A stretch of 64,000 bases of DNA. Origin: Vicinamibacterales bacterium. Lineage in GTDB: Bacteria > Acidobacteriota > Vicinamibacteria > Vicinamibacterales > UBA2999. Location of the stretch: positions 1 to 64,000 of the forward strand of contig DASRJE010000208.1 of the NCBI GenBank assembly GCA_035649635.1, given 5' to 3'. The position numbers and the translations under genes were made by a program. The notes under the pieces were generated by a model. It searched no databases and had not been told where the DNA came from. It was given only the letters and a program-made list of their open reading frames with translations. Below, piece by piece: positions 1 through 64,000 of the stretch (positions are counted from its first letter, which is position 1; the number at the start of each line of letters is the position of its first letter).

Positions 1-340
1 TGCCCCAGAGGATGTTGTCGCTGCCCCAGAGGATGTTGTCGCTGCCCCAGAGGATGTTGTCGCTACCCCAGAGGATGTTGTCGCTACCCCAGAGGATGTT
101 GTCGCTACCCCAGAGAATGTTGTCCGCACTGCCCCAGAGGATGTTGTCGCTGCCCCAGAGGATGTTGTCGCTGCCCCAGAGGATGTTTTCAGCACTGCCC
201 CAGAGGATGTTCTCGCTGCCCCAAAGGATGTTGTCTGTGCTGCCCCATAGAATGTTTTCAGCACTGCCCCAAAGGATGTTGTCGTCGCTGCCCCAGAGGA
301 TGTTGTTTCCACTTCCCCATAGGATGTTTTTGCCCGTCGC
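1..340 (-). repeat. In-frame 21/24-bp tandem repeat array (~15 units; + strand unit TGCCCCAGAGGATGTTGTCGC) encoding (D/E/A)NILWGS heptad repeats at the C-terminus of the subtilase; array runs off the window start
   Basis: Direct reading: units at 1-21, 22-42, 43-63 are identical; later units carry 3-nt insertions (24 bp) and point changes. All unit lengths are multiples of 3, and the minus-strand translation is ...NILWGSDNILWGSAENILWGS... continuous with the protease frame. The + strand ORF 12..419 (MLSLPQR repeats) is the antisense image. Confidence 0.8.
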
Positions 341-1759
341 GTCGAGGAAGACTGGTCCCGCCGCGAACAGCAGCTTGCTGGGGGATTGCACCTCACCTAG
401 GATTGCTGGTGCCAATTGAGGCCGAGGCATGGACAACGCCGCGAGGGCGTTGAGACGGCCAGTTCCGCTTACCAGAAGGCCGTCGTTTGACCTCTCCGCG
501 GAGAACTGGAGCAGGCCCCGTATTGAAAGTGGCGAAAGGCCGGATTGCCGATTTAGTACCAAGCCGACGGTGCCTGAAACGACGGCGGTTGCCATGCTCG
601 TCCCGGATAACTGGAGTCGGTTACCCCCCTGCTGCGACACGACGAGCTCCGGATGCTCGCGAACAAGCGTTGATCCGGGTGCTGCGAGCCCTAAAATTTT
701 GTTCCCTGGTGCCACCAGATCCGGCTTCACCAGCCGATCAAATAGAGTTGGTCCCCTCGAACTGTAGCTCGCTACTTCGTCGTCGCTCCGATACGGGGTT
801 CCCTTGGAATTCAGCGCGCCGACGGTGATCGCAAATGGTGAGATCCCGGGCGTTGTAATGCCGCCATAGACAGTTCGTCCCAGCTCATCCTTGCCCCAGT
901 TGCCGGCCGCCGCGACCACCGTTATGCCGGAGCGGTAAGCACGTTCGACTGCCTGACATAAAGGGTCATCACGCCATCCTTGCGCCACTGGTCCACCCAG
1001 CGACATGTTGATGACTCGGATGTTGTAACGGTCCTTATTCGCGATCGCGTAGTCGATCGCCTCGATGACGTCACCCACAACCCCGCGGCCCCTCGCGTTG
1101 AGGACTCTCAAGCTAATGATGTTGGCCCCCGGCGCCACGCCTGAAGTCTCGTCGTGCGGGTTCCTGCCCGCGGCGGCGATGATGCCCGCCACATGCGTGC
1201 CGTGCCCGTTCAGGTCCACGCCGGGACCGTGGTCGTCCGTGAAGTCCACGCTTGCCACGATCCGGCCGCGCAGTTCGGGAAGGTTCGCGACGCCCGAATC
1301 GATGACGGCGATCCCGATCCCCTTGCCGGTCAGCGGCCCGATCCCGGCGGCCCACCCGCCCTCGTGCACCACGTCCGCGCCAATGGACTGGTTGGTGACC
1401 GCCATCTGCGCCCCGACGGCGTGGTTGCTCGAGAGATGGTCGGCCGATGGGTCGTCGGCCAGCGCCGCCAGTGCCCCGGCCGGCACATCGACGACGGCGC
1501 CGGTGACCAGGCGCTTCTTGATAAGCAGACCGTGGCGTTCGGCCAGCTCGTTGACCTGCGCCTCGGTGCCCGTGATGATGACGCTTGCCTCCCGCTGATC
1601 CCCGACACGGAGGCGCTCGGCCAAGTCGCTCGACAGGCGCGCATGACGGCTTCCCTGCGCCGACGCCGGGTCGGCGCTCAGGAGGAAGACGGTCGCGCCC
1701 GCCCAGAGAAGCGTGGTGAGTCGGAGGGTGGTGGAGATCGATGCGAGAACGTTAGCCAT
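1..1759 (-). CDS. Secreted subtilisin-like serine peptidase (S8 family), partial; C-terminal repeat region continues beyond window start
   Basis: Minus-strand ATG at complement 1757-1759. The start of my reverse-strand reading (the gene runs off the window start, so it is not in the ORF track) is "MANVLASISTTLRLTTLLWAGATVFLLSADPASAQ", a signal peptide. Catalytic triad motifs read as "AVIDSG" (Asp), "HGTHVAG" (His) and "GTSMATAVVSG" (Ser). Confidence 0.85.
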   Translation of the reverse strand, partial: MANVLASISTTLRLTTLLWAGATVFLLSADPASAQGSRHARLSSDLAERLRVGDQREASVIITGTEAQVNELAERHGLLIKKRLVTGAVVDVPAGALAALADDPSADHLSSNHAVGAQMAVTNQSIGADVVHEGGWAAGIGPLTGKGIGIAVIDSGVANLPELRGRIVASVDFTDDHGPGVDLNGHGTHVAGIIAAAGRNPHDETSGVAPGANIISLRVLNARGRGVVGDVIEAIDYAIANKDRYNIRVINMSLGGPVAQGWRDDPLCQAVERAYRSGITVVAAAGNWGKDELGRTVYGGITTPGISPFAITVGALNSKGTPYRSDDEVASYSSRGPTLFDRLVKPDLVAPGNKILGLAAPGSTLVREHPELVVSQQGGNRLQLSGTSMATAVVSGTVGLVLNRQSGLSPLSIRGLLQFSAERSNDGLLVSGTGRLNALAALSMPRPQLAPAILGEVQSPSKLLFAAGPVFLDATGKNILWGSGNNILWGSDDNILWGSAENILWGSTDNILWGSENILWGSAENILWGSDNILWGSDNILWGSADNILWGSDNILWGSDNILWGSDNILWGSDNILWGSDNILWG

Positions 1760-1783
1760 GGCGGCAGCCTTTTGGATCGGTTT

Positions 1784-2065
1784 TTACAGTCGGATCGCGG
1801 GGGCAACGCCTAGCGAGGCGCCCGACGCGGAGGTGGAAAACGCCTGGGGCCTGAACCCCAGTTCCAAGAGGGACTCGACGAGCACGCGCTGCGAGACTCC
1901 TAAAGTGCGTACGGTCCGAAGCCGGCCGTCGCGGATGCGGTTGTAGATGGTGCGGCGCGAAACGCCGAGGAGTGCGGCTGCCTGATCGATAGTGACGCTG
2001 CGACCCAGTCTGGGTTCGAATGTCGATGTTGCTGTGGTCGGGGGGAACTGAACGGATTCAACCAT
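1784..2065 (-). CDS. Small helix-turn-helix DNA-binding protein (excisionase/MerR-like HTH_17 type)
   Basis: ORF 1784..2065 (-), 93 aa. Segment TIDQAAALLGVSRRTIYNRIRDGRL is a classic Xis/MerR-type HTH. It sits 25 bp upstream of the protease on the same strand. Confidence 0.55.
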   Translation of the reverse strand: MVESVQFPPTTATSTFEPRLGRSVTIDQAAALLGVSRRTIYNRIRDGRLRTVRTLGVSQRVLVESLLELGFRPQAFSTSASGASLGVAPAIRL

Positions 2066-2288
2066 GTATTCGCTCCTACGGGAATTCCCTTAGAGCAGTG
2101 AAGATGCCAACCTCAACCCGTGATCACGTTGAATCCGTTAAGCTACTGACGCTGCACGAGTTTCTCCTGAGAGTGTGGTGAGCGCCCGATGAGGCCGATA
2201 TGCGTCTGCGGGCAGGTCCTTGGCTGATTACTGCGGTTGAGATTGAATCGCGGCCTTATATGCGGTGCCTTGCACGGATTATTTTGAT

Positions 2289-2318
2289 CGGCCAACAAAT
2301 TGGCCGGGGTGGCCAACG
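2289..2318. promoter_or_regulatory. Operator-like inverted repeat CGGCCAA-caaa-TTGGCCG followed by a third GGCCAAC half-site, immediately upstream of the ABC transporter start
   Basis: Perfect 7-bp arms with a 4-bp spacer at 2289-2306, plus GGCCAAC again at 2312-2318. It lies 7-36 bp upstream of the ATG at 2325, in the divergent region shared with the HTH gene. Confidence 0.25.
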
Positions 2319-2324
2319 GTGCCG

Positions 2325-4079
2325 ATGAGTCGTTCGCGCTTTCCCGGCGTCCTCGTGATGGGCGTCCTCTTTGTCGTCGCCTTCGTCTGGTGGCGAGGCT
2401 GTCCCGATTCATCCTCCCGGTTGCAAAGCGGTCCGTCCGGGCCGGCGAATGAGACGCACCAACGTGGCGGGGAAGTGGTGGCCTCGTCGCGATCGGAGCC
2501 GCGCTCGTTCAATCGTCTCGTAGCTGGTGATCAGACGTCCGATACCGTTTCAATGCTGACGCAGGGGCCGCTCGTCCGGATCAACCGGTCGACCTTCGAG
2601 CTGGAGCCGTGGCTGGCCGAACGCTGGGAATCGAGCGCCGACGGTCTCACCCACACCCTGCACCTCCGTCAGGGAGTCACCTGGTCCGATGGGACGCCGC
2701 TCACCTCCGCCGACGTCCTGTTCTCGCTTCGGGCCGTCTACAATCCGACCGTCAAGAGCATCCTTGCCAGCAACCTGACCGTGGGCGGGCAGCCGATCGC
2801 GGCAACGACGCCGGATGACGCGACCGTGGTCCTGACCTACGCCGCCCCATCGGGTCCGGGTCTGCGGCTGCTGGACATGCTGCCGATCCTGCCGCGCCAC
2901 AAGCTTGAAGGAGCACTATCGTCGGGAACGTTCGGGCAGGTTTGGGGAACAGCGACCAATCCGGGCGATATTGTCGGCACCGGCCCTTTCCTCCTCCGGG
3001 CCTATCAGCCGGGCCAGCGGATGGTCTTCGATCGGAACCCCCGGTACTGGCGGAAGGCTCCGGACGGTGGTCCACTCCCATACATCGATCGGCTGGTCAT
3101 AGAGATGGTGCCCGATCAGAACGCCGAGCTGCTGCGGCTGCAATCCGGTTCGACCGACCTCACGCACGGCGAGCTTCGATCCGACGACTACATCCCCCTT
3201 CGCCGCGCCGAGCAGGAAGGCAAGGTGACGATGATTGAACTCGGGGTCGGGCCGGACCCCGACGGCTTCTGGTTCTGCCTCAAGCCGGAGAAGAAGGCGC
3301 GCGACCCCCGGTTTGCTTTTCTCAGCAAGCGCGAGTTCCGTCAGGCGATTTCGCACGCGGTCGATCGAGAACGATTCGCTCAGACTGTTTTTCTCGGCGA
3401 GGCCGTTCCCGTCTGGGGGCCGATCACGCCCGGCAATCGTCTGTGGTTCTCGCCGAACGTGCCGCGCTATCCCCACGATCAGGCACGCGCACGCGCGCTG
3501 CTCAAGAGCATCGGCCTCGAGGACCGCAATGGCAACGGCGTGGTCGAGGACGAGAAGGGTACCGAAGCACGCTTCACGGTGATCACCCAGCAGGGTATTG
3601 GGTACTACGAGCGCGGCAGCACGGTCCTGCGCGAACAGGCGGCGATGGTGGGCATTGCGCTCGACGTCGTGCCTCTCGAGTTTTCGGCGATGATCATGCG
3701 GCTGCTCGCCTGCGACTACGACGCGATCTACTACAAGCCGACCACGACCGATCTCGACCCGGCCTCCAACCTGGATTACTGGCTCAGCTCGGGTGCAGCG
3801 CACCTGTGGAACATGCATCAAGAGACGCCCGCCACCGAATGGGAGAAGCAGATCGACACGTTGATGCACGACCAGTCGACGACGATCGACTTCAAGCGGC
3901 GGCAGGAGATCTTCGCCGAGGTGGAGAAGGTCTTCGCGGACAACGCGCCGGTGCTGTACTTCGCGTCGCCACGCATGTACTACGCGCACAGCCGCCGCAT
4001 GCGCGGCGTGGTGCCGTCGGTCGTTCGTCCGTCCGTGCTGTGGAACGCCGACTCGCTCAGCGTGACGGGCCCTCGCTGA
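2325..4079 (+). CDS. ABC transporter substrate-binding protein, family 5 (peptide/nickel, DppA/OppA-like)
   Basis: ORF 2265..4079. A start at the ATG 2325 (MSRSRFPGVLVMGVLFVVAFVWW) gives a TM/signal anchor. Length and motifs are typical of SBP_bac_5 (...GTGPFLLRAYQPGQRMVFDRNPRYW...). Confidence 0.85.
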   Translation: MSRSRFPGVLVMGVLFVVAFVWWRGCPDSSSRLQSGPSGPANETHQRGGEVVASSRSEPRSFNRLVAGDQTSDTVSMLTQGPLVRINRSTFELEPWLAERWESSADGLTHTLHLRQGVTWSDGTPLTSADVLFSLRAVYNPTVKSILASNLTVGGQPIAATTPDDATVVLTYAAPSGPGLRLLDMLPILPRHKLEGALSSGTFGQVWGTATNPGDIVGTGPFLLRAYQPGQRMVFDRNPRYWRKAPDGGPLPYIDRLVIEMVPDQNAELLRLQSGSTDLTHGELRSDDYIPLRRAEQEGKVTMIELGVGPDPDGFWFCLKPEKKARDPRFAFLSKREFRQAISHAVDRERFAQTVFLGEAVPVWGPITPGNRLWFSPNVPRYPHDQARARALLKSIGLEDRNGNGVVEDEKGTEARFTVITQQGIGYYERGSTVLREQAAMVGIALDVVPLEFSAMIMRLLACDYDAIYYKPTTTDLDPASNLDYWLSSGAAHLWNMHQETPATEWEKQIDTLMHDQSTTIDFKRRQEIFAEVEKVFADNAPVLYFASPRMYYAHSRRMRGVVPSVVRPSVLWNADSLSVTGPR

Positions 4080-5044
4080 TGGCGCGGTTTCTCGCCCGCA
4101 GGCTTCTTTTTGCCATCGTCCTCATCGCGCTCACCTCCTCGTCGGCGCTCCTGCTGGCGCGCCTGGCGCCCGGAGACATGACCGCGCAGCTCGGACCGTT
4201 TGCATCGGGTGTTGAGGTGCAGAGCACACGCGCGCGTTTCAATCTGGATCGAAGCCCGATGGCGCAGTGGTGGCTGTGGGTGGGGCGCGCGGTCCGTTTC
4301 GACTTCGGCGACTCCTTTCTCTACAACCGCCCGGTCGCGCCGCTCGTGGCTCGCGCCGCGGCGAACACGGCGCTGCTCGGGGTCTTGTCGCTGCTGATGG
4401 CGACGGTCGTCGGGCTGTCACTCGGCATCTTCACGGGGGCGCGCTCCGGGGTGTTGCCGGCGATCGTTCGCGGCGCATCGCTCGTGTGCGTGTCGCTGCC
4501 TCCGCTGATTACCTCGCTGGCATTCGTCTTCCTCGCGGCGCGAACGGGCTGGCTCCCCGCTGGTGGCATGGTCTCGGCAACGGCCAGCGATCCACGCTGG
4601 TCGACGTGGATCGCCGACGTACTATGGCATCTGCCGCTGCCTGTGCTCGCGCTCTCCTTGCCGATGGCGGCAACCTTCGAGCGTCTGCAGTCGCAATCGA
4701 TGGCGGAAGCCGTGCACCAGCCGTTCGTGATGGCGGCGATCGCGCGCGGCGTGCCCGCGCGGCGCGCGCTGTTGCGGCATGCCTGGCCATCGTCGCTGCG
4801 GCCGGTCTGCGCGGTCTACGGGCTAGCGATCGGCGCCCTGCTGTCGGGATCGTTCATCGTGGAGTTCGTGACCGCGTGGCCCGGCATTGGCCGACTGACG
4901 TACGACGCGTTGCGCGCTCGCGACGTCTACCTGGTCGCCGCGTGCGCGGCGACCGGAGCCGCGTTCCTCGCGATTGGGACCATGACAGGAGATCTGTTGC
5001 TGGCCGCGGCCGATCCACGAGTCAGGCAGGACCAGGCCGGATGA
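4078..5044 (+). CDS. ABC transporter permease (DppB/OppB-like)
   Basis: The ATG overlaps the upstream stop (ctgATGa at 4077-4080). MARFLARRLLFAIVLIALT...; BPD-transporter fold with multiple TM segments. The long ORF 3443..5044 is an out-of-frame extension. Confidence 0.85.
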
Positions 5045-6015
5045 AACGCGCTGCGTGGTCGCTGCTCCTCGTGATCGCCTTCGCGGCGCTCGCCGCGCCG
5101 TGGCTCGCGCCTAATCCGCCCAATCGCCGATTCGACGATCTACTCTATGCGCCACCGACACGCGTGCACGTGTTGCAGGATGGCGTGAACGCGCCGTTCA
5201 TTTATCCGTTGCGTCTCGTCAGCCGATTGGAGCGCCGCTTCGAGGTCGAGTCGTCACGCCGCGTGACACTGCGATGGTTCACGGACGGCACGCTCGTCAC
5301 TGCCGATGCGGATGCTGGCGCGCCACTGCTGCTCCTCGGCGCGGATGGCTACGGCCGCGACGTGTTCTCGCGACTTCTCCATGGCGCGCGGGCGACGCTG
5401 GCTGTCTCGCTCGTATCGGCGCTGCTCGCAACGATGGTCGGCGCCGTGGTGGGCGGAGTCGCCGGCTACGTCGGCGGACGGTTCGACGGCGTTCTGTCGC
5501 GCGTTTCGGAGTTCGTCCTCGTTCTGCCGGCGATCTACGTGGCCCTCGTCCTTCGCGCGGTGTTGCCGCTTGTGCTGCCACCGTCCACCGTGTTCATGCT
5601 CCTCATCGCGATCTTCACACTGCTCGGTTGGCCGATTGTTGCTCGAGGCGTGCGCGCGATCGTACTGGTCGAGCGAGAGCGCGAGTATGCGATGGCCGCC
5701 CGTGCCGCTGGCGCCAGCAATAGCCGTGTCCTGTTACGTCATTTGCTGCCGGCATCGCTTGGCTTCATGAAAACCCAGGCATCACTGCTCGTACCGGCGT
5801 TCATGCTCGCGGAGGCGACGCTGTCGTACGTCGGTCTCGGATTTCCCAGCACCGTGCCGACTTGGGGAACGATGCTGCAGGATGCCTCGAACGTGGCGCT
5901 GCTGGGCGACGCGCCCTGGTCGCTGGCGCCGGCCGCGGGAATTTTCGCAGTCGTTCTCGGCGTCAACCTGCTTGCGCAGAGCCAAGGGCGCGCGCCAGTA
6001 CAATTGGAACCATGA
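5041..6015 (+). CDS. ABC transporter permease (DppC/OppC-like)
   Basis: ATG 5041 overlaps the upstream TGA (ATGA). MKRAAWSLLLVIAFAALAAPWLAPNPPNRRFDDLLYAPP... is the typical DppC N-terminus. ORF 4267..6015 upstream of 5041 is a spurious extension. Confidence 0.85.
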   Translation: MKRAAWSLLLVIAFAALAAPWLAPNPPNRRFDDLLYAPPTRVHVLQDGVNAPFIYPLRLVSRLERRFEVESSRRVTLRWFTDGTLVTADADAGAPLLLLGADGYGRDVFSRLLHGARATLAVSLVSALLATMVGAVVGGVAGYVGGRFDGVLSRVSEFVLVLPAIYVALVLRAVLPLVLPPSTVFMLLIAIFTLLGWPIVARGVRAIVLVEREREYAMAARAAGASNSRVLLRHLLPASLGFMKTQASLLVPAFMLAEATLSYVGLGFPSTVPTWGTMLQDASNVALLGDAPWSLAPAAGIFAVVLGVNLLAQSQGRAPVQLEP

Positions 6016-6962
6016 AGCGCTTCACCGGTATCTACACGCCCATCGTCACGCCCTTCCAGCCTGACGACTCGCTCGACGAGGCCGGTCTCGTTCGCAACGT
6101 GCAGAGATGGATGGGCACGTCGCTTACGGGGTTAGTCGTACTCGGCTCAAATGCTGAGGCCGCTCAGCTCGACGACGATGAGTGCGATCGCGTCGTCGAC
6201 CTCGTTCGCGAGCATGTGCCGTCGGATCGCCCGCTCATCGCTGGAACCGGTCGTGAATCCACGCGAGCGACGATCGCGGCAACGCGGCGCGCGGCAGCGG
6301 CCGGCGTCGATGCGGTGCTCGTCAGGACGCCGTCATTCTTCAAGTCGCAGATGACGGCGGACGTTTTTGTACGGCACTACACGGACGTTGCAGAGTCTTC
6401 GCCGATTCCTCTGCTGCTTTACAACGTCACGATGTTCACGGGTGTGAACCTGCAAGCTGATGCGGTCGAGCGCCTGGCCGTGCACCCGAACATCGTCGGG
6501 ATCAAAGAGTCGGGAAGTGACATCGCTCAGATTGCCGAGTTCGTGTCGCGCACGCCTGACGATTTCACGGTGCTCGCAGGCTCGGCGACGACGCTCGTGC
6601 ATGCGCTGTGCGCGGGGTGCGACGGCGCAATCCTGGCGCTGGCTGCGCTCGTGCCGGATGCGTGCAACGAACTGCTGACGCTAGTTCGTCAGAGCCGGCT
6701 GGATGAGGCGCGAACTCTGCAGCGACGCCTGCTGCCGATCGCCATGTCGATCGGTGGAACTTATGGGGTACCGGGCTTGAAAGCTGCGTTACACTTACTG
6801 GGCTTCGCGGCCGGACGGCCGCGGCCGCCCCTTCACTCAGTGACACCTTCAATCGTGGACGTGATCCGTGGTCAGTTGGATGCACTCGGTGTGCTTGCTG
6901 ATCTCGGCGAGTCTCGCGGCTCGCCGCTCATTAACGCTCATCGGCCTGCCGTGACCCGCTGA
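6012..6962 (+). CDS. DapA-family (dihydrodipicolinate synthase-like) class I aldolase
   Basis: ATG 6012 overlaps the upstream stop. Motifs GTGRESTRATI... and the Schiff-base lysine context NIVGIKESGSD. No cytoplasmic ABC ATPase gene lies between the permeases and this gene. Confidence 0.8.
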   Translation: MKRFTGIYTPIVTPFQPDDSLDEAGLVRNVQRWMGTSLTGLVVLGSNAEAAQLDDDECDRVVDLVREHVPSDRPLIAGTGRESTRATIAATRRAAAAGVDAVLVRTPSFFKSQMTADVFVRHYTDVAESSPIPLLLYNVTMFTGVNLQADAVERLAVHPNIVGIKESGSDIAQIAEFVSRTPDDFTVLAGSATTLVHALCAGCDGAILALAALVPDACNELLTLVRQSRLDEARTLQRRLLPIAMSIGGTYGVPGLKAALHLLGFAAGRPRPPLHSVTPSIVDVIRGQLDALGVLADLGESRGSPLINAHRPAVTR

Positions 6963-6973
6963 CCATCGACACC

Positions 6974-8140
6974 ATGCCACTACCGTCAACAGAACGCATT
7001 CTGCTCGGCCCCGGCCCGAGCCTCATAACCCCGCGCGTCATGCGCGCGATGGCGGCACCCGTACTCAGTCATCTCGATCCTGATTTCGTCCCGATGCTGG
7101 ACGAGGTGCGCGCGTCCTTGCAGCGCGTGTTCCGCGCCGACAGTAAGGCGTTCACGATCGCGACATCGGGTACCGGCACGTCAGCGATGGAAGCGGCGGT
7201 GGCGAATGCGATCGCCGACGGCTCACATGGCATCGTCATCGTGACCGGCTACTTCGGCGATCGTCTCGCGCAGATGTTCCAGCGATACGGTGCGAAGGTG
7301 CGGCGGATCGAGGTGGAGTGGGGACGCGCTGCTGATCCGCAACGGCTCCGCGAGGAACTGAAGAGAGAAGCCGCCGACGTCATCGGGATCGTGCATGCGG
7401 AGACCTCGACGGGCGTGCTCAACCCGGTGAAGGAACTCGCTGCGGTCGCGCGCGAGCACGGCGCACTCACGATTGTCGACATGGTGACGTCGCTCGGCGG
7501 GCACGAGGTCGATCTCGCGGGCTGGGGCGTGGACATCGCGTACTCGTGCACGCAGAAGTGCATCGGCGCGCCCTCCGGAATGGCGCCAATCGCGGTCTCC
7601 GGTGCGGCGCGCGAGCGGCTCGTGCCGTGCCGCAGTTTCTATCTCGATTTGAAGCTGCTCGAGGACTATTGGGTGGGCCGTAAGTACCACCACACGATGT
7701 CGAGCACGCTGATCTACGCGCTGCGCGAAGCCTTGTTGATGGTCGAGGAGGAAGGTCTCGCAGCGCGACAGGCCCGTCACGAGCGCAATCATCGGGCGCT
7801 GGCGGCCGGAATCGAGGCGATGGGGCTCTCACTGCTTCCCCCTGCGTACGAGCGCCTGTGGACGCTCAACGCGGTGAAGATGCCGGCCGGGGTGGACGAG
7901 GCCGCCGTGCGCCGCACGATGTTGACGAACTACAACATCGAGGTGGGCGCCGGGCTCGGGCCTCTGGCTGGCAAAATCTGGCGCGTCGGGCTGATGGGTG
8001 CGAGCTCGACGCCGCAGACGCTTTTGCAGTTCCTCGCTGCCTGCGAAGGCGCGCTGGCGATGCACGGGCACAACGTGCCGGAAGGCGCGGGTGTGACGGC
8101 GGCGTCGGCGTCGCTGCGGGCGGCGCTCGTCACGGCGTAA
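6974..8140 (+). CDS. Class V aminotransferase (alanine-glyoxylate / serine-pyruvate aminotransferase family)
   Basis: ORF 6974..8140, 388 aa. PLP-lysine motif SCTQKCIGAPSG and the overall AGXT-like pattern (ILLGPGPS..., TGYFGDR...). Confidence 0.85.
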   Translation: MPLPSTERILLGPGPSLITPRVMRAMAAPVLSHLDPDFVPMLDEVRASLQRVFRADSKAFTIATSGTGTSAMEAAVANAIADGSHGIVIVTGYFGDRLAQMFQRYGAKVRRIEVEWGRAADPQRLREELKREAADVIGIVHAETSTGVLNPVKELAAVAREHGALTIVDMVTSLGGHEVDLAGWGVDIAYSCTQKCIGAPSGMAPIAVSGAARERLVPCRSFYLDLKLLEDYWVGRKYHHTMSSTLIYALREALLMVEEEGLAARQARHERNHRALAAGIEAMGLSLLPPAYERLWTLNAVKMPAGVDEAAVRRTMLTNYNIEVGAGLGPLAGKIWRVGLMGASSTPQTLLQFLAACEGALAMHGHNVPEGAGVTAASASLRAALVTA

Positions 8141-8253
8141 GCGCGGCGCCCGGCGTGTGGAGCCTGCGCGGATACCAGGGGCAGAACCCCTCGGGTTCGA
8201 CGGCGGTCGAATTCAATGCTGTTGCGATCGGATACGAACGTGGTGGTGAGCTA

Positions 8254-9138
8254 GTGGTGCCTGCCCGCCTGCCTCGTCGTCCACTGCGAGTGCTGGGCAG
8301 TGTCGCCGCCTTTGGCTTTGGCCTCATTTCCTACGTCTATCTCACGCTTCCCGACGTACGACCGTTGGCCACGAACAACCCGACGTCAACGGCATTTATG
8401 AGACTGCGCGAGCAGGAAGCCGCCGACGAGGGAGTCAAACCGCGTCTGGTGTACCGGTGGGTGCCGTATTCGCGGATCTCACCCAACCTGAGACGCGCGG
8501 TCCTGGTTGCCGAAGACAGCGCCTTCTGGGATCACGAAGGCATCGATGCCGAGCAGATCCGCAAGTCGGTCCAGGACAGCCTGACGCGTCGACAGGCGCC
8601 GCGCGGCGCGAGCACGATCACGCAGCAGCTCGCTAAGAATCTCTACCTCTCGCCTTCCTACGATCCGCTCAGGAAGATCAAAGAGCTCATCATCGCGCGC
8701 CGCCTCGAAGTCGCGCTGCCCAAGACGCGTATCTTCGAGCTCTATCTCAATGTCATCGAGTGGGGCGATCGGGTGTGGGGTGCCGAGGCCGCGGCTCGCA
8801 CCTACTTCGGTATTCCGGCTGCCGGACTCTCTCGGCAGCAATCGGCGCTGCTCGCGGGCGCCATCGTCAATCCTCGACTTTTGACACCAGCTCGACCGAC
8901 GCGGCGCCTGCTCCGCCGTCAGCAGATCATCCTTGCCCGCATGGAAAGCGGCGGGGATCGGCCTGCGCCTCCGGTCGCTACCACGCCCGACTTGGAGTCA
9001 GACGCAGAGTCTGACGCGGCTCCGCCGCCACGGTTTCGCACGACAGTTGATGAGGAAGAGGCACAGGAGGGGGAAGGAATCGAAGCCCCTGCAGAGCCGG
9101 AGCCAGCTCCTCCAGTGGAGCAAGACCCTCCGGCGTGA
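8254..9138 (+). CDS. mtgA: Monofunctional peptidoglycan glycosyltransferase (GT51, MtgA-like) with an acidic Pro/Glu-rich C-terminal tail
   Basis: In-frame GTG at 8254/8257 precedes a TM anchor (VLGSVAAFGFGLISYVYLTL). GT51 motifs RAVLVAEDSAFWDHEGID, STITQQLAKNLYLS and RIFELYLNVIEWG. The first ~130 aa of ORF 7858..9138 overlap the aminotransferase and are spurious. Confidence 0.75.
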   Translation: MVPARLPRRPLRVLGSVAAFGFGLISYVYLTLPDVRPLATNNPTSTAFMRLREQEAADEGVKPRLVYRWVPYSRISPNLRRAVLVAEDSAFWDHEGIDAEQIRKSVQDSLTRRQAPRGASTITQQLAKNLYLSPSYDPLRKIKELIIARRLEVALPKTRIFELYLNVIEWGDRVWGAEAAARTYFGIPAAGLSRQQSALLAGAIVNPRLLTPARPTRRLLRRQQIILARMESGGDRPAPPVATTPDLESDAESDAAPPPRFRTTVDEEEAQEGEGIEAPAEPEPAPPVEQDPPA

Positions 9139-9220
9139 GGGCCGATTTACAGAAAGTTCGCGGGGTCGCGCAGAAATGCGCACGGCTCAGTGAAGCTCGT
9201 AGCGGTTAGCGCCGAAATAT

Positions 9221-10051
9221 GTGATTGCTCCGATGATCAATTACACCGAGCACGTCCGGCGGCTGATGTCGGACATCGTCTTACGCGTGCCCAGGTTGCA
9301 GTTTCTGGATATGAACCGCATCCTGGTGTTCGCGCGCTCCGGACGTGCCGACCGGGAAGGACCGTACGCCACTTGCCACTGCGTCTGTATCCCGCCCAGC
9401 GATCCCGGCTATTACTTCTGGCGTGATCAGACGACGGGGACATTGACGCGACGCTCGGAGTGGTTCGTCACCAAGTCGCCCGTCGTACAGGTGGGCACCG
9501 CTCAGATCGACTACATGGTGTCGTTCACGCTTCCGCGCTTCTGCGATCAGCGGCGCATCAGCGCGCGCAAGCGCGCGCGCTATCGTGGGCATCCCGAGTG
9601 GATGGCGAAGTTGGACACCATCATCCACGAGCTCTACCACATCGATCCGCACCAGCCCGGCATCCGTCGCATCGAACGCGCGGACGGCACTCCCTCGACC
9701 AAGTGTCACAGCCCGGCGTTCTTTCAGGACGTGGTCGAGATGGTGACGCAATACCTGACCAGCAGCCCCGATCCCGAGATTCTCGAATTCCTTCGCTATG
9801 ACTTCGTGGGGTTGACCGCGCGGTATGGCGGCGTCGTCGCGACGACCTTCAAGGGATCCTGCTACCCGCGCCGGTACATGGAAGTCCTTCGACCGCAACC
9901 AGAGACAGCGAATCACGACTGTCCGGTCGAGCCGCTCGACCTTCCTCGTGTGGCCACGCACTTCAGTGATGAGGACTTGGTGATTCGGCGATTCCATGCG
10001 GAGACCGCCGCGCCTTCGCTCGCGCGCAAGGGCAAGGTCCGCGCAGCGTAA
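9221..10051 (+). CDS. Hypothetical protein with HExxH motif (putative zinc metallopeptidase-like)
   Basis: ORF 9221..10051, 276 aa. The motif IIHELYHIDPH resembles DUF45/WLM-type HExxH sites. No other recognisable domain. Confidence 0.5.
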   Translation: MIAPMINYTEHVRRLMSDIVLRVPRLQFLDMNRILVFARSGRADREGPYATCHCVCIPPSDPGYYFWRDQTTGTLTRRSEWFVTKSPVVQVGTAQIDYMVSFTLPRFCDQRRISARKRARYRGHPEWMAKLDTIIHELYHIDPHQPGIRRIERADGTPSTKCHSPAFFQDVVEMVTQYLTSSPDPEILEFLRYDFVGLTARYGGVVATTFKGSCYPRRYMEVLRPQPETANHDCPVEPLDLPRVATHFSDEDLVIRRFHAETAAPSLARKGKVRAA

Positions 10052-10591
10052 CTATCCCGAATCACTTACGCGTCGCGCCCCAACCCAGCGCGACGACCAG
10101 TACTCACTCTCGTAGCTCTCGACGCGCACGACGCCTCGCGAGCTCGGTGCATGCACGAACTGGCCGGCGCCAAGCGCAATACCGACGTGCGAGGCGCCTC
10201 GGCTCACCGTCTCGAAAAAAACCAGATCGCCCGGGTGGACCTCATCGCGATCCACCCGCTTGCCTTGGTCGTACTGTTCTCGCGTTTCGCGAGGAAGCGA
10301 TGTGCCGTGCTGCGCGAACACCCACTGGACGAACCCGCTGCAGTCGAAGCCGCGTGCAGGCTCGCTCCCTCCGTTCAAATACGGGGTCCCGCGAAGCGCC
10401 AGCGCCGTCGCGATAAGCGCGGAAGGCGCGCTTTCAACTTCGCCGGGTGACACCGGCTCGGGGGACGCCGGAGGCACATTGGCCCCGGGGAAAGGCTGGG
10501 GTCGTGGCACACGGCCTCCGCTCGCGCACCCGCCCACGAGCGTGGCCGTGAAGAGCAGTAGCGGAATGAACCAGGCGGCCCGGATCGCCAT
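10052..10591 (-). CDS. NlpC/P60 (C40) family cell-wall peptidase lipoprotein
   Basis: Signal plus lipobox (TLVGGC). Catalytic Cys context GFDCSGFVQWVF, and a His in ASHVGIALG. Convergent with, and abutting, the HExxH gene. Confidence 0.8.
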   Translation of the reverse strand: MAIRAAWFIPLLLFTATLVGGCASGGRVPRPQPFPGANVPPASPEPVSPGEVESAPSALIATALALRGTPYLNGGSEPARGFDCSGFVQWVFAQHGTSLPRETREQYDQGKRVDRDEVHPGDLVFFETVSRGASHVGIALGAGQFVHAPSSRGVVRVESYESEYWSSRWVGARRVSDSG

Positions 10592-10691
10592 GTTAATGAC
10601 AGTGTATCGTCGTAACTCTCTCGTTGCTTAGAGTTTATGGTGTCGGAACCTTGACAGCTCTCGCGGCTCTCCTGCATCATTGGTTCCAGAT

Positions 10692-11225
10692 ATGCAGCAG
10701 GCGCTTCTCCTCAATGCGACGTTCGAGCCGCTGAAGGTCGTCGACTGGCAGAAGGCGATTACGCTGTGGTGCCAGGGCAAGGTGGAGGTCATCGCCCATC
10801 ACGACCGTGAGGTGCACTCCGTCAAGTTCACGATCAAGCTTCCCTCGGTCATCCGATTGCTTCGATTCGTCAAGATCAAGCGCCGGTTCGACTATGTGCC
10901 GTTTTCGAGGGCCAACATCTACTCACGCGACCGCTACACCTGTCAGTACTGCAATGAGGTGTTCCCGACGTCGGACCTGACCTTCGATCACGTCGTTCCC
11001 GTTGCCCAGGGCGGGCGCAAGGATTGGGAGAACATCGTCACCTGTTGCATCGGGTGTAATCGCCTCAAGGGAGGGCGTACGCCAGCTGAGGCGGGGTTGA
11101 AGCTGCTGCGGCATCCGCGGCGGCCGGATTCGGCGCCGGCGATTCGCATCACGGTCGGGTTGCGAGACGCACCCGAGAGCTGGCGTGATTACCTGTATTG
11201 GAACGTCGAGCTCGACGACACTTAA
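10692..11225 (+). CDS. HNH endonuclease (McrA-like small HNH protein)
   Basis: MQQALLLNATFEPLKVVDWQKAITLW is the conserved N-terminus of this family. HNH core CQYCNEVF...LTFDHVVPVAQGG...NIVTCCIGCN. Start could be ATG 10680. Confidence 0.75.
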   Translation: MQQALLLNATFEPLKVVDWQKAITLWCQGKVEVIAHHDREVHSVKFTIKLPSVIRLLRFVKIKRRFDYVPFSRANIYSRDRYTCQYCNEVFPTSDLTFDHVVPVAQGGRKDWENIVTCCIGCNRLKGGRTPAEAGLKLLRHPRRPDSAPAIRITVGLRDAPESWRDYLYWNVELDDT

Positions 11226-11239
11226 GAACGAAGTCCGAA

Positions 11240-11270
11240 GTTCAAAGGTCAAAGTGTGTACCCTTTGAAC
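11240..11270 (+). terminator. Hairpin (9-bp stem GTTCAAAGG / CCTTTGAAC, 13-nt loop) between the HNH stop and the next start
   Basis: Read directly. No clear U-tract, and it ends 5 nt before ATG 11276, so it may be a terminator or a translational control element. Confidence 0.3.
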
Positions 11271-11275
11271 TTGAG

Positions 11276-12262
11276 ATGGCCAGACCCACCATCGCGTCGG
11301 TCACCCCCCTCCGAGCCGTTGAAGGCGGACGAATCACGCTCAGAGGTTCGGGGTTTCCGGTCGACACGATTCCCGAAGTGACCATCGGTGGTCAGCGTGC
11401 GCTCGTCGCTTTCGCGTCGAGCTCGCGCATGGTTGTCACCGTGCCGGCCGACGTGGACTCGGGTCCGGCGCCCATCCGCATCGAAGACCTGCCCGGTGCG
11501 ACTGCCTACGTATCGGTAGGTGGTTCCTGGGCCACGGGGTTGCACCAGGTCGATAACCCCGTCTTCGACCGGGATGGCAATCTCTTCGTCACCTACAGTG
11601 GATCGCGCGGTCAGGAATCTCCCGTATCGATCTTTCGGTGCACGCCATCGGGCACTCGCGAGCCGTTCGTTTCAGGCATCGTCAATGCGACGTCGATGGT
11701 CATCGGCCCTGACCGGCAGCTGTATGTATCGAGCCGGTTCGAAGGAGCCGTCTATCGTGTCTCGACTGAAGGCAAGCACGAGCTCGTGGCATCTGAGCTC
11801 GGTGTTGCGTGCGGCCTCGCGTTCGATCGCGATGGATCCCTTTACGTCGGCGACCGATCGGGCACGATCTTCCGCGTGCGTGACAATCGGGCCGAGCCAT
11901 TCGCCACGTTGCCCCCCAGTGTCGCGGCATTCCATCTCGCGATCAGCCCGAAGGGTGAGCTCTTCGCGAGTGGTCCCACGCTCTCGACGTACGATCACGT
12001 CTACCGCATCGGATCCGACGGCAACGTCCGCTCTGTGCTGGCCACGTTCGGGCGTCCGCAGGGACTCGCGTTCTCACCCGGCGAGGGCGTGCTCCACGTG
12101 GTGGATGCGCTCGCTGGTCGAAGCGGACTCTATCGCCTCGCTGATCTCGACGGCGAACCAGAACTGCTGGTTGCGGGCTGCGGGTTCATCGGTGTGGCGT
12201 TCGGCCCGTCGGGTGAATTTGCCGTCGCCTCGAACGAGACGGCCTACCGTTTCGATTCGTAA
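11276..12262 (+). CDS. IPT/TIG domain plus NHL/SMP-30-like six-bladed beta-propeller protein
   Basis: N-terminus (MARPTIASVTPLRAVEGGRITLRGSGF) is IPT/TIG-like. Repeated ...LYVSSRFEGAVYRV..., ...SLYVGDRSGTIFRV... blades follow. Confidence 0.7.
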   Translation: MARPTIASVTPLRAVEGGRITLRGSGFPVDTIPEVTIGGQRALVAFASSSRMVVTVPADVDSGPAPIRIEDLPGATAYVSVGGSWATGLHQVDNPVFDRDGNLFVTYSGSRGQESPVSIFRCTPSGTREPFVSGIVNATSMVIGPDRQLYVSSRFEGAVYRVSTEGKHELVASELGVACGLAFDRDGSLYVGDRSGTIFRVRDNRAEPFATLPPSVAAFHLAISPKGELFASGPTLSTYDHVYRIGSDGNVRSVLATFGRPQGLAFSPGEGVLHVVDALAGRSGLYRLADLDGEPELLVAGCGFIGVAFGPSGEFAVASNETAYRFDS

Positions 12263-12330
12263 CAAACGGGCAATCCAGACTCACCACACTGGTCGTCCGT
12301 AGAGGCAGGTCCTTAGACATCCAGGTGCCT

Positions 12331-15045
12331 TCAATCGGTGCGCAACGCCTCGAGTGGGCTGAGGCGCGCGGCGCGGCGCGCGGGCAGCCAGCATGCGACG
12401 ACGGCGATGCCGGTCAGCAGCAGCGTGACCACGCCGATGACGAGCGGGTCGCGCGGGCTCACGTTGTACAGCAGCGCCTCGATCACCCTGCCGCCCGCCA
12501 ATGCCGCGGCCAGGCCAAGCCCGACACCGATCATCGTCACGCTCACGCTCTGACGAAGGATCATTGCCGCCACACCAGAAGGCTCGGCGCCGAGCGCGAG
12601 CCGAACACCGATCTCGCCCGTGCGCTGCGCCGCGATGTACGACACGACGCCGTAGATGCCGATCGCGCCCAGGAGCAGCGCCACGCCGGCGGCGATGCCG
12701 AGCAGCACCATCGTGAACAGCATCTGGTCGCCCGCGCGATCGACGATCTCCTGCAGCGTGCGCACCTGGGCGATCGCGAGGTTCGCATCGACGTCCTCCA
12801 CCGCCGCGCGTGCCGCGGCGGTGAGGTCTTCAGGGTTTGTTGTCGATCGGACGACGTAGCTCATTGTCGTGATGTTGGGCCCGATGAGCGCCTCGGAAGG
12901 GATTTCCGGCCCGCCCGCGATCGACATCGGCATGAACATTTGCGGCAGCGGCGGCGCCGTGAGCGCACCAGTCGGCGTGTTGGCGACCAGGCCAACGACC
13001 TCGAGCCACGGTGGCGCCGGTAGTTTCGGATCGACTCGTGCCGCCGATCGGACTCGCTTGCCGATAGGGTCCTGCCCGGGGAAGTACATGGCGGCGAGCG
13101 CCTCGTCGATGACCACAACGGGCTCGCGGCGATCGACATCGCTTTGCGTGAGCGTACGACCGCGTATCAGGCGGATGCTGGCGGTTTCGAGATACCCGCC
13201 GGCGACTGCGCGGAACCACGCGAACTGACGTTGCAGTTGCTGCGGGTTGTCGAGCTCGTTCTCGACGACAAGGCCGTTGCCGTAATTGGTGCCGCTGACC
13301 GGCAGGGTGCTCGAGGCTGAAGCGGAGACCACTCCCGGCAGGGCGTTCAGCCGGTCGAGAATGGCGCGGTGGGTGGCCGCCGCGCGCTCGCGCGTCTCGT
13401 AGACGCGCGGGGGCAGAGCGACGCCGAAGCTGAGAGTCGACGCGGGATCGAATCCAAGATCCAAGTTGCGCAGCCGCTGCACGCTGCGCACCGTCAGGCC
13501 TGAGGCGACCAGCAGCACGAGTGCCAGTGCGACCTGCGCTGTCATCAGGATCTGGCGCGCGCGATGCTGACCGCGCGTCGCGGTCTGACCGCGGCCGCTG
13601 TCGTGCAAGGTGGCGGTGATCGGAGCGAGGCGCAGGAGCGGGATCGCGCCGAACGCCAAGGCTGCGAGCAGGCTCAGCCCGGCCGTGAAGAGCACCACAA
13701 CCGCGTCGATACGCACTTCGTTGAGCCGCGGCAGATTGACGGGGCCGAATGCGACCAGCAGGCGGACGCCGCCCCAGGCGAGCGCCAGGCCAACGATGCC
13801 ACCGACCACTCCGAGCAGTACGCTTTCGGCGAGGAAGTAGCGCGCCAGCCGCTGCGTCCCGGCGCCGAGTGCACGACGCACCGCCACTTCGCGGTGCCGC
13901 GACTCCGAGCGCACGAGGAATAAGTTCGCGATGTTCGCGCACGCGACGAGCAGGAGGAGGCCGACTGCCGCGAGGAGAATCCAGAGCGCCTCGGCGATCC
14001 TGCCGACAAAGAATTCGTGGAGCGGCAGTGCCGTGGACACGATGCCCGTCTGATTCGGTGCCCTGCGCGCCAGATCCTCGATCAGGTTCGTGATCTCCGC
14101 GCGTGCGCTCGTGACGGTCGCATCGTCACGCAACCGCGCGATGCCCTGGATGGAAAACAGGAACGACGCCGACGCGCGCGTCGATTGTGCCGGCTGCCAC
14201 AGATCGATCTGCGGCCGAGGGAACGCGAAGGAGACCGGCATGACACCGACGACGTCGGTGGGGACGCCGTCGATCACGATGGTGCGGCCGACGACGGCGG
14301 GATCCGCACCGAATCGCCGCACCCAGAAGCCATGCGTCAGCACGGCGACCGCCGGTGTGCCCAGCACGCCCTCCTGTTCGGTGAACCACCGGCCGAGCGC
14401 GGGCGTCACGCGCAACACCGAGAGCAGGGACGGCGTGCCACGCGCGATCACGAGACGCTCTGGCGTGCCGCTCCCCGTCAACGTGCCGCTACCGCCTGTG
14501 TATGCGGCGATGCTGTCGAGCAAGCGCGTGTTATCCGCGAGTTGGTGGTAGAGCTGCCAGGTCATGGTCGGCACGCCCGAGGGAACGTTGCGGCCCGGGA
14601 TGCCGTAGTCGAGAAAAATCAGCCGCCCGGAGTCGGCGTACGGCAGCGGGTTGAGGACGACGCGATACACCAGCGTGAAGATCGCGGCGTTGGCCGCAAT
14701 CGCCAGCGCCAGCGTCGTTGCAGCCGCAGCGGTGAAGATCGGCGTGCGCGTCAGCCGTCGCGCGGCGTGGCGCAGTTCCTGCGCAAGTGTGTCCATCATT
14801 CCTGCCTTCGGCGGCCTCAGCAGGCGCTCTCGTGCGTGCCGTATGCGCGCCGCTCGACCCCCTCGCTCCGTGATCGCCACGATCAGGAGACCGGCGCTCT
14901 CGCGCCACCACACTTTCGTCGCGCGCCATCGCCCAGCGGCGCGCGCAGCAGCGAGACGGTTCGCGATCGCGTCTTCCATCGCTGCGCCGTACTCCTGGCG
15001 CAGTGCCTCGGGAGATAACCGCAGGAGCCACCGGTGGACACGCAT
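12331..15045 (-). CDS. MacB/FtsX-like ABC permease of the acidobacterial duplicated orphan permease (ADOP) type, with N-terminal permease-prefix domain
   Basis: Start MRVHRWLLRLSPEALRQEYGAAMEDAIANRL... (ATG at 15043-15045, overlapping the PadR stop). Two FtsX TM bundles with large periplasmic domains. The upstream part of ORF 12331..15192 is spurious. Confidence 0.85.
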   Translation of the reverse strand: MRVHRWLLRLSPEALRQEYGAAMEDAIANRLAAARAAGRWRATKVWWRESAGLLIVAITERGGRAARIRHARERLLRPPKAGMMDTLAQELRHAARRLTRTPIFTAAAATTLALAIAANAAIFTLVYRVVLNPLPYADSGRLIFLDYGIPGRNVPSGVPTMTWQLYHQLADNTRLLDSIAAYTGGSGTLTGSGTPERLVIARGTPSLLSVLRVTPALGRWFTEQEGVLGTPAVAVLTHGFWVRRFGADPAVVGRTIVIDGVPTDVVGVMPVSFAFPRPQIDLWQPAQSTRASASFLFSIQGIARLRDDATVTSARAEITNLIEDLARRAPNQTGIVSTALPLHEFFVGRIAEALWILLAAVGLLLLVACANIANLFLVRSESRHREVAVRRALGAGTQRLARYFLAESVLLGVVGGIVGLALAWGGVRLLVAFGPVNLPRLNEVRIDAVVVLFTAGLSLLAALAFGAIPLLRLAPITATLHDSGRGQTATRGQHRARQILMTAQVALALVLLVASGLTVRSVQRLRNLDLGFDPASTLSFGVALPPRVYETRERAAATHRAILDRLNALPGVVSASASSTLPVSGTNYGNGLVVENELDNPQQLQRQFAWFRAVAGGYLETASIRLIRGRTLTQSDVDRREPVVVIDEALAAMYFPGQDPIGKRVRSAARVDPKLPAPPWLEVVGLVANTPTGALTAPPLPQMFMPMSIAGGPEIPSEALIGPNITTMSYVVRSTTNPEDLTAAARAAVEDVDANLAIAQVRTLQEIVDRAGDQMLFTMVLLGIAAGVALLLGAIGIYGVVSYIAAQRTGEIGVRLALGAEPSGVAAMILRQSVSVTMIGVGLGLAAALAGGRVIEALLYNVSPRDPLVIGVVTLLLTGIAVVACWLPARRAARLSPLEALRTD

Positions 15046-15046
15046 G

Positions 15047-15427
15047 TCAGGCTCGTCCGGGATAGAGCCCGCGCTGCCGCGCGGCGCGGACCAGCGCGGC
15101 CAGGCGCTGCGCTTCCTGCGCCACGGCGCGGCGCCCGAGGCGTGTGATGGCGAAATACTTCCGCCTCGGATCCACGTGGTCCGGCCCCGCAACCGGTGTC
15201 ACCAGACCTTCCTCGGTCAGCCGCCGGAGAGCCTGGTAGAGCGCGCCGGTCGTCGGATCCAGCCGCCCTCCCGATTCCTCCTCGACCCGCTGGCCGATGG
15301 CGTAGCCATGCGACGGGCCATCGCCGAGCGCCAGCAAGATGTGAAACGGCAACTCGCCGAGGCCGCCCCGAGCTGCGTCGAGCGAGCCCGGCGCCGGGTC
15401 GGAATCGGATGTCCGCATTCGTGGCAT
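15047..15427 (-). CDS. PadR family transcriptional regulator
   Basis: LPFHILLALGDGPSHGYAIGQRVEE...LYQALRRLTEEGLV is the PadR wHTH. Its stop overlaps the permease start. Confidence 0.8.
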   Translation of the reverse strand: MPRMRTSDSDPAPGSLDAARGGLGELPFHILLALGDGPSHGYAIGQRVEEESGGRLDPTTGALYQALRRLTEEGLVTPVAGPDHVDPRRKYFAITRLGRRAVAQEAQRLAALVRAARQRGLYPGRA

Positions 15428-15630
15428 TGGACGGGGTTCCGTCGGAAAAGGTTGTCAGCCAACTATAGTAGTGACAACTAGAGTGGGCTCCTCGTCGTCG
15501 CGGCCCGGGTCGATCCCAGGCCACTGTCCCATCGGGGTGAAGGACGACAACGCCTTCAGCGACTTCGTCACGTACCAGGCTGACGAATTGCTGTTCGGGA
15601 CTGCCAGTGCGGTCTGTACGACCTGACTCG

Positions 15631-17238
15631 TTATCTTGCGACGCGAAACACGTACACGGCGCCGGCTTCGTCGACGGAGTTGTCGGTCTGCTTTCCGCCC
15701 TCGCCGCGCCCGCCACCGTCTTCGCTCTTGGCGCTGATGACCAGCGTCCTGCCGCTGCGGTCTATCGCGAGGGAGCTGCCGAATTCGTCGTACGCCTCGG
15801 TGTTCGATCCCTTGATGTAGGCCTGCTGCTGCCATGTCGTCCCGGTGCGAGTGAACAGGTACGCAGCGCCGGCCTCGGTGGCCGACTCATCCTTCTGGTT
15901 GCCGTTGATACCAGTCGCGTTGCTGTCCTCGAGCGACGCGCCGATCACCGCGACGTTGCCATCACCGCTCAGCGCAAGGCGCGAGCCAAACCAGTCGTTA
16001 TAGCCGCTATTCGACGCTTTGAGAAATGCCTGCTGCAACCACATGGTGCCGCTTCGCACGAATACATAAGCGGCACCCACCGACACGTCGTCCTTCTGAT
16101 CGTTGTCGCATCCGGGCGGATTCACGCCAGTCGCGGTGCAATCCTCGTCCAGCGATCCCACGAGCAGCGTGCTACCGTCATCGCTGACCGCAACGTGGAC
16201 ACCGAAGGAATCCTGTGGCTCGCCGTTCGACGGTTTGATGTACGCCTGTTGTGACCACGTCGTGCCGGATCGCGTAAAGACATACGCCGCGCCGGAACCA
16301 TTGCTCTTATTGTCAGCCGGGCCGTTGATCGTGCGAGAGGAACCGTCTTCATCGAACGAGCCAACGGCCAGCATGTGGCCATCGGCTGTCAACGCCACGG
16401 CGTACCCGAACATGTCGCCGGCATCGATGTCGGAGGGCTTCACGTATGCCTCCTGCGACCAGGTCGTGCCGGCGCGTGTGAAGACGTACACGGCGCCGGC
16501 CGACGCCTTCGAGTTATCAGCCTCATTGCCATTGATGCCGGTCGCTGCACTGTCCTCGGTGATCGCGCCAACCGCGAGCGTGTTGCCATCGGCGTTCAAC
16601 GCGATGGAGAACCCGAACTGGTCACCGTCACCGAAGGCGTCGGCCGTTCCGGCCTCGCCCGTGTTCGATGCCTTGATGTAAGCCTGTTGCGTCCAGGTGC
16701 TACCGCGTCGTGTGAACACGTACACGGCGCCAGCCTGTGGAATCGACGCGTCTTTCTGGTTGCCGTTGATGCCTTTCGCGTTGCTGGGTTCCCAGTGCGC
16801 CGACACCACCATCGTGTTTCCGTCTGCACTCAGCGCGACGGCATGACCGAACTCGGCGCTCGAGTGTGGATTCGACGCCTTGACGTACGCCTGTTGGACC
16901 CAGTGCTCGCCCTTGCGAGTGAAGACGTACACGGCGCCGGTATCGAAAAGTGAGTTATCTCGTTGATTCCCGTTTATGCCCGGCGCGCCTCCGGACTCGT
17001 GCGGCGCGCCGACCGCGAGGGTCATCCCGTCGGCACTCAGGGCCACTCCCTGGCCAGTATGACCCTGAAGCACGCCACCGCACCCGAAGTGATCGGACGC
17101 GTCGGGATTCGACGCCTTGAGATAAGAGGTCTGCGTAACCTGCGTCGAAGACGATGAAGAACCGGGCTGCGCGTAAAGATGGATCGCCAGGCTCGCCAGC
17201 CCGGCCAGGGTGACCAGCGTCCCAGTTCCGCGTCTCAT
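15631..17238 (-). CDS. Secreted repeat protein: 8 tandem ~60-aa repeats (FG-GAP/beta-propeller-like)
   Basis: Signal MRRGTGTLVTLAGLASLAIHLYAQ. The repeat consensus GAVYVFTRxGxxWxQQAYxKASNxxxxDxFGxxVALSADGxTLAVGAxxEDSxATGINGNQxDNS occurs 8 times. Confidence 0.7.
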   Translation of the reverse strand: MRRGTGTLVTLAGLASLAIHLYAQPGSSSSSTQVTQTSYLKASNPDASDHFGCGGVLQGHTGQGVALSADGMTLAVGAPHESGGAPGINGNQRDNSLFDTGAVYVFTRKGEHWVQQAYVKASNPHSSAEFGHAVALSADGNTMVVSAHWEPSNAKGINGNQKDASIPQAGAVYVFTRRGSTWTQQAYIKASNTGEAGTADAFGDGDQFGFSIALNADGNTLAVGAITEDSAATGINGNEADNSKASAGAVYVFTRAGTTWSQEAYVKPSDIDAGDMFGYAVALTADGHMLAVGSFDEDGSSRTINGPADNKSNGSGAAYVFTRSGTTWSQQAYIKPSNGEPQDSFGVHVAVSDDGSTLLVGSLDEDCTATGVNPPGCDNDQKDDVSVGAAYVFVRSGTMWLQQAFLKASNSGYNDWFGSRLALSGDGNVAVIGASLEDSNATGINGNQKDESATEAGAAYLFTRTGTTWQQQAYIKGSNTEAYDEFGSSLAIDRSGRTLVISAKSEDGGGRGEGGKQTDNSVDEAGAVYVFRVAR

Positions 17239-17319
17239 CGCGTGCCCCCGCGCGAAGCGCGGGCAGAAGATACTGCGACTAGCGAGACGGAGCCGCATGC
17301 TCGTCGGGGCGCAGTCTCG

Positions 17320-17763
17320 CTATGGATTTCCGACCGTGCCCTTCGGACCCTGCGGTGCGGCTTCGCCGAAGTTTGCGGTGCGATAGATCTCCTTGCCCGT
17401 GTCCACGGAAACGATGTTGGCGCGCTCGGTCAGGTTGAGATAGGGAGCTCCGCTCTTGAGGCGTCGCCCGATGAACGTAAGCTTCATCCCCGCCTTGATC
17501 GTCGACGGCGTCCAGCCGAATTGCTTGATCAACTGCTGCGGCCCGCCGAGCTCGGCCTGCCAGCGAACTGTCTTGCCGCCTTCCACGGCGTCGAAGACGA
17601 TGCGCGCGTGGGGGTTCACCATCTGAACGTCAACGACAGTGCCCGTAACGGTGACAACGTCCTGGTTATAACGGTCGGCATCGCCATGATGCGCGCCAGC
17701 CTGGCTCGTCCAGATGAGTACGCCGATAATCACCGACATCGCGATGAGTAGCGTTCGATTCAT
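17320..17763 (-). CDS. Small secreted hypothetical protein
   Basis: ORF 17320..17763 (-), 147 aa. Signal peptide MNRTLLIAMSVIIGVLIWTSQAGA. No recognisable domain. Confidence 0.5.
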   Translation of the reverse strand: MNRTLLIAMSVIIGVLIWTSQAGAHHGDADRYNQDVVTVTGTVVDVQMVNPHARIVFDAVEGGKTVRWQAELGGPQQLIKQFGWTPSTIKAGMKLTFIGRRLKSGAPYLNLTERANIVSVDTGKEIYRTANFGEAAPQGPKGTVGNP

Positions 17764-17912
17764 AGCGGTCTCCCGACCCTCTCCCCGGCGCCCCTCTTAG
17801 GCACCCCGTTATGTCAATGTGTCACTGTGGCGCGGGCCTGTCAAATGCCCAGGCTGTCCGAATGCGGGCGGATCCGGCCGTCAACCGGGTACTCTTCGTC
17901 TAACGGTCCATC

Positions 17913-20360
17913 ATGCGAACCGTGATCGACGATTTCCGCAGAGATCTGGCCCATGGCGGTCGACTGCTGCGGCGGAATCCAGCCTTTGCGGCAGTCGTCC
18001 TGGGCACGTTGACCCTCTCTCTTGCCGCCACGGTCACTGTTTTCAGCATCGTCGATGCCTGGCTATTCAGGCCGCTGAACTTTCCCCAGCCGGATCGGCT
18101 GATCATCGCCTTCGGAGCGACCCCGGATCGGCCCTCAGAGCCCGCCGTGTGGATGCCGTATCGCGCCTACCTGGGATGGAAAGAACAGAGCCGGTCGTTC
18201 ACGTCGATCTCCGCGGCGTTCTTCAACGGCGTCACGGTGACGACCCCGACCGATGCGCGATCGGCTCTCGGGCTCGAGGTCTCGCCCGAGTTCTTCGAAA
18301 CGTTTGGCGTCCCGCCCCTCATGGGCCGCAGGTTGAGGCCGTCGGATGTGTCCGGACCACCCGTTGTTGTTCTGAGCCACGGCTTCTGGCTTCGTCAGTT
18401 CGGCGGCTCGTCTTCGGTCGTGGGGACGACGATCACGCTCAGCGATGTCGTCCACGAAGTGGTCGGCGTCATGCCGCGCGACTTCGATGTTCGTATTCTC
18501 GATCGACCTGAGGGGCTCGAATTCTGGACGCCCTTCAAAGCCGGCGACGCTCGGTACGCACCGGGCGCCATGGGGCCAGTCGCCATCATCGGGCGCCTGA
18601 AACAGGGAGTCACTATCGAGGCCGCCCGATCGGAGGTGGCCGCGATCACGCGTGGTATCGAGTCTGGCTATCAACTGAACTTCAATCAGTTCGTGGTGAA
18701 CGTCAGCTCGTTGCAGGAGGACAACTCGCGAACCGTCCGCTCGACGCTGCTCACCGTGTCCGCGGCCGTCATCTGCCTGTTGCTGATTGCAGCGATGAAC
18801 GTCGGCGCCCTTACACTGGGTCGCGGAATTGGACGCATGCGGGAGGCCGCCATCCGCGCGGCGCTCGGCTCCGGGCGTGCTCGACTCGTACGGCAGTTTC
18901 TCGCTGAAAGCCTGCTCGTCTCCGTGATCGGCGGGGTGTGCGGCGTTGCGCTTGCGATGATGGCCACCAGGCTCTTCATCGCGTGGAATCCGCTCAATAC
19001 ACTGCCAGCGAACGCAGTTCAATTGGACGTGCGCGTGCTCGCCATGGCCGCCGCGGCGATGTTGGTGACGACCGTCATCTGTGGGCTGGTGCCGGCCATC
19101 CGCGTCTCGGCCGCCGACCCGCATGACGCGCTCGGCGCCGGCGAGCGTGGAGCGGTGACGCGCCCGAGTGAACGCACGCAGACGGCGCTGCTCGTCGGCC
19201 AGATGACGATGTCCATCGTCGTGCTCGTGGCGGCGACGCTGCTGACGCGAACGTTCATGCGGCTCAATGAGGAGCCACTCGGCTTCGATTCATCCAACTT
19301 GTGGGTCGCATCGGTCACGTTGCCGAAAGATCCGTTCGACACCTCTGACGAGCGCAATACCTTCTATCGTCAGTTGGACGAACGCCTTCGCGCGATGCCG
19401 GGTGTTTCGGCAGTTGCCGCGAGCACGTCACCGCCGTTGAATAGTGGTCCACCAGTGACGGTCAACATCGGTCCCGAGGATTCACCGAACGCTCCGCGTA
19501 TCAGCGCGCAGGATGTGACGACAGGGTTCTTCGTTGGGCTCGACGTGCCGCTCGTTGCGGGACGCCTGTTTGACGCGAGAGACACAGCAGGTGGAGTACC
19601 CGTAGTGATTTTCAATGCGCGAGCCGCCCAGCAGATCTTTGGTGGCTCCGCCGCGGCGATCGGCCAGCACGTGCGGCTCGGTCCCGGACCCTGGCGTGAA
19701 ATCGTGGGCATAGTTGGCAACGTGCGGTCGTCGTTCTACAACACGCTCGAGTGGCGGACCGATCCGATCCTGTATCGTCCCGCTGCTCAATCTTTCGCCA
19801 CGGTCGATGATCCATCGGCAGCGGGATTTGGGTTCAGCCTCCACGTTCGCTCGAATCGTCTTCTCACGTTGGGCGAGGTCCGAGACGCCGCCAGCTCGGT
19901 GAGTTCACGGGCGCGCGTCACCGAGATGCAGCGCGTGACGGACGCGATCGGAATCGCGACGAGGCAGCCGGCACTCAGGATGAGACTTCTCTTCGGCTTT
20001 TCAGTTGCAAGCCTGCTGCTCGCCGCGATCGGTGTGTATGGCGTCGTCTCTCAGGCAGTTGCGTATCGCCTTCGTGAAGTCGCGATCCGCATTGCCGTCG
20101 GCGCGGCGCCTCTTGGCATCATCATGACGATGACACGCGGAGCGCTCGTCGCCGGTATCGTCGGACTGAGCGCCGGCATCGTGGCCGCCCTCATGTTGAG
20201 CAGCACCCTCGAAGCGGTGTTGTACGGCGTGCGGTCGCGCGATCCGTTCTCGTTCGTCGTCGCCGGCGGGGCGCTGCTCGTGGTCACGTTGCTGGCCGCA
20301 TTGATTCCAGCGTGGCGAGCCGTTCGTGTTGATCCAGCGAACGTGTTGCGGGCGGAGTGA
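17913..20360 (+). CDS. MacB/FtsX-like ABC permease (ADOP-type, no prefix domain, no PadR partner)
   Basis: ORF 17913..20360, 815 aa. Same architecture as the 12331..15045 permease (MRTVIDDFRRDLAHGGRLLRRNPAFAAVVLGTLTLSLA...; two FtsX modules). Confidence 0.85.
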   Translation: MRTVIDDFRRDLAHGGRLLRRNPAFAAVVLGTLTLSLAATVTVFSIVDAWLFRPLNFPQPDRLIIAFGATPDRPSEPAVWMPYRAYLGWKEQSRSFTSISAAFFNGVTVTTPTDARSALGLEVSPEFFETFGVPPLMGRRLRPSDVSGPPVVVLSHGFWLRQFGGSSSVVGTTITLSDVVHEVVGVMPRDFDVRILDRPEGLEFWTPFKAGDARYAPGAMGPVAIIGRLKQGVTIEAARSEVAAITRGIESGYQLNFNQFVVNVSSLQEDNSRTVRSTLLTVSAAVICLLLIAAMNVGALTLGRGIGRMREAAIRAALGSGRARLVRQFLAESLLVSVIGGVCGVALAMMATRLFIAWNPLNTLPANAVQLDVRVLAMAAAAMLVTTVICGLVPAIRVSAADPHDALGAGERGAVTRPSERTQTALLVGQMTMSIVVLVAATLLTRTFMRLNEEPLGFDSSNLWVASVTLPKDPFDTSDERNTFYRQLDERLRAMPGVSAVAASTSPPLNSGPPVTVNIGPEDSPNAPRISAQDVTTGFFVGLDVPLVAGRLFDARDTAGGVPVVIFNARAAQQIFGGSAAAIGQHVRLGPGPWREIVGIVGNVRSSFYNTLEWRTDPILYRPAAQSFATVDDPSAAGFGFSLHVRSNRLLTLGEVRDAASSVSSRARVTEMQRVTDAIGIATRQPALRMRLLFGFSVASLLLAAIGVYGVVSQAVAYRLREVAIRIAVGAAPLGIIMTMTRGALVAGIVGLSAGIVAALMLSSTLEAVLYGVRSRDPFSFVVAGGALLVVTLLAALIPAWRAVRVDPANVLRAE

Positions 20361-20501
20361 TGTGCACCGGATTTTCGCCCTCATCGTGAAGGCCTCGTGC
20401 GCCAGCGCTAGGTCCAGTGAGTTGTTGTCGCCATTCGTACCCGGCTGGTGCTAGAGTTCGCGCGGGACGTGGAAGCCGTGTCCCCACAGAAAGAACCCGG
20501 A

Positions 20502-20921
20502 ATGAAAGAAGGGTCCGCGCTCGCGGTGTTGTTGTTCCTGGCTGCTGTGGCGGCAGAGGCTCAAAACGCCTCCAGTCCCTCCATTTGGAGCGGCGTGTTC
20601 ACGGCCGAGCAGGCCAAGCGCGGGAACGACGCGTACCAGGCCAGTTGCTCTGGCTGCCATGGAAGCGATCTTCACGCCACCGACCCAGAGGCAGTTGATC
20701 TCACCGGGCCGGCCATCCGGGCCAAGTGGAATGGAAAAAGTCTGCAGGATCGTTTTGAGACGATACGCGATACGATGCCGCCGGGGAATGGGAATTCGCT
20801 CGGCGACAAGACGTACATGGACATCCTGGCGTTCATTCTTCAGTCCAACGAGTTTCCGGCAGGGAATCAGGAGCTAGCACCCGAGACGGCGAAGGTGATC
20901 GTGTTCGCGCAAAAGCCTTGA
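20502..20921 (+). CDS. Monoheme c-type cytochrome (small subunit of a flavocytochrome c)
   Basis: Start MKEGSALAVLLFLAAVAAEAQ (signal). Heme motif CSGCHG. The flavoprotein gene follows 36 bp downstream. Confidence 0.7.
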   Translation: MKEGSALAVLLFLAAVAAEAQNASSPSIWSGVFTAEQAKRGNDAYQASCSGCHGSDLHATDPEAVDLTGPAIRAKWNGKSLQDRFETIRDTMPPGNGNSLGDKTYMDILAFILQSNEFPAGNQELAPETAKVIVFAQKP

Positions 20922-20957
20922 GACGGCCAGTCCGTCATCACCACCAAGGAGAAGGCC

Positions 20958-22628
20958 ATGAGCAGTCATCCCAAAGGGCCGAATCCCGTCAGCCGGAGAC
21001 GCTTCCTCAAGACGACAGTTGCCAACGGCACGGCAGGCATCGCCGCTGCGGCAGCCGTCGGCCTGCACCCGCAGGAGGCCGAGGCTGCCGACATCAAATG
21101 GGATCGGACAGCGGATGTCGTGGTGGTCGGTGCCGGCGTCTCGGGGCTCGCATGCGCGTGCGCGGCAAGCGATACCGGCGCCTCCGTGATCATGATCGAG
21201 GAGAACTTCGACATCGGTGGCCGCGGCATCATGAGCGGAGGAAGCATCCAGCTCGGTGGCGGCCACAGCCTTCAGAAGAAATACGGAACGGCGGACTCTG
21301 CCGACATGATCTTCGCGGACTGGACACGCCACGATCACCCCGCGTCCCGCTACAGCGACCGCGACATCGTCCGTAAGTTCGCCGACGAAAACGCCGCGAC
21401 GTTCGAATTCCTGCTGGCCCATGGCGTGCAGTTCACCGGGCGCGAGGAAGGTGGAAGCGGAGCGTCGACGAATGCCGGCCGGACGTATCAGACGGTGGAA
21501 TGGCATATCCCCAGTCAGCTCGTGGCTCCCCATCGCGGCCGCAACGGGTCGGGCCTCGTGCGACGGCTCGAGGAAAGCGCGCGGAAAGCAGGCGTGCAGA
21601 TCCTGCTCAAACATTCGATGACGAAGATCATTCGTGAGAGCCCTCTGTCCGGGCGCGTCCTCGGAGTCACCGCTCGCACCGGGGGCAAGGACATCAACGT
21701 TCGGGCGAGGAAGGGCGTCTACGTCGGCACGGGCGGAAACTGTGGCAACGTGAACTTCCGCCGGACGTTCGATCCGCGGCTCACCGAGGAATACCAGCAG
21801 GCCTGCGCCCCATACGCGCGTCAGAGCGGCGACGCGGAGGTGCTGTCGATGGCGATCGGAGCCTCACTGTGGGCCACGGCGCAGCAGACATCCGAGAGTG
21901 GTGCCGCGATCACCAGGACGGTGCACATCGGGTGCCAATGGGGCTATGGTCAGCTGGTCATCGAAACCGACAGCCCGATCTTCCATCTGGCCCGCGCGAC
22001 GGGCCTCACGGTGGCGAACTGGCAAGACCTCATCCTCGTGAACCAGACTGGCAAGCGGTTCTGGAACGAGCTCGATGGGGGCTACGACTTCATCGCCGCC
22101 GCGATGGCGTACAGCGGTGATCCAAACAAGTTGAACGGCGGCGGGCCCATCTGGGCCATCTTCGATGCCGATGCCGTGGTCCGCGAGCGGTGGAATCCAA
22201 AGCCGCCGAATGTCGATCCCTTGTACTTCGCGACCGGTGCGACATTGAAGGAACTGGCGGCCAACATCAACAACCCGTACCAGAAGAGGCCGATGCCGGG
22301 AGCTGTCCTGCAGGAGACTGTCGAACGATACAACTCGTTCGTCACCTCTGGTGTCGACAGCGACTTCAAGAAGCCCAAACCGATGTACAAGGTCGAGAAG
22401 CCGCCGTTCTATGCGGCGTGGGCGACTCCCATCCTCCACGATTCGCTCACCGGCCTCAGGGTTAACACCGATCAGCAGGTGATCGATATCTTTGGTAAGG
22501 TCATCCCCGGTCTCTATACGGGGGGAGAATCGATGGGCGGTCTCGCCCAGCATGGATTGGGACGAGACCTTGTCTCCGGCCGTCTCGCCGGACTTCACGC
22601 GGGACGATCGTCGGCGAGCTCAACGTAA
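20958..22628 (+). CDS. Tat-exported FAD-dependent oxidoreductase (fumarate reductase/succinate dehydrogenase flavoprotein-like, FAD_binding_2)
   Basis: ORF 20958..22628, 556 aa. Tat motif SRRRFLKTTVANG. Dinucleotide-binding motif VVVVGAGVSGLACA. Segment ...IGGRGIMSGGSIQLGG... is typical of this flavoprotein family. Confidence 0.8.
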   Translation: MSSHPKGPNPVSRRRFLKTTVANGTAGIAAAAAVGLHPQEAEAADIKWDRTADVVVVGAGVSGLACACAASDTGASVIMIEENFDIGGRGIMSGGSIQLGGGHSLQKKYGTADSADMIFADWTRHDHPASRYSDRDIVRKFADENAATFEFLLAHGVQFTGREEGGSGASTNAGRTYQTVEWHIPSQLVAPHRGRNGSGLVRRLEESARKAGVQILLKHSMTKIIRESPLSGRVLGVTARTGGKDINVRARKGVYVGTGGNCGNVNFRRTFDPRLTEEYQQACAPYARQSGDAEVLSMAIGASLWATAQQTSESGAAITRTVHIGCQWGYGQLVIETDSPIFHLARATGLTVANWQDLILVNQTGKRFWNELDGGYDFIAAAMAYSGDPNKLNGGGPIWAIFDADAVVRERWNPKPPNVDPLYFATGATLKELAANINNPYQKRPMPGAVLQETVERYNSFVTSGVDSDFKKPKPMYKVEKPPFYAAWATPILHDSLTGLRVNTDQQVIDIFGKVIPGLYTGGESMGGLAQHGLGRDLVSGRLAGLHAGRSSASST

Positions 22629-22659
22629 GTCGGTCTCGTTTCGCTTTCGTTGTCGAGGC

Positions 22660-23655
22660 ATGACCGACCACATCGACCGTGCGGACGAGGAGGCGCGTCC
22701 GCATCCGACGACGGTGACACTGAGCCGCGCCCCCGCTTCGGAAGTCGACGCCGGCACTGAGATTGTCTTGAAAGTGAAAGTGTCATGTCCTCACGGATGT
22801 GACCTGCGCGGACGAGTCATTGACGTCGTCGCGCCCGATGGTGCTGTCGTCGGAAGCAGTCTCCTTGCCGAATTCACTGACAACGTCAACGAGACGACGG
22901 GATTCGCCTTCATCGCACCCGAAGAGGTGGGCGAGTATTCGTGGACCGTCGTATTCCCGAAGGACCGCGACGAAAGCGCGCCCGCGCGCGTCGTGCACGT
23001 GGAAGGCTTGCATCCGATTACGGTCAGGACGCTGGCACACGACACCAGCCTGGCCGTATGGGGCGTACCTTCGCCGATCGTGATCGATCACCCGTTCCGC
23101 ATTCAGGTCGGGGCAACGTGCTCCTCAGGCTGCGACCTCAGTGGCAAGGAGATCCAGATCCTCGACGAAGCGGGCGTCAGCATCGCTCGCGCGAAGCTGG
23201 GTGATACACCGTGGGACGGAACCCGGGCGCTCTATTGGACCGACGTCGACCTCGTGGCTCCCGCCAGGGAGGGTGCGACCTCGCGCTCGATCACCTTCGT
23301 GCCAACAGAATTGCGGCTGCCTCATGGCGGGGCGTCGGCTCGATTCGGATTCCAGACGGTGAAGCCGCCGCAGCACTCCGTTGCGGTCAAGGTCGTGCAG
23401 AAGGATGCCGGCACACCAGTCGAGGACGCGCAGGTGCGCCTGGGCGTGTACTTCGCCTACTCCGACGCCAACGGCGTTGCGACAGTCGCGATGCCACAGG
23501 GAACGTACAGCCTGGACGTGCTCAAGACCGGCTTCGAGGCGCCTTCACGCGTTGTCGACGTGTGCGATGACGTCACCGTGGAAGTTGAAGTGGTGGTCGT
23601 ACCGCCGGAGAATCCCGACGCGTACTGGCTGTTCGATCCGACGAAGTATCGGTGA
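22660..23655 (+). CDS. Hypothetical protein with C-terminal carboxypeptidase-regulatory-like (CarbopepD_reg) domain
   Basis: ATG 22660 (MTDHIDRADE...). The C-terminal segment VKVVQKDAGTPVEDAQVRLGVYFAYSDANGVATVAMPQGTYSLDVLKTGFE fits the CarbopepD_reg pattern. Confidence 0.55.
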   Translation: MTDHIDRADEEARPHPTTVTLSRAPASEVDAGTEIVLKVKVSCPHGCDLRGRVIDVVAPDGAVVGSSLLAEFTDNVNETTGFAFIAPEEVGEYSWTVVFPKDRDESAPARVVHVEGLHPITVRTLAHDTSLAVWGVPSPIVIDHPFRIQVGATCSSGCDLSGKEIQILDEAGVSIARAKLGDTPWDGTRALYWTDVDLVAPAREGATSRSITFVPTELRLPHGGASARFGFQTVKPPQHSVAVKVVQKDAGTPVEDAQVRLGVYFAYSDANGVATVAMPQGTYSLDVLKTGFEAPSRVVDVCDDVTVEVEVVVVPPENPDAYWLFDPTKYR

Positions 23656-23708
23656 GCTTGCGACAGTCCCCCGCTGATCGCTTCGTGACCCAATAAGGGA
23701 GGTGGCGT

Positions 23709-26390
23709 ATGCGTCCTAACTCAATCCATACGTGGAAATTCCTGTTCGTCGCAGTTGGGATTGCCGTGCTTGGGGCGGCGTTGATCGGGCAAGGCGGGCA
23801 GGCCCAGGACGGCGATAACCATTTGAAAGATTCGCGGATGTCGGCGATGGGGCGCGAGGCGGTGCTCGCCCGTCATCGAGCGGAAGCGCTGGCGTTTGGT
23901 ACCGTCGATGAGTTCGACCCACGACCGCTGGACGACACGCTGTGTTTCAACGATCCCCGGTGCCCCGGCGGCTTTCGCGAAGACGGTCCTACGCGAGCGC
24001 AGTCTGAGGTGACCATCGCCGTCGACACCAGCGGTCAACACGTCGTCATTGGCTTCAACGATTTCCGCGGGTTCAATTCCAATCCGGTCTCGCTGTCAGG
24101 ATTCATGTACTCGGATGACGGCGGCCAGACGTTCGTCGAGGGCGGACAACTACCGTCGCCTGGCACGGATACGATTGGAACGACGAGGTATCCACAGATC
24201 TTCGGAGACCCTGAGATTGAGTACTTGGGCGGCTGCACGTTCATCTACTCGTCGATCATGGTCAAGAAATTCTCGGCCACGGCCGCCGTCCAGACGATGA
24301 GTGTTCACCGCTCCGTCGATTGCGGCCACTCGTGGCAGGGACCATTTGAGGTCACGTCGGCGACGAATCCGAATGGACAGCTCACCGCGACGGGAGTCCC
24401 GCGCGATGCGGCCGACAAGGAATTCATGTCGGTCGACCCGGAAACCGGGCGCGTGATCATGACCTGGTCGAACTTCACCCCGTTGGCACCGCGCGGTGTG
24501 GAAATATCCAGCACGTACTCCGACAACATCATGGCCAATCCGCCGACGTGGTCGACACGTGCCATCGTTGCTGCTGCGATACCCGACGGTCAGGGGTCGG
24601 ATCCTGCGTTTGCCGCCGGGTCGAGCAATGCGTACGTCGTCTGGCGGCGCTCTCCGTTCCCCGGAACGTTCTTTGGGTTCGGAAACACGATCGGATTTGC
24701 TCGGTCCACGAACAACGGGCAGACGTGGAGCACGCCCATGGAACTCAGCGCTGAATTCCTGACGATGGACCAGGTGCTCGGAAACGATCGCGTCAACACG
24801 TCACCATCAATTGCCGTTGATAACTCCGACGGCGCGCGCGCGGGCAATATCTACGTTGTCTACGCGAACAACAATTCGCAGGACGGCGCGGATATCGTGT
24901 TTCAGCGCAGCACGAACGCGGGCCTGTCGTTTTCGTCACCGCTGTTGCTGAACAGCCGCCCGGGAAACGATCGGGCACAGTGGTTCCCGTGGGTGACTGT
25001 GGATAAGACCACAGGACGAGTGCACGTCTTCTATTACGACCAGGGCATCAGGACGAGCGGCGACAGCACGGAAGTGATGCACACCTATTCCGACGATGCT
25101 GGCAAGCGGTGGGTCGCGCCGTTGCCGTTGACACAGCGGCCGTTCAACGCGGGATGGGGCAATGACACGAGTCAGCCGAATCTCGGTGACTACAACCAGG
25201 CGGTCGCACAGGACGGCGAGCTCTTTGCCGCGTTCGCCCAGACTACACCGCCGCCGCTCGGCTTCATCGACGGCCAACCTGATACGTCCCTGACCGTACC
25301 GGACGTCGCCTTCCGCAGGTATCAACCGGCCGGGGGCCTTGAAGATGGCAACAGTATCAAGCCGACCACCCTGGACCTGCAGGACGTGGCCTTCACCGAC
25401 AGCGGCGGCAACGGACATCTCGATCCCGGTGAATCCGCGCACTTCCGATTGACGCTCCGCAATTACGTCACGAATCCGCTCAACGCGAGGAAGGTCACCG
25501 GAATCCAGGCGACGCTATCGACGGTGACTCCCGGCGTCGTGATCACGCAGGACAAATCGAGCTACGAGAACACCGATCCGGGGGAGAGTGCGGTCAACCG
25601 GAGAGATTTCGTCCTGAGCCTTCTGCCGACTTTCGTTGCCGGCACGCCGCTCGAACTGCGTCTCGACATCCACAGCGCCGACCGCGGAGCGGCGACGCTC
25701 CTGCACCGCCAGTTCACGGGAACACCGGTTTCGACGACGTTGCTGACCGAAAACTTCAATGCGGTTGCGCCTGGCGTGCTGCCCGCTGGCTGGACCGCGG
25801 CGCATGGTGCGGGGACGGTCACCGTGCCATGGACGACGACAAATACGTTCTGTGGCACCTCGAACGCGGCGTTTCACGCCAACGACAACGTCGGCGCGAC
25901 GCCCGCTGAACGAGCGCGCTACGAGCGCCTCTTCAGCCCACCGTTCGTTGTTCCAGGGGACGCGCAGTACGTCACGGTCGAATTCGACGTGTGCTACGAC
26001 ACCGAGGAAGATCCCAACTTCAACGTGATGGCATACGACGGGTTCTTCCTTCGACTCGCGGATCTCACCACGGGAAGGACCTTGAGGTCCGTCCTCGCGG
26101 AGGCGTTCGCGGACGAGTTCACGACGGGCGCGCTGCAGCACTATCCGCGTCACTTTCCCCGCAACAGCAACACCAGCTATTTCGAGGACATGTCTGCGTG
26201 GGCGGGATTATCAAGCGGGCTGCAACACGTCCGCATGCGCCTTCCCGGTGTCGCCGGCAGCACGATGCAATTGCGATTCGAATACACGCAAGACACTGTC
26301 GCGACGTGCGCCGATGTTCGACCAGGTGACACATGCGGTGTGTTGGTCGACAACGTCGTCGTGCGAAGCGTGAAGTCGCAGACGCCGTAG
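23709..26390 (+). CDS. Secreted BNR/Asp-box repeat protein (sialidase/neuraminidase-like beta-propeller) with large C-terminal extension
   Basis: Signal peptide. Five Asp-box motifs SxDxGxTW/F: YSDDGGQTF, SVDCGHSW, STNNGQTW, STNAGLSF, SDDAGKRW. Confidence 0.75.
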   Translation: MRPNSIHTWKFLFVAVGIAVLGAALIGQGGQAQDGDNHLKDSRMSAMGREAVLARHRAEALAFGTVDEFDPRPLDDTLCFNDPRCPGGFREDGPTRAQSEVTIAVDTSGQHVVIGFNDFRGFNSNPVSLSGFMYSDDGGQTFVEGGQLPSPGTDTIGTTRYPQIFGDPEIEYLGGCTFIYSSIMVKKFSATAAVQTMSVHRSVDCGHSWQGPFEVTSATNPNGQLTATGVPRDAADKEFMSVDPETGRVIMTWSNFTPLAPRGVEISSTYSDNIMANPPTWSTRAIVAAAIPDGQGSDPAFAAGSSNAYVVWRRSPFPGTFFGFGNTIGFARSTNNGQTWSTPMELSAEFLTMDQVLGNDRVNTSPSIAVDNSDGARAGNIYVVYANNNSQDGADIVFQRSTNAGLSFSSPLLLNSRPGNDRAQWFPWVTVDKTTGRVHVFYYDQGIRTSGDSTEVMHTYSDDAGKRWVAPLPLTQRPFNAGWGNDTSQPNLGDYNQAVAQDGELFAAFAQTTPPPLGFIDGQPDTSLTVPDVAFRRYQPAGGLEDGNSIKPTTLDLQDVAFTDSGGNGHLDPGESAHFRLTLRNYVTNPLNARKVTGIQATLSTVTPGVVITQDKSSYENTDPGESAVNRRDFVLSLLPTFVAGTPLELRLDIHSADRGAATLLHRQFTGTPVSTTLLTENFNAVAPGVLPAGWTAAHGAGTVTVPWTTTNTFCGTSNAAFHANDNVGATPAERARYERLFSPPFVVPGDAQYVTVEFDVCYDTEEDPNFNVMAYDGFFLRLADLTTGRTLRSVLAEAFADEFTTGALQHYPRHFPRNSNTSYFEDMSAWAGLSSGLQHVRMRLPGVAGSTMQLRFEYTQDTVATCADVRPGDTCGVLVDNVVVRSVKSQTP

Positions 26391-26426
26391 TCGACAAGCC
26401 AAGGCGTGAACTTCGTCAGTGGGGAA

Positions 26427-26472
26427 GGGGTATCTCGCACAGAGCGAGATACCCGTCCCGTTGGTGCTTTTT
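26427..26472 (+). terminator. Rho-independent terminator candidate after the BNR gene
   Basis: 11-bp perfect stem GGGTATCTCGC/GCGAGATACCC (26428-26438 / 26444-26454) with loop ACAGA, followed by TTTTT at 26468-26472. Confidence 0.45.
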
Positions 26473-26713
26473 GATGCCTCTTCGCCGTCATTCTGCGCAC
26501 CTTTGAACGGCGGACGGCCCACTCTCGTCTAATAGATTGTGACTATGCCCTCCATCGCCATTACGCGCCGGGCGGTCCGCGATCTCGTCGCGCTTAGTAA
26601 CACCCCGCAATAGACCCGCCTGACATAACTATTTGCGCTCATCCGGACAGAGTGTCCGGATTGCTCTCGCGCGTACGTGTGACTGTCTGATTCCTGAATG
26701 AAAGGATCACGTC

Positions 26714-28750
26714 ATGAACGTCGTGTCGCTCTCGCTCGTTCTGTGGACTCTTCTCGCGCTGTTCGCTCTGACGATACTCCTGCTGACTTTTCGCTACATC
26801 CCTAACGACCGCGTCGGCATCGTGGAGAAGCTGTGGAGCCCGTCGGGTTCGGTCGGCCGCGGCATCATCGCGCTGAACGGTGAAGCCGGTTTTCAGCCGG
26901 CGTTGCTCCGCGGCGGCTGGCACATGTTGATGCCGTTCCAGTATCGCCTGCACAAGATGCCTCTCGTAACGATTCCGCAGGGAAAGATCGGCTACGTGTT
27001 TGCACGCGATGGTGTGCCGTTGGCGCCCACGCAGACGCTGGCAAACAATGTCGAGGCCAATGACTTTCAAGACGTGGCCGCATTCCTGCGTGCCGGCGGC
27101 CAGCGTGGTCCTCAGCGAAAGATCCTGCGCGAGGGTACGTATGCGTTCAACACGGCACAGTTCGTGGTGATCACGAACGAGCGCGTACACTTCCTTCCCC
27201 TCGATCCGACGGAAGCCGACACGTTCAAACGGATGGCGGCGCTCATCGGCGACCGCGGAGGGTTCGAGCCGGTCGTCATCAAGGACGCCGCCGACACCAT
27301 CGGCATCGTGACAGTGCATGACGGCCCTTCGCTGCCCGATGGACAGATCATCGCGCCAACGGTTGGCGACGTTGCCGCGACGCCGGAGACCTATCACAAC
27401 AACTTTCAGGATCCGGAGAAGTTCCTGCTGGCAGGTGGCCTGCGTGGCCGTCAGTTGCAGACGCTCGTTGAGGGCACGTATTACGTCAATCGGTTGTTTG
27501 CCACCGTCGAGATGATTCCGAAAACGGTGATCGAGGTCGGCAATGTCGGCGTGGTCGTCTCCTACACGGGTGAGGCGGGTGTCGACCTCACCGGCGATCA
27601 GTACAAGCACGGAGAGCTCGTCAAGAAACATTCTCGCGGCGTGTGGAACGAGCCGCTGCTGCCGGGCAAATATGCGTTCAACACCTACGCCGGCAAAGTG
27701 ATGATGGTTCCGACGACGAACTTCATCCTGAAATGGAACAAGTCAGAGACCGGCTCGCATCGCTACGACGAGAATCTGTCCGAAGTGTTGCTCATCACGA
27801 AGGATGCGTTCGAACCCTCGTTGCCGCTCTCCGTGGTCGTGCACATCGACTATCGCAAGGCGCCGCTCGTGATTCAGCGGTTCGGCGACATCAAGCGCCT
27901 GGTCGAGCAGACGCTCGATCCGATGGTGTCGGCCTACTTCAAGAACATCGGCCAGACGCGCACGTTGATCCAGTTGATTCAGGATCGCAGCGCGATCCAG
28001 CAGCAGTCGGGCGAGCAGATGAAGGAGAAGTTCGCTGAGTACAACCTGGAGCTGCAGGAGGTGCTCATTGGTACGCCGACGGCAGGCGTGCCCGGAAGCC
28101 AGATCGAAACAATCCTGACGCAGTTGCGGTCGCGTCAGATCGCGGAGGAGCAGGTGGAGACTTACACGCGCCAGGAAAAGGCGGCGACCAAGGAGAAGGA
28201 GCTGCGCGAGGCCGAGGCGCGAGCCAAACAGCAGACGTTCATCACGGAGTCGGAGCTGTCTATCAACATCCAGACGAACCAGGGTAAGGCGGAGTACGAG
28301 CGCTCCCGGCAGGAAGCCGCGCGTATTCAGACACTGGCCACGGCGGAAGCCGAAAAGATCCGCATCGTCGGCGAAGGCGAGGCCAAACGGATTCAGGCGA
28401 TCGCCGGCGCCGATGCCGAACGGACGGCGCGCGTCGGTGTGGCCCAGGCCATGGCCATCGAGGAGCAGGTGCGCGCGTACGGCGGCCCGCGCCTGCAGTT
28501 GACGCAACAGGTGTTGAACCGCTTCGCCGAGGCGATCCAATCCTCGCAGGTAGACGTGGTGCCGAAGATCCTCATCGCCGGGCAGAATGGCAAGGATGGC
28601 GGTTCGCCGATGACGGGCAACGTCATGGAGGCGCTCCTGACCCTGATGATGTCCGAGCGTCTCGGTGGCGAGATCAACACGACATCCATGCCCCGCAATG
28701 CGTCTGCTGACGCGATCCGCAAGCGGATCGAGGGTGACATGAAGCGCTGA
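26714..28750 (+). CDS. SPFH/Band 7 domain protein (flotillin-like)
   Basis: ORF 26714..28750, 678 aa. N-terminal TM, an SPFH core, then a long Glu/Ala/Arg-rich coiled-coil (EAEARAKQQ...AEAEKIRIVGEGEAKRIQAIAGADAERTARVGVAQAMAIEEQ), a typical flotillin C-terminus. Confidence 0.85.
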   Translation: MNVVSLSLVLWTLLALFALTILLLTFRYIPNDRVGIVEKLWSPSGSVGRGIIALNGEAGFQPALLRGGWHMLMPFQYRLHKMPLVTIPQGKIGYVFARDGVPLAPTQTLANNVEANDFQDVAAFLRAGGQRGPQRKILREGTYAFNTAQFVVITNERVHFLPLDPTEADTFKRMAALIGDRGGFEPVVIKDAADTIGIVTVHDGPSLPDGQIIAPTVGDVAATPETYHNNFQDPEKFLLAGGLRGRQLQTLVEGTYYVNRLFATVEMIPKTVIEVGNVGVVVSYTGEAGVDLTGDQYKHGELVKKHSRGVWNEPLLPGKYAFNTYAGKVMMVPTTNFILKWNKSETGSHRYDENLSEVLLITKDAFEPSLPLSVVVHIDYRKAPLVIQRFGDIKRLVEQTLDPMVSAYFKNIGQTRTLIQLIQDRSAIQQQSGEQMKEKFAEYNLELQEVLIGTPTAGVPGSQIETILTQLRSRQIAEEQVETYTRQEKAATKEKELREAEARAKQQTFITESELSINIQTNQGKAEYERSRQEAARIQTLATAEAEKIRIVGEGEAKRIQAIAGADAERTARVGVAQAMAIEEQVRAYGGPRLQLTQQVLNRFAEAIQSSQVDVVPKILIAGQNGKDGGSPMTGNVMEALLTLMMSERLGGEINTTSMPRNASADAIRKRIEGDMKR

Positions 28751-28779
28751 CTGTGTGGAGTCTCCCCCTACCACCAATG

Positions 28780-28804
28780 GAGCGCGCCGCGCTGCGGCGC
28801 GCTC
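28780..28804. terminator. GC-rich hairpin between convergent flotillin and NHL genes (bidirectional terminator candidate)
   Basis: GAGCGCGCCGC-gct-GCGGCGCGCTC, an 11-bp perfect stem with a 3-nt loop, read directly. Confidence 0.4.
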
Positions 28805-28813
28805 GCCAACACG

Positions 28814-29911
28814 CTATTTCACCCTGACGTACTTTCGTAAGTTGTGCGCGGCGACGTCGGCGGCGTAGATGTTGCCCGCCTCATCAGCGGCGATACCCGA
28901 CGCCGATGAGCCGCGTTCCAACTTGTCGAGGTCCGCGGGATCGGGAATGAAGGCCTTGAGCGAGCCATCTTTAGCGCTGCCCACGACGATTCCACGCAGT
29001 TCTCCTTTCTTGGCTGTGGCCTCGGCAAACGCAGCGCCGACGTAAATCGTGTCGTCCCTACCAACGAAGACCGAGCTCGGCGTCCCGAACTGCGTCCAGG
29101 CGGCGATGAACTTGCCGTCTTGATCGAAGACCTGGATGCGGTTGTTTCTGCGGTCGGCGACGTAGACACGATTCTCAGACCCGCCGATGAAGATATCGTG
29201 CGGGTCCGAGAACTCGCCTGGCGTGGCGCCTTCGCGTCCCCAGGCCTTGATGAACCGACCGTCCCGGGAAAACTTCACGACGCGGGCGCTCATGTGCTTG
29301 TTCGGGTAGTGGCCGTCGGTCACGAAGATGTCGCCACCAGGCGCGATGGCGACGCCCGTCGGCCGATCGAAGGTGTCGGGGCCATTGCCGGGCACGCCCT
29401 GCTTGCCGAGCATCATCAGAACCGTGCCGCTCGGGCTCAACTTCAGCACCTCGTGGCCCATGATCACGCCGTCGGCATTCCTGGCTGACATGCCCAGCAC
29501 GGTGGCTTCGTCATTGACGTCGCTCACCCACAAGTTCCCATCGGAATCGATGGTGAATCCGTGAGGATAGGCGAACAGCCCGGCGCCAAAACTTCGCAGG
29601 AGCTTGCCAGACGGATCGAATTCCAGAATCGGCGGATTGGCACTGCCGCGGGCAATGCAGGTGGCGCTGCCTGCGGGCACGGTGTTGAAACAGCGATGGA
29701 AGACCCAGACGTTGCCGTCGCGATGGACGTGTACCCTGATGACCTCGCCCCACCGGCCGCCATTCATGTTGGGCGGGAGCGTCGGCCAGCCCGCAACGAG
29801 GCGATAAGGATTGGGGAGCTCGGTGGGTTTCGGGTACGCGGCCTTTTGCGCGCTCGCCGTTGCCGTGAACGCCGCGGTCACGGCAACAGCGGCGAACAGC
29901 ATCCGCCTCAT
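28814..29911 (-). CDS. Secreted NHL-repeat six-bladed beta-propeller protein
   Basis: Signal MRRMLFAAVAVTAAFTATASAQ. NHL blades such as YVADRRNNRIQVFDQDGKF and IFVTDGHYPNKHMSARVVKF. Confidence 0.75.
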   Translation of the reverse strand: MRRMLFAAVAVTAAFTATASAQKAAYPKPTELPNPYRLVAGWPTLPPNMNGGRWGEVIRVHVHRDGNVWVFHRCFNTVPAGSATCIARGSANPPILEFDPSGKLLRSFGAGLFAYPHGFTIDSDGNLWVSDVNDEATVLGMSARNADGVIMGHEVLKLSPSGTVLMMLGKQGVPGNGPDTFDRPTGVAIAPGGDIFVTDGHYPNKHMSARVVKFSRDGRFIKAWGREGATPGEFSDPHDIFIGGSENRVYVADRRNNRIQVFDQDGKFIAAWTQFGTPSSVFVGRDDTIYVGAAFAEATAKKGELRGIVVGSAKDGSLKAFIPDPADLDKLERGSSASGIAADEAGNIYAADVAAHNLRKYVRVK

Positions 29912-30399
29912 TGTTTCTTTCCCCCGACCTGCACTTCGAAGCCGTCCGGATCCTGGACGTGGAAGCTGCCTTCAGTCACTCGAATGTTCAGCCCTCGCTT
30001 CTTCAGCTCTGCTTCGACCGCTGGCTTGACCGACTTATCGGTATCCCAGTTGGCCAGTGTGTAGGCGATGTGATCGACGCCGACCTTGCCGCCAGGGCGG
30101 CTGCTGGCGTTGCGCGGAATGAGGATGTTGTCGCCGAACGTCAAGCGGCACTGTGTCTTTCCGTCATCGTCCGAGATCTTCATTCCCAGCAGGCCCGAGT
30201 AGAAGTCGCGCGTCTTCGTATAATCGGCGACCTGCATCGAAACGTGGTTGATGGAGAGGGCGTTTGCCGGCGCGGCCTGTGCCGTCGTGGCGGTTGATGT
30301 CGCCGCCGCTGCGGCGGCTGCCAGGGTCCGAATGAGGTGACGGCGAGTCACTTTTCCGTGTTCGTACTCCTCGAGCAACCTGCTGATGATGTGCTCCAT
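29908..30399 (-). CDS. Tat-signal VOC (glyoxalase/bleomycin-resistance/dioxygenase) family protein
   Basis: Tat signal RRHLIRTLAAAAAAA. VOC fold segment INHVSMQVADYTKTRDFYSGLLGMK...VDHIAYTL. Confidence 0.7.
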   Translation of the reverse strand: MEHIISRLLEEYEHGKVTRRHLIRTLAAAAAAATSTATTAQAAPANALSINHVSMQVADYTKTRDFYSGLLGMKISDDDGKTQCRLTFGDNILIPRNASSRPGGKVGVDHIAYTLANWDTDKSVKPAVEAELKKRGLNIRVTEGSFHVQDPDGFEVQVGGKKQ

Positions 30400-30693
30400 G
30401 GCTCATTCTCCTTCTGTCTGAAATACACGGAGTGGACGGAGCGAACTGATTCGCACGGAGTAGCGAAGAATGCGCTGAGCTTTGCCGTTACTGGCTTATA
30501 CGCCCGCCTTGCACCAACGTCAATCGAGCGCAGATCGAAAAGGCGAATCGAAAAGACACTGTTGACAAGGCCTCGCCACGAGTTTAGAAATCAGCCGCGG
30601 CGGAACAAGCGGGACCTGCAGGAGTGACCGGGAAAGCTCGGCCTTTCGGCCCTGCCCCGATTCGAACACACCGGCGAGTCAATAGGAGGGTGT

Positions 30694-31815
30694 ATGAAAA
30701 CGATCAGCGTCGCTGCGGCTGTCGCCGCCCTGCTCGCGACTGGCGTCCTCGCCCAATCTACGGAGAAAGGCGGGGGCGACGTCACGGGATCGTACGACCT
30801 CGTGACAGGATGGCCACAGAACTGGTGCGGCGAGGGGTTCGTCATCGGATCGACAGCAGGCATCTGGGCGGAATCCCCGGACCGGGTCTTCATCTTCGCC
30901 CGCGGCTGTCTGCCGCGCCTGGAGAATCCCGGTGACGTGGTCCCGACGCGGAACGCATCCGGATTCGATCTTTCGCAGAAGGATCCCTCTCGCCATCCAC
31001 GCTGGGATCACATCGTTAACATCGTCGACCGAAACGGCCGGTTGGTCGAGTCGTGGGAGCAACACAACAAGCTGTTTGTGCGACCGCATCGTGTGCTGGT
31101 GAGTCCCTACGACACGGACCGGCACGTGTGGCTGATCGATGACGGCGCGCACGCCATCTACAAGTTCACACGAGACGGCAAGCAGCTGGTGATGACCGTG
31201 GGCACGCCCAGGATGCCGGGCAACGATGAGACGCACTTTGCGCGCCCGACTGACGTTGCTTTTCTGCCCGACGGAACGTTCTTCGTGAGCGACGGCTACA
31301 CCAATACTCGCGTGGTGAAGTTCGATCGCAACGGCAAGTACCTCACGTCCTGGGGCATGCGCGGCAATCCGCCCAACGAAACGCGTCCGTACTACATGAA
31401 CACTGTGCACGCGATCGTCGCCGACAAGCAGCGGCGCCTGTACGTGAGCGACCGCGCGAATCACCGCATCCAGATCTTCGACGAGAACGGCAAGTTCCTC
31501 GACGCGTGGCCCAACGTCCCGCTGCCGTATTCGCTGCTGATGACCGACGATCAGTTCCTCTGGTCCGCGTCGGGTGAAACGCAGAAATTCACCAAGTACG
31601 ACCTGAATGGACGGCTGCTTGCCGCTTGGGGCACGTTCGGCGCATTCCCCGGCGGATTCTGGGGTGTGCACCAGTTCCACGTCGATAGTGAAGGAAGCCT
31701 TTACACGGCGGACGTGCACGTGGGACGGCCGCAGAAATTCCGTCCCCGGCCCGGCGCCGACCGCAACCGTGTCATCGGACCACCGACGCGAACGGGGGTG
31801 ACGTCCACGCGTTAA
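30694..31815 (+). CDS. Secreted NHL-repeat beta-propeller protein (paralog of 28814..29911)
   Basis: Signal MKTISVAAAVAALLATGVLAQ. NHL blades YVSDRANHRIQIFDENGKF and FFVSDGYTNTRVVKFDRNGKY. Confidence 0.75.
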   Translation: MKTISVAAAVAALLATGVLAQSTEKGGGDVTGSYDLVTGWPQNWCGEGFVIGSTAGIWAESPDRVFIFARGCLPRLENPGDVVPTRNASGFDLSQKDPSRHPRWDHIVNIVDRNGRLVESWEQHNKLFVRPHRVLVSPYDTDRHVWLIDDGAHAIYKFTRDGKQLVMTVGTPRMPGNDETHFARPTDVAFLPDGTFFVSDGYTNTRVVKFDRNGKYLTSWGMRGNPPNETRPYYMNTVHAIVADKQRRLYVSDRANHRIQIFDENGKFLDAWPNVPLPYSLLMTDDQFLWSASGETQKFTKYDLNGRLLAAWGTFGAFPGGFWGVHQFHVDSEGSLYTADVHVGRPQKFRPRPGADRNRVIGPPTRTGVTSTR

Positions 31816-31830
31816 GCGCGTAATCAGCCC

Positions 31831-31852
31831 GAGCTGACCACGTGGTCAGCTC
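31831..31852. terminator. 22-bp perfect palindrome GAGCTGACCACGTGGTCAGCTC, 16 bp after the NHL gene stop
   Basis: Read directly. No U-tract, so it could instead be a protein-binding site; it contains a CACGTG core. Confidence 0.3.
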
Positions 31853-32168
31853 AGGCTCACTTCCGACACCTGTTGCTCTCGAGTCGACACTCGGAAAAGA
31901 ACTCGTTCCTGCTGTCTCAGAAATGAAATACACCTACGGCCCCGGCACGCCGACTTGAATCGCGGCGCGTGAGGGGCGAATACTGTGCGCACCCAACCAG
32001 CTATTGCGACGGTCGTTCGATTTCAGTGCGGCTGTCGTTGTTTGTACGCGGGAGTAGGCGCTCTCGCAAAGTCATTCAGACCGTCCTGAACGTGCTGCGT
32101 TTCGTCAGTCCGAAACCAGCCCGTGGGCGAACCGCCTTGTCCGCGCCCGTTCGAAAAGGGGATGAAGT

Positions 32169-33500
32169 ATGCCTACGCCACTCTTCTTGCTTGACCGGCC
32201 GTTGACCAACGGGGACCTCGAGACCTACGACGAACAACTCCGGCAACTCCAGGGGAATATCCTGAAAAGTCACGGTCGGAACGAGACGGCCAGCATCTTT
32301 CTCACCTTCCTGCCAGGACAGATCGACGGAGTCAGGGATTTCCTGCACACCATGGCACGCCGCGTGACATCCGCGCAGCAACAGGAGGCGCAGGCCAGGG
32401 CCAGGGAAAGGAACGAGCTCTTCACAGGACTCTGGCTGAGTGCCGAGGGCTATAAGTTCCTGGGCCACAGTCTCACGGGTTTCGATTTGACCTTTCGCCA
32501 GGGTATGCGCGGCGCCAAGGAGCGCCTGGACGACCCGCCGGTGGAAAACTGGGAGCCAAAGTTCAGAGAACAGATCCATGCGCTCGTGACGTTCGCGCAC
32601 AGCGATAGAACCGTCGTGTCGGCCAAGCTCGATGACCTTCGCGGCGAAGTCGGGAGCATCGCCTCGGTATCGTCGGAGCTCGGTCATGCCATGCGCGACG
32701 GCGACCGTGCCTTCGAACATTTCGGGTTTCTGGACGGCGTGAGCCAGCCGATCTTTTTCGCCAAAGATCTGCCGGACGCGACTTCGAGAGCGCAGTGGGA
32801 TCCGTCGGCGGGGCCGAGGCTGGTGCTCAGGCAAGACCCGCTCGGCACCCGCGAGGAGTGTGGCTCCTACTTCGTCTTCCGCAAGCTCGAACAGAACGCC
32901 AAGCGATTCAAGCTGCGACAGAAGGCCCTCGCACGGAAGCTGGGCGTCTCGACGGCCGTGGCAGGCGCCATGATCATGGGGCGCTTCGAGGACGGCACAC
33001 CCATTACGAAGCGCCAATCGGAGAACGGGAGAAGGGAAAACGATTTCAACTATGGCGCAGACGGACACGGCCACGTGTGTCCGTTCTTTTCCCACATTCG
33101 CAAAGCCAATCCTCGTGGGGCTACCGACAACGGGATCCCGGGGGCCGAAGGTGTCCATCGTATTGCTCGCAGAGGCATTACTTATGGCGACCCCACGCCC
33201 CGCAACGGAAGTAGTTCGCACTGGCCCGAAAACGGTGTCGGTGTGCTCTTCCAATGCTGCCAGGCCGTTCTGTCAAATCAGTTCGAAACGATTCAAGGCC
33301 GGTGGGCAAATGATCCCAGTTTCATCAGGGCCGGAGTCGGCCAGGATGCGGTGATTGGCCAGCGGGGGCAGACTCGTATCGCGTTTCCCGCGGGGCGCGG
33401 CAGCGCAGCCCGTGTGCCATTCGACTTTGGGGAGTTCATCCACATGCGCGGCGGCGAGTACTTCTTCGCCCCCGCCAAGTCGGTGTTGGTCAGGCTCTAG
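32169..33500 (+). CDS. Dyp-type (dye-decolorizing) heme peroxidase
   Basis: ORF 32169..33500, 443 aa. Shows the DyP family pattern LFTGLWLSAEGYKFLG, FGFLDGVSQP and HIRKANPRG (proximal His region). Confidence 0.8.
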   Translation: MPTPLFLLDRPLTNGDLETYDEQLRQLQGNILKSHGRNETASIFLTFLPGQIDGVRDFLHTMARRVTSAQQQEAQARARERNELFTGLWLSAEGYKFLGHSLTGFDLTFRQGMRGAKERLDDPPVENWEPKFREQIHALVTFAHSDRTVVSAKLDDLRGEVGSIASVSSELGHAMRDGDRAFEHFGFLDGVSQPIFFAKDLPDATSRAQWDPSAGPRLVLRQDPLGTREECGSYFVFRKLEQNAKRFKLRQKALARKLGVSTAVAGAMIMGRFEDGTPITKRQSENGRRENDFNYGADGHGHVCPFFSHIRKANPRGATDNGIPGAEGVHRIARRGITYGDPTPRNGSSSHWPENGVGVLFQCCQAVLSNQFETIQGRWANDPSFIRAGVGQDAVIGQRGQTRIAFPAGRGSAARVPFDFGEFIHMRGGEYFFAPAKSVLVRL

Positions 33501-33540
33501 TGGAATGTCGGTAGGTACTTCCTGGCGAATACGGTCACAG

Positions 33541-34356
33541 TCAGCCGCGGCCCGGCGTGCCGTGCCAGCGCGTATGCGTGCGATGAAGCACTCGTGCTGA
33601 CACGGATGTATCTTCGGCGCGGTGCATGAGCGACAGGTTGTCCCACACGAGCACGTCGCCAGGCCGCCATGCGTGCGCGTAAATGAATTCCGGTTTCAGC
33701 GCATGCGCATAGAGACTGGCGAGGAGCTGGACGCCCTTCCTCTTTGGCAGTCCCACAATCGAATCGATGCTGAATTGATTCAGGTAGAGCGACCGCCGCC
33801 CGGTCACATGATGTTCGCGGACAAGTGGGTGGACTGTAGCCCCATCCCGCGGCGCTGTGAGCCCTGACGCTCCGAGCAAGGCGCCGAAACAATGACGGGC
33901 CGCAAGAGGTTCGAGAACGGCCTTTCTCTTGGGAGGCAGCGCCTCGTAGGCCCCCCGCATGTTCGCAAACATCGTGGCGCTGCAGGGTGACGGCACGACG
34001 ACCGCCTTCAGGACGATGACGGGCGACGGGTCTGGCTTGAATGACTGGTCGGTGTGCCAGAAGACAGTCGATCTGGTGACGCCAGGAGCTCCGAGGTCGT
34101 GCCGGACCACCTGAATCCGCCGATCGTCCCGGAGCCTGAACGGCGCATCCCTGGGAAGAACCCGCTCGTCCACCTCCCCAAAGATGCTCGTCAGCGCCAC
34201 TTGATCGTCATACGACAAAATCTGATCCCTGAAAACGAGGAGCAGGCGTTCGTGCAACCCACGCACAAGCTGGCGTCGGCCGGCCGGCGTGATCCGCTCG
34301 AGATCGAAGCCCACCACCTCAGCCCCGAAGGAGGCAAGGAGAGGACGAATCAGCAT
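33541..34356 (-). CDS. TauD/TfdA-family Fe(II)/2-oxoglutarate-dependent dioxygenase
   Basis: Segments WHTDQSF (HxD facial triad) and ...MHRAEDTSV... (distal His). Length is typical of the family. Confidence 0.75.
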   Translation of the reverse strand: MLIRPLLASFGAEVVGFDLERITPAGRRQLVRGLHERLLLVFRDQILSYDDQVALTSIFGEVDERVLPRDAPFRLRDDRRIQVVRHDLGAPGVTRSTVFWHTDQSFKPDPSPVIVLKAVVVPSPCSATMFANMRGAYEALPPKRKAVLEPLAARHCFGALLGASGLTAPRDGATVHPLVREHHVTGRRSLYLNQFSIDSIVGLPKRKGVQLLASLYAHALKPEFIYAHAWRPGDVLVWDNLSLMHRAEDTSVSARVLHRTHTRWHGTPGRG

Positions 34357-34408
34357 CGTTGTATGCTAGCGCTGAGTTCATTCGGTCGCGCACGCGGCGT
34401 CCTCCGAC

Positions 34409-36829
34409 ATGATCGGCATCTCTGTCTCTCACTATCTCGTCACCGACAGGCTCGGTGGGGGCGGCATGGCCGTCGTCTACGAGGCGCAGGATGTGCGTCT
34501 GCCTCGACGAGTCGCTCTCAAGTTCCTGCGCGACAAGCTCGCGAACGACCCGCTGGCGCTTACCCGGTTCAAGCGCGAAGCGGCTGCGCTGTCGCTCCTC
34601 AATCACCCGAACATCTGCACGATTCACGAGGTCGATGCGTTCGAGGGGCAGCCGTTCATCGCGATGGAGAAACTCGAGGGGCGAACGCTTCGCGCGCGCC
34701 TCGCGGAAGGAAAAGTCGAGCCTGCGGAGCTGGTCGACATCGCCGCGCAGATAGCCCAGGCCCTGAAGGCGGCGCACGAGAAGGGCATCGTCCACCGTGA
34801 TATCAAGCCGGGGAACATCTTCATCACGTCGAACGGCGTCAAAGTCCTCGACTTCGGTCTCGCGAAACTGCTCGTCGGGACCGAGAACGAGACCGTCGAG
34901 GACCACACAGTGGACGGACGGCCCGTGGGGACTGTCAACTACATGTCCCCCGAGCGCATCCGGCAGGACAATCTCGATCCCCGCAGTGACCTCTTCTCGC
35001 TCGGCGTGGTGATCTTCGAAATGGCGGCCGGATTCACCCCCTTCGAGGGCGGATCGATCGCTCAAACGGTTGCGAACGTCTTCGACCAGGATCCGCCGGC
35101 GCTCTCCGACGTGGCACCGCGTCAGCCGGACGAGTTGCAATCCATTGTGCACAAGCTGCTGGCTCGAGATCCCGAGGACCGCTATCACACCGCGGGGGCC
35201 TTGTTGCGGGATCTGAAAGCACTGGCGATCCGGATAGATGTCCGGGCGGGAGCCACCAGTCAGACCACGACCAGTGTCCGCGGGAAGACAGACCCGAGGA
35301 GCGGGCGGATATCCGTCGTGGTGATGCCAACGAGAGTGTTGGCTGAGGAAGCCGACTCGTTTCTTGCGGATGCTATTCCGAATGCCATCTCCAAGCATCT
35401 GCTGAAGGTCCCGGGCATCGAGACCAAGCGCCCGCCCACGACCGGCGACCTCGAGCGCGTCGCCGGCGATCTCGATCAGGTGGCCACCGTGTACGGCGCG
35501 ACCGCGTACGTCGTGTCCCTGCTGAACGTCTCGAGTGGGCGATTCAAGCTGTCTGTCCAGTTGGTCGACACCGCGTCTCGCAAACTCAGATGGTGCGACG
35601 AGTACAAGGGTTCGCGTAAGGGATACACCGGTATCGTGAAGGCGGCGGCGGAAGGGATCCGGCGCGCGTTGCAACCGGACACGGACCCGCCGCCGGCGAC
35701 GACGTCGGTGGTGGTCAATCCCGAGGCCGAGCTGCTCCTGCAACAGGGCTTGTACCATTTGAACCTGTTCAGAAATCTCGCCCGGCCGACCGATTTCGAG
35801 CGCGCGGAGACGACGCTTCGCCGCGCCGCCGACCTCGAGCCGGAGCGAGCCGATGCTCCTGCCGCTCTTGCATTGCTGCATACGGCACGGCTCGTGACCG
35901 GCGCCTCTCCATCGGAGGTCGTTCCTGTGTGTGAGACCTGGGTGAAGCGGACGCTGGAAATCGACCGCCGGAACAGCAAAGCGTGGGCGATTCTCTGCGA
36001 GCTCGAGACCATGCGCTCGGAGCTTCGAAAACCGTTCGAGTACGGGCTCAAGGCCGCGGCGTTCGGCGGCCGCGATGCGTTCGCGCACGCGAGGCTCGCC
36101 GGATGTCTCATGTGGCATTCCTACGAGTTGTCGTTGCTCGCCGCCAGTGAGGGCGCGCGCTTCGATCCTCTCGTCCTCGATGCGCCAGTGTTTGCGGCGA
36201 TCAGCCTGAATCAGTTGAGTCGCAGGGACGAGGCACTATCGCTGATCGAAGTCGTGCTCAACATCGAGCCGGACATGCTCCTTGCGCAGTTCATCAAAGG
36301 CCTGATCCTTGCCGATGCCGGCCGCACGGATCCGGCACTGGAGATCATGGCACGGCTCGAACCTTTTGCCGCAAAAGGCCGGCTGCTGCCACAATGGCCG
36401 GCAATCTTCAAGGACGTCGCGGCGTATCACGACGCCGCCACGACCGGGGACACCGAGATGCTCGATCGGACGACACAGAGGCTGGCAGGTTTCGCGAGAG
36501 GTGAGAACCAGTTCCCGCGCTGGGAACTGACGACGTCGGGAATCACACGGCTGCTGGCCAAGCGTTCACCGGCATTGTCGCTCGAACTATTCGCGCACCG
36601 CGCGATGATGGGGATCATCGAGCCGTACGACCATCTCGTGACGCACCCGGATCTCGATCCGCTGCGTGGCGACACGCGCTTCCAACGCCTGCTCCGCACA
36701 TCGCGTCGAAATTTCGAAGAAACCCTGTCTGTCGTGCGAATGGCGCAGAGCCGCGCCGAGGCCCCCGACTACATCGCCCACGCGCTCGACGACATCACAA
36801 AACGCTTTCAGCTCTCCACCAGTTCCTGA
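34409..36829 (+). CDS. Ser/Thr protein kinase with C-terminal TolB-N-like and TPR-like regulatory region
   Basis: Hanks kinase motifs [27 protein letters not shown] and DFGLAK, followed by ...[23 protein letters not shown]... and ~450 aa of helical repeats. Confidence 0.85.
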
Positions 36830-36831
36830 CC

Positions 36832-38262
36832 GTGCCGGCTACGCTCGCGCTCATCGACGGCGTGCACATCGACACGTCCGAATCGGTGACGCGTATCTTG
36901 GGCCCGGGCGTCGACCTCGTGCTGGACCGGCCCTCCGCCCAAGATCTGAAAACACTTCGACGGCTCGTCTTGGGACGAAGCTCGCACAGCGCGCTCACGA
37001 CCCGCACCATCGCTCACGGCGGGCTCGCGGGGTTACGCCGGTTCTACGAGCTGCTTGCCGAGTTGATCACACGGGGCTGGCTGATCGAGCGTGTCGTTGA
37101 CGGCACGGCTGCGATCGTCAGCGCGATCCCGTTGACCGATGACTATTCATGGAACGACGGGTCGAACGGTGATCGGGAAGGCACACTCTCGCGCTTTGCG
37201 TTCATGCGACGCGTCGGTGCGCAGATGGTGCTCGAATCGCCAACCGCGCGTGCACAAATCGTCCTGCATGACTGGCGAGTACTCTTCCTGCTGTGGCAAC
37301 TCTCGCGTTCCCGCCCGCGTTCGCGCGCCGGCACGCCGGGAGCCGGATTGCCTCGATCTGTGATCCGCGCCGTTCGCGGCATGCTCTGGAGCGCCGGGTT
37401 CCTCGTGACCGGAAATGACGGACCCGATGCAGGAGAGCCCCCAAAACTGTTCTTCTGGGAGTTTCATGATCTGCTGTTTCATAGTCGATCGCGCCTTGGC
37501 CGGCATCACAATCCGTATGGGGCAACCTATCCCTTCGAAGGTCGCGTGCCGATGCCGCCGGTGTTCAGACCTCGCGACCGCCGCACGCGCATCCGCTTGT
37601 TCAGGCCCGACGTCACGCGACTTCGTCGCACCGATTGGACGCTCACGCGCGCGCTCGAGGCGAGGCGATCGCAAAGAGACCACAGCGATTCACCGATCAC
37701 ACGACGGGAACTTGGCGAGTTTCTCTTCCGATCAGCGGCCGTCAGATCCGCCCGACCACACGATCGTTATGCCGCCAGTGTGCGCGTTTACCCGAGCGGC
37801 GGCTCGGTGTATTCGCTGGAATTGTATATAGCGGTCCGGCTGTGTGCGGGCCTGGCACCTGGGCTGTATCACTACGTTCCCGAGCGACATGCGCTCTCTC
37901 GAGTGAGCTCGTTGACGGTTCCCGTCCGGTCACTCCTCGACAGCGCCGGTCGCGCGGTCCGCGCCGCGCAACCGCAGTTGCTCATTCTCATCGCTGCTCG
38001 ATTCCCGCGTGCCGCGTGGAAGTACTCGTCGATTTCTTACTCCCTCGTCCTGAAAGAGGTCGGAGCGCTGATGCAGACGATGTATCTCGTGGCCACGGCG
38101 ATGGGACTTGGCGCGTGCGCGCTTGGCGGGGGCGATTCCGATCTATTCGCGAAGGCGGCCGGAATGGACTACTACGCCGAAGGCTCAGTCGGCGAGTTCA
38201 TTCTCGGCCGTCTTCCACGATTCGCCGGAGCGCGCAGGCTTCAGCCTGGGCGGAAATTATGA
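36832..38262 (+). CDS. SagB-type (McbC/ThcOx-like) FMN-dependent dehydrogenase with ~250-aa N-terminal extension
   Basis: GTG start 3 nt after the kinase stop. The C-terminal 200 aa match the SagB-type dehydrogenase pattern: RRSQR..., YPSGGSVYSLELYIAV, GLYHYVP, RAAWKYSSISY, KEVGALMQTMYLVATAMGLGACALGG, EGSVGEFILG. Confidence 0.8.
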   Translation: MPATLALIDGVHIDTSESVTRILGPGVDLVLDRPSAQDLKTLRRLVLGRSSHSALTTRTIAHGGLAGLRRFYELLAELITRGWLIERVVDGTAAIVSAIPLTDDYSWNDGSNGDREGTLSRFAFMRRVGAQMVLESPTARAQIVLHDWRVLFLLWQLSRSRPRSRAGTPGAGLPRSVIRAVRGMLWSAGFLVTGNDGPDAGEPPKLFFWEFHDLLFHSRSRLGRHHNPYGATYPFEGRVPMPPVFRPRDRRTRIRLFRPDVTRLRRTDWTLTRALEARRSQRDHSDSPITRRELGEFLFRSAAVRSARPHDRYAASVRVYPSGGSVYSLELYIAVRLCAGLAPGLYHYVPERHALSRVSSLTVPVRSLLDSAGRAVRAAQPQLLILIAARFPRAAWKYSSISYSLVLKEVGALMQTMYLVATAMGLGACALGGGDSDLFAKAAGMDYYAEGSVGEFILGRLPRFAGARRLQPGRKL

Positions 38263-38302
38263 CCGGGGCTGAAGCCCCGCGCTCCTCTGTACCGAAACCA
38301 CT

Positions 38303-38641
38303 TCAGAAACAGCAGTAGTGTTCTCTCGGTCCACGCATGATGCCCCAGCGCTCTCGCAGGTGGTCCGCCATTTCCTCGTAGGTGAATACGAACTCCGGAT
38401 CGAATTCCCTGGCGATGTCGAGGATCCTGGAATTGTGTGCGGCAATCCTCGCCTGCAAGTCCGCGTTGGTCTCGACTGCGGTGAAGAACCGGGAGACCGG
38501 TGAGTCGTCTGGAACGAACGCCACCAGTCCGACCGGCGCAGTCCTGCGCGCAGCCTTTCTCTTCGCAGTCTTCTTCGCGGCTTTCTTCACTGACCTCTTC
38601 GTGGATTTCTTGGCAGCCTTCTTCGCGGACTTTTTCGCCAT
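38303..38641 (-). CDS. Candidate RiPP precursor: Lys-rich N-terminal tail, Nif11-like leader-type domain, C-terminal ...HYCCF
   Basis: 112 aa. Residues 2-33 are AKKSAKKAAKKSTKRSVKKAAKKTAKRKAARR (AAG-rich, visible in the DNA as cttcttcgc runs). Residues ~48-92 (VSRFFTAVETNADLQARIAAHNSRILDIAREFDPEFVFTYEEMADHL) fit the Nif11 pattern. It ends RGPREHYCCF. Lies 37 bp downstream of the YcaO gene on the same strand. Confidence 0.55.
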   Translation of the reverse strand: MAKKSAKKAAKKSTKRSVKKAAKKTAKRKAARRTAPVGLVAFVPDDSPVSRFFTAVETNADLQARIAAHNSRILDIAREFDPEFVFTYEEMADHLRERWGIMRGPREHYCCF

Positions 38642-38677
38642 GACGCCTCCTCGCGCGAGGGTGATTATCGCCGAGTG

Positions 38678-40846
38678 TCAAATGACGATGTGAAAATTGT
38701 TCATCTGACCTTCAGTCCGGGACGTCCGGCGCCACCCCAGGGCGACCGGTACGTCGTACAGCCGGCCGGGTGCGAATCGAGGCCAGAAATGACGAAGGCC
38801 CGGCACAATCACTCGAACGACCGGTAGACCAACATCCTTTCGCGTCTGATCGAGGACGAGCGTCTCCATGCCACACCGGTGAGCGGCGGTCACACATGCC
38901 ATCACCGCGTCCCGGATGTCCGTGTAGATGGCGTCCTGAAAGTTCCGCCGGTCGCGAACGGCGGTCTGCCTGGTGCGCCTCAGGAACCGACCGAGGCCCG
39001 AACGTCGGTGACTGAAACTTGGTCCCGCGACGCCCAGGTGCACTCCGCTGCGCCATTGATTCAGCTCGGTGATGGCACGGGCGATCGCCGTGCTGGCGTC
39101 GAGATGCGCGCCGAAGCCGAGGAGCAGTTCGCCGGTTCCGCGTTGGAGTCCCTCGGAAACCGCCGCGAAAACGGGTATGCCGAGATCGGTCGTCAGGTCG
39201 TGGACGGTGAGCGAGCGGCCGTTCCTGGCATAATCGCGCACCATTCGCCGAAAGAACGGATTCGAAAAGGTGGCGAGATCGACCGTGGGTCTCGCAAGCT
39301 CGTTGTACCACCAGATCGCGACCGCGTCCCGTTCGACCAGCTCCAGGAAGCCCTGCAGAATGGCCTCTTCCAGGCTGTTGCCGGCCGCGCAGCCGTTCGA
39401 GTTGGCGCGACTGCATCGCTCCGCTTCAGGTGCGCGATAGCCAAAATAGCAGTAGGCCGTCGGCACGTAACGGATTGTGTCGTGGCTGAGCGACCACACA
39501 GGCGTCCAGTCGATTTCCTGCTGGCGGTCGAGAAGTCGGGGAACCCAGCATTGCGGCAATGCACGAGCATTCCAGGCGTCGCGCTCCTCGAACTGCAACT
39601 CGCTGAATGCGGCGCACGCGTTGGGATGAATGGCTTGTCCGCCCAGGGCGTCGTACGACGTCCGTACCCGTGTTTCGATGCCGCGAAAGATTCCTGAATA
39701 CCGTTCGAGCGCTTCGCACAGGGCGCTGGCCCTTGCCTGGGCTCGCCCGATGCCTTTCCCCGAGCTGAGACGACGGCCAGTTGGGAATGGCTCGGTCTCC
39801 GACGCCAGGAACACGTGCTCGGCGGAATACAGCTCCAACCCGCGTGATGCCGTCGTCCTCCGGGTAATTCGCGTGATGATGCCCGTCCACCTGCTGATGT
39901 GATGCCTGTAGCGACTGAACGTCTTGTGGGGCGGCACCGCGCGCCAACCACCGTCAGAGAACGCGGCTCTCGGCCGTCGCGTAAGTACGATTCGCGGATC
40001 CGGTAATGACGTTCCGCCTTCCGAACTGGCTACTGGCGGCGCGCACCGTGGACAGCCTGGCTGCGGGACCACGAGGTGAGCGCTGGATCGCCACAACCGA
40101 GGATCGAGCGCAATCATCGTCCCGATCCGAGTCAACGGTTGCAGTAAGGTGTTGGACGGGGCGCGAAGCTGATTGTGCCGGATGCGAAGTGTCTTCAAAT
40201 CGACGGGATCGCTCGCGAGTCCGCCCGACGATTCCAGCCATGTGTGTGCGGGTCGGTTGGCCCGGATTCGTGCGAGCACACAATCCCAGCATGGTGTCGA
40301 CGGGGGATGCACGAGCGGACCCACCCAGATGACTGTGCCCATGGGCTTGACAGGCAGCCAGGCACGATTGGCGCGTGCGGCTTTTTTCGCGAAATCGGAG
40401 ACGTCGCGACGAAGGTACTCATCGGTCAGGACGACCTCCACGTCGCCGTTGCGACGTGGCGCGAGCCCGAGCTTGTCCAGGACATCGATTGTGGCGGCGT
40501 TCGCCGCGTTACGAGTTCCCTCACGCGTGCGCCGACGGCCATCGACGAGGTGACCGGATCGATGGAGGATCGCGAGCGATGCGAGTACCTCGGCGACGCT
40601 TGCTGAACCTCGCAGTTCCTGAACGATGTCCATCACCGACCGCGTGCCATCGAGCAGGGGCGCCAGGCGAGGGAAGATCGGCCCCTCGAGGGGCCACGAC
40701 TCCACGTCTGACAGCAGCACCGCCCGTGAAGAATCGATGCTGGCCACGGTGAGGTGCGGCCTCAGTTGCGGAAACGACGACTGGCCGCGCTTCACCGCAT
40801 CGCGTCCAGGGTGGTCTTCAACGGCTCGCGGCTTTCGAGTGCCCAC
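38678..40846 (-). CDS. Fused TOMM cyclodehydratase: E1-like/ocin-ThiF-like leader-binding domain plus YcaO domain (C-D fusion)
   Basis: N-terminal ~300 aa carry the PCWDC motif and docking-domain features. The YcaO core reads GKGIGRAQARASALCEALERYSG...SNGCAAGNSLEEAILQGFLELVERDA. 722 aa. Confidence 0.85.
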   Translation of the reverse strand: MGTRKPRAVEDHPGRDAVKRGQSSFPQLRPHLTVASIDSSRAVLLSDVESWPLEGPIFPRLAPLLDGTRSVMDIVQELRGSASVAEVLASLAILHRSGHLVDGRRRTREGTRNAANAATIDVLDKLGLAPRRNGDVEVVLTDEYLRRDVSDFAKKAARANRAWLPVKPMGTVIWVGPLVHPPSTPCWDCVLARIRANRPAHTWLESSGGLASDPVDLKTLRIRHNQLRAPSNTLLQPLTRIGTMIALDPRLWRSSAHLVVPQPGCPRCAPPVASSEGGTSLPDPRIVLTRRPRAAFSDGGWRAVPPHKTFSRYRHHISRWTGIITRITRRTTASRGLELYSAEHVFLASETEPFPTGRRLSSGKGIGRAQARASALCEALERYSGIFRGIETRVRTSYDALGGQAIHPNACAAFSELQFEERDAWNARALPQCWVPRLLDRQQEIDWTPVWSLSHDTIRYVPTAYCYFGYRAPEAERCSRANSNGCAAGNSLEEAILQGFLELVERDAVAIWWYNELARPTVDLATFSNPFFRRMVRDYARNGRSLTVHDLTTDLGIPVFAAVSEGLQRGTGELLLGFGAHLDASTAIARAITELNQWRSGVHLGVAGPSFSHRRSGLGRFLRRTRQTAVRDRRNFQDAIYTDIRDAVMACVTAAHRCGMETLVLDQTRKDVGLPVVRVIVPGLRHFWPRFAPGRLYDVPVALGWRRTSRTEGQMNNFHIVI

Positions 40847-40910
40847 TCGGATCCTTGGTGTCTTCGTTGAACCTGTTCCGCACGGCGAGGAGATCGCAGC
40901 AACGGCTCTC

Positions 40911-41112
40911 CTCAGTGTCAGGCAGTGAATCGTGAACGACGCGATTGTCCGCTAAACGGTGTCAGGCAGTGAATCGTGAAGGCGCGATTGTCCGCTAAAC
41001 GGTGTCAGGCAGTGAATCGTGAACGTGAACCGTGAACAGGCAGGGCAACGGCTCTCCTCGACGGCTCTCTTCGGTGTCAGGCAGTGAATCGTGAAAGGTG
41101 AATCGTGAACGT
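40911..41112 (+). repeat. Tandem array (4 full plus partial copies) of a ~23-bp element GTGTCAGGCAGTGAATCGTGAAC with 20-21-bp near-identical spacers, 65-265 bp upstream of the YcaO gene start
   Basis: Copies at 40915-40937, 40959-40980, 41002-41024 and 41074-41095, plus GTGAAC partial repeats. Spacers gacgcgattgtccgctaaacg and ggcgcgattgtccgctaaacg. Confidence 0.8.
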
Positions 41113-41610
41113 TATTGCGGCCAGGACCCCGGTCGGCCGTGACAACCAAATCCCAACCCGCTGGAGACGTCCGGCCTGGGCCCCGGCTCACTTCTTACTG
41201 ACGGTAGAGGGCGCCACCGCCAGAAATATCGCGATGTCAGCGGCTGTAGCTACCGAAGGCTGCACGACGACATGAGCTCGCGTCGCAAGCGCAGCGCCGC
41301 GCCGCCAGCTGTACACTTTCGCCCTCGGCTAGCAGGGTGCCGTCGATGACGTGGAACGTGAAGCGCGTGAGTCGGACGCGGCGTAACGACTCCGAGATCC
41401 ACGACGCCCAAGACGCTGGGCGTCAATTCCTTGGGAAACACACACGTTGACCTCGTCCTGGTGACCTCGACGTCAGGCAGAGTTCGGCGATCTTCTCCAC
41501 ACTCTTGGAATTGTGGCCGCCCGGCATGCCTCAGACTATCTCGCGGAGCCTCGGCAGGTTCAGGTCAAGGCGGTGTGGTTCATCCTTGGCAAGGATGTCG
41601 ATTGATTCAG

Positions 41611-41635
41611 CGTTCACGATTCACTGCCTGACACC
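41611..41635 (-). repeat. Dispersed copy of the same element in inverted orientation (CGTTCACGATTCACTGCCTGACACC) downstream of the PQQ dehydrogenase
   Basis: 25/25 identity to the reverse complement of the array unit. Confidence 0.7.
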
Positions 41636-41710
41636 AAACCGTCAGGATCAGTCGGATGGCTGCCGCCACGACAGCCCAGGATCCGCAGTCCGACTGCGGT
41701 GGCGTCCCTT

Positions 41711-43831
41711 CTATTCGACGATGATCTGAGCATACGCCCAGGGATGCTCTTTGCAGGTGTAGACGTAGGTGCCCGGTCGATCGAATTTCACGCCGGCGAC
41801 ACCGGCGGGATCGATCGGACCCGTGGACCATGAACCGTCGTCGGCCTCGGCCGAGTGGATCATGGTGCCGTTGTTGCGCCATGTGACGGTCGTGCCCACC
41901 GCAATCTTTGCGCGGTACGGATTGAACTGGTACTCGTCGGTCATGAAACGCGCGCCGGTGAAGGCGTTGTCCCGTTGCAGGGCCGCGGTCTCAATCTGCG
42001 TCGTTTCGGTAACCATGCCGGTGAAGAGCTCCGGCTCGCGCGGCGCCGGCGGCCCCGGTCGTGGTGCCATCGTGCCCCCGAGCTTGAATGCCCAGACATT
42101 CGTGCTGGTCACGAGCGAGACGAACTGCTCGCCGTCGAGTTCGAACGACGCCGCTGGTCCTCCAGCGGGAGCGCCGGTCTGGAACTGCCACACGATCTCG
42201 CCAGTCCTGGCATCGTGCGCGCTGAAGTGTCCGTCCGGCGCAGCGTGAAACAGCAGCCCCCCGGCCGTGGTCAGTACACCGCTCGGGCGGCCGGCACCTG
42301 ACGGGAACTCGCGGCGCCAGACGATCTTGTGCGTCTCGCCATCGATTGCCGCCATCACGAACGTCTCGAACCGATCGATCCCGGGCACGCGATTGCTGAA
42401 GGCGGTGCTGAAGAAGTACCCATCTTCGGCTCGGCGGAGCCAGCGCAGCGAACGTTCCCCGACGGCGTAGAAGTACCCGGTCTGCTGGCTGTAGGACATC
42501 GGCGCGACGCGCATCCCGTAATACGGCATCAGCACGTTCGGCTTGTCGATCGACACCGCCTGGTAGTAGCAGCCAACCTCGAAGCCTTTCGGCATGGTCT
42601 GCGTCTTCCGCCACCAATCGCAGTCGGGAAGGACGCCTTCGGCACCGGCAGGGAAGGGCTGCGTTGCGGCGGTTTTCTGAAAGCGGTCCTGCGGGACCTT
42701 GCGCTCCTCGATCTTCATCAAGGGTTTGCCAGTGACTCGATCGAACGTGAACACGTAGCCATCGGGCCGAATGGCACCGATCGCCTTCACCGTCCTGCCG
42801 CCCACCTGTGCGTCGTACAACACGGGTGAGATAGACATGTCGGCTTCCCAGATATCGTGGCGGATCGTCTGGTAGTGCCACTTCAGTTTGCCCGTCTTCA
42901 TGTCGAGGGCAACGATCGAGCAGATGAAGAGGTTGGTGCCCTCGCGATGCTCACCGGAGAGCTGAGGTACGCCGTTGCCGGTGACGTAGTAGAAGAGGCC
43001 GGACTCTTCGTCCGCGACGCCCGTCAGCCAGAGGGCGCCACCGCCGAACTTCCACTGGGCGGTCTTGGGCCATGTCTCGCTGCCTGGCTCTCCGGGAGCG
43101 GGCACCGCGAACCAGCGCCAGACCTCGCGTCCCGTCTTGCCATCGAGTCCGACGACCTGTCCGCGCCAGCCGTTGTCGGCGCTCAATCCGACCGAGACGA
43201 TACCGCCCGCGTAGACGGGCGCACCGGCGATTCCCTGCCCTTTGTCCCGTGCATCCTCGCCAACGTACTTGTTCCACACGAGCTCGCCGGTGTCGTCGCG
43301 GAGCGCGATGACCCGCGCGTCGGACGTCCCGACAAAGACAAGACCATCGCCGATTGCAACACCTTCGCGGTCGGGTGCGCCCATCCGTGGCGCACCGGCG
43401 GCGGAGCCGCCGCGCGCACCACCGCCGCCGGCCGTGAAGCGCCAGACGGTCTTGCCGGTCCTCGCGTCGATCTTCACGACGTTGGGCGGGGCGGTGAAAT
43501 ACATCATGCCGTTCTTCACGACCGTCATCGATCGCGAATTCGCGGGCGGAGTCAGCCGGTCCGACATCCACACGGCACCGAGCCGCGACACAGTCTGCGT
43601 GTTGATCTGATTCAGGGTGGAGTAGCGATTTCCCAGATCGCCCATGACGGTCGACCATTCGCGGCCGCTGGATGGCGCCGGACCGGATTGGACGGAGACC
43701 GTCACGGGAATCGTAAGAGCCGCGGCGACGGCGGCCGTGAGAATCCACGCCGCGCGTCCGCGCGCACGCCATCGCCCAACTGTTCGTTCGCAGCGACTAG
43801 TGAGTACGTGGCTCAGCCTACGAAATGTCAC
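41711..43831 (-). CDS. PQQ-dependent dehydrogenase (eight-bladed beta-propeller) with C-terminal cupredoxin-like domain
   Basis: Signal-like N-terminus. PQQ propeller repeats throughout. The last ~100 aa (VGTTVTWRNNGTMIHSAEA...GTYVYTCKEHPWAYAQIIVE) show a cupredoxin-like His...Cys-x2-His arrangement. Exact start uncertain. Confidence 0.8.
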   Translation of the reverse strand: MTFRRLSHVLTSRCERTVGRWRARGRAAWILTAAVAAALTIPVTVSVQSGPAPSSGREWSTVMGDLGNRYSTLNQINTQTVSRLGAVWMSDRLTPPANSRSMTVVKNGMMYFTAPPNVVKIDARTGKTVWRFTAGGGGARGGSAAGAPRMGAPDREGVAIGDGLVFVGTSDARVIALRDDTGELVWNKYVGEDARDKGQGIAGAPVYAGGIVSVGLSADNGWRGQVVGLDGKTGREVWRWFAVPAPGEPGSETWPKTAQWKFGGGALWLTGVADEESGLFYYVTGNGVPQLSGEHREGTNLFICSIVALDMKTGKLKWHYQTIRHDIWEADMSISPVLYDAQVGGRTVKAIGAIRPDGYVFTFDRVTGKPLMKIEERKVPQDRFQKTAATQPFPAGAEGVLPDCDWWRKTQTMPKGFEVGCYYQAVSIDKPNVLMPYYGMRVAPMSYSQQTGYFYAVGERSLRWLRRAEDGYFFSTAFSNRVPGIDRFETFVMAAIDGETHKIVWRREFPSGAGRPSGVLTTAGGLLFHAAPDGHFSAHDARTGEIVWQFQTGAPAGGPAASFELDGEQFVSLVTSTNVWAFKLGGTMAPRPGPPAPREPELFTGMVTETTQIETAALQRDNAFTGARFMTDEYQFNPYRAKIAVGTTVTWRNNGTMIHSAEADDGSWSTGPIDPAGVAGVKFDRPGTYVYTCKEHPWAYAQIIVE

Positions 43832-43858
43832 AGATCCAGCCTCGTATTCATGTCGTAG

Positions 43859-43926
43859 CGTTCACGATTCACTGCCTGACACCAGGAGCGCACCAGGAGC
43901 GCATTCACGATTCACTGCCTGACACC
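43859..43926 (-). repeat. Two more inverted-orientation copies of the element, separated by a duplicated CAGGAGCGCA motif, in the PQQ dehydrogenase promoter region
   Basis: 43859-43883 and 43904-43926 read directly. They sit between the stop of the 43936..46080 gene and the start of the PQQ dehydrogenase gene. Confidence 0.7.
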
Positions 43927-43935
43927 AGGACGCGA

Positions 43936-46080
43936 CTACTTCGCGAGCGGGTCGGGACGCATCTGGAACTTCATCACCTTGCTCGTCGTCCCTTTGCCCG
44001 TCTCCATGTGGAACGGCGTTCTGGTCGATATCGTCGTCCAGATGCCGCGACCCTTCCATCCGGCGTTGGGATCATCGATACGGCCGTCCATCCACTTCGT
44101 GTAGAACCCAAGCGGATACGGCACGCGCATGGTGACGAACTTGCCGTCTTTCAACGCCAGCAGTGCTTCAGTCGCGTTCCCGGTGTTGATCGGCACGTTG
44201 CGCCCCAGTCCCAGCGTGTCGAACTGATCGACCCACGTGTAGTAGCTCCCTTCCGTGCTTCCGGAATCGGTGACGTTCTTGAACTGCGGCGCCGGCTCCG
44301 TGTAGAAAGTCCAGCCTTCGGGACAATGCAGACCGCTGGCTTTCGGACCGTTCAGCGCGCCTTTGCACTTGCGGCGATCGAAGCTCGCGAGATGGCCGCT
44401 TGCCATGGCCGCCCAGTACACGCCGTTGCGATCGACGTCACCGCCGCGCGGTGAGAATCCCTTGTCGACGGGAGGTTGATAGATCTCCACGAGCGCCGTG
44501 TCTGGGGGATTCGACCCGGGCGCGAGTCTGATGAGAGCTCCCGGATACCCGAGCTGCGTGCCCCACACCGAACCGTCAGGCGCCGGCGCCACGGCGTAGA
44601 GCGCACCGCCTATGCGCTGATCCTTGCTCGGGTCGAGCGGCTGATCCGGTTCGGTATACGCGTCGCGTTTTCCGTTTCCGTTGGCGTCCCTGATGAGAGC
44701 CGTCCAGCCCTGCGACTTCATCTCGTCCTGCGTCTCGTCGAACATCTTCGTGTTGAGCCATCCGATCACCTGTCCGCCGCCGCTGGTCCACAACGTGTGG
44801 TTCGCGTCCTCGGCGAACATCAGGTGATGGGTTCCGAAGCAGGTGCTGATGTGAGTCAGCTTCTTCGTCGCCGGGTCGTACACGGCTAGGTGGCGGCCCG
44901 CGTTTTCCACGGGGAAGAGTTTCGCAGAGGGGTGGCTCGAGCCGGTCTTGCACTCAGGCGGATTCGCTGCGGGCCGTACCGTCGAGGTCAGCCACACCCG
45001 TCCTTTGTGATCGAGCATCGGGTTGTGGACGTTGTTCTTGCTGGTCCAGATCACCTCGTCCGCCCAGTACGGCGACGGCTCCGGCATCGCGGGATTCGTC
45101 GGGGGAGTCTTGGGGTCTCTTACCGTCAGCGGCACCTGGCTCGCCGTGTTGGTAACCGGATTCAACACCGGCACGTAGTCGGCACTGAGTTCAAGCGCTC
45201 CGTACACCGGCCCATTCGGATTGACGCGCGGATTCCTCCGGTCGGTCGAGACGACGTCGTGCAGGTATGCCTTGGGATCGGCCCAGTCCCACTGCGTGAT
45301 GACGACGTTTCGCTCGATCCCCTGCGGACGTTGCGGCGCCGGTGGAACCTCGCCGGCACGGACCCGATCGGTCCAGTCCGCGAACATCTTCAAGACGCGC
45401 GCGCGGCCGAAATTATTCAGTTGGCCAGTCATCTGCCCGCCAGCCTGCCCGGACTTCACGCGACGATCCCAGGCCGCGACGGTGTTGGGGAATGAACCGA
45501 GCGCCGCCGGGATTTCCCTCGTGCCCTTGGTGCCGAGCGCATGACACGCAGTGCAGCCTCCTGATTTCACGCTGCGGATCCAATCGCCCTGGCTCTTCAT
45601 GTTCGGCGAGATCCCGTTGCCGCTGTCGCCAGTGCCCGGGAACTCGCTCTTGGCCGGCATCTCCATCAACGCCAGCCAGTGTGCGGCCGGATAGTAATGT
45701 GCCGCCTCCGCCGGAGAACTCGCTTTCACGGCACGAAGGGCAAGGCTCTTGCCCGGAGTTGCCTGAACCTTCGGGGAGTCGACCAGCCCGTATCCGCGCA
45801 CCCAGACGCGGTAACTGGCCTTGGGTAGATCGGGCACCAGATAACGTCCGCGATCGTCGGTGACGACAATCCGCGCGAACGGTGTGGGCAGGTCGGTCGT
45901 TTCGGCAACGACCCAGACACCGGCCTCGGGCCCGGACGGCCCGGTTACCGTTCCTGCCAGGTCGTCGTTGTCGATCGCGATCGCGTCGTTCGATGTTTGC
46001 GCGGCACGGGTACCACTCACGATTCCCGCCCAGACCATGAGTCCGATAATGATTCCGAGGGTCAGTGGTTTTTTCGCCAT
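43936..46080 (-). CDS. Secreted protein with N-terminal carboxypeptidase-regulatory-like domain and a CxxCH heme-binding motif
   Basis: Start MAKKPLTLGIIIGLMVWAGIVSG (signal). CarbopepD_reg-like segment VVAETTDLPTPFARIVVTDDRGRYLVPDLPKASYRVWVRGYG. Single heme motif GGCTACHALG. Confidence 0.65.
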   Translation of the reverse strand: MAKKPLTLGIIIGLMVWAGIVSGTRAAQTSNDAIAIDNDDLAGTVTGPSGPEAGVWVVAETTDLPTPFARIVVTDDRGRYLVPDLPKASYRVWVRGYGLVDSPKVQATPGKSLALRAVKASSPAEAAHYYPAAHWLALMEMPAKSEFPGTGDSGNGISPNMKSQGDWIRSVKSGGCTACHALGTKGTREIPAALGSFPNTVAAWDRRVKSGQAGGQMTGQLNNFGRARVLKMFADWTDRVRAGEVPPAPQRPQGIERNVVITQWDWADPKAYLHDVVSTDRRNPRVNPNGPVYGALELSADYVPVLNPVTNTASQVPLTVRDPKTPPTNPAMPEPSPYWADEVIWTSKNNVHNPMLDHKGRVWLTSTVRPAANPPECKTGSSHPSAKLFPVENAGRHLAVYDPATKKLTHISTCFGTHHLMFAEDANHTLWTSGGGQVIGWLNTKMFDETQDEMKSQGWTALIRDANGNGKRDAYTEPDQPLDPSKDQRIGGALYAVAPAPDGSVWGTQLGYPGALIRLAPGSNPPDTALVEIYQPPVDKGFSPRGGDVDRNGVYWAAMASGHLASFDRRKCKGALNGPKASGLHCPEGWTFYTEPAPQFKNVTDSGSTEGSYYTWVDQFDTLGLGRNVPINTGNATEALLALKDGKFVTMRVPYPLGFYTKWMDGRIDDPNAGWKGRGIWTTISTRTPFHMETGKGTTSKVMKFQMRPDPLAK

Positions 46081-46336
46081 GATGCTCTCGCCTTTCGTGC
46101 GGCTGTCCACTAATCCGCGAGCCAGATGGAGTTGGAGGTTGCGGCGTTAATGCGCTCAGCGCCGCCTGAGGATATCGCAGGTGGCTACGGCAGCCAACTC
46201 ATCGTGTGGGGGCTCACCAGCCTGTTGACTGCGTAATTCTCACGGTCTCAGACTACGGTTCGCCTTCAGCAGGGGCGGGTGTAGCCGCAAGAGCAAGGAA
46301 GAAGAAGCGGAGGCGAAGGACGACGATCGACCGTGA

Positions 46337-46708
46337 TTATTTGGGCTTCGCCGGCACGGCCCTGTACACCGTGTTGACCGTGCCTCCCGGGAACCATGCC
46401 GCCGCGCCCTCGGGAATTGACGACGTGTAGGTGAGCGTCCAGGTCGAGCCCTCAGTTACCGTCTCGGCGAATGTGGGCCCTGAGCGGCCCGAACCAAGAC
46501 AGGCGTCGCACGGACCACCGGCGTTGAAGGCGAACTGCACGAAAATTGCCGGACCGCTGGCCGGCGTCACCGTTGCGATTCGCGTCTTCGGATCGACTTT
46601 GCTGATCACGCCAGTGATCGTCTTTTCGTCGCCGGCGGCTCGGGCGAGCACAGCGACAAGGAGCAGACCAACGACCACGCCCGCTGCAACGGTCTTGTTC
46701 GTTTTCAT
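46337..46708 (-). CDS. Small secreted hypothetical protein
   Basis: MKTNKTVAAGVVVGLLLVAVLARAAG is a signal peptide. No recognisable domain. Confidence 0.45.
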   Translation of the reverse strand: MKTNKTVAAGVVVGLLLVAVLARAAGDEKTITGVISKVDPKTRIATVTPASGPAIFVQFAFNAGGPCDACLGSGRSGPTFAETVTEGSTWTLTYTSSIPEGAAAWFPGGTVNTVYRAVPAKPK

Positions 46709-46844
46709 CACCCTGCTCCCGTGTTGACGAGGTCCCGGCACGGTGCTAGCCTCGAACGCCCCTTGCTGATTCGACGAGGATTATAGAGAAATGTCGAGAA
46801 TTAGGCGACGACGCGTTGGATGGTCGCGCTGTCGTCGTGGAGCG

Positions 46845-47345
46845 ATGATCCTCCAGTTCGCCGTGGTCGCGGCGGGCGCTTTCCCCCGTGCCGCGTGGGC
46901 GGAGTGTTCCCTGGAGAACGTCGCCAGTGCCCAGGAGATCGCGGCCGGCTGGACCATCCACGAAGATCGCCGTATCGTCAAACAGGTGGACAGCGCTCCC
47001 TACGAACAGGGTGGCCGCGGCAATTGGTTTGTCGACCGCGAAACGACGACGCTCCCCATGTGCAGTGTGTTTGACGACCTTGGAGGCTACAGCCTCCGCT
47101 CGTACATGTTGCAGCCTATCGCCACCAAGACACAGGTCAAGATCTGTCAGGCGACCGCGGCTGGCGGCAGCGAGCCGTTCGTTCCGCCAGATGCGAAGCC
47201 CCGGCCCGCTGACACTGCGCACGAGGTCTATCAGCCGTACAACCGTCCATACGCCGGCTCTTGTCCACCGGCCCGACCCTCTTCCGCCCGGGCTACCAGA
47301 TCGAAGAAAGGACGCAGGCGACGGCTTTTGACTTTTGACCTTTGA
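46845..47345 (+). CDS. Hypothetical secreted protein
   Basis: MILQFAVVAAGAFPRAAWAECS... The start is uncertain (ORF begins at 46791). No domain recognised. Confidence 0.35.
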   Translation: MILQFAVVAAGAFPRAAWAECSLENVASAQEIAAGWTIHEDRRIVKQVDSAPYEQGGRGNWFVDRETTTLPMCSVFDDLGGYSLRSYMLQPIATKTQVKICQATAAGGSEPFVPPDAKPRPADTAHEVYQPYNRPYAGSCPPARPSSARATRSKKGRRRRLLTFDL

Positions 47346-47361
47346 CCTCGAGCGAAGCGAA

Positions 47362-49044
47362 CTACTTCGCCTCGAGGCCTCCGGTGATGCCTTCCACCTG
47401 GTGCCCGATCGCGACCTTTCTCATGCGCGCGATTTCGGCCGGCGTGGCGACCTTGGGATCGACGTTGGCCTGCGCGCACGTGAATCCACGCAGCGTACAC
47501 TCCGACGTCGTGTGGGTGATGCCTTTCTCTTTCATCAGGCGGAACATCAGGGCGACGGCGTCCTCGTGAATGATGACGGCGTTGTTCGGCACGAACGTGC
47601 CGACGCCGATGGCATAGTCGACAGGCATCAGCGGTTCGACGCTCGCGCCAAAGGCGCCGTCATTCTTCTTGCCCAGATCGTAGGCGCCGAGGTCGGCGCC
47701 GACGTCGACGAGGTACTGAATGATGGCGGTGTCGCCCATGTTGCCGGCCACCATCAGCGGCGTGATTCCGTAGTTATCGGCCTGGTTCACATCAGCCCCG
47801 AGACCGACGAACAACTTGACGACCTCCAGCCGTTCTGCCGCCGCCTTCCCCTTGCTGTACCCCTGGATGAATCCCAATCCAGCGGCCGCCTCGATCATCG
47901 TCTCGCCATCACTGGAGACGATCTTCGGGTCCGCGCCGTACGACAGCAGCAGTTTCGCCAGCTCGAGATCGGCCGAGAACGCGGCGCGCATCAATGCCGT
48001 CGCAAACACGATGCGCGGCGATCCGGCGCGCATGCGGGCGCGCGGCGTGTTGTTGACGAGCGCGTTCGGGTTGGCGCCCGCATCGAGCAGTTTCTTGATG
48101 AGCGGCAACGGATCGGCGGTGATCATCCACGGGAAGTTCGGCGCCGTTTCCATGTTGCGTCGATCCACTGCCCAGAACAACGGGGTGAAGCCCTGCGTGT
48201 CGGCGTGGTTGACGTCCGACTTACTGTCGATGAGGAATGCCGCGAGGTCGTAGTTGCCGTTGAAGATCGCGAGCCCAAGCGCATCCTTGCCGTCGCCGGC
48301 GATGGTGTTGACGTCGGCGCCCGCACGCACGAGCAGGTCTGCTGATTCGAGATCGCCTTCGCGTGCCGCGAACATCAGCGGCGTCAGCCAGCCGCTGGCA
48401 AACTCCTCGACCTTCTGTTCGGCTTTCGGAGCGGCGGGCGTCCGGCCTTCGAAACCGCGTCCGTTGGCAGCAGCGACGAAGTTGGATCGGGCGTTGGCGT
48501 CGGCGCCGTGATCCAGGAGCAGCTTGACCGCGGGAGCATGCTGTTCGGACACGGCCCACATCAGTGCCGTGGTACCACCCCACGATTCCTTCGCGTTGAC
48601 GTTCGCGCCGGCCTCGAGCAGGACCGTGATCGCATTGGGCGTGCCGGTCCGCGCAGCCATCATCAGTGCCGTGTCGCCGGAAGGAGTGAGCGCGGCATTC
48701 GGGTTGGCGCCCGCCTTGAGCAGTTTGTCGATCATCGCCGCGCTGCCGTTCATCGCTGCGAGCTGCAGCGGCGTGACGCCTTCACGATTGGCGGCCGAGA
48801 CGCGGGCACCGGATTGGAGCAGCAGATCGGCTGTGTCGAGGTCGTCGTAGCGTACCGCCCAATGCAACGCGGTGGTACCGTCGACTTGTGGCGCGTTGAC
48901 GTCGGCCTTCTTCTGCAGCAGCGAACGAACGCTCTGGCCGTTGCGCGACATCGCTGCGTCTGCCACCTCACTGGTAGCCGCGCTGGCGCTGACCGCCGAG
49001 AGCGACATCGCAGCAAGGCACCCAATCAAGTGGCGGATTGACAT
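47362..49044 (-). CDS. Secreted ankyrin-repeat protein (~10 ANK repeats) with a C-terminal non-ANK domain
   Basis: Signal MSIRHLIGCLAAMSLSAVSASA. Repeated motifs such as GTTALHWAVRYDDLDTADLLLQSGARV and GVTPLQLAAMNGSAAMIDKLLKAGANPNA. Confidence 0.8.
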   Translation of the reverse strand: MSIRHLIGCLAAMSLSAVSASAATSEVADAAMSRNGQSVRSLLQKKADVNAPQVDGTTALHWAVRYDDLDTADLLLQSGARVSAANREGVTPLQLAAMNGSAAMIDKLLKAGANPNAALTPSGDTALMMAARTGTPNAITVLLEAGANVNAKESWGGTTALMWAVSEQHAPAVKLLLDHGADANARSNFVAAANGRGFEGRTPAAPKAEQKVEEFASGWLTPLMFAAREGDLESADLLVRAGADVNTIAGDGKDALGLAIFNGNYDLAAFLIDSKSDVNHADTQGFTPLFWAVDRRNMETAPNFPWMITADPLPLIKKLLDAGANPNALVNNTPRARMRAGSPRIVFATALMRAAFSADLELAKLLLSYGADPKIVSSDGETMIEAAAGLGFIQGYSKGKAAAERLEVVKLFVGLGADVNQADNYGITPLMVAGNMGDTAIIQYLVDVGADLGAYDLGKKNDGAFGASVEPLMPVDYAIGVGTFVPNNAVIIHEDAVALMFRLMKEKGITHTTSECTLRGFTCAQANVDPKVATPAEIARMRKVAIGHQVEGITGGLEAK

Positions 49045-49114
49045 GACGTCTCTCTTCAAGGACAGCGTGTGTGATTTTTGCAACCATCACGATCGAAAAT
49101 CACACCCGGTGTTT

Positions 49115-49927
49115 TCATGACCGTTTCACGTTCTGCAGAATGACCGGCGCCGCAGCGTAGTTCTCGAGAGCAATTGTCTTCGCGTCGTTGTCGATGATGA
49201 CCTTGGACGTGAGCGACGTTTTGCCTTCACCGAGTCCCTTGGCGTTGAGCCGAAGCTCGATGACGGTGAACTCGTAATCGGTAGCGGGCTCGCTGCCAGT
49301 GGGCTTCCATTGCGGCGACTGCGCGCCCAGGGCGCGAGTGGTTGCCAGGATGATGCGTTCTCCGCCGGCCGGAATGGGCGCGCGCCACGCGTACTTGATC
49401 GAGTAGCCGGTCACTTCGTCGGTCCAGATGTAGCCGATCGTCGGCGCCTTGCTGATGGCGCCGGTCAGCGCCGCGATCGGGCTGATCGGAGCGGCGGCGT
49501 CACCGCGTCCGCCGCGGCCTCCTCCACGGCCGCCGCGTCCGCCTGCACGTCCCCGCGCCGCGCCTCCGCGTTCGGCGCCGGCCGGTGCCGCATCCGTCGG
49601 CGGGGCTGCCGGCGCTGGTGCGGCCGCCGGCGGTGCTTCGGCAGCAGGGGGTGGTGCAGCAGCGGGCGGGGGTGGAGCAGGGGGTGGATTCAGCGCCGCG
49701 ACGATCGGCGCTCGCTCCTCGTCGGTAGACCAACGCAGCAGTTTGATGTTCACCGGGCTACCCGGCTGACCCACGTTTGCCGTTGTCGCGGAGAGACTCA
49801 CTTGCGGCGTCGTCTGCGCCTGCGGAATCGCGACAATGAAAGCGAGGATCAGTGTCAGGCCCGCAGACCGTTGCCCGTAGTCCATAGTCATTGATTCGGA
49901 TTCGTTCCCTTGACTCGACCCAGCCAT
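49115..49927 (-). CDS. Secreted hypothetical protein with Pro/Ala-rich and RGG low-complexity region
   Basis: ORF 49115..49927 (-), 270 aa. Low-complexity stretches PPPAPPPPAAAPPPAAEAPPAAAPAPAAPP and GRAGGRGGRGGGRGGRG. N-terminal hydrophobic segment; start uncertain. Confidence 0.5.
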   Translation of the reverse strand: MAGSSQGNESESMTMDYGQRSAGLTLILAFIVAIPQAQTTPQVSLSATTANVGQPGSPVNIKLLRWSTDEERAPIVAALNPPPAPPPPAAAPPPAAEAPPAAAPAPAAPPTDAAPAGAERGGAARGRAGGRGGRGGGRGGRGDAAAPISPIAALTGAISKAPTIGYIWTDEVTGYSIKYAWRAPIPAGGERIILATTRALGAQSPQWKPTGSEPATDYEFTVIELRLNAKGLGEGKTSLTSKVIIDNDAKTIALENYAAAPVILQNVKRS

Positions 49928-50451
49928 TCGACCAGCCGCTCCAGCTCTTCGTCGGTCAACCTCGCGCCGCGTTCCCGCATGTCGACGGTGACGACGCGCC
50001 AGCGATCCGGGCTGAAGCGCGCGTCGTTAACCCGATCGAGAGTATGGCAGGCCGTGCTGCACGACCGATTCAATACTGCTTGCGCCTCCGCATCCGAGAA
50101 GAACGTGGTGATTTCGGGCGCGACGTACGTCCTTGGAAATGGTTTTGTCCCGGGCCCGAATTTCGTGACGAGCCAGCCGACGAGGAGCTCGCGGTCGGCG
50201 TCAGCGATCCCGACCTTCACATCCTTGTGTTTGGTCTCGATGAGCGATTTCCATCCCGCGTTGTCCAGCGCAAAGAACGCGTAATCGTCGATGCCGTGGC
50301 ACGACACACAGTTCTTGAAGATCACCTGCCTCACGGCACCCTGAGGCGGTTGCACTTGCGGCCTCGTTGGGCGGCCGGCGAGTTGTGCCGAGATAGGCAT
50401 TGAACACACGGTGAAGTACACGCAGATCGCGAAGAGAACGACACCCTTCAT
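49888..50451 (-). CDS. Diheme c-type cytochrome
   Basis: ORF 49888..50451 (-), 187 aa. Signal peptide. Two heme motifs, CVSCHG and CSTACH. Confidence 0.7.
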   Translation of the reverse strand: MKGVVLFAICVYFTVCSMPISAQLAGRPTRPQVQPPQGAVRQVIFKNCVSCHGIDDYAFFALDNAGWKSLIETKHKDVKVGIADADRELLVGWLVTKFGPGTKPFPRTYVAPEITTFFSDAEAQAVLNRSCSTACHTLDRVNDARFSPDRWRVVTVDMRERGARLTDEELERLVEWLGRVKGTNPNQ

Positions 50452-51800
50452 GCGATCTCCAGCGGCTCGATGCCCGGCAACGGACCGGTGCTCGTCCCGA
50501 GCTTGTCCTGCGCCACGCCGTACAGATGGAGCAGGCTCAGGAGCATGTTCGACGTGCGCTGCTTGTTATCCGGGAATACCAGATGTCGATTGCCCTTGAA
50601 GGTGCCATCGAGGCCGCCGGCGAGAATCACCGGCACCTTCTCGTGCGCATGGCGATGGGAGTTGCCCATGTTGCTGCCCTTGTAAATCAGCACATGGTCG
50701 AGCAAGTTGCCGTCGCCGTCCGGGATGTTGCGCAGCTTGTCGCAGAAGTACGCGACGTTCTGGACGTGGTAGCGATTGACCTTTGCGTAGTTGGCCACGT
50801 TCTCCGGCTTGTCGCCGTGATGCGAGGAGCCGTGCCATCCGCCGTTGAAGCCTGATTCGGGGAAGCTCGTCCCCGTGAGATCGCGTCCGAGCATGAACGT
50901 CGCCGAGCGCGTGATATCTCCCTCGAACGCCAGCGCCATCAGGTCGTACATCAGCCTGAAGTGGACGTGCTTGCTCTCCGGCAGGCCGAACGGCACATCA
51001 CCGTTGGGCTCCTTCACTGCGTTGGTCATCGCAATCCGGATTCGCCGCTCGAGCTCGCGCACGTTGTCCACATAGGTGTCGAGCCTGGTTTGATCGCCGG
51101 CGCCAAGATCCTTTTTGAAGTGCGTGAGCTCGCGGGTCACGGAGTCGAGGATGCTCGCGTTCTGCCGGCGGCCGGCGAGCCGTTCTTCCGGGCTCGTGCC
51201 GTCGCCAAACAGCCGTTCGAACACGACCCGAGGGTTGACCTGCGTGGGAAGCGGCTGCGTCGGCGAGGACCACGAGATCGAGTTGGTGTACGCGCAGCTA
51301 TAGCCCCAATTGCAGTTGCCGAAGTTGCCGGTGTCCTCGACGCCCAACTGCATGGACGACAGGATCGTGTCCTGTCCGTACTGATTCGCGATGAGTTGAT
51401 CGATCGTCACGCCGAGGTACGGGCTGACGGCGTTGCGTCGCGGGCGGGCGCCAGACAACAGCACAGCGCCGCGAGCGTGATCGCCGCCGGGTTCCTCGTC
51501 GGTGGCCATGGCTTCTGGCATGTCGAGTCCGGTGATGAGCACGACACGATCGCGGAACGGCTCCAGCGGTTTCGTGATGAAGGAGAAGTCGAAGTCGCGA
51601 CCTTCCTGCACCGGGCTCCAATAACCTGGCGCCGCGCCGTGCGGATGCCAGATGCCAACGAAGCGCTTCACGGGCGCCGCAGCGGTCAGGCGTAGAGGTG
51701 TCATCGCTGGAAGCATCGACTCCAGCAGCGGAAGCGCGAGCGTGACGCCAGCACCACGAAGAAACGTTCGACGTGGAAGGTGCCGCTTGGTGACAAACAT
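50448..51800 (-). CDS. Tat-exported DUF1552-family protein (partner of DUF1592-family cytochrome-like proteins)
   Basis: ORF 50448..51800 (-), 450 aa. Tat motif PRRTFLRGAGVTLALPLL. His-rich conserved stretch GGWHGSSHHGDKPENVANYAKVNRYHV. Confidence 0.65.
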   Translation of the reverse strand: MFVTKRHLPRRTFLRGAGVTLALPLLESMLPAMTPLRLTAAAPVKRFVGIWHPHGAAPGYWSPVQEGRDFDFSFITKPLEPFRDRVVLITGLDMPEAMATDEEPGGDHARGAVLLSGARPRRNAVSPYLGVTIDQLIANQYGQDTILSSMQLGVEDTGNFGNCNWGYSCAYTNSISWSSPTQPLPTQVNPRVVFERLFGDGTSPEERLAGRRQNASILDSVTRELTHFKKDLGAGDQTRLDTYVDNVRELERRIRIAMTNAVKEPNGDVPFGLPESKHVHFRLMYDLMALAFEGDITRSATFMLGRDLTGTSFPESGFNGGWHGSSHHGDKPENVANYAKVNRYHVQNVAYFCDKLRNIPDGDGNLLDHVLIYKGSNMGNSHRHAHEKVPVILAGGLDGTFKGNRHLVFPDNKQRTSNMLLSLLHLYGVAQDKLGTSTGPLPGIEPLEIA

Positions 51801-51878
51801 CGATAATCTCCTGGCCCGCCGGGTCCGAAAAACAGGACCCGGCCTACGTTGCCTCCGTTAGGACCCGGCCTACGCTGT

Positions 51879-54377
51879 CTACTGCGTGCTCACTACCGCT
51901 TCTTTCACCCGCATCTGAAATTGTGCGCTGCGAGCGACACCGAGGACGAGCGAAGAGAATCGGTTGTTCTCACTCGCCACATCGCGGACGATCGAACGAA
52001 TCGCGGGCATATCTGAATACTCTACGCCTCGTCCGAGCGCGTAGGTCATCATCTTCTCGGTAAACATCCGCACGAACTGCGGCGAGTAACGCATGAGCGA
52101 CTCCCGCAGCCCGACCGGACCATCAACTTGTTGACCGTCGAAGAGTTGCACCGACGCGTCTATGGGGGTCCCGCCCTCGCCGCCCTGCTTCGTGCGCCAC
52201 TTGCCGTCGGCATCGAAGTTCTCGAGCGCGAACCCGATGGGGTCCATGATCTTGTGACACCCCGCGCATGGCGGGTTCTTCCGATGCATCGTCATCTGCT
52301 CACGAAGCGTCAGGATCTTGCCCGGGCCACCAGATGAGTCTTCGAGGGGCGGCACATTCGGCGGCGGCTCCGGCGGAGGAGTGCCGAGCAGATTCTCGAG
52401 CACCCACACGCCGCGCTTCACCGGTGAGGACCTGAAATTCTGCGTCCACGTCACGGCGAGAAAGCTTCCCTTCCCGAGCAGGCCGCGCCGGTAATCGAGA
52501 TCGGGCCCGAGAGTGACTCGTCTGAAATGTGATCCGTATACATTCGGGATGCCGTAGTGCCGGGCCAGGCGCTCGTTGACGAACGTGTGATCGGCCGTCA
52601 GAAGATCGAGAACGCTGCGATCCTCTCGCATGATGCTCTCGAAGAAGAGCTCTGTTTCCCGCCGGAAGCTCTGTCGCAACTCATCGTCCCAGTCAGGGTA
52701 GAAGATGCCGTCAGGTGAGGTCGCGTCGAGATTTCTCAGGTAGAGGAGTTGAGCAGCGAAGTTCTCGACCAGGGCTGACGAGCGTGGATCGCCGAGCATG
52801 CGCCGGACCTGTTGCTCCAGTGTCTTCGGATTGCTCAATCGTCCCTGACTCGCAACGGTAATCAGCTCGTCGTCCGGGATGCTGCTCCAGAGAAAGAACG
52901 AGAGTCGAGATGCGAGCTCGAGGTCGCTGATGCGATACGCACGGCCCGCAGGAATGTTGGCCGGTTCTTTCTCCGCGCGGACGAGGAAGCGCGGGCTCGC
53001 CAGCAGCCGTCGAAGCGCGAGCTCGATGCCGTCTTCGAACGTGCCGTCGCGCCGACCCTCGGCAAAGAACGCCATCAGCGGCTCGATATCCGGCGCGGCG
53101 GTCGGGCGACGATACGCACGACGCGAGAGCGTTGTCAGGATGTTCCTCGCGCACGATGTTTCGTCGGTCGCGACGCCCGGATGGCACGTAAGGACCTTGC
53201 GAAGGCTGCGTGAAGCAGTCGGACGGACAGGTGTGAAAGGACCCTGGATACGAAGGAAGCCGATCGCCGGGTAGTACTGCAGTTGCGGAATGCTGTTGTT
53301 CTCGAGCGACTTCCGGTCGTACTGCTTGATCATGTCCAGGCTGGGCCGATAGTTGGTCGCCACGAAAGTAGCGCCCACCATTCGTGACCCCGCCTTCACC
53401 GGGACGGTGACCTCCAGGACGCCATCACCAGCGTCGCCCGCCATGCCTTGACTCGTGCCTACTCCTTCGTACCTGAAGAAATGCGCTCGCTCGCCATCGA
53501 TGACGAGCTCGAGCCGCTCCCCCGGGATGAAGCTGCCGATGCCGAAGTTCTGGATCGAGAACTTGTATTCACCGTCGGCAGGGAAGTTGTGCCTGACGAG
53601 CATTCCGCCACGGGTACCGAAGGGCAGTCCTTCGAGGTGATGGTTCTGTGACGTGTCGCCGGGCGCGAGGTAGGTCGCTTCAGTCGGTGTCTTCCAGTAC
53701 CCGACCGCCATACGCGCGACTCGTGTCGCCGCGGTCGTGTAAGCCTCGAGCAGTGTGGGCGAGATCGTAAGCGACCCGGCGACGTTGTCGAATCCGCGCG
53801 CTGAATCGTCCGGCGGGAGCAACGTCGCGACATCGATCTCGAGGCCGAGGAGGTCGCGAATCGCATTCGCGTATTCGGTTCGGTTCAGGCGATGCAGAAC
53901 GACGGCGCCAGGATTCGCGCGTGGCGTCGCCTTGCGATCGATCTCCGTCTCGAGCCATTCCCTGAGGCCCTCGTACTCGGCGAGCGGCGGACGCCTGACG
54001 TCGGGGGGAGGCATGACGCCGGCGCGAAGCTTGCGGATGACCTTCTCCCATAACTCGGGATGATCGCCGACGGTCGCGAGGTCCAGCTTTTCAAGTGAAA
54101 GGTTCGCGGTCTTCAGCCGATCGTTGTGGCAGGTCACGCAGTACTGATCGAGAAGCGCGCGTTGGTCCGCCGCTCGCGCTGATGGCGGAGTCGTCGAGGA
54201 TTGCGAATCCGGCGTCGCTGCCTGGCTGCTCGCGAGCAGCGCGTACGCAAAGGCAAACGCGCATGCGCCGGCAGTCAGCCGTCGCACCCAGGCAACCTGA
54301 CATGTCACAGAGCGGAGGATACGCTGAAAGACGCAGTGATTCCACTGCGCAGTTCTGAGAAGGAGTCGGACGCCCAT
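51879..54377 (-). CDS. DUF1587/1592/1595/1588/1585-family large secreted protein with N-terminal CxxCH
   Basis: N-terminal heme-like motif QYCVTCHNDRLKTANLSLEKLDL. Size of about 830 aa. Adjacency to a DUF1552 gene fits the known pairing. Start uncertain; the ORF extends to 54506. Confidence 0.65.
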   Translation of the reverse strand: MGVRLLLRTAQWNHCVFQRILRSVTCQVAWVRRLTAGACAFAFAYALLASSQAATPDSQSSTTPPSARAADQRALLDQYCVTCHNDRLKTANLSLEKLDLATVGDHPELWEKVIRKLRAGVMPPPDVRRPPLAEYEGLREWLETEIDRKATPRANPGAVVLHRLNRTEYANAIRDLLGLEIDVATLLPPDDSARGFDNVAGSLTISPTLLEAYTTAATRVARMAVGYWKTPTEATYLAPGDTSQNHHLEGLPFGTRGGMLVRHNFPADGEYKFSIQNFGIGSFIPGERLELVIDGERAHFFRYEGVGTSQGMAGDAGDGVLEVTVPVKAGSRMVGATFVATNYRPSLDMIKQYDRKSLENNSIPQLQYYPAIGFLRIQGPFTPVRPTASRSLRKVLTCHPGVATDETSCARNILTTLSRRAYRRPTAAPDIEPLMAFFAEGRRDGTFEDGIELALRRLLASPRFLVRAEKEPANIPAGRAYRISDLELASRLSFFLWSSIPDDELITVASQGRLSNPKTLEQQVRRMLGDPRSSALVENFAAQLLYLRNLDATSPDGIFYPDWDDELRQSFRRETELFFESIMREDRSVLDLLTADHTFVNERLARHYGIPNVYGSHFRRVTLGPDLDYRRGLLGKGSFLAVTWTQNFRSSPVKRGVWVLENLLGTPPPEPPPNVPPLEDSSGGPGKILTLREQMTMHRKNPPCAGCHKIMDPIGFALENFDADGKWRTKQGGEGGTPIDASVQLFDGQQVDGPVGLRESLMRYSPQFVRMFTEKMMTYALGRGVEYSDMPAIRSIVRDVASENNRFSSLVLGVARSAQFQMRVKEAVVSTQ

Positions 54378-54393
54378 CTCTACCGTGACAATC

Positions 54394-55155
54394 TTAAAAC
54401 CAGGTCCTGATTCCGATCGCCAGCCGCGCCCCTGCTGGCGTCTCGCCGGCCGCCTCCGCGAGGTCGGCTGTGCGAAAGAACTTGCGGCTCCAGACCAGCC
54501 CGACATATGGCGCCATCTCGCGCCGAATCTCGTAGCGAAGTCTCAATCCCAGGTCGAGCGTCGCGAGTCCGGCACCGTATCGATGTTCCGGATCGGCCTT
54601 GCCGTAGATTTCTGTTTCCAGTAGCGGCTGCAGCACCAGGCGATTGGTGAGCAGCAGGTCATACTCGGTCTCGACGCGGAAGTGCGTGCGTCCGGCTGCA
54701 CCGATGTACGCCGTCGCCTGGACGTCGAACCAGTACGGCGCGATGCCCTGAATCCCTGCAGCCGCCCATGTCTGAGCCGGACCGGGCCGCACGTCCTGAC
54801 GAACGCCGGCGACGATGTCCCACCACCGCGCGATCGAGCGTCCGAAAAGCACGTGCGTCTGTGTGGCGGCAAAGCTCGCATCCCTGACATCGCCTTCAGT
54901 TCTGATCCAGAAGCGATTTCGATCGCCGCCCACCCAGCCCTTCGTGTCCCACGCGCCGCTGTCCCCGCCGTCGAGGCTCTGCCACTCGAGTTGGTCGAAC
55001 AGGAGGAAGTAGTTCACCGCCGTGTCGTGAGCAGCATGTCCCTCGACGTCCGGGAAGGCGGCCGCTCGGTCGGCATCAGTAACCGGCGGCGGCTCTTGCC
55101 CGCGCGCGAGCGCCGGGCAAAAGACAACGAGGAGAAGCGCTATGAGGGGGCGCAT
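54394..55155 (-). CDS. copB: Copper resistance protein B (CopB/PcoB outer-membrane protein)
   Basis: Start MRPLIALLLVVFCPALARGQ (signal). CopB-family segments DQLEWQSLDGGDSGAWDTKGWVGGDRNRFWIRTEG and a C-terminal beta-barrel ending ...AIGIRTWF. Confidence 0.75.
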   Translation of the reverse strand: MRPLIALLLVVFCPALARGQEPPPVTDADRAAAFPDVEGHAAHDTAVNYFLLFDQLEWQSLDGGDSGAWDTKGWVGGDRNRFWIRTEGDVRDASFAATQTHVLFGRSIARWWDIVAGVRQDVRPGPAQTWAAAGIQGIAPYWFDVQATAYIGAAGRTHFRVETEYDLLLTNRLVLQPLLETEIYGKADPEHRYGAGLATLDLGLRLRYEIRREMAPYVGLVWSRKFFRTADLAEAAGETPAGARLAIGIRTWF

Positions 55156-56924
55156 CACGTTGCTCCCTCCTCTACCCGAACCTCGCGCATCATGCCGGCT
55201 TCCATGTGGAAGAGCAGATGACAGTGGTAGGCCCAGCGCCCGAGTGCGTCGGCGGTGACGCGATAGCTGCGCTTCGTACCGGGCGGCATGTCCACCGTGT
55301 GTTTCCGCACGAGGAACGCCCCGGTGTCGTCTTCGACATCGCTCCACATGCCGTGCAGGTGAATCGGGTGCGCCATCATCGAGTCGTTGACGAGGACGAT
55401 GCGCAGGCGCTCGCCGTAGGTGAAGCGAATGGGTTCGGCGCTCGAGAACTTGACTCCGTTGAAGGACCAGGCGAATCGCTCCATGTGCCCGGTGAGATGG
55501 AGCTCGATCGTGCGCCCTGGATCGCGGCCGTCAGGATCGTCGAACAGGCTTCTCAGGTCGGCGTAGGTCAACACGCGCCGGCCGTTGTTGCGGAGTCCGA
55601 TACCGGGGTCGTCGAGGCGTGATACCGGCATCATCGCCTGCATGTCGACGAGCGGGTTCCTCTCCTCCGTATCGGGGTGCGATTGCGCGGCCGCCGGCAT
55701 GTGATGCCCGGCGTGCGGATCGGGCTGCGTTGGCGGCGCACTGTGTCCGGCGTGTGCGTCAGACGTAGTGTCCGGCGTCAGCCGGACCTCATGTCCCATG
55801 TCGCTCATCGTTAGAAGCGGTCGTGGATCCAAATCTGGGACAGGCGCGCTCAGGCCTTCTGTGACCGCGAGCGTGCCGCGTGCATAGCCCGTGCGATCGA
55901 GCGATTGCGCAAAAATCGTGAACGCCTCCTGGCCCGACGGTTCGACGATGACGTCGATCGTCTCCGCAACGGCGATGCGGAACTCGTCGACAGTGATTGG
56001 GTGCACGTACTGGCCGTCGACTGCGACGACCGTCATCTTCAAGCCCGGGATGCGCACGTCGAAGTGCGTCATCGCCGACCCGTTAATCACTCTGAGCCGC
56101 ACGCGCTCGCCCGAACCGAACAGTCCCGTCCAGTTGCCGGACGGCGCCGTGCCGTTCATCAGATACGTGTAGGTGGCGCCGCTGACGTCGGCGAGATCGG
56201 TGGCGTTCATTCGCATCTCGCCCCACGCCTTGCGATCGGCGAGCGTGCGCGAGAGGCCGAGTTCGCGGACGTCGCGAAAGAAGTCGCCGACGGTGCGCCG
56301 GTGATAGTTGTAGTAGTCGGACTGCTTCTTGAGTTTGGCGAACACGCGCTCGGGGCTCTCGTCGGTCCAGTCCGACAGCATCACCACGTGCTCACGGTCG
56401 TAGCGAAATGGCTCCGGCTCGCGTGGCTCGATCACGAGCGGGCCATAGAGGCCGATTTGTTCCTGGAATGCCGAGTGGCTGTGGTACCAGTAGGTCCCGG
56501 CCTGCCGGACGTGAAATCGATACGTATACGTCTGCCCGGGCGAGATGCCGTGGAAGCTCAGGCCCGGGACACCATCCATGTTGGCCGGCAGCACGATGCC
56601 GTGCCAATGGATCGACGCCTGCTGCGAGCGAAGCGTGTTGGTCACGCGCAGCGTGACGGTGTCGCCCTCTTTCCATCGCAACGTTGGCGCTGGTAGTGCA
56701 CCGTTCACCGTGTGTGCGACCTTCGGTGCGCCGGTGAAGTTGACGAGTGACTCGCCGATGCGAAGATCGAAGTCTGCACCGGAAAGCGATCCGCCGCGTC
56801 GCGCTGCTTCGGTCTGCGCCCAGGCGGAGTCATGCCAGAGTCCCAGGCCAACGACTACTCCGCCTCCGGCCAGGCCTTTGACAAACGTGCGTCGAGATAA
56901 ATGAGCGTCGAGATGTGCGTCCAT
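55155..56924 (-). CDS. copA: Multicopper oxidase CopA/PcoA (Tat-exported)
   Basis: ORF 55155..56924 (-), 589 aa. Tat motif SRRTFVKGLAGGG. Copper-site motifs HWHG, HSH and ...HCHLLFHMEAGMM. A Met/His-rich loop is present. The TGA overlaps the copB ATG (ATGA). Confidence 0.85.
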   Translation of the reverse strand: MDAHLDAHLSRRTFVKGLAGGGVVVGLGLWHDSAWAQTEAARRGGSLSGADFDLRIGESLVNFTGAPKVAHTVNGALPAPTLRWKEGDTVTLRVTNTLRSQQASIHWHGIVLPANMDGVPGLSFHGISPGQTYTYRFHVRQAGTYWYHSHSAFQEQIGLYGPLVIEPREPEPFRYDREHVVMLSDWTDESPERVFAKLKKQSDYYNYHRRTVGDFFRDVRELGLSRTLADRKAWGEMRMNATDLADVSGATYTYLMNGTAPSGNWTGLFGSGERVRLRVINGSAMTHFDVRIPGLKMTVVAVDGQYVHPITVDEFRIAVAETIDVIVEPSGQEAFTIFAQSLDRTGYARGTLAVTEGLSAPVPDLDPRPLLTMSDMGHEVRLTPDTTSDAHAGHSAPPTQPDPHAGHHMPAAAQSHPDTEERNPLVDMQAMMPVSRLDDPGIGLRNNGRRVLTYADLRSLFDDPDGRDPGRTIELHLTGHMERFAWSFNGVKFSSAEPIRFTYGERLRIVLVNDSMMAHPIHLHGMWSDVEDDTGAFLVRKHTVDMPPGTKRSYRVTADALGRWAYHCHLLFHMEAGMMREVRVEEGAT

Positions 56925-56996
56925 GATCGAACCCCTCGCGGTGATGTCCTCGTGGACACCACCGCACGTAAAGAAGCGGCCGGCTTCAGGACGCGA

Positions 56997-57362
56997 TCAG
57001 ATGCGGAGGGGGAGACGCTGAACGATCTGGAATGAGCCACCAGGTGGAGCAGCGCCGTGTCGATCAGCGCGTGCGGACATACGCTGCGGCGACGTCGGAG
57101 CACTGGTGTCAACGAAGAGAGCGATCGCCGATGACACTTTGCCGTCGAAGCGGGCGACGGCCACGAACGCAGCAAGAGCGGCGAGGTCACGGCAACAGGC
57201 CGGTTGGTACGCCGCATTCATCGTAGTACCCGTCGTTGCGGCGCCGGGATGCGCCATGGCTCCATGATGGCTGTGGTTTGACGATGCCGCTCCTTCCGAG
57301 TGGCCGTGCATCGCGCCTGAATGTGAGCAGGCGAGCGCGCACGTCAGCGACACGGTAGGCAT
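56997..57362 (-). CDS. Possible small His-rich membrane/metal-binding protein upstream of copA (very uncertain)
   Basis: Part of ORF 56997..57677. A hydrophobic segment VTGVVLAVILAGMPTVSLTCALAC is followed by His-rich GAMHGHSEGAASSNHSHHGAMAHPG. No convincing start or RBS; may be non-coding. Confidence 0.2.
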   Translation of the reverse strand: MPTVSLTCALACSHSGAMHGHSEGAASSNHSHHGAMAHPGAATTGTTMNAAYQPACCRDLAALAAFVAVARFDGKVSSAIALFVDTSAPTSPQRMSARADRHGAAPPGGSFQIVQRLPLRI

Positions 57363-57502
57363 TCCCGCGAGGATGACAGCCAGTACGACACCGGTGACTC
57401 GAGTGTGCCAACTAGCCAAGGGCCACAATTCGCGCTTGGGCTCGCACAACGGGCTAGTCACCAGACCAGTATAGCGCCGCGGCGTGAGCGGATCGGACGG
57501 GC

Positions 57503-57940
57503 TTACAAGCGCTTGATGAATCGCTGCCCGGTCGCCGTATACCCGATGCGTTGGTAGAACTTGTGCGCGTCGACGCGATGGTTGCCGCTTGTAAGGATCA
57601 CACTGTGTACCCCGCGGCCCCTGCACCAGCTCTCCATGTGCTCCATCAGGATCCTGCCAACACCGTGCCGTCGGCAACGGCTGTCGACGACGAGGCCCGT
57701 GATCCGCGCGTAAGGGTCGTTGATCTCGAGACCCTGCCCGATCTGCGCGGCGACCAGTCCGACGATGTCCCCGGATACTTCCGCGACGACCAACACGTGT
57801 TCCGGATGTGCCAGCAGCCGCTCGAGGCGGAGATTCATATCGTCTGCCGTCGTCTGATAACCCAATTGCGCGACGAGCGCAGCGATCCTTTCGGCATCAG
57901 ACAACGTGGCGCTGCGAAGGTGAATGTGATTCGAGGACAT
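57503..57940 (-). CDS. GNAT family N-acetyltransferase
   Basis: Start MSSNHIHLRSATLSDAERIAAL. GNAT motif A VDSRCRRHGVGRILMEHMESW. Confidence 0.7.
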   Translation of the reverse strand: MSSNHIHLRSATLSDAERIAALVAQLGYQTTADDMNLRLERLLAHPEHVLVVAEVSGDIVGLVAAQIGQGLEINDPYARITGLVVDSRCRRHGVGRILMEHMESWCRGRGVHSVILTSGNHRVDAHKFYQRIGYTATGQRFIKRL

Positions 57941-57968
57941 CTTTTGAGACCGTCCCTCACGTCGGCCC

Positions 57969-58403
57969 TTATGCGCGATCCGAATAGACAGTCTCCTCGG
58001 GGACATCCGTCGGGCTTTCGAAATCGATCCGATAGCCGTCCGGATCGACGAACGAGGTGACCCACAATCCATTGCCGACGTACGGGCGAGCAGGTGTCAG
58101 GCCTCGCGTCATCGCGTCGTGATAGATCGCGATCGCGTCGGCACATATGAAACAGATGGAGACCCCCTGGCCAAGCGGTCCCGCCGGACGACCGCCGGGC
58201 TTTCCGTCTTTCCAGTACTCCTGGAGCATCAACGCCGCGGTACCAAGTTCGAGCCAGCACCACCGGATTCGGCCTTCGGGCGTCCACCGCTGCTTCAGCG
58301 TGAATCCGAGGCCGTCGGCGTAGAAGCTCAGAGAGGCGTCGATGTTGGTGACACCCAGGAACGGCACCGCTTGTCTGACGTTGGGACTGACTGTGTCGCT
58401 CAT
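57969..58403 (-). CDS. VOC/glyoxalase-bleomycin resistance family protein
   Basis: ORF 57969..58403 (-), 144 aa. VOC paired beta-alpha-beta-beta-beta modules: VPFLGVTNIDASLSFYADGLGF and ICFICADAIAIYHDAMTRG. Confidence 0.7.
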   Translation of the reverse strand: MSDTVSPNVRQAVPFLGVTNIDASLSFYADGLGFTLKQRWTPEGRIRWCWLELGTAALMLQEYWKDGKPGGRPAGPLGQGVSICFICADAIAIYHDAMTRGLTPARPYVGNGLWVTSFVDPDGYRIDFESPTDVPEETVYSDRA

Positions 58404-58412
58404 TGCGGTGCG

Positions 58413-58841
58413 CTAACCGAGCGAATCCGACGACAAGCGCTTCGCGCGATCGAGAAATACGCGAGCAGGGTGCGTTGCGAGCATCGCAGCAGCTTCGCTG
58501 AACGACGTCCACCGGCGCTCACGGAATCCGGCCTCCTGCCACGTGGGATGCTGCTTGAGCACTTCCATCAGATAGACGGCAACCTCAAACGTCAGATCCC
58601 ACTTGTCGTACTCGTATGTTCCCAGCGACACACCAACCAGGCGGCCGGAAATCCCTGCTTCTTCCCACGCCTCCTTGAGCGCGGTCTCTTCGTGTGTGTC
58701 GCCCGGGTCGACGGAGCCTTTCGGAATGCCCCAACTGGTCGATCCTTTTCTGCGAATGAGGCACACCTCGAGGTCGCTGCTCTTCTTTCGCACCGGAATG
58801 GCCGCGGCCTGTTGAGGCAGAACGAATGAATTGTTGCGCAC
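58413..58841 (-). CDS. NUDIX hydrolase
   Basis: ORF 58413..58841 (-), 142 aa. Nudix box GIPKGSVDPGDTHEETALKEAWEEAGI (GX5EX7REUXEEXGU pattern). Confidence 0.75.
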   Translation of the reverse strand: MRNNSFVLPQQAAAIPVRKKSSDLEVCLIRRKGSTSWGIPKGSVDPGDTHEETALKEAWEEAGISGRLVGVSLGTYEYDKWDLTFEVAVYLMEVLKQHPTWQEAGFRERRWTSFSEAAAMLATHPARVFLDRAKRLSSDSLG

Positions 58842-58850
58842 GATCGCATG

Positions 58851-59651
58851 TTAGCCCGCCAAAGTCACATCGGCTGCTACAAATGGCCGCGGATCTTTCA
58901 GTCGTTTCCACAGGAACGCCACGTAAGCGGCCCGGCGTCGCCGCCTCCCTTCGGCCGCCTGTTCCGACAAGAAGTCATCTGGCACTGCCGCCAGCGCCGA
59001 CTCGAGGGTTCGTCGATCGAGTCGCGCTGCGAGCGCCCCATCCACCCGCGCTAGTTGCGTCGCGCGAGAGCACAACACATGGTCACGAGCCTGCCACGCG
59101 AGCGTCCGCGGTGAGTCTTCCGTAACCAGCGTCCAATCATGGTGGAATCCGAGGCTCGCGCCGTGATCAATCAGCCACAACTGTCCATGTGACCACAACA
59201 GGTTCGGGTTCTTCAGCGTTCGATCGCGGTTTTGGATCAGGCCATCGAGCCACACGATCCGCGAGGCCAGTTCCTCGTCGACCCTCGTTACATCGTCGCG
59301 CTGAAAGCTGCGCACATCTGGCAGGCGCTGGAAGCCGAGATTGCGGCCGGTGCTCGACCGCAGCAGTTGGACGAGCTCCCAGTGCCGGTCATCGACGACG
59401 ACGTCGGGTGGAATCTCGATGAGCACGCGGGCAGGAACCGGCAATTCGAGCGCGTCGGCCAGGGCGCCCACGACGATCTCCGCGACGAGACTCGCGGGCG
59501 CCTGAGCGGCGCCACGAAGCTTCGTGTAGAAGACGCCGGCATCCGTCTCGACCAACACCGGCCACGAGCTGCCGCTGCTATCGGCGTGAAGTACACGCCG
59601 AGCTCGATACGTCTCCATCATCTCGCGTTGTGCGGGGTCAGACGGTGACAA
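58851..59651 (-). CDS. HipA-like (CtkA/HipA C-terminal domain) putative Ser/Thr kinase, short form
   Basis: 266 aa. Catalytic-loop-like NRDRTLKNPNLLW and DxG-like LIDHGASLGF resemble HipA_C motifs. No HipB-like partner nearby. Confidence 0.55.
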   Translation of the reverse strand: MSPSDPAQREMMETYRARRVLHADSSGSSWPVLVETDAGVFYTKLRGAAQAPASLVAEIVVGALADALELPVPARVLIEIPPDVVVDDRHWELVQLLRSSTGRNLGFQRLPDVRSFQRDDVTRVDEELASRIVWLDGLIQNRDRTLKNPNLLWSHGQLWLIDHGASLGFHHDWTLVTEDSPRTLAWQARDHVLCSRATQLARVDGALAARLDRRTLESALAAVPDDFLSEQAAEGRRRRRAAYVAFLWKRLKDPRPFVAADVTLAG

Positions 59652-59672
59652 CGAAAGGCCAGCCGCGTTTCG

Positions 59673-60926
59673 TTACAAGGATACAAAAAGCCAGATTGAA
59701 CCGGCGAACAGCGTCGCCAGCGTGAGCGGCACACCAACGCGGAAATATTCGCGAAATCCGACGTGCACGCCCTCAGCCGCGGCGCGCTCGACGACGATGA
59801 TGTTAGCAATGGACCCGGTGATCGTCAGATTCCCCGCCAACGTCGAGGCCAGCGCCAGCGTCATCCAGCCGGCATGCGGATCGGGGAAGTTGACGACCAG
59901 TGTACGCAGCAACATGACAGCGGGAACGTTGCTGACCACGTTCGAAAGCGCGGCCGTGAGCGGAACGAAGACCCCCATCTGATGCAAGTCCCACCGCGCG
60001 AACGGTTGAAGCAGGCGAGCAGTCAAACCCGCGCGCTCCGCACCGGCGACGATGATGAACAGACCGACGAAGAATACCAGGAGCCCCCAATCCACTTCGT
60101 CATATACCTTCCGCGGCTCAACCGTACGCGTGATGAGCAGGAGAGCCGCGCCAATCGCCGCCATCATGGCCGCGGGTATTCCGATCAGGAATCCGCTGAG
60201 CACGATGGCGAGCACGATCACCGGCTTCTTCCGCATTGGTTCGTATTGAAATTCAGGAGCGGACAGCGCTTCCGAGACGCTGACCCGATCGATCGGCCCG
60301 CGGAGGTAGATCCAATGAATCAAGAGCCAGTTCAGACACAGCCCGGCGATGGCGACCGGGCCGAGATGCGCGATGAATTCCAGATACGTGATGCCGGACT
60401 GCGACCCGATCAGCATGTTCTGCGGATTGCCGGTGATCGTCGCCACGCTGCCGATGTTTGACGCGGTGGCCACGGCGATGACGTACGGTACTGCCGGCAC
60501 CTTGAGCCGCTGCGTCATGTGCACAACGAACGGCGTCATGACCAGGCAGACGATGTCGTTGACGAGAAATGCCGAGAGCACGCCAGTCGTGAAGATGACC
60601 GTCGGAAGCAGGTGATGGGGATGGAGCCGCTCGATCGCCCACTCGGCGATTCGCTCGAAGAAGCCGCCGACGCGCAGATTGGCAACGACCAGCATCATCG
60701 AGAAGAGCAGGACGATGGTGGCGAAGTCGATTGACTGAAGCGCCTCCTGTGGCCCGACAATGCGGAAGGCGACCATGAGGACGGCGCCGATGATGGCGGC
60801 GCCGGGTCGATCGATCTTCATCCACGGAAACTTCCCGAGCGCGAATACGAAATAGCTGCCAACGAAGATCAGATAGGCGGCGAGAATCCGGGCATCCGAC
60901 AAGAGAAGAGGATTGATTGGCGGCAT
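59673..60926 (-). CDS. ArsB/NhaD-superfamily anion permease (CitMHS/ArsB-like)
   Basis: Start MPPINPLLLSDARILAAYLIFVGSYFVFALGKFPWMKIDRPGAAIIGAVLMV (ATG = complement 60924-60926). 417 aa, about 12 TM segments. The upstream ~260 aa of ORF 59673..61718 are spurious (antisense to crcB). Confidence 0.75.
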   Translation of the reverse strand: MPPINPLLLSDARILAAYLIFVGSYFVFALGKFPWMKIDRPGAAIIGAVLMVAFRIVGPQEALQSIDFATIVLLFSMMLVVANLRVGGFFERIAEWAIERLHPHHLLPTVIFTTGVLSAFLVNDIVCLVMTPFVVHMTQRLKVPAVPYVIAVATASNIGSVATITGNPQNMLIGSQSGITYLEFIAHLGPVAIAGLCLNWLLIHWIYLRGPIDRVSVSEALSAPEFQYEPMRKKPVIVLAIVLSGFLIGIPAAMMAAIGAALLLITRTVEPRKVYDEVDWGLLVFFVGLFIIVAGAERAGLTARLLQPFARWDLHQMGVFVPLTAALSNVVSNVPAVMLLRTLVVNFPDPHAGWMTLALASTLAGNLTITGSIANIIVVERAAAEGVHVGFREYFRVGVPLTLATLFAGSIWLFVSL

Positions 60927-60998
60927 CAGGCTTGGGGTCAGCCTCCGACGAATCGATTCAAGGGTCTGACCCGGCACACTCTTACTCGACACAGTGTC

Positions 60999-61027
60999 TT
61001 GACAGCAAGAGGGACGGGTCGTCACAC
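60999..61027 (+). promoter_or_regulatory. Candidate sigma70-type promoter for the riboswitch-crcB transcript (TTGACA -35, weak -10)
   Basis: Perfect TTGACA at 60999-61004, then a 17-bp spacer, then TCACAC at 61022-61027, which is a poor -10. Lies ~15 bp upstream of the riboswitch. Confidence 0.3.
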
Positions 61028-61042
61028 TCAGATACGACTCGT

Positions 61043-61116
61043 TGGCGGTGGGGTCCGCCTGCAACCGCCGTCGTAAGACACGACGGCCAATGACTCCTGC
61101 GACCGTCGCGGGAGTC
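61043..61116 (+). ncRNA. Fluoride riboswitch (crcB RNA motif) with downstream expression-platform hairpin
   Basis: GGCGGUGGGGUCCGCC-UGC-AACCGCCGUCGUAAGACACGACGGCC-AAUGACUCCUGC matches the conserved aptamer core (GGCGAUGGnGUUCGCC...AACnGCC...AAUGAcUCCUnC of known crcB motifs). GACUCC (61092-61097) can alternatively pair with GGAGUC (61111-61116). Lies 36 bp upstream of crcB. Confidence 0.75.
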
Positions 61117-61151
61117 TGTCCAGATGCCGCGGCGCCTCGAGGTGACGCGAC

Positions 61152-61532
61152 ATGGAACGATTCCTCTGGATCTGCCTGGGCGGCGCCGTTGGTACTGGCG
61201 CTCGCTATCTGGTCGCCGTCTGGGCGGGTCAACGCCTTGGCGGCGCTTTCCCCTACGGTACGCTCATCGTCAATCTGATCGGATGTTTCATCATCGCGTC
61301 GGTGATGCACATCGGCGTGACCCTGGCGTGGTCCCCAACTGTTCGCGCCGCGATCACCATCGGCTTCGTGGGTGGCCTGACGACGTACTCGAGTTTCAAC
61401 TACGAGACGATGCGGCTTGTCCAGGAAGGAGCGCCCGTCACCGCACTGGCAAACCTCACCGCAACGCTGGTCGGCGGCGTGCTGGCGGGCTGGGTCGGTT
61501 TGATGACGGCGCGTGCAATCGTCGGCCACTAG
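61152..61532 (+). CDS. crcB: Fluoride ion channel CrcB/FluC
   Basis: 126 aa, 4 TM segments. Start MERFLWICLGGAVGTGARYLV... and ...GFVGGLTTYSSFNYE (conserved CrcB motifs). Confidence 0.85.
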   Translation: MERFLWICLGGAVGTGARYLVAVWAGQRLGGAFPYGTLIVNLIGCFIIASVMHIGVTLAWSPTVRAAITIGFVGGLTTYSSFNYETMRLVQEGAPVTALANLTATLVGGVLAGWVGLMTARAIVGH

Positions 61533-61907
61533 AAAGAGGGCCTTATGCGCGTTCTCGATGGTGATCAGTTTCTGGTTCGCATCTTCCTTGGCGAGTCTGA
61601 TACCTGGCATCGCCGCCCGCTCTCGCGTGCGATCCTCGAGCGGCTGCGCGCTGAAGGTTTTGCCGGGGCGACTGTTGTGCACGGCGTGGCGGGATTCGGC
61701 GCGAGCAGCGTGATTCACACGGCCAGCCTCGTCGAACTGTCAAGCGACCTGCCGGTCCTGATTGAAGTCGTCGACGATCAGGCGCATGTCGATAGCCTGC
61801 TCCCCATCCTCGACGAGATGATTATGGGCGGCGCGTTGGTGACCGTCGAGCGCGTTCGCGTCCTGAGATACGCGGCCGCGAAGAAGGCGTCGGCTCGCGA
61901 AGGTGGT

Positions 61908-64000
<2,093 letters not shown>

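Follow-up and report, generated by a model that had tools for sequence, protein, structure and literature searches.

Genes and features of the locus

The window is a 64-kb stretch of the genome of a soil acidobacterium, Vicinamibacterales (Acidobacteriota), and it holds a module of six genes. All ORFs claimed in the first-pass annotation were found where it had placed them. The features discussed here are the following.

32169..33500, forward strand: DyP-type haem peroxidase, 443 aa, candidate tailoring enzyme (PF21105 above cut-off)
33541..34356, reverse strand: TauD/TfdA-family Fe(II)/2-oxoglutarate dioxygenase, 271 aa, candidate tailoring enzyme (PF02668, 171 bits)
34409..36829, forward strand: Hanks-type Ser/Thr kinase, cytoplasmic, TolB_N/TPR fusion (Pkinase, 164 bits)
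36832..38262, forward strand: SagB/ThcOx-type FMN-dependent azoline oxidase, 476 aa, coupled to the kinase gene (TIGR03605, PF22767)
38264..38279, no strand: 6-bp GC hairpin CGGGGC-TTCA-GCCCCG between the convergent stop codons, read from the sequence
38303..38641, reverse strand: precursor or scaffold protein, 112 aa, ending R-E-H-Y-C-C-F, conserved after the YcaO gene
38306-38326, reverse strand: flexible C-terminal tail REHYCCF of the precursor (Cys codons 38309-38314)
38345-38500, reverse strand: four-helix Nif11-like domain of the precursor, codons 48-99
38507-38641, reverse strand: disordered Lys/Ala-rich N-tail of the precursor, codons 1-45
38642..38677, reverse strand: 36-nt spacer from the YcaO stop to the precursor ATG (GGAGG at 38646-38650; GATAAT hexamer at 38664-38669)
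38678..40846, reverse strand: fused winged-helix RRE/E1-like/YcaO cyclodehydratase, 722 aa as listed (TIGR03604, TIGR03882, PF02624, PF21084)

Related loci are coded L001, L002, L004, L005, L007, L015, L016, L018, L019, L020 and L021.

The predicted ring-forming enzymes

The locus had been read as carrying three hallmark components of azol(in)e biosynthesis: SagB, a fused YcaO protein and the small ORF. These two, and all the other enzymes of the locus, pass curated HMM cut-offs, and the Nif11 assignment of the small ORF holds at the family level. With TIGR03605, TIGR03604 and TIGR03882, the models that had been proposed for checking the two enzymes, the window proteins exceed each cut-off. 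SagB scores 163 bits against TIGR03605 (cut-off 78) and 90 bits against PF22767 (ThcOx). It retains the WKY (Lys-Tyr) motif, and its nearest solved structure, the cyanobactin oxidase CyaGox (5lq4), matches over the full length (residues 28-460, E 1e-78). The SagB gene is translationally coupled to the kinase gene, as was first noticed from the letters: the kinase stop TGA at 36827-36829 is followed by CC and then by GTG at 36832, 3 nt after the stop. The gap is 3-4 nt in relatives as well, and the GTG start is supported because the SagB proteins of relatives align from residues 1-4.

The YcaO protein scores 268 bits against TIGR03604 (cut-off 219), 96 bits against TIGR03882 (cut-off 37) and 326 bits against PF02624, with a winged-helix PF21084 domain at the N-terminus. 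Among solved structures the cyanobactin heterocyclases LynD/MusD/TruD come closest (E about 1e-145), and the protein is listed at NCBI as 'TOMM precursor leader peptide-binding protein' (HZM96764.1). Alignments with relatives begin at residues 24-27, and the real start may lie about 25 codons downstream of the listed one. The YcaO models for S12 accessory proteins and for McrA thioamidation both score far under their cut-offs.

The small protein downstream of the YcaO gene

The precursor ORF has GGAGG 5 nt ahead of its ATG and ends ...REHYCCF-TGA. In the AF2 model the helices of residues 48-99 reach a pLDDT of about 90, and both tails score low. Synteny of this ORF with the YcaO gene was the point on which the first-pass annotation had agreed beforehand to let its reading fall. 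The gene lies directly downstream of the YcaO gene in L001, L007, L015, L016, L018, L020 and L021, which are all the relatives with readable DNA, and the reading stands. The small ORF is kept across relatives whose YcaO proteins are 51-71% identical; the two genes are 35-43 nt apart in these, 24 nt apart in the more distant L018 and about 180 nt apart in L002. An (A/G)ATAAT hexamer in the spacer is retained in 7 of 8 aligned relatives despite a GC content of 62-66%, and may act as an internal promoter. The GC hairpin at 38264..38279 has no U-tract, and a terminator scan gave no call for it.

The precursor family is tiny, with 15 representatives in 1.84 billion proteins. It is conserved over its whole length to the C-terminus, where the motif is [Y/F]-C-[C/T]-[F/T/C], and most members have the polycationic N-tail. 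In the family alignment at least 90% of members keep C110, the first Cys of the pair. The Nif11-like leader domain proposed at first holds for the family and falls short for the window protein, which scores 16.3 bits against PF07862 (cut-off 23.8) and has no TIGR03798 match; Pfam Nif11 is matched by 12 of 20 family members (best E 6.7e-13), and a Nif11 domain protein in the PDB, 9zn4, is matched by the family profile (E 4e-5). The short two-Cys core and the polycationic N-tail were borne out: there are only two heterocyclisable residues, and codons 1-45 are rich in Lys and Ala. We infer that the leader/core boundary follows a (G/P)-P motif. In the homologous Nif11 precursor of L018 the same RWGI..PP motif is followed by a core of the classical kind, rich in Cys/Ser/Thr (TDDKDTCTICSCV); the neighbours of this precursor are an S8/sedolisin protease, SagB and the orthologous kinase.

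The Lys/Ala-rich tail is histone-H1-like, there are just two Cys residues, and the window protein is under the Nif11 model cut-offs. These features would also suit a small co-transcribed nucleic-acid-binding or regulatory protein, with the enzymes acting on another substrate. We consider this very improbable. It would have to accommodate an invariant place after the YcaO gene and a conserved Cys motif at the extreme C-terminus, among YcaO proteins only 51-71% identical. It would also have to accommodate homology to a genuine Nif11 precursor whose core is of the classical type, and a tandem duplication of the gene in L015 and L016, which is typical for precursors. The window holds no other candidate from the precursor family. 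We thus continue to read the ORF as the YcaO substrate.

The kinase

The catalytic part of the kinase (residues 1-280) is followed by a TolB_N-like alpha/beta domain and a TPR superhelix, which together resemble a CadC sensor (residues about 300-806). Across the family there is hardly any variation at the HRD, K, N and DFG residues. The C-terminal part reaches a pLDDT of 89.8 in the AF2 model, and its top match over two domains in Foldseek is the periplasmic sensor domain of CadC. Searches of 5.8 billion proteins returned only 34 homologues of this C-terminal domain, and in three traced cases these share contigs with YcaO relatives. The two families, that of the sensor domain and that of the precursor, are equally rare (34 matches and 15 representatives).

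Full-length orthologues of the kinase, 37-65% identical, occur in L015, L016, L018 and L020. In L015 and L021 the orthologous kinase gene shares an operon with SagB and with an ECF sigma gene, the latter overlapping the kinase start. No ECF sigma gene occurs in the 64-kb window, and the kinase there is without an N-terminal extension of about 85 residues that is present in the sigma-linked relatives. Activation of ECF sigma factors by Hanks kinases is established (PMC13147305, PMC8999054). Because of the operon with an ECF sigma factor in two relatives, together with the rare CadC-like sensor module, the kinase is most likely a dedicated sensor or regulator rather than a tailoring enzyme.

A biosynthetic or scaffolding kinase, which phosphorylates the precursor or an enzyme, or presents the precursor to the oxidase through its TPR module, seems unlikely to us. 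The tight translational coupling to SagB in all relatives and the conserved catalytic residues would fit such a role, and one relative keeps just the TPR part (507 aa, P0184) beside SagB. Kinase domains do work biosynthetically in class III/IV lanthipeptide synthetases; the matches of the window protein to these are limited to the kinase domain, and it has no lyase or cyclase domains. The precursor offers no invariant Ser/Thr; at least 90% of members keep Y88, but the C-terminal Thr is Phe in the window. The ligand-sensing character of CadC domains and the sigma pairing in L015 and L021 likewise argue for the regulator.

TauD, DyP and the upstream repeat

TauD shows the HxD...H iron ligands in translation. 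DyP scores 86 bits against TIGR01413, below the cut-off of 100.5, and its nearest solved structures are Anabaena Alr1585 (5c2i, E 2e-81) and DyP2. Orthologues in L015 and L016 are 61-62% identical for TauD and 50-52% for DyP; DyP was found in every relative with enough flank, and the contig of L021 ends in a partial TauD copy. Orthologues of the kinase, TauD and DyP genes, matching from end to end, are co-inherited in relatives, including those with a rearranged gene order: in L015, L016 and L021, TauD is on the opposite side of the cluster and still linked. This co-inheritance through rearrangement supports both as candidate tailoring enzymes, which had been proposed from their position. A phenol-dependent DyP step is argued against because Tyr109 is Phe in several relatives.

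TauD and DyP could also be neighbours kept by shared ancestry that take no part in maturation of the small protein, and serve for example in uptake or oxidative stress. Neither gene occurs in L018, L019 and L004, which are kinase-linked clusters of more distant relationship; in L015 and L016 the two are separated by a TonB-dependent receptor gene, and the literature search gave no documented azole-RiPP role for either family. Mere shared ancestry is nevertheless quite improbable in our judgement, given that both genes were found wherever the flank is long enough, in seven cases out of seven (the window and six relatives), that linkage was kept after the move to the opposite side, and that TauD is more conserved than YcaO in the same relatives (61-62% against 53-56%). 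We retain both as candidate tailoring enzymes.

The tandem repeat that had been noted upstream of the operon is real (period 43, 2.5 copies at 40915-41025), but it is strain-variable, absent from relatives and not a conserved part of the system. A fourth copy of the 22-mer lies at 41074, the 22-mer also flanks the neighbouring PQQ-like gene on both sides, and its count varies from 3 to 5 among strains.

Proposed pathway and fate of the product

Most likely, judging from gene content and homology, this conserved six-gene set forms thiazole rings from the last two Cys of a small protein of unusual build. The substrate would begin with a polycationic, disordered N-tail, continue into a folded, Nif11-like recognition domain of four helices, and finish with a flexible stretch of about 12 residues whose last four are Tyr-Cys-Cys-Phe. 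By homology, the fused RRE/E1-like/YcaO enzyme would bind the folded domain and, with ATP, close Cys110 and Cys111 by cyclodehydration onto the backbone carbonyls that precede them. The ThcOx-like FMN oxidase would then aromatise the two thiazolines to a contiguous 2,4'-bithiazole, with a net change of -40 Da. The predicted bis-thiazole and its -40 Da agree with the first-pass annotation, which had given the azoline as -20 Da; an azoline is -18 Da and an azole -20 Da. The TauD-type Fe/2OG oxygenase and the DyP haem peroxidase may perform further oxidative tailoring. The kinase, a cytoplasmic sensor with Hanks and CadC-like TolB_N/TPR parts that would be co-translated with the oxidase, most likely controls the pathway, and in two relatives would act with the adjacent ECF sigma factor. 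We think it fairly probable that the module as a whole is dedicated to turning the 112-aa substrate into a contiguous bithiazole, with oxidative tailoring and kinase control.

A released peptide is not assured, because a Gly-Gly cleavage site is missing from the precursor and neither a protease nor a transporter lies within about 15 kb of the cluster. The modified protein of about 110 aa might itself be functional, bearing the bithiazole, or an excised Tyr/Phe-thiazole-thiazole unit might be a cofactor or metallophore, as with mycofactocin, PQQ or pearlins. We regard this as possible, if clearly the less probable outcome. Conservation of the precursor over its whole length, the N-tail kept in most members and the lack of a conserved protease or exporter in the TauD/DyP-containing clade all fit it. 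The receptor gene between TauD and DyP in L015 and L016 fits as well, although TonB-type/CarboxypepD_reg outer-membrane proteins recur in the contigs of relatives and in the window and are abundant in the phylum, so this adjacency may be chance. Proteases do occur in some relatives: the homologous L018 cluster has one beside its precursor, along with a longer, classical core, and in L020 an S8 peptidase lies about 2.4 kb upstream. The NHLP-Burk systems, treated below, likewise have no transporter (Haft et al., PMC2887384).

Comparison with known systems

Both window enzymes have their closest solved homologues in the cyanobactin systems (LynD/TruD/PatD/MusD and ThcOx/CyaGox). The heterocyclases share the three-domain RRE/E1-like/YcaO layout, and the oxidases share the full-length ThcOx layout with an N-terminal RRE-like region. 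In contrast, the window has no PatA/PatG proteases, PatE-type multi-cassette precursor or macrocyclisation machinery, and the protein predicted to be modified is folded and Nif11-like, with its two-Cys site at the end.

The helical Nif11-like leader, supported at the family level, is shared with the Nif11-leader precursors (N11P, TIGR03798/PF07862; prochlorosins, Nif11-type TOMMs), and L002 and L018 carry recognisable Nif11 leaders after the YcaO gene. The window protein differs in scoring below threshold and lacking the ELS..GG cleavage motif; it has an extra polycationic N-terminal tail and a core of 3-7 residues instead of a Cys/Ser/Thr-rich stretch, and there is no C39-peptidase ABC transporter. 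The kinase orthologues of L015 and L021 resemble the Hanks kinase/ECF sigma pairs (ECF43-type, e.g. PknS-EcfK, PMC13147305) in gene pairing, a recognised mode of signal transduction. The window differs from these pairs in having no ECF sigma gene in 64 kb and a cytoplasmic kinase with a CadC-like sensor.

The first-pass annotation knew of no described family with this architecture. An analogue does exist: kinase-associated TOMM systems with C-terminal Cys-Cys precursors (NHLP-Burk; TIGR03795/TIGR03903/TIGR03882) were described bioinformatically by Haft, Basu and Mitchell in 2010 (PMC2887384), and their product is still uncharacterised in the literature searched. Like the window, they have a fused docking/YcaO protein of the same broad clade (33-34% identity to Burkholderia L004/L005), a large Ser/Thr kinase alongside, and a long structured precursor in which heterocyclisation is possible solely at one Cys or a Cys-Cys pair, located at the C-terminus or right next to it. 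A Gly-Gly cleavage motif and a dedicated transporter are missing in both. Their tandem precursor pairs recur in two relatives of the window. They belong to another phylum, and their precursor is NHLP-like, whereas that of the window family is Nif11-like (hhalign probability 0.14, which is no homology; no TIGR03795 match). The kinases have the catalytic domain alone in common (32% identity; TIGR03903 151 bits against a cut-off of 706), with cyclase/ATPase domains in NHLP-Burk and the TolB_N/TPR sensor in the window. The window cluster has SagB, TauD and DyP, and L004 shows none of the three within 10 kb. The window cluster is a rare Nif11-type variant of the kinase-associated TOMM systems that adds an oxidase, TauD and DyP.

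Results

The genes of the module lie on the window as follows.

32169-33500: DyP peroxidase
33541-34356: TauD-like dioxygenase
34409-36829, plus strand: kinase of 806 aa with a Hanks-type domain (Pfam Pkinase, 164 bits)
36832-38262, plus strand: SagB oxidase of 476 aa with a ThcOx N-terminal domain (TIGR03605, 163 bits, cut-off 78)
38303-38641, minus strand: small ORF of 112 aa, GGAGG 5 nt before its ATG, C-terminus REHYCCF
38678-40846, minus strand: fused YcaO protein of 722 aa (TIGR03604, 268 bits, cut-off 219; TIGR03882, 96 bits, cut-off 37)

The ORF coordinates in the first-pass annotation proved exact, and the SagB dehydrogenase and fused YcaO cyclodehydratase it had named both pass curated HMM cut-offs. 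The YcaO protein also matches PF02624 across the entire profile (326 bits). Its TIGR03882 match spans residues 161-324, and a PF21084 winged helix lies N-terminally at residues 27-100. By the curated models, this is a SagD/TOMM-type YcaO fused to an E1-like/RRE leader-binding partner. The oxidase is of the FMN-dependent SagB type, and its Lys-Tyr motif, WKY, aligns with that of the azoline oxidase CyaGox, its nearest solved structure. The nearest solved structures to the YcaO protein are the cyanobactin heterocyclases LynD, MusD and TruD. In a Vicinamibacterales MAG, NCBI names the kinase HZM96761 'serine/threonine-protein kinase', HZM96762 'SagB family peptide dehydrogenase' and HZM96764 'TOMM precursor leader peptide-binding protein'.

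The YcaO protein might instead have served outside RiPP synthesis, an alternative raised with the original proposal. Its matches to the models for an S12 methylthiotransferase accessory role (NF040716, 38 bits, cut-off 700) and for McrA thioamidation (TIGR03266, 164 bits, cut-off 365) fall far below threshold, and we rejected both roles. No protein called beside YcaO, whether in the window or in the relatives, matched TfuA.

The GTG start of SagB at 36832 follows the kinase stop TGA (36827-36829) and a CC, so the start 3 nt past the stop that had been reported is there in the sequence; the gap is 3-4 nt in relatives as well. A 6-bp GC hairpin sits between the convergent stop codons of SagB and the small ORF. 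A scan for promoters and terminators gave no signal above shuffled expectation. Long antisense ORFs over the kinase and YcaO genes were treated as high-GC artefacts.

The original proposal would have failed had the small ORF lacked conservation or synteny, and it stood up to that check. A homologous small ORF lies 24-43 nt 3' of the YcaO stop in all relatives with readable DNA, namely L001, L007, L015, L016, L020, L021 and the more distant L018. L001 is a Gemmatimonadales MAG whose YcaO is 62% identical, while L015 and L016 each carry two tandem copies of the small ORF. In L002 (Longimicrobiales), a truncated ORF starts ~180 nt past the YcaO stop and scores 28.5 bits with TIGR03798 (cut-off 32.3). 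The family is small. A word-indexed search of 5.8 billion proteins returned only two relatives (98% and 56% identity), both ending HYCCF, and a profile run exhaustively against 1.84 billion representatives found 15. A metagenome scan with the precursor alignment gave 229 pattern matches, none of them confirmed.

The family alignment, of 20 members, begins with a variable Lys/Ala-rich tail (MAKK...) that is missing from three short members. A conserved helical block follows, FFD.V....LQA.I...N.NI..LA...G..F.Y.EM..HL..RW.I..(G/P)P, then 3-7 variable residues and a terminal [Y/F]-C-[C/T]-[F/T/C] before the stop codon. The first Cys of this motif is kept in at least 90% of members. The polycationic N-terminal tail and short two-Cys core first described for the window protein recur in most of its family. 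The TOMM class calls for an adjacent precursor with a Cys/Ser/Thr core; here the core is unusually short, with a near-invariant terminal Cys, usually Cys-Cys. A Gly-Gly at the leader end is absent from the alignment, where HL..RW.I..(G/P)P is conserved.

The claim that this precursor is of Nif11 type stands at the level of the family profile. Twelve of the 20 members match Pfam Nif11 at E<=0.05 (best 6.7e-13). With the family profile, 9zn4 in the PDB ('Nif11 domain-containing protein') is found at an E-value of 4e-5, and aligning the family by hhalign with the Pfam-positive Nif11 precursor of L018 yields a probability of 98.5. The claim does not stand for the window protein alone, which reaches 16.3 bits with PF07862 (cut-off 23.8) and has no match to TIGR03798. 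Judged by these profiles, the window protein is a divergent Nif11 relative, short of model-defined N11P membership. AlphaFold predicts residues 1-45 to be disordered, a four-helix domain at residues 48-99 (pLDDT ~90) and a flexible last dozen residues. Foldseek of this model against the PDB gave no meaningful match, and the Nif11 entry was found by sequence profile only.

From the YcaO stop to the precursor ATG runs a spacer (38642-38677 in the window, minus strand) of 35-43 nt, counting those of L001, L007, L015, L016, L020 and L021 as well. These spacers keep an AT-rich (A/G)ATAAT hexamer, TGnAATAAT in several loci, at 20-27 nt upstream of the ATG; the GC content of the genomes is 62-66%. 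The hexamer may act as an extended -10-like promoter inside the operon, from which the precursor would be transcribed on its own.

The TauD-like dioxygenase and DyP peroxidase, already recognised as such in the first-pass annotation, keep those assignments, and they travel with the rest of the cluster. Gene tables and tblastn showed the same gene set recurring in relatives whose YcaO is 51-57% identical. In the usual layout, YcaO and one or more precursors share a strand and converge on SagB and the kinase, which lie on the opposite one; TauD and DyP complete the set. In L015, L016 and L021 the last two are relocated across the cluster, with DyP divergent from YcaO, and the linkage is kept; a 5' fragment in L021 is TauD. 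Identities in L015 and L016 are 61-62% for TauD and 50-52% for DyP. Many metagenomes from soil, farmland and the rhizosphere contain the same strain or species, with the gene order unchanged.

Between TauD and DyP, L015 (5413-8634) and L016 (461-3682) carry a gene for a TonB-dependent receptor. It could hint at metal-chelate uptake, or such receptors could simply be common in these phyla. When the window was searched by tblastn for the relatives' protease, ECF sigma factor, TonB receptor, cytochrome c and 297-aa upstream gene, none was near the cluster. There is no C39-peptidase ABC exporter within ~15 kb, either in the window or in the gene tables of the relatives, no conserved protease or exporter in the TauD/DyP clade, and no S8 protease near the cluster, the nearest S8-like ORF being ~33 kb away.

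The kinase belongs to the module as well. Across the family its HRD, K, N and DFG residues hardly vary, and it is orthologous over its full length, at 47-48% identity in L015 and L016 and 37% in L018; the L020 kinase is 65% identical across the C-terminal half. The 520 non-catalytic residues have only 34 homologues at E<=1e-5 among 5.8 billion proteins, and several of these share contigs with YcaO relatives (the sensor homologue P0181 with the YcaO P0011, P0184 with P0006, and P0189 on L021). Since the sensor-part family is so small and sits on such contigs, the kinase is no generic neighbour.

In the AF2 model of the non-catalytic part (pLDDT 89.8), a TPR superhelix comes after a TolB-N-like alpha/beta domain. 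Among the structural matches that cover both domains, the best is CadC's periplasmic domain, which senses ligands. The kinase gene of L015 and L021 is overlapped at its start by an ECF sigma gene (16878-17492 and 8483-9106, respectively), making a sigma-kinase-SagB operon. These two kinases have ~85 additional N-terminal residues that the window kinase lacks, and the 64-kb window yielded no ECF sigma gene. Activation of ECF sigma factors through phosphorylation by Hanks kinases is documented (PMC13147305, PMC8999054). The best reading of the kinase is a dedicated sensor in the cytoplasm that controls the pathway, although it may be biosynthetic or scaffolding instead.

On the contig of the YcaO relative P0006, the gene table places beside SagB a 507-aa TPR-only protein, P0184, that is 65% identical to the C-terminal part of the window kinase and is preceded by a 271-aa ORF without a Pfam match. 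There the kinase domain seems to have become detached or to have disappeared.

Below ~45% YcaO identity lies a large clade of thousands of members, many of them cyanobacterial, and the few loci sampled there are again kinase-linked. In L018 (YcaO 41-43% identical) the order is YcaO, a 73-aa Pfam-positive Nif11 precursor and an S8/sedolisin protease, with SagB and the orthologous kinase convergent; TauD and DyP are absent. The core of this precursor, TDDKDTCTICSCV, is longer and starts directly after the shared RWGI..PP motif. The Allocoleopsis locus L019 (38%) has two NHLP-Burk-like ORFs of ~120 aa beside YcaO, the second ending PYSSC, a neighbouring 1863-aa kinase-AAA-GAF-HisKA protein, and no SagB. 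The Burkholderia loci L004 and L005 (33-34%) are NHLP-Burk itself, as reported in Haft et al. 2010, with a precursor ending YLFSCC (TIGR03795, 137 bits) and a kinase/cyclase (TIGR03903, 1734 bits).

The surroundings of the module are these.

40915-41095 (plus strand), 41613-41634 (minus strand) and 43861-43925 (minus strand): 22-mer GTGTCAGGCAGTGAATCGTGAA, in three intergenic regions bracketing the PQQ-like dehydrogenase gene
41711-43831, minus strand: PQQ-type beta-propeller dehydrogenase with a C-terminal cupredoxin-like segment (TIGR04528, 307 bits, cut-off 650)
43936-46110: CarboxypepD_reg protein of 724 aa, parted from the YcaO operon by the PQQ-type dehydrogenase gene
47362-49083, minus strand: ankyrin-repeat protein of 573 aa, ~6.5 kb beyond the YcaO gene
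50448-54506, minus strand: planctomycete-type gene pair, DUF1552 / DUF1592-DUF1588-DUF1585
55155-56924, minus strand: copper-resistance multicopper oxidase

The repeat array noted at first is real, and part of it does lie upstream of the YcaO operon. The 22-mer has seven exact copies, all within 40915-43925 where chance predicts none, with four upstream of YcaO, one downstream of the PQQ-like dehydrogenase gene and two upstream of it. We rejected the repeat as a conserved component of the module: the number of copies upstream of YcaO varies from 3 to 5 among same-species contigs, the flanks of the neighbouring gene share it, and it is absent from the relatives. The 22-mer could represent regulator binding sites or a small REP-like element; Rfam gave no match on 38200-44000.

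The PQQ-type dehydrogenase resembles the 'acido-empty-quinoprotein group A' of TIGR04528, well below the cut-off. A 635-aa ankyrin protein directly adjoins DyP in one relative (the P0009 contig), and the ankyrin gene may be a coincidence or a loosely linked accessory gene. The DUF1552-type pair and the multicopper oxidase are 10-16 kb from the cluster, with no evident link. On the other side, two NHL-repeat beta-propeller proteins and a glyoxalase-fold protein (28814-31815) flank the DyP gene; the NHL-repeat protein at 30694-31815 scores 77 bits with the ScyF model (cut-off 350). These flanking genes were not seen in the relatives' clusters.

Discussion

The HMM matches and the synteny of the small ORF support the original interpretation of an azol(in)e-peptide locus, and homology suggests how the module would work. 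The YcaO enzyme most likely binds the folded Nif11-like domain, because its nearest solved homologues are LynD, MusD and TruD, that of the oxidase is CyaGox, and WKY is retained. Work on NHLP leaders has demonstrated that a structured leader can be recognised protein to protein (PMC12455567). The YcaO enzyme would then cyclodehydrate Cys110 and Cys111, and the oxidase would aromatise both rings to give a contiguous bithiazole, a shift of -40 Da. As the L018 core follows RWGI..PP directly, we place the core of the window protein at REHYCCF, with the boundary after Gly-Pro. TauD and DyP probably add oxidative tailoring. Tyr109 is replaced by Phe in several relatives in the family alignment, so a step that depends on a phenol is unlikely to occur in all of them. 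The kinase would sense and gate the pathway from the cytoplasm.

The pathway may end in a free peptide, in the modified protein as such or in a small molecule cut out of it. At its boldest, the module would use ribosomal synthesis to build a redox or metal-binding bithiazole moiety on the scaffold's C-terminal [Y/F]-C-C-[F/T], protein-borne or excised, oxidised by TauD and DyP, gated by a CadC-like sensor kinase (plus an ECF sigma factor in some lineages), and without an antibiotic-type RiPP role. We consider this whole picture improbable. Its logic would be as in mycofactocin, PQQ or the pearlins, and its chemistry brings to mind pyochelin, with its aryl-thiazoline-thiazolidine, or the bithiazole found in bleomycin. 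If it were true, the same logic could explain the long-puzzling kinase link of NHLP-Burk. A contiguous bithiazole on a minimal core, if that is indeed the product, would make a small pharmacophore or chelator that is easy to engineer.

The clade offers a compact six-gene set that includes TauD and DyP, neither of which is tied to azole peptides in the literature searched; nor did those searches return a report of the YcaO/TauD/DyP combination. It comes from Acidobacteriota and Gemmatimonadota, phyla whose natural products are barely explored.

Judged from its sequence, the locus works like a TOMM/LAP system and has the enzymes that define the class. It does not qualify as a cyanobactin pathway, since a PatA/PatG-type protease/macrocyclase is missing and the precursor is unrelated to PatE. 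Nor is it a model-defined N11P system, given the sub-threshold score and the lack of a Gly-Gly motif and a C39-peptidase exporter.

The closest comparison is with NHLP-Burk, which Haft et al. 2010 described as having a large Ser/Thr kinase and a C-terminal Cys-Cys or single Cys, without a Gly-Gly region or a transporter (PMC2887384). Both have a fused docking/YcaO protein, Cys or Cys-Cys at or near the C-terminus, no GG motif and no transporter. Unlike NHLP-Burk, the window precursor has no TIGR03795 match. Homology of the precursor families was rejected (hhalign against a Burkholderia TIGR03795 member, probability 0.14), as was orthology to the TIGR03903 kinase/cyclase (151 bits, cut-off 706, with the kinase domain alone aligning). 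Because the precursor is non-homologous and the kinase match is confined to the catalytic domain, the locus is not a member of NHLP-Burk. The resemblances are functional and support 'works like', short of 'is a member'.

Later characterisation of kinase-accompanied terminal Cys-Cys TOMM systems was absent from the literature searched. The locus adds a second, independent precursor type, Nif11-like, to the kinase-accompanied terminal-Cys TOMMs. The two types have the same oddities, namely a long structured leader, a two-Cys end, no Gly-Gly, no exporter and a dedicated kinase, so the link between kinase and YcaO looks like a general design and not a Burkholderia curiosity. The locus is best filed within the kinase-associated terminal-Cys TOMMs, distinguished by its Nif11-like, polycationic-tailed precursor with SagB, TauD and DyP. 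It is a rare, conserved variant of an already known kind, and its novelty is moderate.

Follow-up and report, generated by a model that had tools for sequence, protein, structure and literature searches.

We propose that a 112-residue open reading frame in this acidobacterial contig is probably the ribosomal precursor, and the substrate, of the thiazole/oxazole-forming enzymes encoded beside it, and that it represents a rare and divergent subfamily with a Nif11-like leader. This prediction comes from sequence comparison. The window, by which we mean the whole 64,000-nucleotide stretch of DNA that was analysed, appears to contain the components that define a LAP/TOMM locus, namely a YcaO enzyme with an E1-like partner, a SagB dehydrogenase, and an adjacent precursor with heterocyclisable residues (Table 1). 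A preliminary description of the same DNA had offered two readings of the frame, as a YcaO-linked precursor with a Nif11-like leader or as a DNA-binding protein unrelated to the YcaO enzyme. The first reading agrees with the Nif11 profiles, the C-terminal Cys pair, and the neighbouring genes described below, and the second is contradicted by the strict gene order of the relatives. The phrase "new precursor class", also used there, was an overstatement for what looks like a divergent Nif11-like subfamily served by standard cyanobactin/NHLP-type enzymes.

Table 1. Features of the putative precursor locus in the window, with the evidence for each assignment
Feature	Coordinates	Strand	Evidence
DyP-type peroxidase-like protein, conserved accessory gene	32169..33500	+	DyP_N 2e-8
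TauD/TfdA-family Fe(II)/2-oxoglutarate dioxygenase, conserved accessory gene	33541..34356	-	PF02668 4.5e-50
Ser/Thr protein kinase with C-terminal TPR region	34409..36829	+	Pkinase 7e-48, weak TPR matches
SagB/ThcOx-type FMN azoline dehydrogenase, convergent with the precursor	36832..38262	+	Pfam, TIGR03605
Putative precursor gene, 112 aa plus stop	38303..38641	-	Translation, homologues, dN/dS
Putative core, residues 100-112, GIMRGPREHYCCF; C110/C111 predicted heterocyclisation sites	38306..38344	-	Family motif, AF2 coil
Nif11-like helical leader domain (residues 48-99) with the conserved HLxxRW at its end	38345..38500	-	AF2, family Nif11/TIGR03798, PDB 9zn4
Lys/Ala/Arg-rich tail, residues 2-34, predicted disordered, 12-nt (AKKx) period	38540..38638	-	Composition, repeats, AF2
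Shine-Dalgarno AGGAGG, 4 nt 5' of the precursor ATG	38646..38651	-	Read from sequence
Fused wHTH/E1-like and YcaO cyclodehydratase, 36 nt 5' of the precursor	38678..40846	-	Pfam, TIGR, orthologues

The putative precursor and its Nif11-like leader

The reverse-strand translation of the frame (MAKKSAKKAAKKSTKRSVKKAAKKTAKRKAARRT... ...GPREHYCCF*, with the ATG at 38641 and the stop codon at 38303-38305) is exactly that given in the preliminary description. The protein has three parts, a disordered tail (residues 2-34), four predicted helices (48-99), and a short C-terminal core. Two further early statements were borne out by the translation: C110 and C111, the penultimate pair before the terminal Phe, are its only two Cys residues, and neither GG nor GA, as a cleavage motif would have, occurs anywhere in the 112 residues. 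AGGAGG likewise precedes the L001 and L004 homologues. Eleven homologues begin with MAKK and two more with MKKG or MKRK, and the frame is kept through indels. Identity to the window precursor is 98%, 59%, and 52% for the closest homologues, followed by a group at 26-38%. Comparison with two homologues gave dN/dS values of 0.10-0.27 over the domain and core, with synonymous sites near saturation, which indicates that the frame is under purifying selection; the ratio is below 0.3 in both the tail and the domain. A scan for promoters and terminators around the operon performed no better than on shuffled sequence.

The AF2 model places helices at residues 48-58, 60-68, 70-80, and 88-99 (pLDDT about 80-86), and on this model the window precursor appears to possess a structured helical leader. 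The segment had been said to "align well" to Nif11, a claim to be checked with the profiles PF07862 and TIGR03798. For the window precursor alone the claim held only in part: its match to PF07862 was below threshold (E=0.013, 16.3 bits against a cut-off of 23.8) and covered residues 49-79 only, and TIGR03798 gave no match at E<=1. At the family level it did stand, as 13 of the 18 aligned members match both PF07862 (best 8.3e-17) and TIGR03798 (best 5.3e-15). Seven tailed relatives score 14-22 bits, each with Nif11 as its best family and over profile positions 4-47, and one relative, P0131, exceeds the Nif11 cut-off at 25.5 bits. When the family profile was compared to the PDB, the sole noteworthy match was 9zn4, the MppE Nif11 leader (E=0.0013); the other two matches had E=1.5. 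A canonical Nif11 profile, sought from the L020 precursors for a profile-profile comparison, did not extend past four paralogues and was set aside. On these profile comparisons we regard the predicted Nif11 homology as solid at the family level, though the window precursor alone is sub-threshold.

The features conserved across the family are the Nif11-like helices, HLxxRW, a Pro, and a C-terminal end of the form [YF]C[CT][FT]. The core, modelled as coil by AF2, follows the motif x[IV]xxxPxxx[YF]C[CT][FT], usually 13 residues after the conserved Arg-Trp, and is 12-17 residues long, mostly 13, with a conserved Pro. In the family alignment there is no conserved GG column before the core, and a short conserved segment is present instead of a hypervariable Cys/Gly/Ser-rich one. 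Relatives keep CC, CT, or CCC at the C-terminus, and among close members the only substitute for the second Cys is Thr, which is also heterocyclisable. The preliminary description had made its precursor reading dependent on a C-terminal Cys pair in the homologues, and in these the two residues before the last are indeed Cys-Cys or Cys-Thr. Three members (P0002, L004, and P0123) carry CxxC-x6-CC; the CxxC is absent from the window precursor and most other members.

Neighbouring genes and rarity of the family

The fused cyclodehydratase matches PF02624 (4.4e-97), the wHTH family PF21084, TIGR03604 (268.2 bits; cut-off 219.25), and TIGR03882 (96.1 bits; cut-off 36.9). Its translation may in fact begin downstream of the GTG at 40846. 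Orthologues that are 53-71% identical are found 5' of homologous precursors. The SagB protein matches ThcOx PF22767 (2e-25), Nitroreductase PF00881 (7e-18), and TIGR03605 (163 bits; cut-off 78.4), and has orthologues at 53-77% in related loci. The two modifying enzymes, YcaO and SagB, are very basic and Arg-rich (pI 10.2 and 10.9), and their basicity tracks tail charge across loci. The kinase, which contains HRD and DFG motifs, is 47% identical to its orthologues in related loci and 36% identical to that of L017; it ends 2 nt 5' of the SagB start, suggesting that the two genes share an operon. The TauD protein has an HxD motif and 61% orthologues in related loci; the DyP-like protein has orthologues at 49-51% and scores 86 bits against TIGR01413, under the cut-off of 100.5. 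Neither of these two has a signal peptide.

Among the large ORFs at 12-62 kb of the window and in the related loci, Pfam searches found no C39-peptidase ABC transporter or HlyD partner (TIGR03794/6/7); the only transporters found are MacB/FtsX-type permeases about 18-26 kb away. The conserved gene set contains no dedicated protease. A 22-nt repeat upstream of the YcaO gene was considered as a regulator-binding array and rejected, since copies also lie in two other intergenic regions and 0 of 90 related loci have it; the repeat is probably REP-like and specific to this genome. We likewise rejected a lanthipeptide-type function of the kinase, phosphorylation followed by elimination: there is no lyase or cyclase domain, and the kinase of sister loci has an ECF sigma factor as its partner.

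In all loci with an identifiable upstream gene (L001, L002, L004, L003/L085-87, L088-90, P0011, and P0009, and the more distant L017 and L012), the gene directly 5' of the precursor homologue is an orthologous YcaO. P0128 and P0138 have the same layout, with upstream genes that are truncated and unannotated. Longer related contigs add SagB, the Ser/Thr kinase-TPR protein, TauD, and the DyP-like protein, with orthologues confirmed by tblastn. The neighbouring YcaO and SagB genes that the preliminary description had expected are therefore found beside the homologues with informative flanks, YcaO directly upstream and SagB where the contig reaches. In a sister clade whose precursors end in CCT, TonB-dependent receptors and an ECF sigma factor surround the cluster, and the loci carry two tandem precursor paralogues. 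An S53 peptidase is adjacent in the distantly related L017. When the window and related loci were searched with the family HMM, no further ORF emerged as a candidate substrate.

The family is rare. Searches of up to 5.8 billion protein clusters yielded only about 25 relatives. An HMM run exhaustively over 1.84 billion cluster representatives gave only 15 matches. No relative was found by small-protein alignment against 185,579 species genomes, and a four-member alignment run against metagenome contigs gave pattern matches, with no relative confirmed by tblastn. Alignment of the YcaO clade to the same species genomes recovered 80 loci, all at about 40% identity or less. Two of these (L017 and L012) carry a related, tail-less precursor, and no K-rich precursor-like ORF was found beside the YcaO proteins of about 40% identity.

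The lysine-rich tail

The first 33 residues had been described as nearly pure Lys/Ala/Arg, and residues 2-34 indeed comprise K13 A9 R4 S3 T3 V1. Among six-frame ORFs of at least 60 aa in the 64-kb window, the tail is the sole 30-residue stretch with at least 8 Lys. The window ORFs of at least 250 aa contain 1.9% Lys and 11.3% Arg, and K/(K+R) is about 0.76 in the tail compared to about 0.15 in the long ORFs, suggesting that the tail has been selected for Lys specifically and not merely for positive charge. The underlying DNA has a period of 12 nt in 6.6 copies, corresponding to a four-residue AKKx unit (tandem repeat finder). The local GC dip earlier ascribed to a run of AAG codons is real and modest, with 54.5% GC in the tail versus 63.4% in the window (3.7th percentile among 99-nt windows). 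AF2 pLDDT is below 50 at residues 1-39. Pfam and NCBIfam searches with the tail gave no match to H1/Hc1/HU-type or other DNA-binding families; the only match was a chance-level one (E=0.32) to a Lys/Ala-rich stretch of an adenylate kinase model.

Tails in the family are up to about 35 residues long, and their net charge ranges from 0 to +16 by lineage, with the window precursor at the extreme. The tail-less precursors of L017 and L012 lie directly 3' of confirmed YcaO orthologues, and P0138, also tail-less, shares this layout with flanks that are unannotated. Because tail-less relatives keep the same gene order, the tail does not appear to be needed for core chemistry. Judged from these comparisons, the Lys-rich tail is a lineage-variable accessory extension of the leader, predicted to be disordered and dispensable for core chemistry. 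As a guess, the tail most likely binds polyanions (nucleic acid, polyphosphate, or acidic lipid) without specificity, or else binds the acidic kinase, and in this way might keep the precursor in place, stabilise it, or regulate it. That the tail docks electrostatically onto YcaO and SagB was considered and ruled out, as both are strongly basic.

Proposed maturation, alternatives, and known systems

The precursor gene, which begins 36 nt after YcaO and has its own strong ribosome-binding site, is presumably co-transcribed with it. The four-helix domain (residues 48-99) would dock on the wHTH/E1-like recognition part of the cyclodehydratase, by analogy to the model of protein-protein engagement for NHLP/Nif11 leaders (PMC12455567, PMC12537861). 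The 13-residue unstructured segment past the Arg-Trp could then serve as a tether of fixed length that brings Tyr-Cys-Cys-Phe to the YcaO active site. Following established YcaO/SagB chemistry, C111 and C110 would undergo ATP-dependent cyclodehydration to thiazolines, and the ThcOx-like FMN dehydrogenase would oxidise these to a contiguous 2,4'-bithiazole, with a mass change of -40 Da. The cytoplasmic TauD dioxygenase and the DyP-like peroxidase probably add oxidative tailoring, and the kinase-TPR protein, which is paired with an ECF sigma factor in the sister clade, is most likely regulatory. Since the conserved set lacks a GG/GA site, a hypervariable core, a C39 ABC transporter, and a protease, a released peptide product is not assured.

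This last point leads to the question of what the mature product might be. It is unlikely, in our judgement, that the substrate stays unprocessed, so that the product is the whole ~12-kDa protein with a C-terminal bis-azole, held inside the cell with its tail tethered to nucleic acid or polyphosphate and its bithiazole acting as a DNA-intercalating, metal-binding, or redox group. Such a product would suit a conserved gene set without GG site, protease, or exporter, the fixed distance between the C-terminal motif and the folded domain, as in protein- or cofactor-like systems, and the cytoplasmic location of DyP and TauD. The composition and four-residue period of the tail, which resemble those of H1-like nucleic-acid-binding tails, point the same way, as does the unusual basicity of YcaO and SagB, which tracks tail charge across loci. 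However, tail-less relatives share the C-terminus and gene order, the TonB-dependent receptors of the sister clade suggest an extracellular product that is re-imported, the S53 peptidase beside L017 suggests leader removal, and the tail has no homology to any DNA-binding family in Pfam or NCBIfam. A bolder version, which we hold to be very unlikely, is that the precursor, instead of being a disposable leader plus core, carries its C-terminal bithiazole as a protein-sized molecule tethered to a polyanion. The tail and the basic enzymes would place synthesis of the bis-azole, its action, or both on nucleic acid or polyphosphate, making the protein a DNA-directed, ribosomal analogue of the DNA-binding module of bleomycin, a bithiazole plus a cation, possibly switched by the kinase at Ser/Thr residues of the tail.

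Other alternatives deny that the frame encodes the substrate at all. It is highly improbable that it is an accessory or regulatory partner, such as a Nif11-like scaffold or a nucleic-acid-binding operon regulator, with the true substrate elsewhere. The sub-threshold Nif11 match, a basic tail that could bind DNA, and the fact that TOMM precursor genes sometimes lie far from those of the enzymes (PMC2887384) are compatible with that arrangement; yet an unstructured segment carries the conserved Cys-Cys or Cys-Thr at its tip, which is what a core should look like, sister loci have tandem paralogues, as often seen for precursors, members match the RiPP-precursor model TIGR03798, and the family HMM gave no other substrate candidate. 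The notion that the C-terminal Cys residues are metal ligands and not heterocyclised, in a small metallochaperone or redox protein, draws on the CxxC-x6-CC members and the TonB-dependent receptors and ECF sigma factor of the sister clade. We consider it exceedingly improbable, as the CxxC is missing from the window precursor and most members, replacement of the second Cys by Thr suits azole formation and not thiolate ligation, and the tight coupling to a complete cyclodehydratase and dehydrogenase pair would be left unexplained. The chance that the ORF is spurious, or its start misassigned and the tail untranslated, is close to negligible: only the low-complexity nature of the tail favours it, against the Shine-Dalgarno sequence, the shared start residues, the frame kept through indels, and the low dN/dS in tail and domain.

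If the precursor reading is correct, the locus stands for azole RiPPs of a very rare and uncharacterised branch, and none of 185,579 reference species genomes contains the closest enzyme clade. We found no characterised member of the precursor family, and our literature search returned nothing on Lys-rich RiPP leaders, on HYCCF or FCCT motifs, or on a YcaO-linked TonB/metallophore system, a ribosomal C-terminal bithiazole, or the present gene set. The branch would break several of the rules for N11P precursors in having no Gly-Gly site, no exporter or protease, and a conserved C-terminal tetrapeptide at a near-fixed distance from the leader. It would also bring a new set of partners (kinase-TPR, TauD, and DyP, with TonB-dependent receptors and an ECF sigma factor added in the sister clade). 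The Lys-rich leader extension, for which we found no precedent among RiPP precursors, could show whether leaders carry localisation or regulatory modules, and the precursor family is a concrete target for genome mining.

The nearest known relatives are the N11P precursors (TIGR03798/PF07862; Haft, Basu and Mitchell 2010, PMC2887384), with which the window precursor shares a helical Nif11-like leader of about 50 residues, C-terminal modified residues, and a neighbouring fused cyclodehydratase (TIGR03882/TIGR03604) and SagB dehydrogenase. Related TOMM clusters, too, include a large Ser/Thr kinase (PMC2887384). The window precursor nevertheless departs from the N11P definition (PMC2887384) because it lacks GG/GA, a hypervariable core, a C39 transporter, and a protease. 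It falls below both curated cut-offs and has no Gly-Gly site; its core is a short conserved segment of 13 residues, whereas N11P cores are hypervariable and Cys/Gly/Ser-rich; and its locus has neither a C39-peptidase ABC transporter nor an HlyD partner. In addition, the window family has the N-terminal Lys-rich extension, and its hosts are uncultured soil bacteria and not cyanobacteria or nitrogen fixers. The enzymes resemble the cyanobactin/NHLP-type pair (PatD/TruD/LynD-like YcaO and ThcOx) in the architecture of wHTH recognition element, E1-like part, and YcaO, and in the ThcOx-type N-terminal domains with an FMN nitroreductase domain. They differ in being unusually Arg-rich and basic, with the closest YcaO relatives in the 185,579 species genomes only about 40% identical, and the window locus lacks PatA/PatG proteases, macrocyclisation, and the recognition sequences of cyanobactins. 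The Srp/proteusin system (SrpE, SrpI brominase, and YcaO; PMC10858898, PMC12537861) whose precursors combine a long structured leader with a very short C-terminal core, has in common with the window locus a protein-like, structured leader, modification at the extreme C-terminus, and an azoline-forming YcaO. Its leader has the NHLP fold and not a Nif11-like one, its precursors have no cationic tail, and the window locus has TauD, DyP, and a kinase as accessory proteins and no halogenase.

The tail can be compared to the H1-like Lys/Ala-rich tails of Chlamydia Hc1, Pseudomonas AlgP and PhaF, and the C-terminus of mycobacterial HupB. It shares with them a Lys/Ala composition with Ser/Thr/Pro, a tetrapeptide periodicity, and predicted disorder, but no homology was detected, and it is fused to a RiPP leader and not to a nucleoid-associated or phasin domain. 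As for the product, adjacent Cys-Cys or Cys-Thr is predicted to yield a 4,2-linked bis-azole, and the resemblance to known compounds is one of predicted chemistry only. Such a bis-azole is the DNA- and gyrase-interacting unit in the fused bis-heterocycles of microcin B17 and in the bithiazole of bleomycin. Microcin B17 has a different leader, the McbBCD enzymes, and many more azoles, and bleomycin is non-ribosomal, with a bithiazole plus a cationic tail.

Short conserved C-terminal cores on scaffold peptides are known from mycofactocin (MftA) and PQQ (PqqA), and the window family is similar to these in having a modified motif that is conserved instead of hypervariable and no leader-cleavage motif. 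Methanobactin operons combine an ECF sigma factor with a TonB-dependent transporter, a layout echoed by the TonB-dependent receptors and ECF sigma factor of the CCT sister clade, though not by the window locus itself. The enzymology differs, with radical SAM or MNIO enzymes in those systems and YcaO/SagB here. The layout of the partner genes is more typical of cofactor- or metallophore-like RiPPs than of antibiotics.

The probable precursor gene and its relatives

The 112-residue product is encoded by a genuine gene under constraint. An AGGAGG sequence lies 4 nt 5' of the ATG, and in comparisons with two homologues, in both of which synonymous sites are close to saturation, dN/dS was 0.10-0.27 for domain plus core and approximately 0.22-0.28 for the Lys-rich tail. 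As stated in the preliminary description, translation gives C110 and C111 as the only cysteines and contains no GG or GA. AlphaFold2, supplied with a 16-sequence family alignment, predicts disorder for residues 1-39 (pLDDT <50), four helices over residues 48-99 (pLDDT ~80-86), and coil for residues 100-112.

Features of the window, with supporting matches
Feature	Position	Strand	Details
MacB/FtsX-type permeases (duplicated) and DUF1552/DUF1592 (Planctomycete-type) gene pair	12331-15192; 17913-20360; 50448-54506	-; +; -
DyP-like peroxidase	32169-33500	+	DyP_N 2e-8; TIGR01413 86 bits
TauD-family dioxygenase	33541-34356	-	PF02668 4.5e-50
Ser/Thr kinase with TPR region	34409-36829	+	Pkinase 7e-48; stop 2 nt ahead of SagB start
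SagB/ThcOx-type FMN dehydrogenase	36832-38262	+	Convergent; TIGR03605 163 bits (cut-off 78.4); PF22767
GC hairpin	38264-38279		CGGGGC-TGAA-GCCCCG, 6 bp
Precursor ORF	38641->38303	-	112 residues, MAKKSAKKAAKKSTKRSVKKAAKKTAKRKAARRTAPVGLVAFVPDDSPVSRFFTAVETNADLQARIAAHNSRILDIAREFDPEFVFTYEEMADHLRERWGIMRGPREHYCCF
Spacer, YcaO stop to precursor RBS	38652-38677		GGCGATAAT(C/T)AC
Fused wHTH/E1-like/YcaO cyclodehydratase	38678-40846	-	36 nt 5' of precursor, same strand; PF02624 4e-97; TIGR03604 268 bits (cut-off 219); TIGR03882 96 bits (cut-off 36.9)
TTCACGATTCACTGCCTGACAC, four copies	40915-41095	-
TTCACGATTCACTGCCTGACAC, single copies	41613-41634; 43861-43882; 43904-43925	+
PQQ-dependent dehydrogenase	41711-43831	-	C-terminal cupredoxin-like segment (YTCKEHPW); next gene past TTCACGATTCACTGCCTGACAC array
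724-aa protein	43936-46110	-	CarboxypepD_reg domain; CxxCH haem-binding motif

Members of the precursor family are very scarce. Word-indexed searching across 5.8 billion clusters recovered two homologues (98% and 56% identity). Querying 1.84 billion representatives exhaustively with an HMM of the tail-less part recovered 15, and a profile search added five; none was found in 185,579 species genomes. The best YcaO relatives in these genomes are ~40% identical, and the window YcaO is surrounded by a metagenome-only clade at 51-71% identity, one member of which (P0014) is annotated as derived from a Gemmatimonadales MAG. That label, taken with the window's duplicated MacB/FtsX-type permeases and its DUF1552/DUF1592 gene pair, hints at an uncultured soil host resembling Gemmatimonadota or Acidobacteriota.

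All family members share FFDxV..LQ...I...A...G..F.Y..M..HL..RW followed by a C-terminal x[IV]xxxPxxx[YF]C[CT][FT], with 12-17 residues, mostly 13, from the Arg-Trp to the C-terminal end. The proposed association with YcaO held: homologues keep the [YF]C[CT][FT] end, and YcaO lies directly ahead at all loci with an identifiable upstream gene. The YcaO orthologue precedes the small gene, SagB is convergent and followed by the kinase, and TauD and DyP are nearby (loci L001, L002, L004, L003/L085-87 and L088-90, and those of proteins P0011 and P0009). The P0128 and P0138 loci have a matching layout, but their upstream genes are truncated and unannotated. Orthology was confirmed by tblastn (YcaO 53-71%, SagB 53-77%, kinase 47%, TauD 61%, DyP 49-51%). 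Within the cyanobactin/NHLP/Nif11 group of fused cyclodehydratases and ThcOx-like oxidases, the window YcaO and SagB are typical representatives. TauD and DyP both lack a signal peptide.

In the three closest diverged homologues, P0002 (L001 350-706), L004 2858-3190 and P0123, an extra CxxC directly follows the conserved Arg-Trp (RWCIxCGPxEHYCCF), so that each has four cysteines; Gly and Arg occupy these positions in the window protein. The spacer motif also occurs in L001 (311-349) and L004 (2818-2857), whose homologues are 59% and 52% identical, and could serve the precursor gene as an RNA signal or as the -10 element of an internal promoter. The hairpin that separates the converging SagB and precursor genes lacks a T tract; it may end transcripts from both directions or stabilise them.

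The 22-nt TTCACGATTCACTGCCTGACAC has seven exact copies in the window, all intergenic, compared to 0 in shuffles. Four copies stand in a ~43-nt array immediately 5' of YcaO, with one inverted copy 500-670 nt away. It is absent from the 90 related loci and is probably a genome-specific REP-like element and not a cluster regulator site. The neighbouring PQQ-dependent dehydrogenase and 724-aa protein are not conserved beside the cluster in related loci.

The Lys-rich tail

The reported Lys/Ala/Arg composition was borne out (residues 2-34: K13 A9 R4 S3 T3 V1), and across the 64-kb window no second 30-residue stretch with at least eight Lys was found in six-frame ORFs of 60 aa or longer. The enrichment is Lys-specific, because the surrounding proteome is Arg-dominated (Lys 1.9%, Arg 11.3% in long ORFs). 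The GC dip described at the tail is real but modest (54.5% vs 63.4% for the window, 3.7th percentile). A 12-nt period of 6.6 copies encodes an AKKx tetrapeptide unit, and tail length probably changes via slippage of this unit.

Family members carry a net charge of anywhere between -2 and +16 ahead of the FF motif, the window protein being the extreme, and 8 of the 15 exhaustive-search matches have clearly cationic tails. P0131, P0135, P0138, P0139 and the L017 and L012 members lack the tail, keep the C-terminal motif and retain the gene order wherever context is visible; no K-rich precursor-like ORF was found in 80 loci with ~40% YcaO relatives. The tail is therefore an accessory, subfamily-specific and lineage-variable extension.

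Any function proposed for the tail is read from sequence. That the tail attracts the modifying enzymes electrostatically was ruled out because both are very basic and unusually Arg-rich: YcaO has pI 10.2, net charge +28 and only 10 Lys, and SagB has pI 10.9, net charge +26 and only 6 Lys. YcaO pI climbs with tail charge (L017 6.5, L085 7.3, L004 9.7, window 10.2), and the kinase is the sole acidic partner. This pattern would fit an interaction of the kinase with the tail, or else a polyanion (acidic membrane, nucleic acid or polyphosphate) as common partner.

Predicted maturation and its alternatives

From the observed gene adjacency, enzyme identities, conserved motif and spacing, and predicted order and disorder, we infer a pathway based on established YcaO/SagB chemistry and the NHLP/Nif11 protein-protein engagement model (PMC12455567, PMC12537861). 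The cyclodehydratase would bind the helical leader through its wHTH/E1-like part, and the 13-residue tether would bring Tyr-Cys-Cys-Phe into the active site. Both cysteines would become thiazolines and then thiazoles, yielding a contiguous bithiazole (-40 Da). TauD and DyP would probably carry out oxidative tailoring, and the kinase, whose sister-clade counterpart is paired with an ECF sigma factor, is most likely regulatory.

The product might instead stay in the cell as an unprocessed bis-azole protein tethered by its tail, which we consider unlikely. In its favour, the search of the window's large ORFs yielded no peptidase, C39 ABC transporter or HlyD; against it, several relatives have no tail. 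A more distant tail-less relative in L017 and L012 (Acidobacteria MAGs; ...RKRWEISKPKDDPNTCTVTVG), directly 3' of YcaO, is the only one with an obvious candidate leader peptidase, an S53 (kumamolisin-like) enzyme in L017. The relative's other neighbours there (5989-17057) are SagB/ThcOx, a B12-binding radical SAM enzyme and a dual kinase-TPR protein. An accessory or regulatory role, with the protein not itself a substrate, is improbable, and cysteines acting as metal ligands, with no heterocyclisation, are somewhat more improbable still. A spurious ORF is hardly credible.

For the favored azole-peptide precursor, the short invariant core without a cleavage site recalls cofactor-like or metallophore-like RiPPs. 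The FCCT-ending sister clade has two tandem precursor genes (L085 1278-17819; L088 911-13910; also L003, L086, L087 and L089), adjoins two TonB-dependent receptors, and has its kinase gene overlapped by a Planctomycete-type ECF sigma gene, a layout reminiscent of metallophore uptake and signalling operons. These receptors and the sigma factor also point to cofactor- or metallophore-like RiPPs; both are absent from the window locus.

Kinship with Nif11 precursors

The proposed Nif11 domain was sub-threshold in the window protein alone (PF07862, 16.3 bits vs 23.8; no TIGR03798 match) but stood at the family level, where 13 of 18 aligned members match PF07862 (best 8.3e-17) and TIGR03798 (best 5.3e-15). 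P0131 exceeds the PF07862 cut-off, and seven tailed relatives score 14-22 bits on Nif11, the top family each time, at the same profile positions. Against the PDB, the family profile scores best with the MppE Nif11 leader, an NMR structure (9zn4; E=0.0013). On these profile matches, we accept the precursor as a remote homologue of the Nif11 leader.

A literature search with incomplete coverage found no description of the motif, the gene set or Lys-rich RiPP leaders, and the Lys-tailed family is a good lead for experiments. Haft et al. (PMC2887384) defined Nif11-derived precursors by a Gly-Gly site, a hypervariable core and peptidase-ABC export. In contrast, the window protein has no Gly-Gly site, its core is not hypervariable, and it has no peptidase-ABC export system. 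Four unusual properties set this divergent Nif11-like leader apart: its N-terminus is extended by a Lys-rich stretch, the Gly-Gly site is missing, a tether of fixed length leads to an invariant [YF]C[CT][FT] end, and kinase, TauD and DyP form a conserved partner set.

What the first reader, a model, noticed from the sequence alone, without database searches (positions are those of the whole stretch)
40911..43926. Novel ~25-bp repeat family: tandem array upstream of the YcaO operon plus inverted dispersed copies bracketing the PQQ dehydrogenase gene
GTGTCAGGCAGTGAATCGTGAAC(G) occurs 4+ times in tandem with near-identical 20-21-bp spacers at 40915-41110. It occurs once inverted at 41611-41635 and twice inverted at 43859-43926. 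All copies are intergenic. It contains an internal direct repeat GTGAA-tc-GTGAAC, which looks like a transcription-factor site. It does not look like CRISPR: the two spacers differ at only one base and no cas gene is present. The array begins 65 bp upstream of the start of the RiPP cyclodehydratase operon. The inverted copies lie immediately 3' and 5' of the PQQ dehydrogenase gene. The element could be a REP/MITE-like mobile repeat or a shared regulatory array linking the two loci. In its sense orientation every copy translates to FTIHCLTP, which is Cys/Thr-containing and cyanobactin-core-like, but the 43-bp unit length breaks the frame between copies.
Basis: seen in the sequence. Interest (0 to 1): 0.6.

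Follow-up and report, generated by a model that had tools for sequence, protein, structure and literature searches.

The report
Transposase-linked dispersed repeat, not a regulator
The 23-base repeat is real, but it is one local cluster of a repeat family scattered between genes in many soil Acidobacteria genomes and tied to a REP-type tyrosine transposase, and the "array upstream of YcaO" is the leftover flank of a decayed copy of that transposase gene.

Summary
GGTGTCAGGCAGTGAATCGTGAA occurs 7 times in the window (4 on +, 3 on −; 0 expected by chance).

The regulatory and core-peptide readings do not hold:
- The same 23-mer, with sharp ends and unconserved flanks, occurs at least 187 times in 110 stretches from 20 Acidobacteriota/Vicinamibacterales MAGs.
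- About 97% of copies lie outside genes, as solo copies, same-orientation groups and convergent inverted doublets (47 '+−', 0 '−+').
- None of the 110 stretches carries a YcaO.

In six loci the repeats bracket a ~290-aa HUH/Y1 transposase with a C-terminal HTH tail. It passes the NCBIfam REP-associated tyrosine transposase model, and its best structural match is E. coli TnpA_REP (4ER8). More distant homologues carry related but distinct repeats, so repeat and enzyme co-vary. This matches the 'TIRtron/TIRYT' class of Di Nocera 2013 (Quentin 2018 subclass 2.1).

In the window, the array abuts an ~85-bp remnant of the transposase gene's 3′ end. The 'gap' before YcaO is a frameshifted fragment of another gene, so the locus is a deletion scar.

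A 99.5%-identical assembly has one 43-bp unit fewer. A 71%-identical YcaO orthologue has no repeat. The likely RiPP precursor is a conserved small ORF downstream of YcaO.

Verdict: a new member of a known, little-studied kind.

The parts
40792..40912 (-). 3' fragment (about 40 codons, one frameshift, stop TGA at 40794-40792) of a ~400-aa gene of unknown function ('X'). It is truncated exactly where the repeat array begins, and it fills the 'gap' between the array and the YcaO ORF.
   Evidence: About 84% nt identity to L086 62-180 and L053 5681-5800, ending at the first repeat. Translations match L086 ...CRDLLAAWNRFKEDNKEPEWALESREQLKSILDAMR* in two frames.
40914..40936 (+). Repeat copy 1 (AGTGTCAGGCAGTGAATCGTGAA, 1 mismatch), outermost copy of the array
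40958..40980 (+). Repeat copy 2 (exact). Together with its spacer it forms the 43/44-bp tandem unit.
   Evidence: One such 43-bp unit is absent in the 99.5%-identical assembly L113.
41001..41023 (+). Repeat copy 3 (exact), followed at 41024-41039 by extra GTGAAC/GTGAACC heptads (slippage of the inner end)
41073..41095 (+). Repeat copy 4 (exact), followed at 41098-41112 by a half-copy GTGAATCGTGAACGT
41113..41245 (-). Downstream flank plus about 85 bp of the 3' end (about 41160-41245, frameshifted) of a decayed TIRYT/RAYT transposase gene. It encodes ...DIAIFLAVAPSTVSKK, the HTH tail.
   Evidence: tblastn 81% over 16 aa, E = 0.019. blastn: L035 3-66 at 86%, L053 7922-8000 at 81% (the same contig, contiguous), L086 2406-2475 at 78%, L044 at 71% over 244 nt. 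Alignment.
41246..41612 (.). Unassigned about 370 bp inside the bracket. No Pfam match, and no match in any fetched locus beyond about 20 nt next to the repeat.
41613..41635 (-). Repeat copy 5 (exact), inverted. It closes the '+ ... −' bracket around the transposase remnant and lies 76 bp downstream of the PQQ dehydrogenase stop codon.
   Evidence: No copy at the orthologous position in L025.
43861..43883 (-). Repeat copy 6 (exact), in the intergenic region between the CarboxypepD_reg-domain gene (stop 43936) and the PQQ dehydrogenase gene (start 43831)
   Evidence: The relative L025 has only one copy in this intergenic region.
43904..43926 (-). Repeat copy 7 (exact), orthologous to the single copy of L025. 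With copy 6 it forms a 43-bp local tandem duplication (the flank CCAGGAGCGCA is duplicated too).

Best explanation
The 23-25-nt unit GGTGTCAGGCAGTGAATCGTGAA(C/T)(G) is the terminal inverted repeat (TIR) of a 'TIRtron'. A TIRtron is a gene for a RAYT-like HUH/Y1 tyrosine transposase with a C-terminal HTH tail (TIRYT; Quentin subclass 2.1, Bertels group 1), bracketed by these repeats with the GGTG end outermost.

Copies of the TIR have spread through the intergenic space of a Vicinamibacterales lineage of Acidobacteriota. They occur as solo copies, as same-orientation groups and as convergent doublets that fold into long hairpins.

What the window holds:
- The four-copy '+' array, the ~85-bp remnant of the transposase gene's 3' end, and the single '−' copy 517 bp away are the wreck of such a TIRtron. 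Deletions have removed most of the transposase gene and most of the neighbouring gene X.
- The three '−' copies around the PQQ dehydrogenase gene are ordinary dispersed members.
- The array units (repeat plus spacer, 43-44 bp) multiply and are lost by local tandem duplication or slippage.

Inferred, not shown:
- The transposase acts in trans on the repeats by single-strand cleavage and joining, as in the IS200/IS605 and TnpA_REP enzymes. This would spread the repeats and keep them uniform.
- The repeats have no specific role in YcaO or PQQ gene expression. Their proximity to the RiPP cluster is incidental.
For: **Family and distribution**
- The unit has sharp ends and unconserved flanks.
- Only 6 of 214 copies lie deep inside called ORFs, against 64% of random positions. 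Copies are enriched between convergent genes: 37% against a 22% baseline.

**Orientation rule**
- Among close pairs there are 47 '+−' and 0 '−+'. The bracket around the transposase gene follows the same rule in all six loci.
- Doublets show no target-site duplication in 63 of 64 cases, as expected for Y1 transposases.

**The enzyme**
- Pfam Y1_Tnp, E = 7e-12.
- NCBIfam REP_Tyr_transpos equivalog, 81.6 and 82.5 bits against a cut-off of 80.
- HYH and YIALNPVK align with the HUH and catalytic-Tyr motifs of PDB 4ER8.
- The AF2 model (pLDDT about 90 in the core) has 4ER8 as best Foldseek hit, TM 0.75, followed by the IS608 and ISDra2 TnpA structures.
- JGI names family members RayT.

**Co-variation of repeat and enzyme**
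- The 60%-identical homologue in L111 is flanked by arrays of GGGGTCAGGCGATGAATCGTGAAC.
- The 67%-identical homologue in L112 is flanked by arrays of GGTGTCAGACGTTGAATCGTGA.
- L044 and L112 are orthologous loci that carry different repeat variants.

**Turnover and maintenance**
- An orthologous doublet has 46 of 46 arm bases identical while its spacer is about 70% identical.
- Occupancy differs at orthologous sites: L089/L092, L099/L095, window/L025.
- A 99.5%-identical assembly lacks one 43-bp array unit.

**Window anatomy**
- Transposase remnant.
- Gene X fragment.
- Same gene order as the intact L086 and L053/L035 loci.

**Literature**
- TIRtrons/TIRYTs have single, dimeric and grouped TIR families, a GGGGWSAS motif (GGTGTCAG matches 7 of 8 positions; L111's GGGGTCAG matches 8 of 8), and their sharpest group in Acidobacteria (PMC3733652).
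- Subclass 2.1 motifs and HTH tail (PMC6006769).
Against: - No experiment shows that a TIRYT binds, cuts or moves these repeats. Only two papers in the library mention TIRYTs, and both are computational.
- The unit does not fold on its own, unlike the REP hairpins that TnpA_REP recognises. The recognition mode is therefore unknown.
- Doublet spacers are nearly all unique. This does not fit simple copy-and-paste of a whole doublet, as proposed for REPINs.
- About 370 bp of the window's bracket (41246-41612) could not be assigned.
- Loci were ascertained by an exact 20-mer, which inflates apparent conservation.
- My gene calls are a crude codon-usage model.
- The NCBIfam score is only just above its cut-off.
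- The 43-bp difference from L113 could be an assembly collapse.
- An incidental effect of the array on YcaO transcription cannot be excluded.
Confidence: 0.82

Rival explanations
1. The repeats exist mainly because the host selects them for a function of their own, and the transposase link is secondary or historical. Candidate functions are hairpin terminators or mRNA 3'-end stabilisers, binding sites for a nucleoid protein, and a DNA-uptake-type signal.
For: - Convergent doublets fold at −26 to −40 kcal/mol.
- 17 of 64 doublets enclose a further unique 5-10-bp stem.
- Copies are enriched between convergent genes.
- The arms are conserved far better than the spacer at an orthologous site.
- The sequence is identical across 20 species-level MAGs.
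Against: - The repeat variant changes together with the transposase lineage, even at an orthologous locus.
- Every intact or decayed transposase gene of this clade that I found is bracketed by the repeats in the same orientation as the doublets.
- Outer flanks carry no T-run or other signal; information content is at most 0.11 bit per position.
- Solo and tandem copies, including all seven in the window, cannot form the hairpin locally.
- Orientation relative to transcription is weakly biased at most, 18:10.
Confidence: 0.1
2. The array is a set of transcription-factor binding sites (GTGAA-N2-GTGAA direct repeats) that co-regulates the YcaO RiPP operon and the PQQ dehydrogenase gene.
For: - The array lies upstream of the YcaO ORF on the coding side.
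- The unit contains a direct repeat.
- The transposase has an HTH tail that could bind double-stranded repeats.
Against: - No YcaO occurs in 110 repeat-bearing stretches.
- The 71%-identical YcaO orthologue has no copy, and the P0129 orthologue has only 62 bp upstream.
- The related PQQ locus has one copy, not three.
- The array number differs between 99.5%-identical assemblies.
- The array is flanked by two pseudogene fragments.
- There are no sigma-70-like sites in 40600-44100.
- Most family members lie at gene 3' ends.
Confidence: 0.03
3. The copies are core-peptide cassettes (FTIHCLTP) of a RiPP precursor for the YcaO enzyme.
For: The reverse strand of every copy reads FTIHCLTP, which contains Cys and Thr, and the array is next to a YcaO/SagB pair.
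Against: - Unit spacings of 44, 43 and 72 bp break the frame.
- Copies occur in both orientations at hundreds of unrelated intergenic sites, and no locus carries a YcaO.
- A conserved 106-112-aa ORF directly downstream of YcaO has a Nif11-like region and a conserved ...EHYCCF* end in the window and L114, and an ORF of that size occupies the same position on the P0129 contig. It is the better precursor candidate.
Confidence: 0.01
4. The repeats are the ends of a conventional MITE mobilised by a DDE transposase, or a degenerate or orphan CRISPR array.
For: Inverted pairs with GGTG outermost resemble MITE ends. The 23-nt repeats with about 20-nt spacers superficially resemble CRISPR.
Against: - There are no target-site duplications in 63 of 64 doublets, and internal sequences are unique, 0-90 bp long.
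- The gene found between the repeats is a Y1 transposase, not a DDE enzyme.
- The array spacers are near-identical duplicates, and the family is dispersed as solo copies and hairpin doublets, which CRISPR repeats are not.
- There are no PADLOC hits for the neighbouring proteins.
Confidence: 0.02

Closest known systems
TIRtrons / TIRYTs (TIR-associated tyrosine transposases; Di Nocera et al. 2013, PMC3733652), equal to TnpA_REP subclass 2.1 (Quentin et al. 2018, PMC6006769) and RAYT group 1 (Bertels et al. 2017, PMC5581495)
   Same: - A RAYT-like Y1 gene is flanked by inverted repeats that are not REP hairpins.
- The repeats also form a dispersed family of single, dimeric and grouped copies.
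- The outer end fits the GGGGWSAS motif (7 of 8 positions here; 8 of 8 in the L111 variant).
- The protein is long, with an HTH tail and NH[YF]H-like and Y[IV]xLNP motifs.
- Acidobacteria are the best-defined TIRYT group.
   Different: - This Vicinamibacterales family and its 23-mer are not in the papers I could search.
- Copy numbers here are lower bounds of 24-39 per MAG, from a truncated scan. That exceeds the mean of about 12 occurrences reported for 16-mers linked to group 1 RAYTs.
- Quentin et al. found no REP-like sequences near subclass 2.1 genes, whereas here the link is clear and co-varying.
REP elements with RAYT / TnpA_REP (REPtrons; E. coli, Pseudomonas; PDB 4ER8)
   Same: - Short extragenic repeats at high copy number bracket a single HUH/Y1 transposase gene.
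- Repeats are organised in clusters of alternating or same orientation.
- The repeat co-varies with the enzyme.
- The enzyme core is homologous by sequence and fold.
   Different: - The unit is not a palindrome and does not fold alone.
- It has no GTAG or CGTC tetranucleotide tag.
- The enzyme carries an extra HTH tail of about 140 aa.
REPINs (REP doublets forming hairpins; Bertels & Rainey 2011)
   Same: Two inverted units form a long hairpin. The proposed carrier is a RAYT. The population is persistent and largely vertically inherited (orthologous doublet in two species).
   Different: REPIN spacers are conserved because the doublet is copied as a unit. Here the spacers are almost all unique, 0-90 bp long, and often form a stem-loop of their own.
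IS200/IS605 insertion sequences (IS608, ISDra2)
   Same: The HUH/Y1 catalytic core is shared, and there is no target-site duplication.
   Different: - Those elements have asymmetric subterminal hairpins and move as whole elements, often with tnpB.
- Here the ends are symmetric 23-nt inverted repeats.
- The transposase gene sits at conserved chromosomal positions (L007/L012, L086/L053-L035, L044/L112).
- The repeats far outnumber the gene.

Membership tests
TIRtron / TIRYT repeat family (Di Nocera 2013) | A RAYT-like Y1 transposase gene flanked by terminal inverted repeats that are not REP stem-loops | tested here: met
   Six loci have the repeat in a '+ ... gene ... −' bracket, 5-22 bp after the stop and 105-132 bp before the start. 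The unit does not fold alone.
TIRtron / TIRYT repeat family (Di Nocera 2013) | The same TIR also occurs as a dispersed family of single, dimeric and grouped copies | tested here: met
   At least 187 exact copies in 110 stretches. Solo copies, 64 convergent doublets and same-orientation groups are all present.
TIRtron / TIRYT repeat family (Di Nocera 2013) | The TIR carries a GGGGWSAS-type motif (majority type, not obligatory) | tested here: met
   The outer end GGTGTCAG matches 7 of 8 positions. The L111 variant GGGGTCAG matches 8 of 8.
TIRtron / TIRYT repeat family (Di Nocera 2013) | The window's own copies belong to such a locus | tested here: met
   An ~85-bp remnant of the transposase gene's 3' end lies between the '+' array and the '−' copy, with the GGTG ends outermost, in the same gene order as the intact L086 and L053/L035 loci. 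The 5' side of the bracket is unassigned.
RAYT / TnpA_REP subclass 2.1 (Quentin 2018) | HUH motif NH[YF]H/NHVH, Y motif YIELNP/Y[IV]HLNP, Y1 fold | tested here: met
   The motifs are T-HYH and YIALNP. H60, Y61, H62, Y119, N123 and P124 are invariant in 35 homologues. They align to 4ER8. The NCBIfam RAYT equivalog scores above its cut-off. Foldseek's top hit is 4ER8. The first residue of the HUH motif is T rather than N.
RAYT / TnpA_REP subclass 2.1 (Quentin 2018) | Long protein with a C-terminal HTH-like tail (Bac_DnaA_C / HTH_23 / HTH_28) | tested here: met
   The proteins are 287-294 aa, with weak Sigma70_r4_2 and HTH_23 hits at residues 243-288. The model shows helices at 241-286 with pLDDT 73-88.
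RAYT / TnpA_REP subclass 2.1 (Quentin 2018) | The enzyme binds and cleaves its flanking repeats | not testable with these tools
   This needs biochemistry. I found no published data for TIRYTs.
Classical REP (repetitive extragenic palindrome) | Each unit is an imperfect palindrome or stem-loop | tested here: not met
   The ssDNA minimum free energy is −0.2 and 0 kcal/mol for the two strands, no better than shuffles.
Classical REP (repetitive extragenic palindrome) | GTAG (or CGTC) tetranucleotide at one end | tested here: not met
   The unit begins GGTG and ends GTGAA(CG). There is no GTAG or CGTC, and the flanks are unconserved.
Classical REP (repetitive extragenic palindrome) | Extragenic, high copy number, linked to a RAYT | tested here: met
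REPIN | The inverted doublet with a conserved spacer is the replicating unit | tested here: not met
   Doublets exist in a strict '+−' orientation, but 58 of 64 spacers are unique. Only the zero-spacer form recurs (6 times).
MITE of a DDE transposon | TIRs plus target-site duplication plus a conserved internal sequence | tested here: not met
   No duplication in 63 of 64 doublets, and the internal sequences are unique.
CRISPR array | Direct repeats separated by diverse spacers, usually with cas genes | tested here: not met
   The two array spacers are near-identical duplicates, and the family is dispersed, mostly as inverted doublets. A full cas search of the window was not done.

The most novel reading that the evidence does not exclude
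Group 1 / subclass 2.1 RAYTs (TIRYTs) were reported as having no REP-like partners. Here one would sustain a large, long-lived population of repeats by a mode different from REP or REPIN systems:
- The recognised unit is a non-palindromic 23-mer, possibly read as duplex DNA by the HTH tail or as the stem of a doublet hairpin.
- New doublets would arise either by placing two units at the feet of pre-existing unique hairpins such as terminators, or by fold-back copying from a solo unit.

Either route would explain the strict '+−' rule, the unique but palindromic spacers, and the absence of target duplications.
Probability: 0.25. Interest if true: 0.5.

Novelty: new member of a known kind. Interest (0 to 1): 0.3.

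Why it matters
For the window, it removes a false lead. The array is not a regulator or a precursor of the YcaO RiPP cluster, and a better precursor candidate is identified.

More generally, it gives a clean natural data set for TIRYT-type RAYTs, which have been described only computationally:
- at least 20 species-level genomes;
- co-varying repeat variants;
- orthologous occupied and empty sites;
- a strain-level unit gain or loss.

This system could be used to test how an HTH-tailed Y1 transposase recognises non-hairpin repeats. The repeats may also serve as strain-typing markers, and they may be sites of rearrangement in Vicinamibacterales genomes.

Tried and rejected
- **Known RNA family:** an Rfam scan of 38000-46500 at E ≤ 1 found nothing.
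- **Promoter/terminator scan of 40600-44100:** no sigma-70-like sites, and terminator-like sites at chance level.
- **Defence-system models:** no hits for the neighbouring proteins or the transposase.
- **Assigning 41246-41612:** Pfam on ORFs and stop-bridged frames found nothing. Sensitive blastn against all loci gave nothing beyond the repeat itself. Alignment to transposase 5' flanks gave only about 20 nt of doubtful similarity to L086.
- **Target-site motif:** outer flanks carry at most 0.11 bit per position.
- **Target-site duplications:** none.
- **Strand bias relative to transcription:** 18:10, not convincing.
- **First gene call:** a GC3-only gene call was too strict and was replaced by a codon-usage model.
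- **YcaO/SagB as a foreign island bounded by the scar:** their GC3 is only mildly lower (0.70-0.72 against 0.78-0.82), so I make no claim.
- **Missing DNA:** two look-ups returned no DNA because the sample files were too large.

Full report
**1. The observation**

The window holds seven copies of GGTGTCAGGCAGTGAATCGTGAA. Four are on the + strand at 40914-41095. Three are on the − strand at 41613-41635, 43861-43883 and 43904-43926. None is expected by chance.

- The first three + copies form a 43/44-bp tandem repeat whose spacers are near-identical.
- The fourth copy follows after 49 nt.
- Extra GTGAAYC heptads and a half-copy trail copies 3 and 4.

All large genes here are on the − strand:

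| Gene | Coordinates | Evidence |
|---|---|---|
| Fused leader-binding/SagD-type YcaO | 38678-40846 | Pfam YcaO 4e-97; TIGR03604 268 bits |
| PQQ dehydrogenase | 41711-43831 | |
| CarboxypepD_reg-domain protein | 43936-46110 | |
| SagB/ThcOx dehydrogenase (+ strand) | 36832-38262 | |

**2. The repeat is a dispersed family**

They come from 20 MAGs, nearly all labelled Acidobacteriota or Vicinamibacterales. One 3.2-kb contig is binned as Gemmatimonadaceae, possibly mis-binned.

- The 110 stretches (796 kb) hold 187 exact copies.
- The conserved block is 23-25 nt with abrupt ends. Flanks are at background composition.
- Allowing 4 mismatches gives 219 copies, of which 176 are exact 23-mers. Ascertainment by the exact 20-mer inflates this, but the unselected partner in a pair is usually exact too.
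- With a self-trained codon-usage gene call (crude), 6 of 214 copies lie deep inside ORFs, against 64% of random positions.
- Clusters sit between convergent genes more often than baseline: 39 of 105 against 113 of 523.
- None of the 110 stretches encodes a YcaO homologue.

**3. Architecture**

Among pairs closer than 200 bp there are 47 '+−', 8 '++', 6 '−−' and no '−+'. The GGTG end is therefore always outermost.

- A single unit has no secondary structure (−0.2 and 0 kcal/mol). Doublets fold at −26 to −40 kcal/mol.
- In 64 doublets the spacers are 0-90 nt. All are unique except six zero-spacer perfect palindromes.
- 63 of 64 doublets show no direct target duplication.
- The palindrome does not extend outward beyond chance.
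- In 17 of 64 doublets the spacer extends the palindrome inward by 5-10 bp with a sequence of its own, so the repeats bracket different stem-loops.
- Outer flanks show no target motif.

**4. The associated gene**

In six loci the repeats bracket a gene of about 290 aa:

| Locus | State of the gene |
|---|---|
| L007, L012, L086 | intact |
| L035 | cut by the locus edge, but continuous with L053 |
| L044, L093 | frameshifted |

Evidence that the protein is a RAYT:
- It matches Pfam Y1_Tnp (7e-12) and has a weak sigma-70 r4 / HTH_23 tail.
- It passes NCBIfam's REP-associated tyrosine transposase equivalog, narrowly: 81.6 and 82.5 bits against a cut-off of 80.
- Its HYH and YIALNPVK align with the HUH and catalytic-Tyr motifs of E. 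coli TnpA_REP, PDB 4ER8.
- These residues are invariant in 35 homologues.
- An AlphaFold2 model (core pLDDT about 90) has 4ER8 as its best PDB match (TM 0.75), then the IS608 and ISDra2 TnpA structures.
- 507 homologues were found in metagenomes. JGI labels many of them 'REP element-mobilizing transposase RayT'.

In every locus the bracket is repeat(+) ... gene ... repeat(−), the same polarity as the doublets. Three loci have two copies on each side.

**5. Co-variation and turnover**

A 60%-identical homologue (L111) is flanked by two upstream and four downstream copies of GGGGTCAGGCGATGAATCGTGAAC. A 67%-identical one (L112) is flanked by GGTGTCAGACGTTGAATCGTGA.

- The outer GGKGTCAG and the inner TGAATCGTGA are kept.
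- The central tetranucleotide differs: GCAG, GCGA or ACGT.
- L044 (GCAG type) and L112 (ACGT type) are orthologous loci. All flanking copies therefore changed together with the enzyme lineage.

Evidence of turnover:
- At an orthologous doublet in two species (L019/L046), all 46 arm bases are identical, while the spacer is about 70% identical and has indels.
- Occupancy differs at other orthologous sites. L089 has a doublet where L092 has an unrelated 500-bp ORF. L099 has a doublet where L095 has a solo copy.
- The relative L025 has one copy between the CarboxypepD_reg and PQQ genes where the window has two, and none downstream of the PQQ gene.

**6. What the window's array is**

Reading leftward from the PQQ gene:

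| Coordinates | Feature |
|---|---|
| 41613-41635 | repeat (−) |
| 41246-41612 | about 370 bp unassigned |
| about 41160-41245 | about 85 bp homologous to the 3' end of the transposase gene, frameshifted (encodes ...DIAIFLAVAPSTVSKK), followed by its downstream flank |
| 40914-41112 | the four '+' copies plus trailing partial copies, with their inner ends facing the remnant |
| 40792-40912 | the last ~40 codons, frameshifted, of a ~400-aa gene X |

- The homology of the gene X fragment to L086 and L053 stops exactly at the first repeat.
- In the close relative L086, and in L053/L035, the order is X, then a RES-toxin module, then repeat(+), intact transposase gene, repeat(−).
- The window is therefore the same locus after deletions.
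- The '65-bp gap' before YcaO is pseudogene debris, and the longest YcaO ORF start overlaps it in another frame.

**7. Strain and orthologue tests**

- A farmland-metagenome scaffold (L113) is 99.5-99.65% identical over 14 kb and has the same gene order. It lacks exactly one 43-bp unit of the array, giving 3 full copies instead of 4. Assembly collapse cannot be excluded.
- The nearest YcaO orthologue with DNA available (71% identity, L114) has no copy of the repeat anywhere on its 3.5-kb contig.
- Another orthologue (P0129) has only 62 bp upstream of the gene.
- All three clusters keep a 106-112-aa ORF directly after YcaO. Where its sequence was read (the window and L114), it has a Lys-rich N-terminus, a weak Nif11-like region and a conserved ...GP(R/V)EHYCCF* end.
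- That ORF, not the array, is the plausible precursor.

**8. Comparison with what is known**

Di Nocera et al. 2013 (PMC3733652) described RAYT-like genes flanked by terminal inverted repeats rather than REP hairpins.
- They named the units 'TIRtrons' and the proteins 'TIRYTs'.
- The repeats form moderately abundant families of single, dimeric and grouped copies.
- Many share a GGGGWSAS motif.
- The best-defined protein group comes from Acidobacteria.

Quentin et al. 2018 (PMC6006769) equate these with TnpA_REP subclass 2.1.
- The proteins are long, with an HTH tail and NH[YF]H and Y[IV]xLNP motifs.
- They correspond to Bertels' group 1.
- The authors state that they found no REP-like sequences next to them.

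Bertels et al. 2017 report about 12 occurrences for 16-mers linked to group 1 RAYTs.

The present family fits the TIRtron definition on every feature I could test. It fails the definitions of classical REP, REPIN, MITE and CRISPR:

| Class | Why the family fails its definition |
|---|---|
| Classical REP | no self-palindrome, no GTAG |
| REPIN | spacers not conserved |
| MITE | no target duplication, no conserved interior |
| CRISPR | spacers are duplicates; the family is dispersed |

**9. Mechanism**

Shown:
- the association between repeat and transposase gene;
- the polarity rule;
- co-variation of repeat and enzyme;
- extragenic placement;
- turnover at orthologous sites;
- excess conservation of the arms;
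- tandem gain or loss of array units.

Inferred from the IS200/IS605 and TnpA_REP families:
- The Y1 enzyme cleaves and rejoins single-stranded DNA at the repeats, spreading or homogenising them without target duplications.
- The hairpin formed by a doublet, or the HTH tail on duplex DNA, supplies recognition.

Not explained: why the spacers are unique and often self-paired, and the recurrent 40-43-bp spacing of same-orientation copies.

**10. Verdict**

This is a real repeat family, correctly spotted. It is a generic, transposase-linked dispersed element, and the window shows a decayed master locus of it. It is not a regulatory or biosynthetic part of the YcaO or PQQ genes.

Noticed in passing
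window 38303-38641 (− strand): A 112-aa ORF lies directly downstream of YcaO. It has a Lys-rich N-terminus overlapping a 12-bp tandem repeat (38560-38638), a weak Nif11-like region (Pfam E = 0.013) and a C-terminus ...GPREHYCCF*. An ORF of 106-112 aa occupies the same position after two YcaO orthologues; the L114 one was read and ends GPVEHYCCF*, while the one on the P0129 contig is known only by its size. It is probably the thiazole/oxazole (TOMM) precursor of this cluster.
   Followed up: partly
window 1-306: A 21-bp tandem repeat of about 14 copies lies at the window edge. On the − strand it translates as a Thr/Ser/Gly-rich heptad (…GAATTSS…), so it is probably a coding repeat in a gene cut by the window start.
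   Followed up: no
window 36832-40846: The YcaO and SagB/ThcOx genes have lower third-position GC (0.70-0.72) than their neighbours (0.78-0.82), and my codon-usage model did not call them. The cluster is absent from the syntenic relative L025, where a glucose/sorbosone dehydrogenase follows the PQQ gene. This may be a recent acquisition or rearrangement next to the repeat scar.
   Followed up: partly
window 40958/41001 and 43861/43904; loci L011, L012 and others: Same-orientation copies recur at 40-43 bp start-to-start spacing, about four helical turns, with unrelated spacer sequences. This could reflect phasing for a bound protein or only the size of slipped units.
   Followed up: no
L086 1335-2383: A RES-domain toxin ORF (Pfam 3.8e-08), with a likely partner ORF upstream, sits between gene X and the intact transposase locus. 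This module is deleted in the window.
   Followed up: no
L113 (ENA ERZ1823572, GS_farmland_Scaff1615382): A 40.6-kb farmland-metagenome scaffold is 99.5% identical to window 32678-46890. This suggests the organism is a soil Vicinamibacterales-like acidobacterium. The closest species-level MAG is JALDXQ (MCT-CON-06), at 84-88% nt identity.
   Followed up: partly
L034 5232-5294 and L076 2108-2171: Two doublets on different contigs of the same MAG have nearly the same 17-18-nt spacer (tgtctgcggcggtaccc and tgtctgcggcgagtaccc). This hints that some doublets are copied as whole units, as REPINs are.
   Followed up: no
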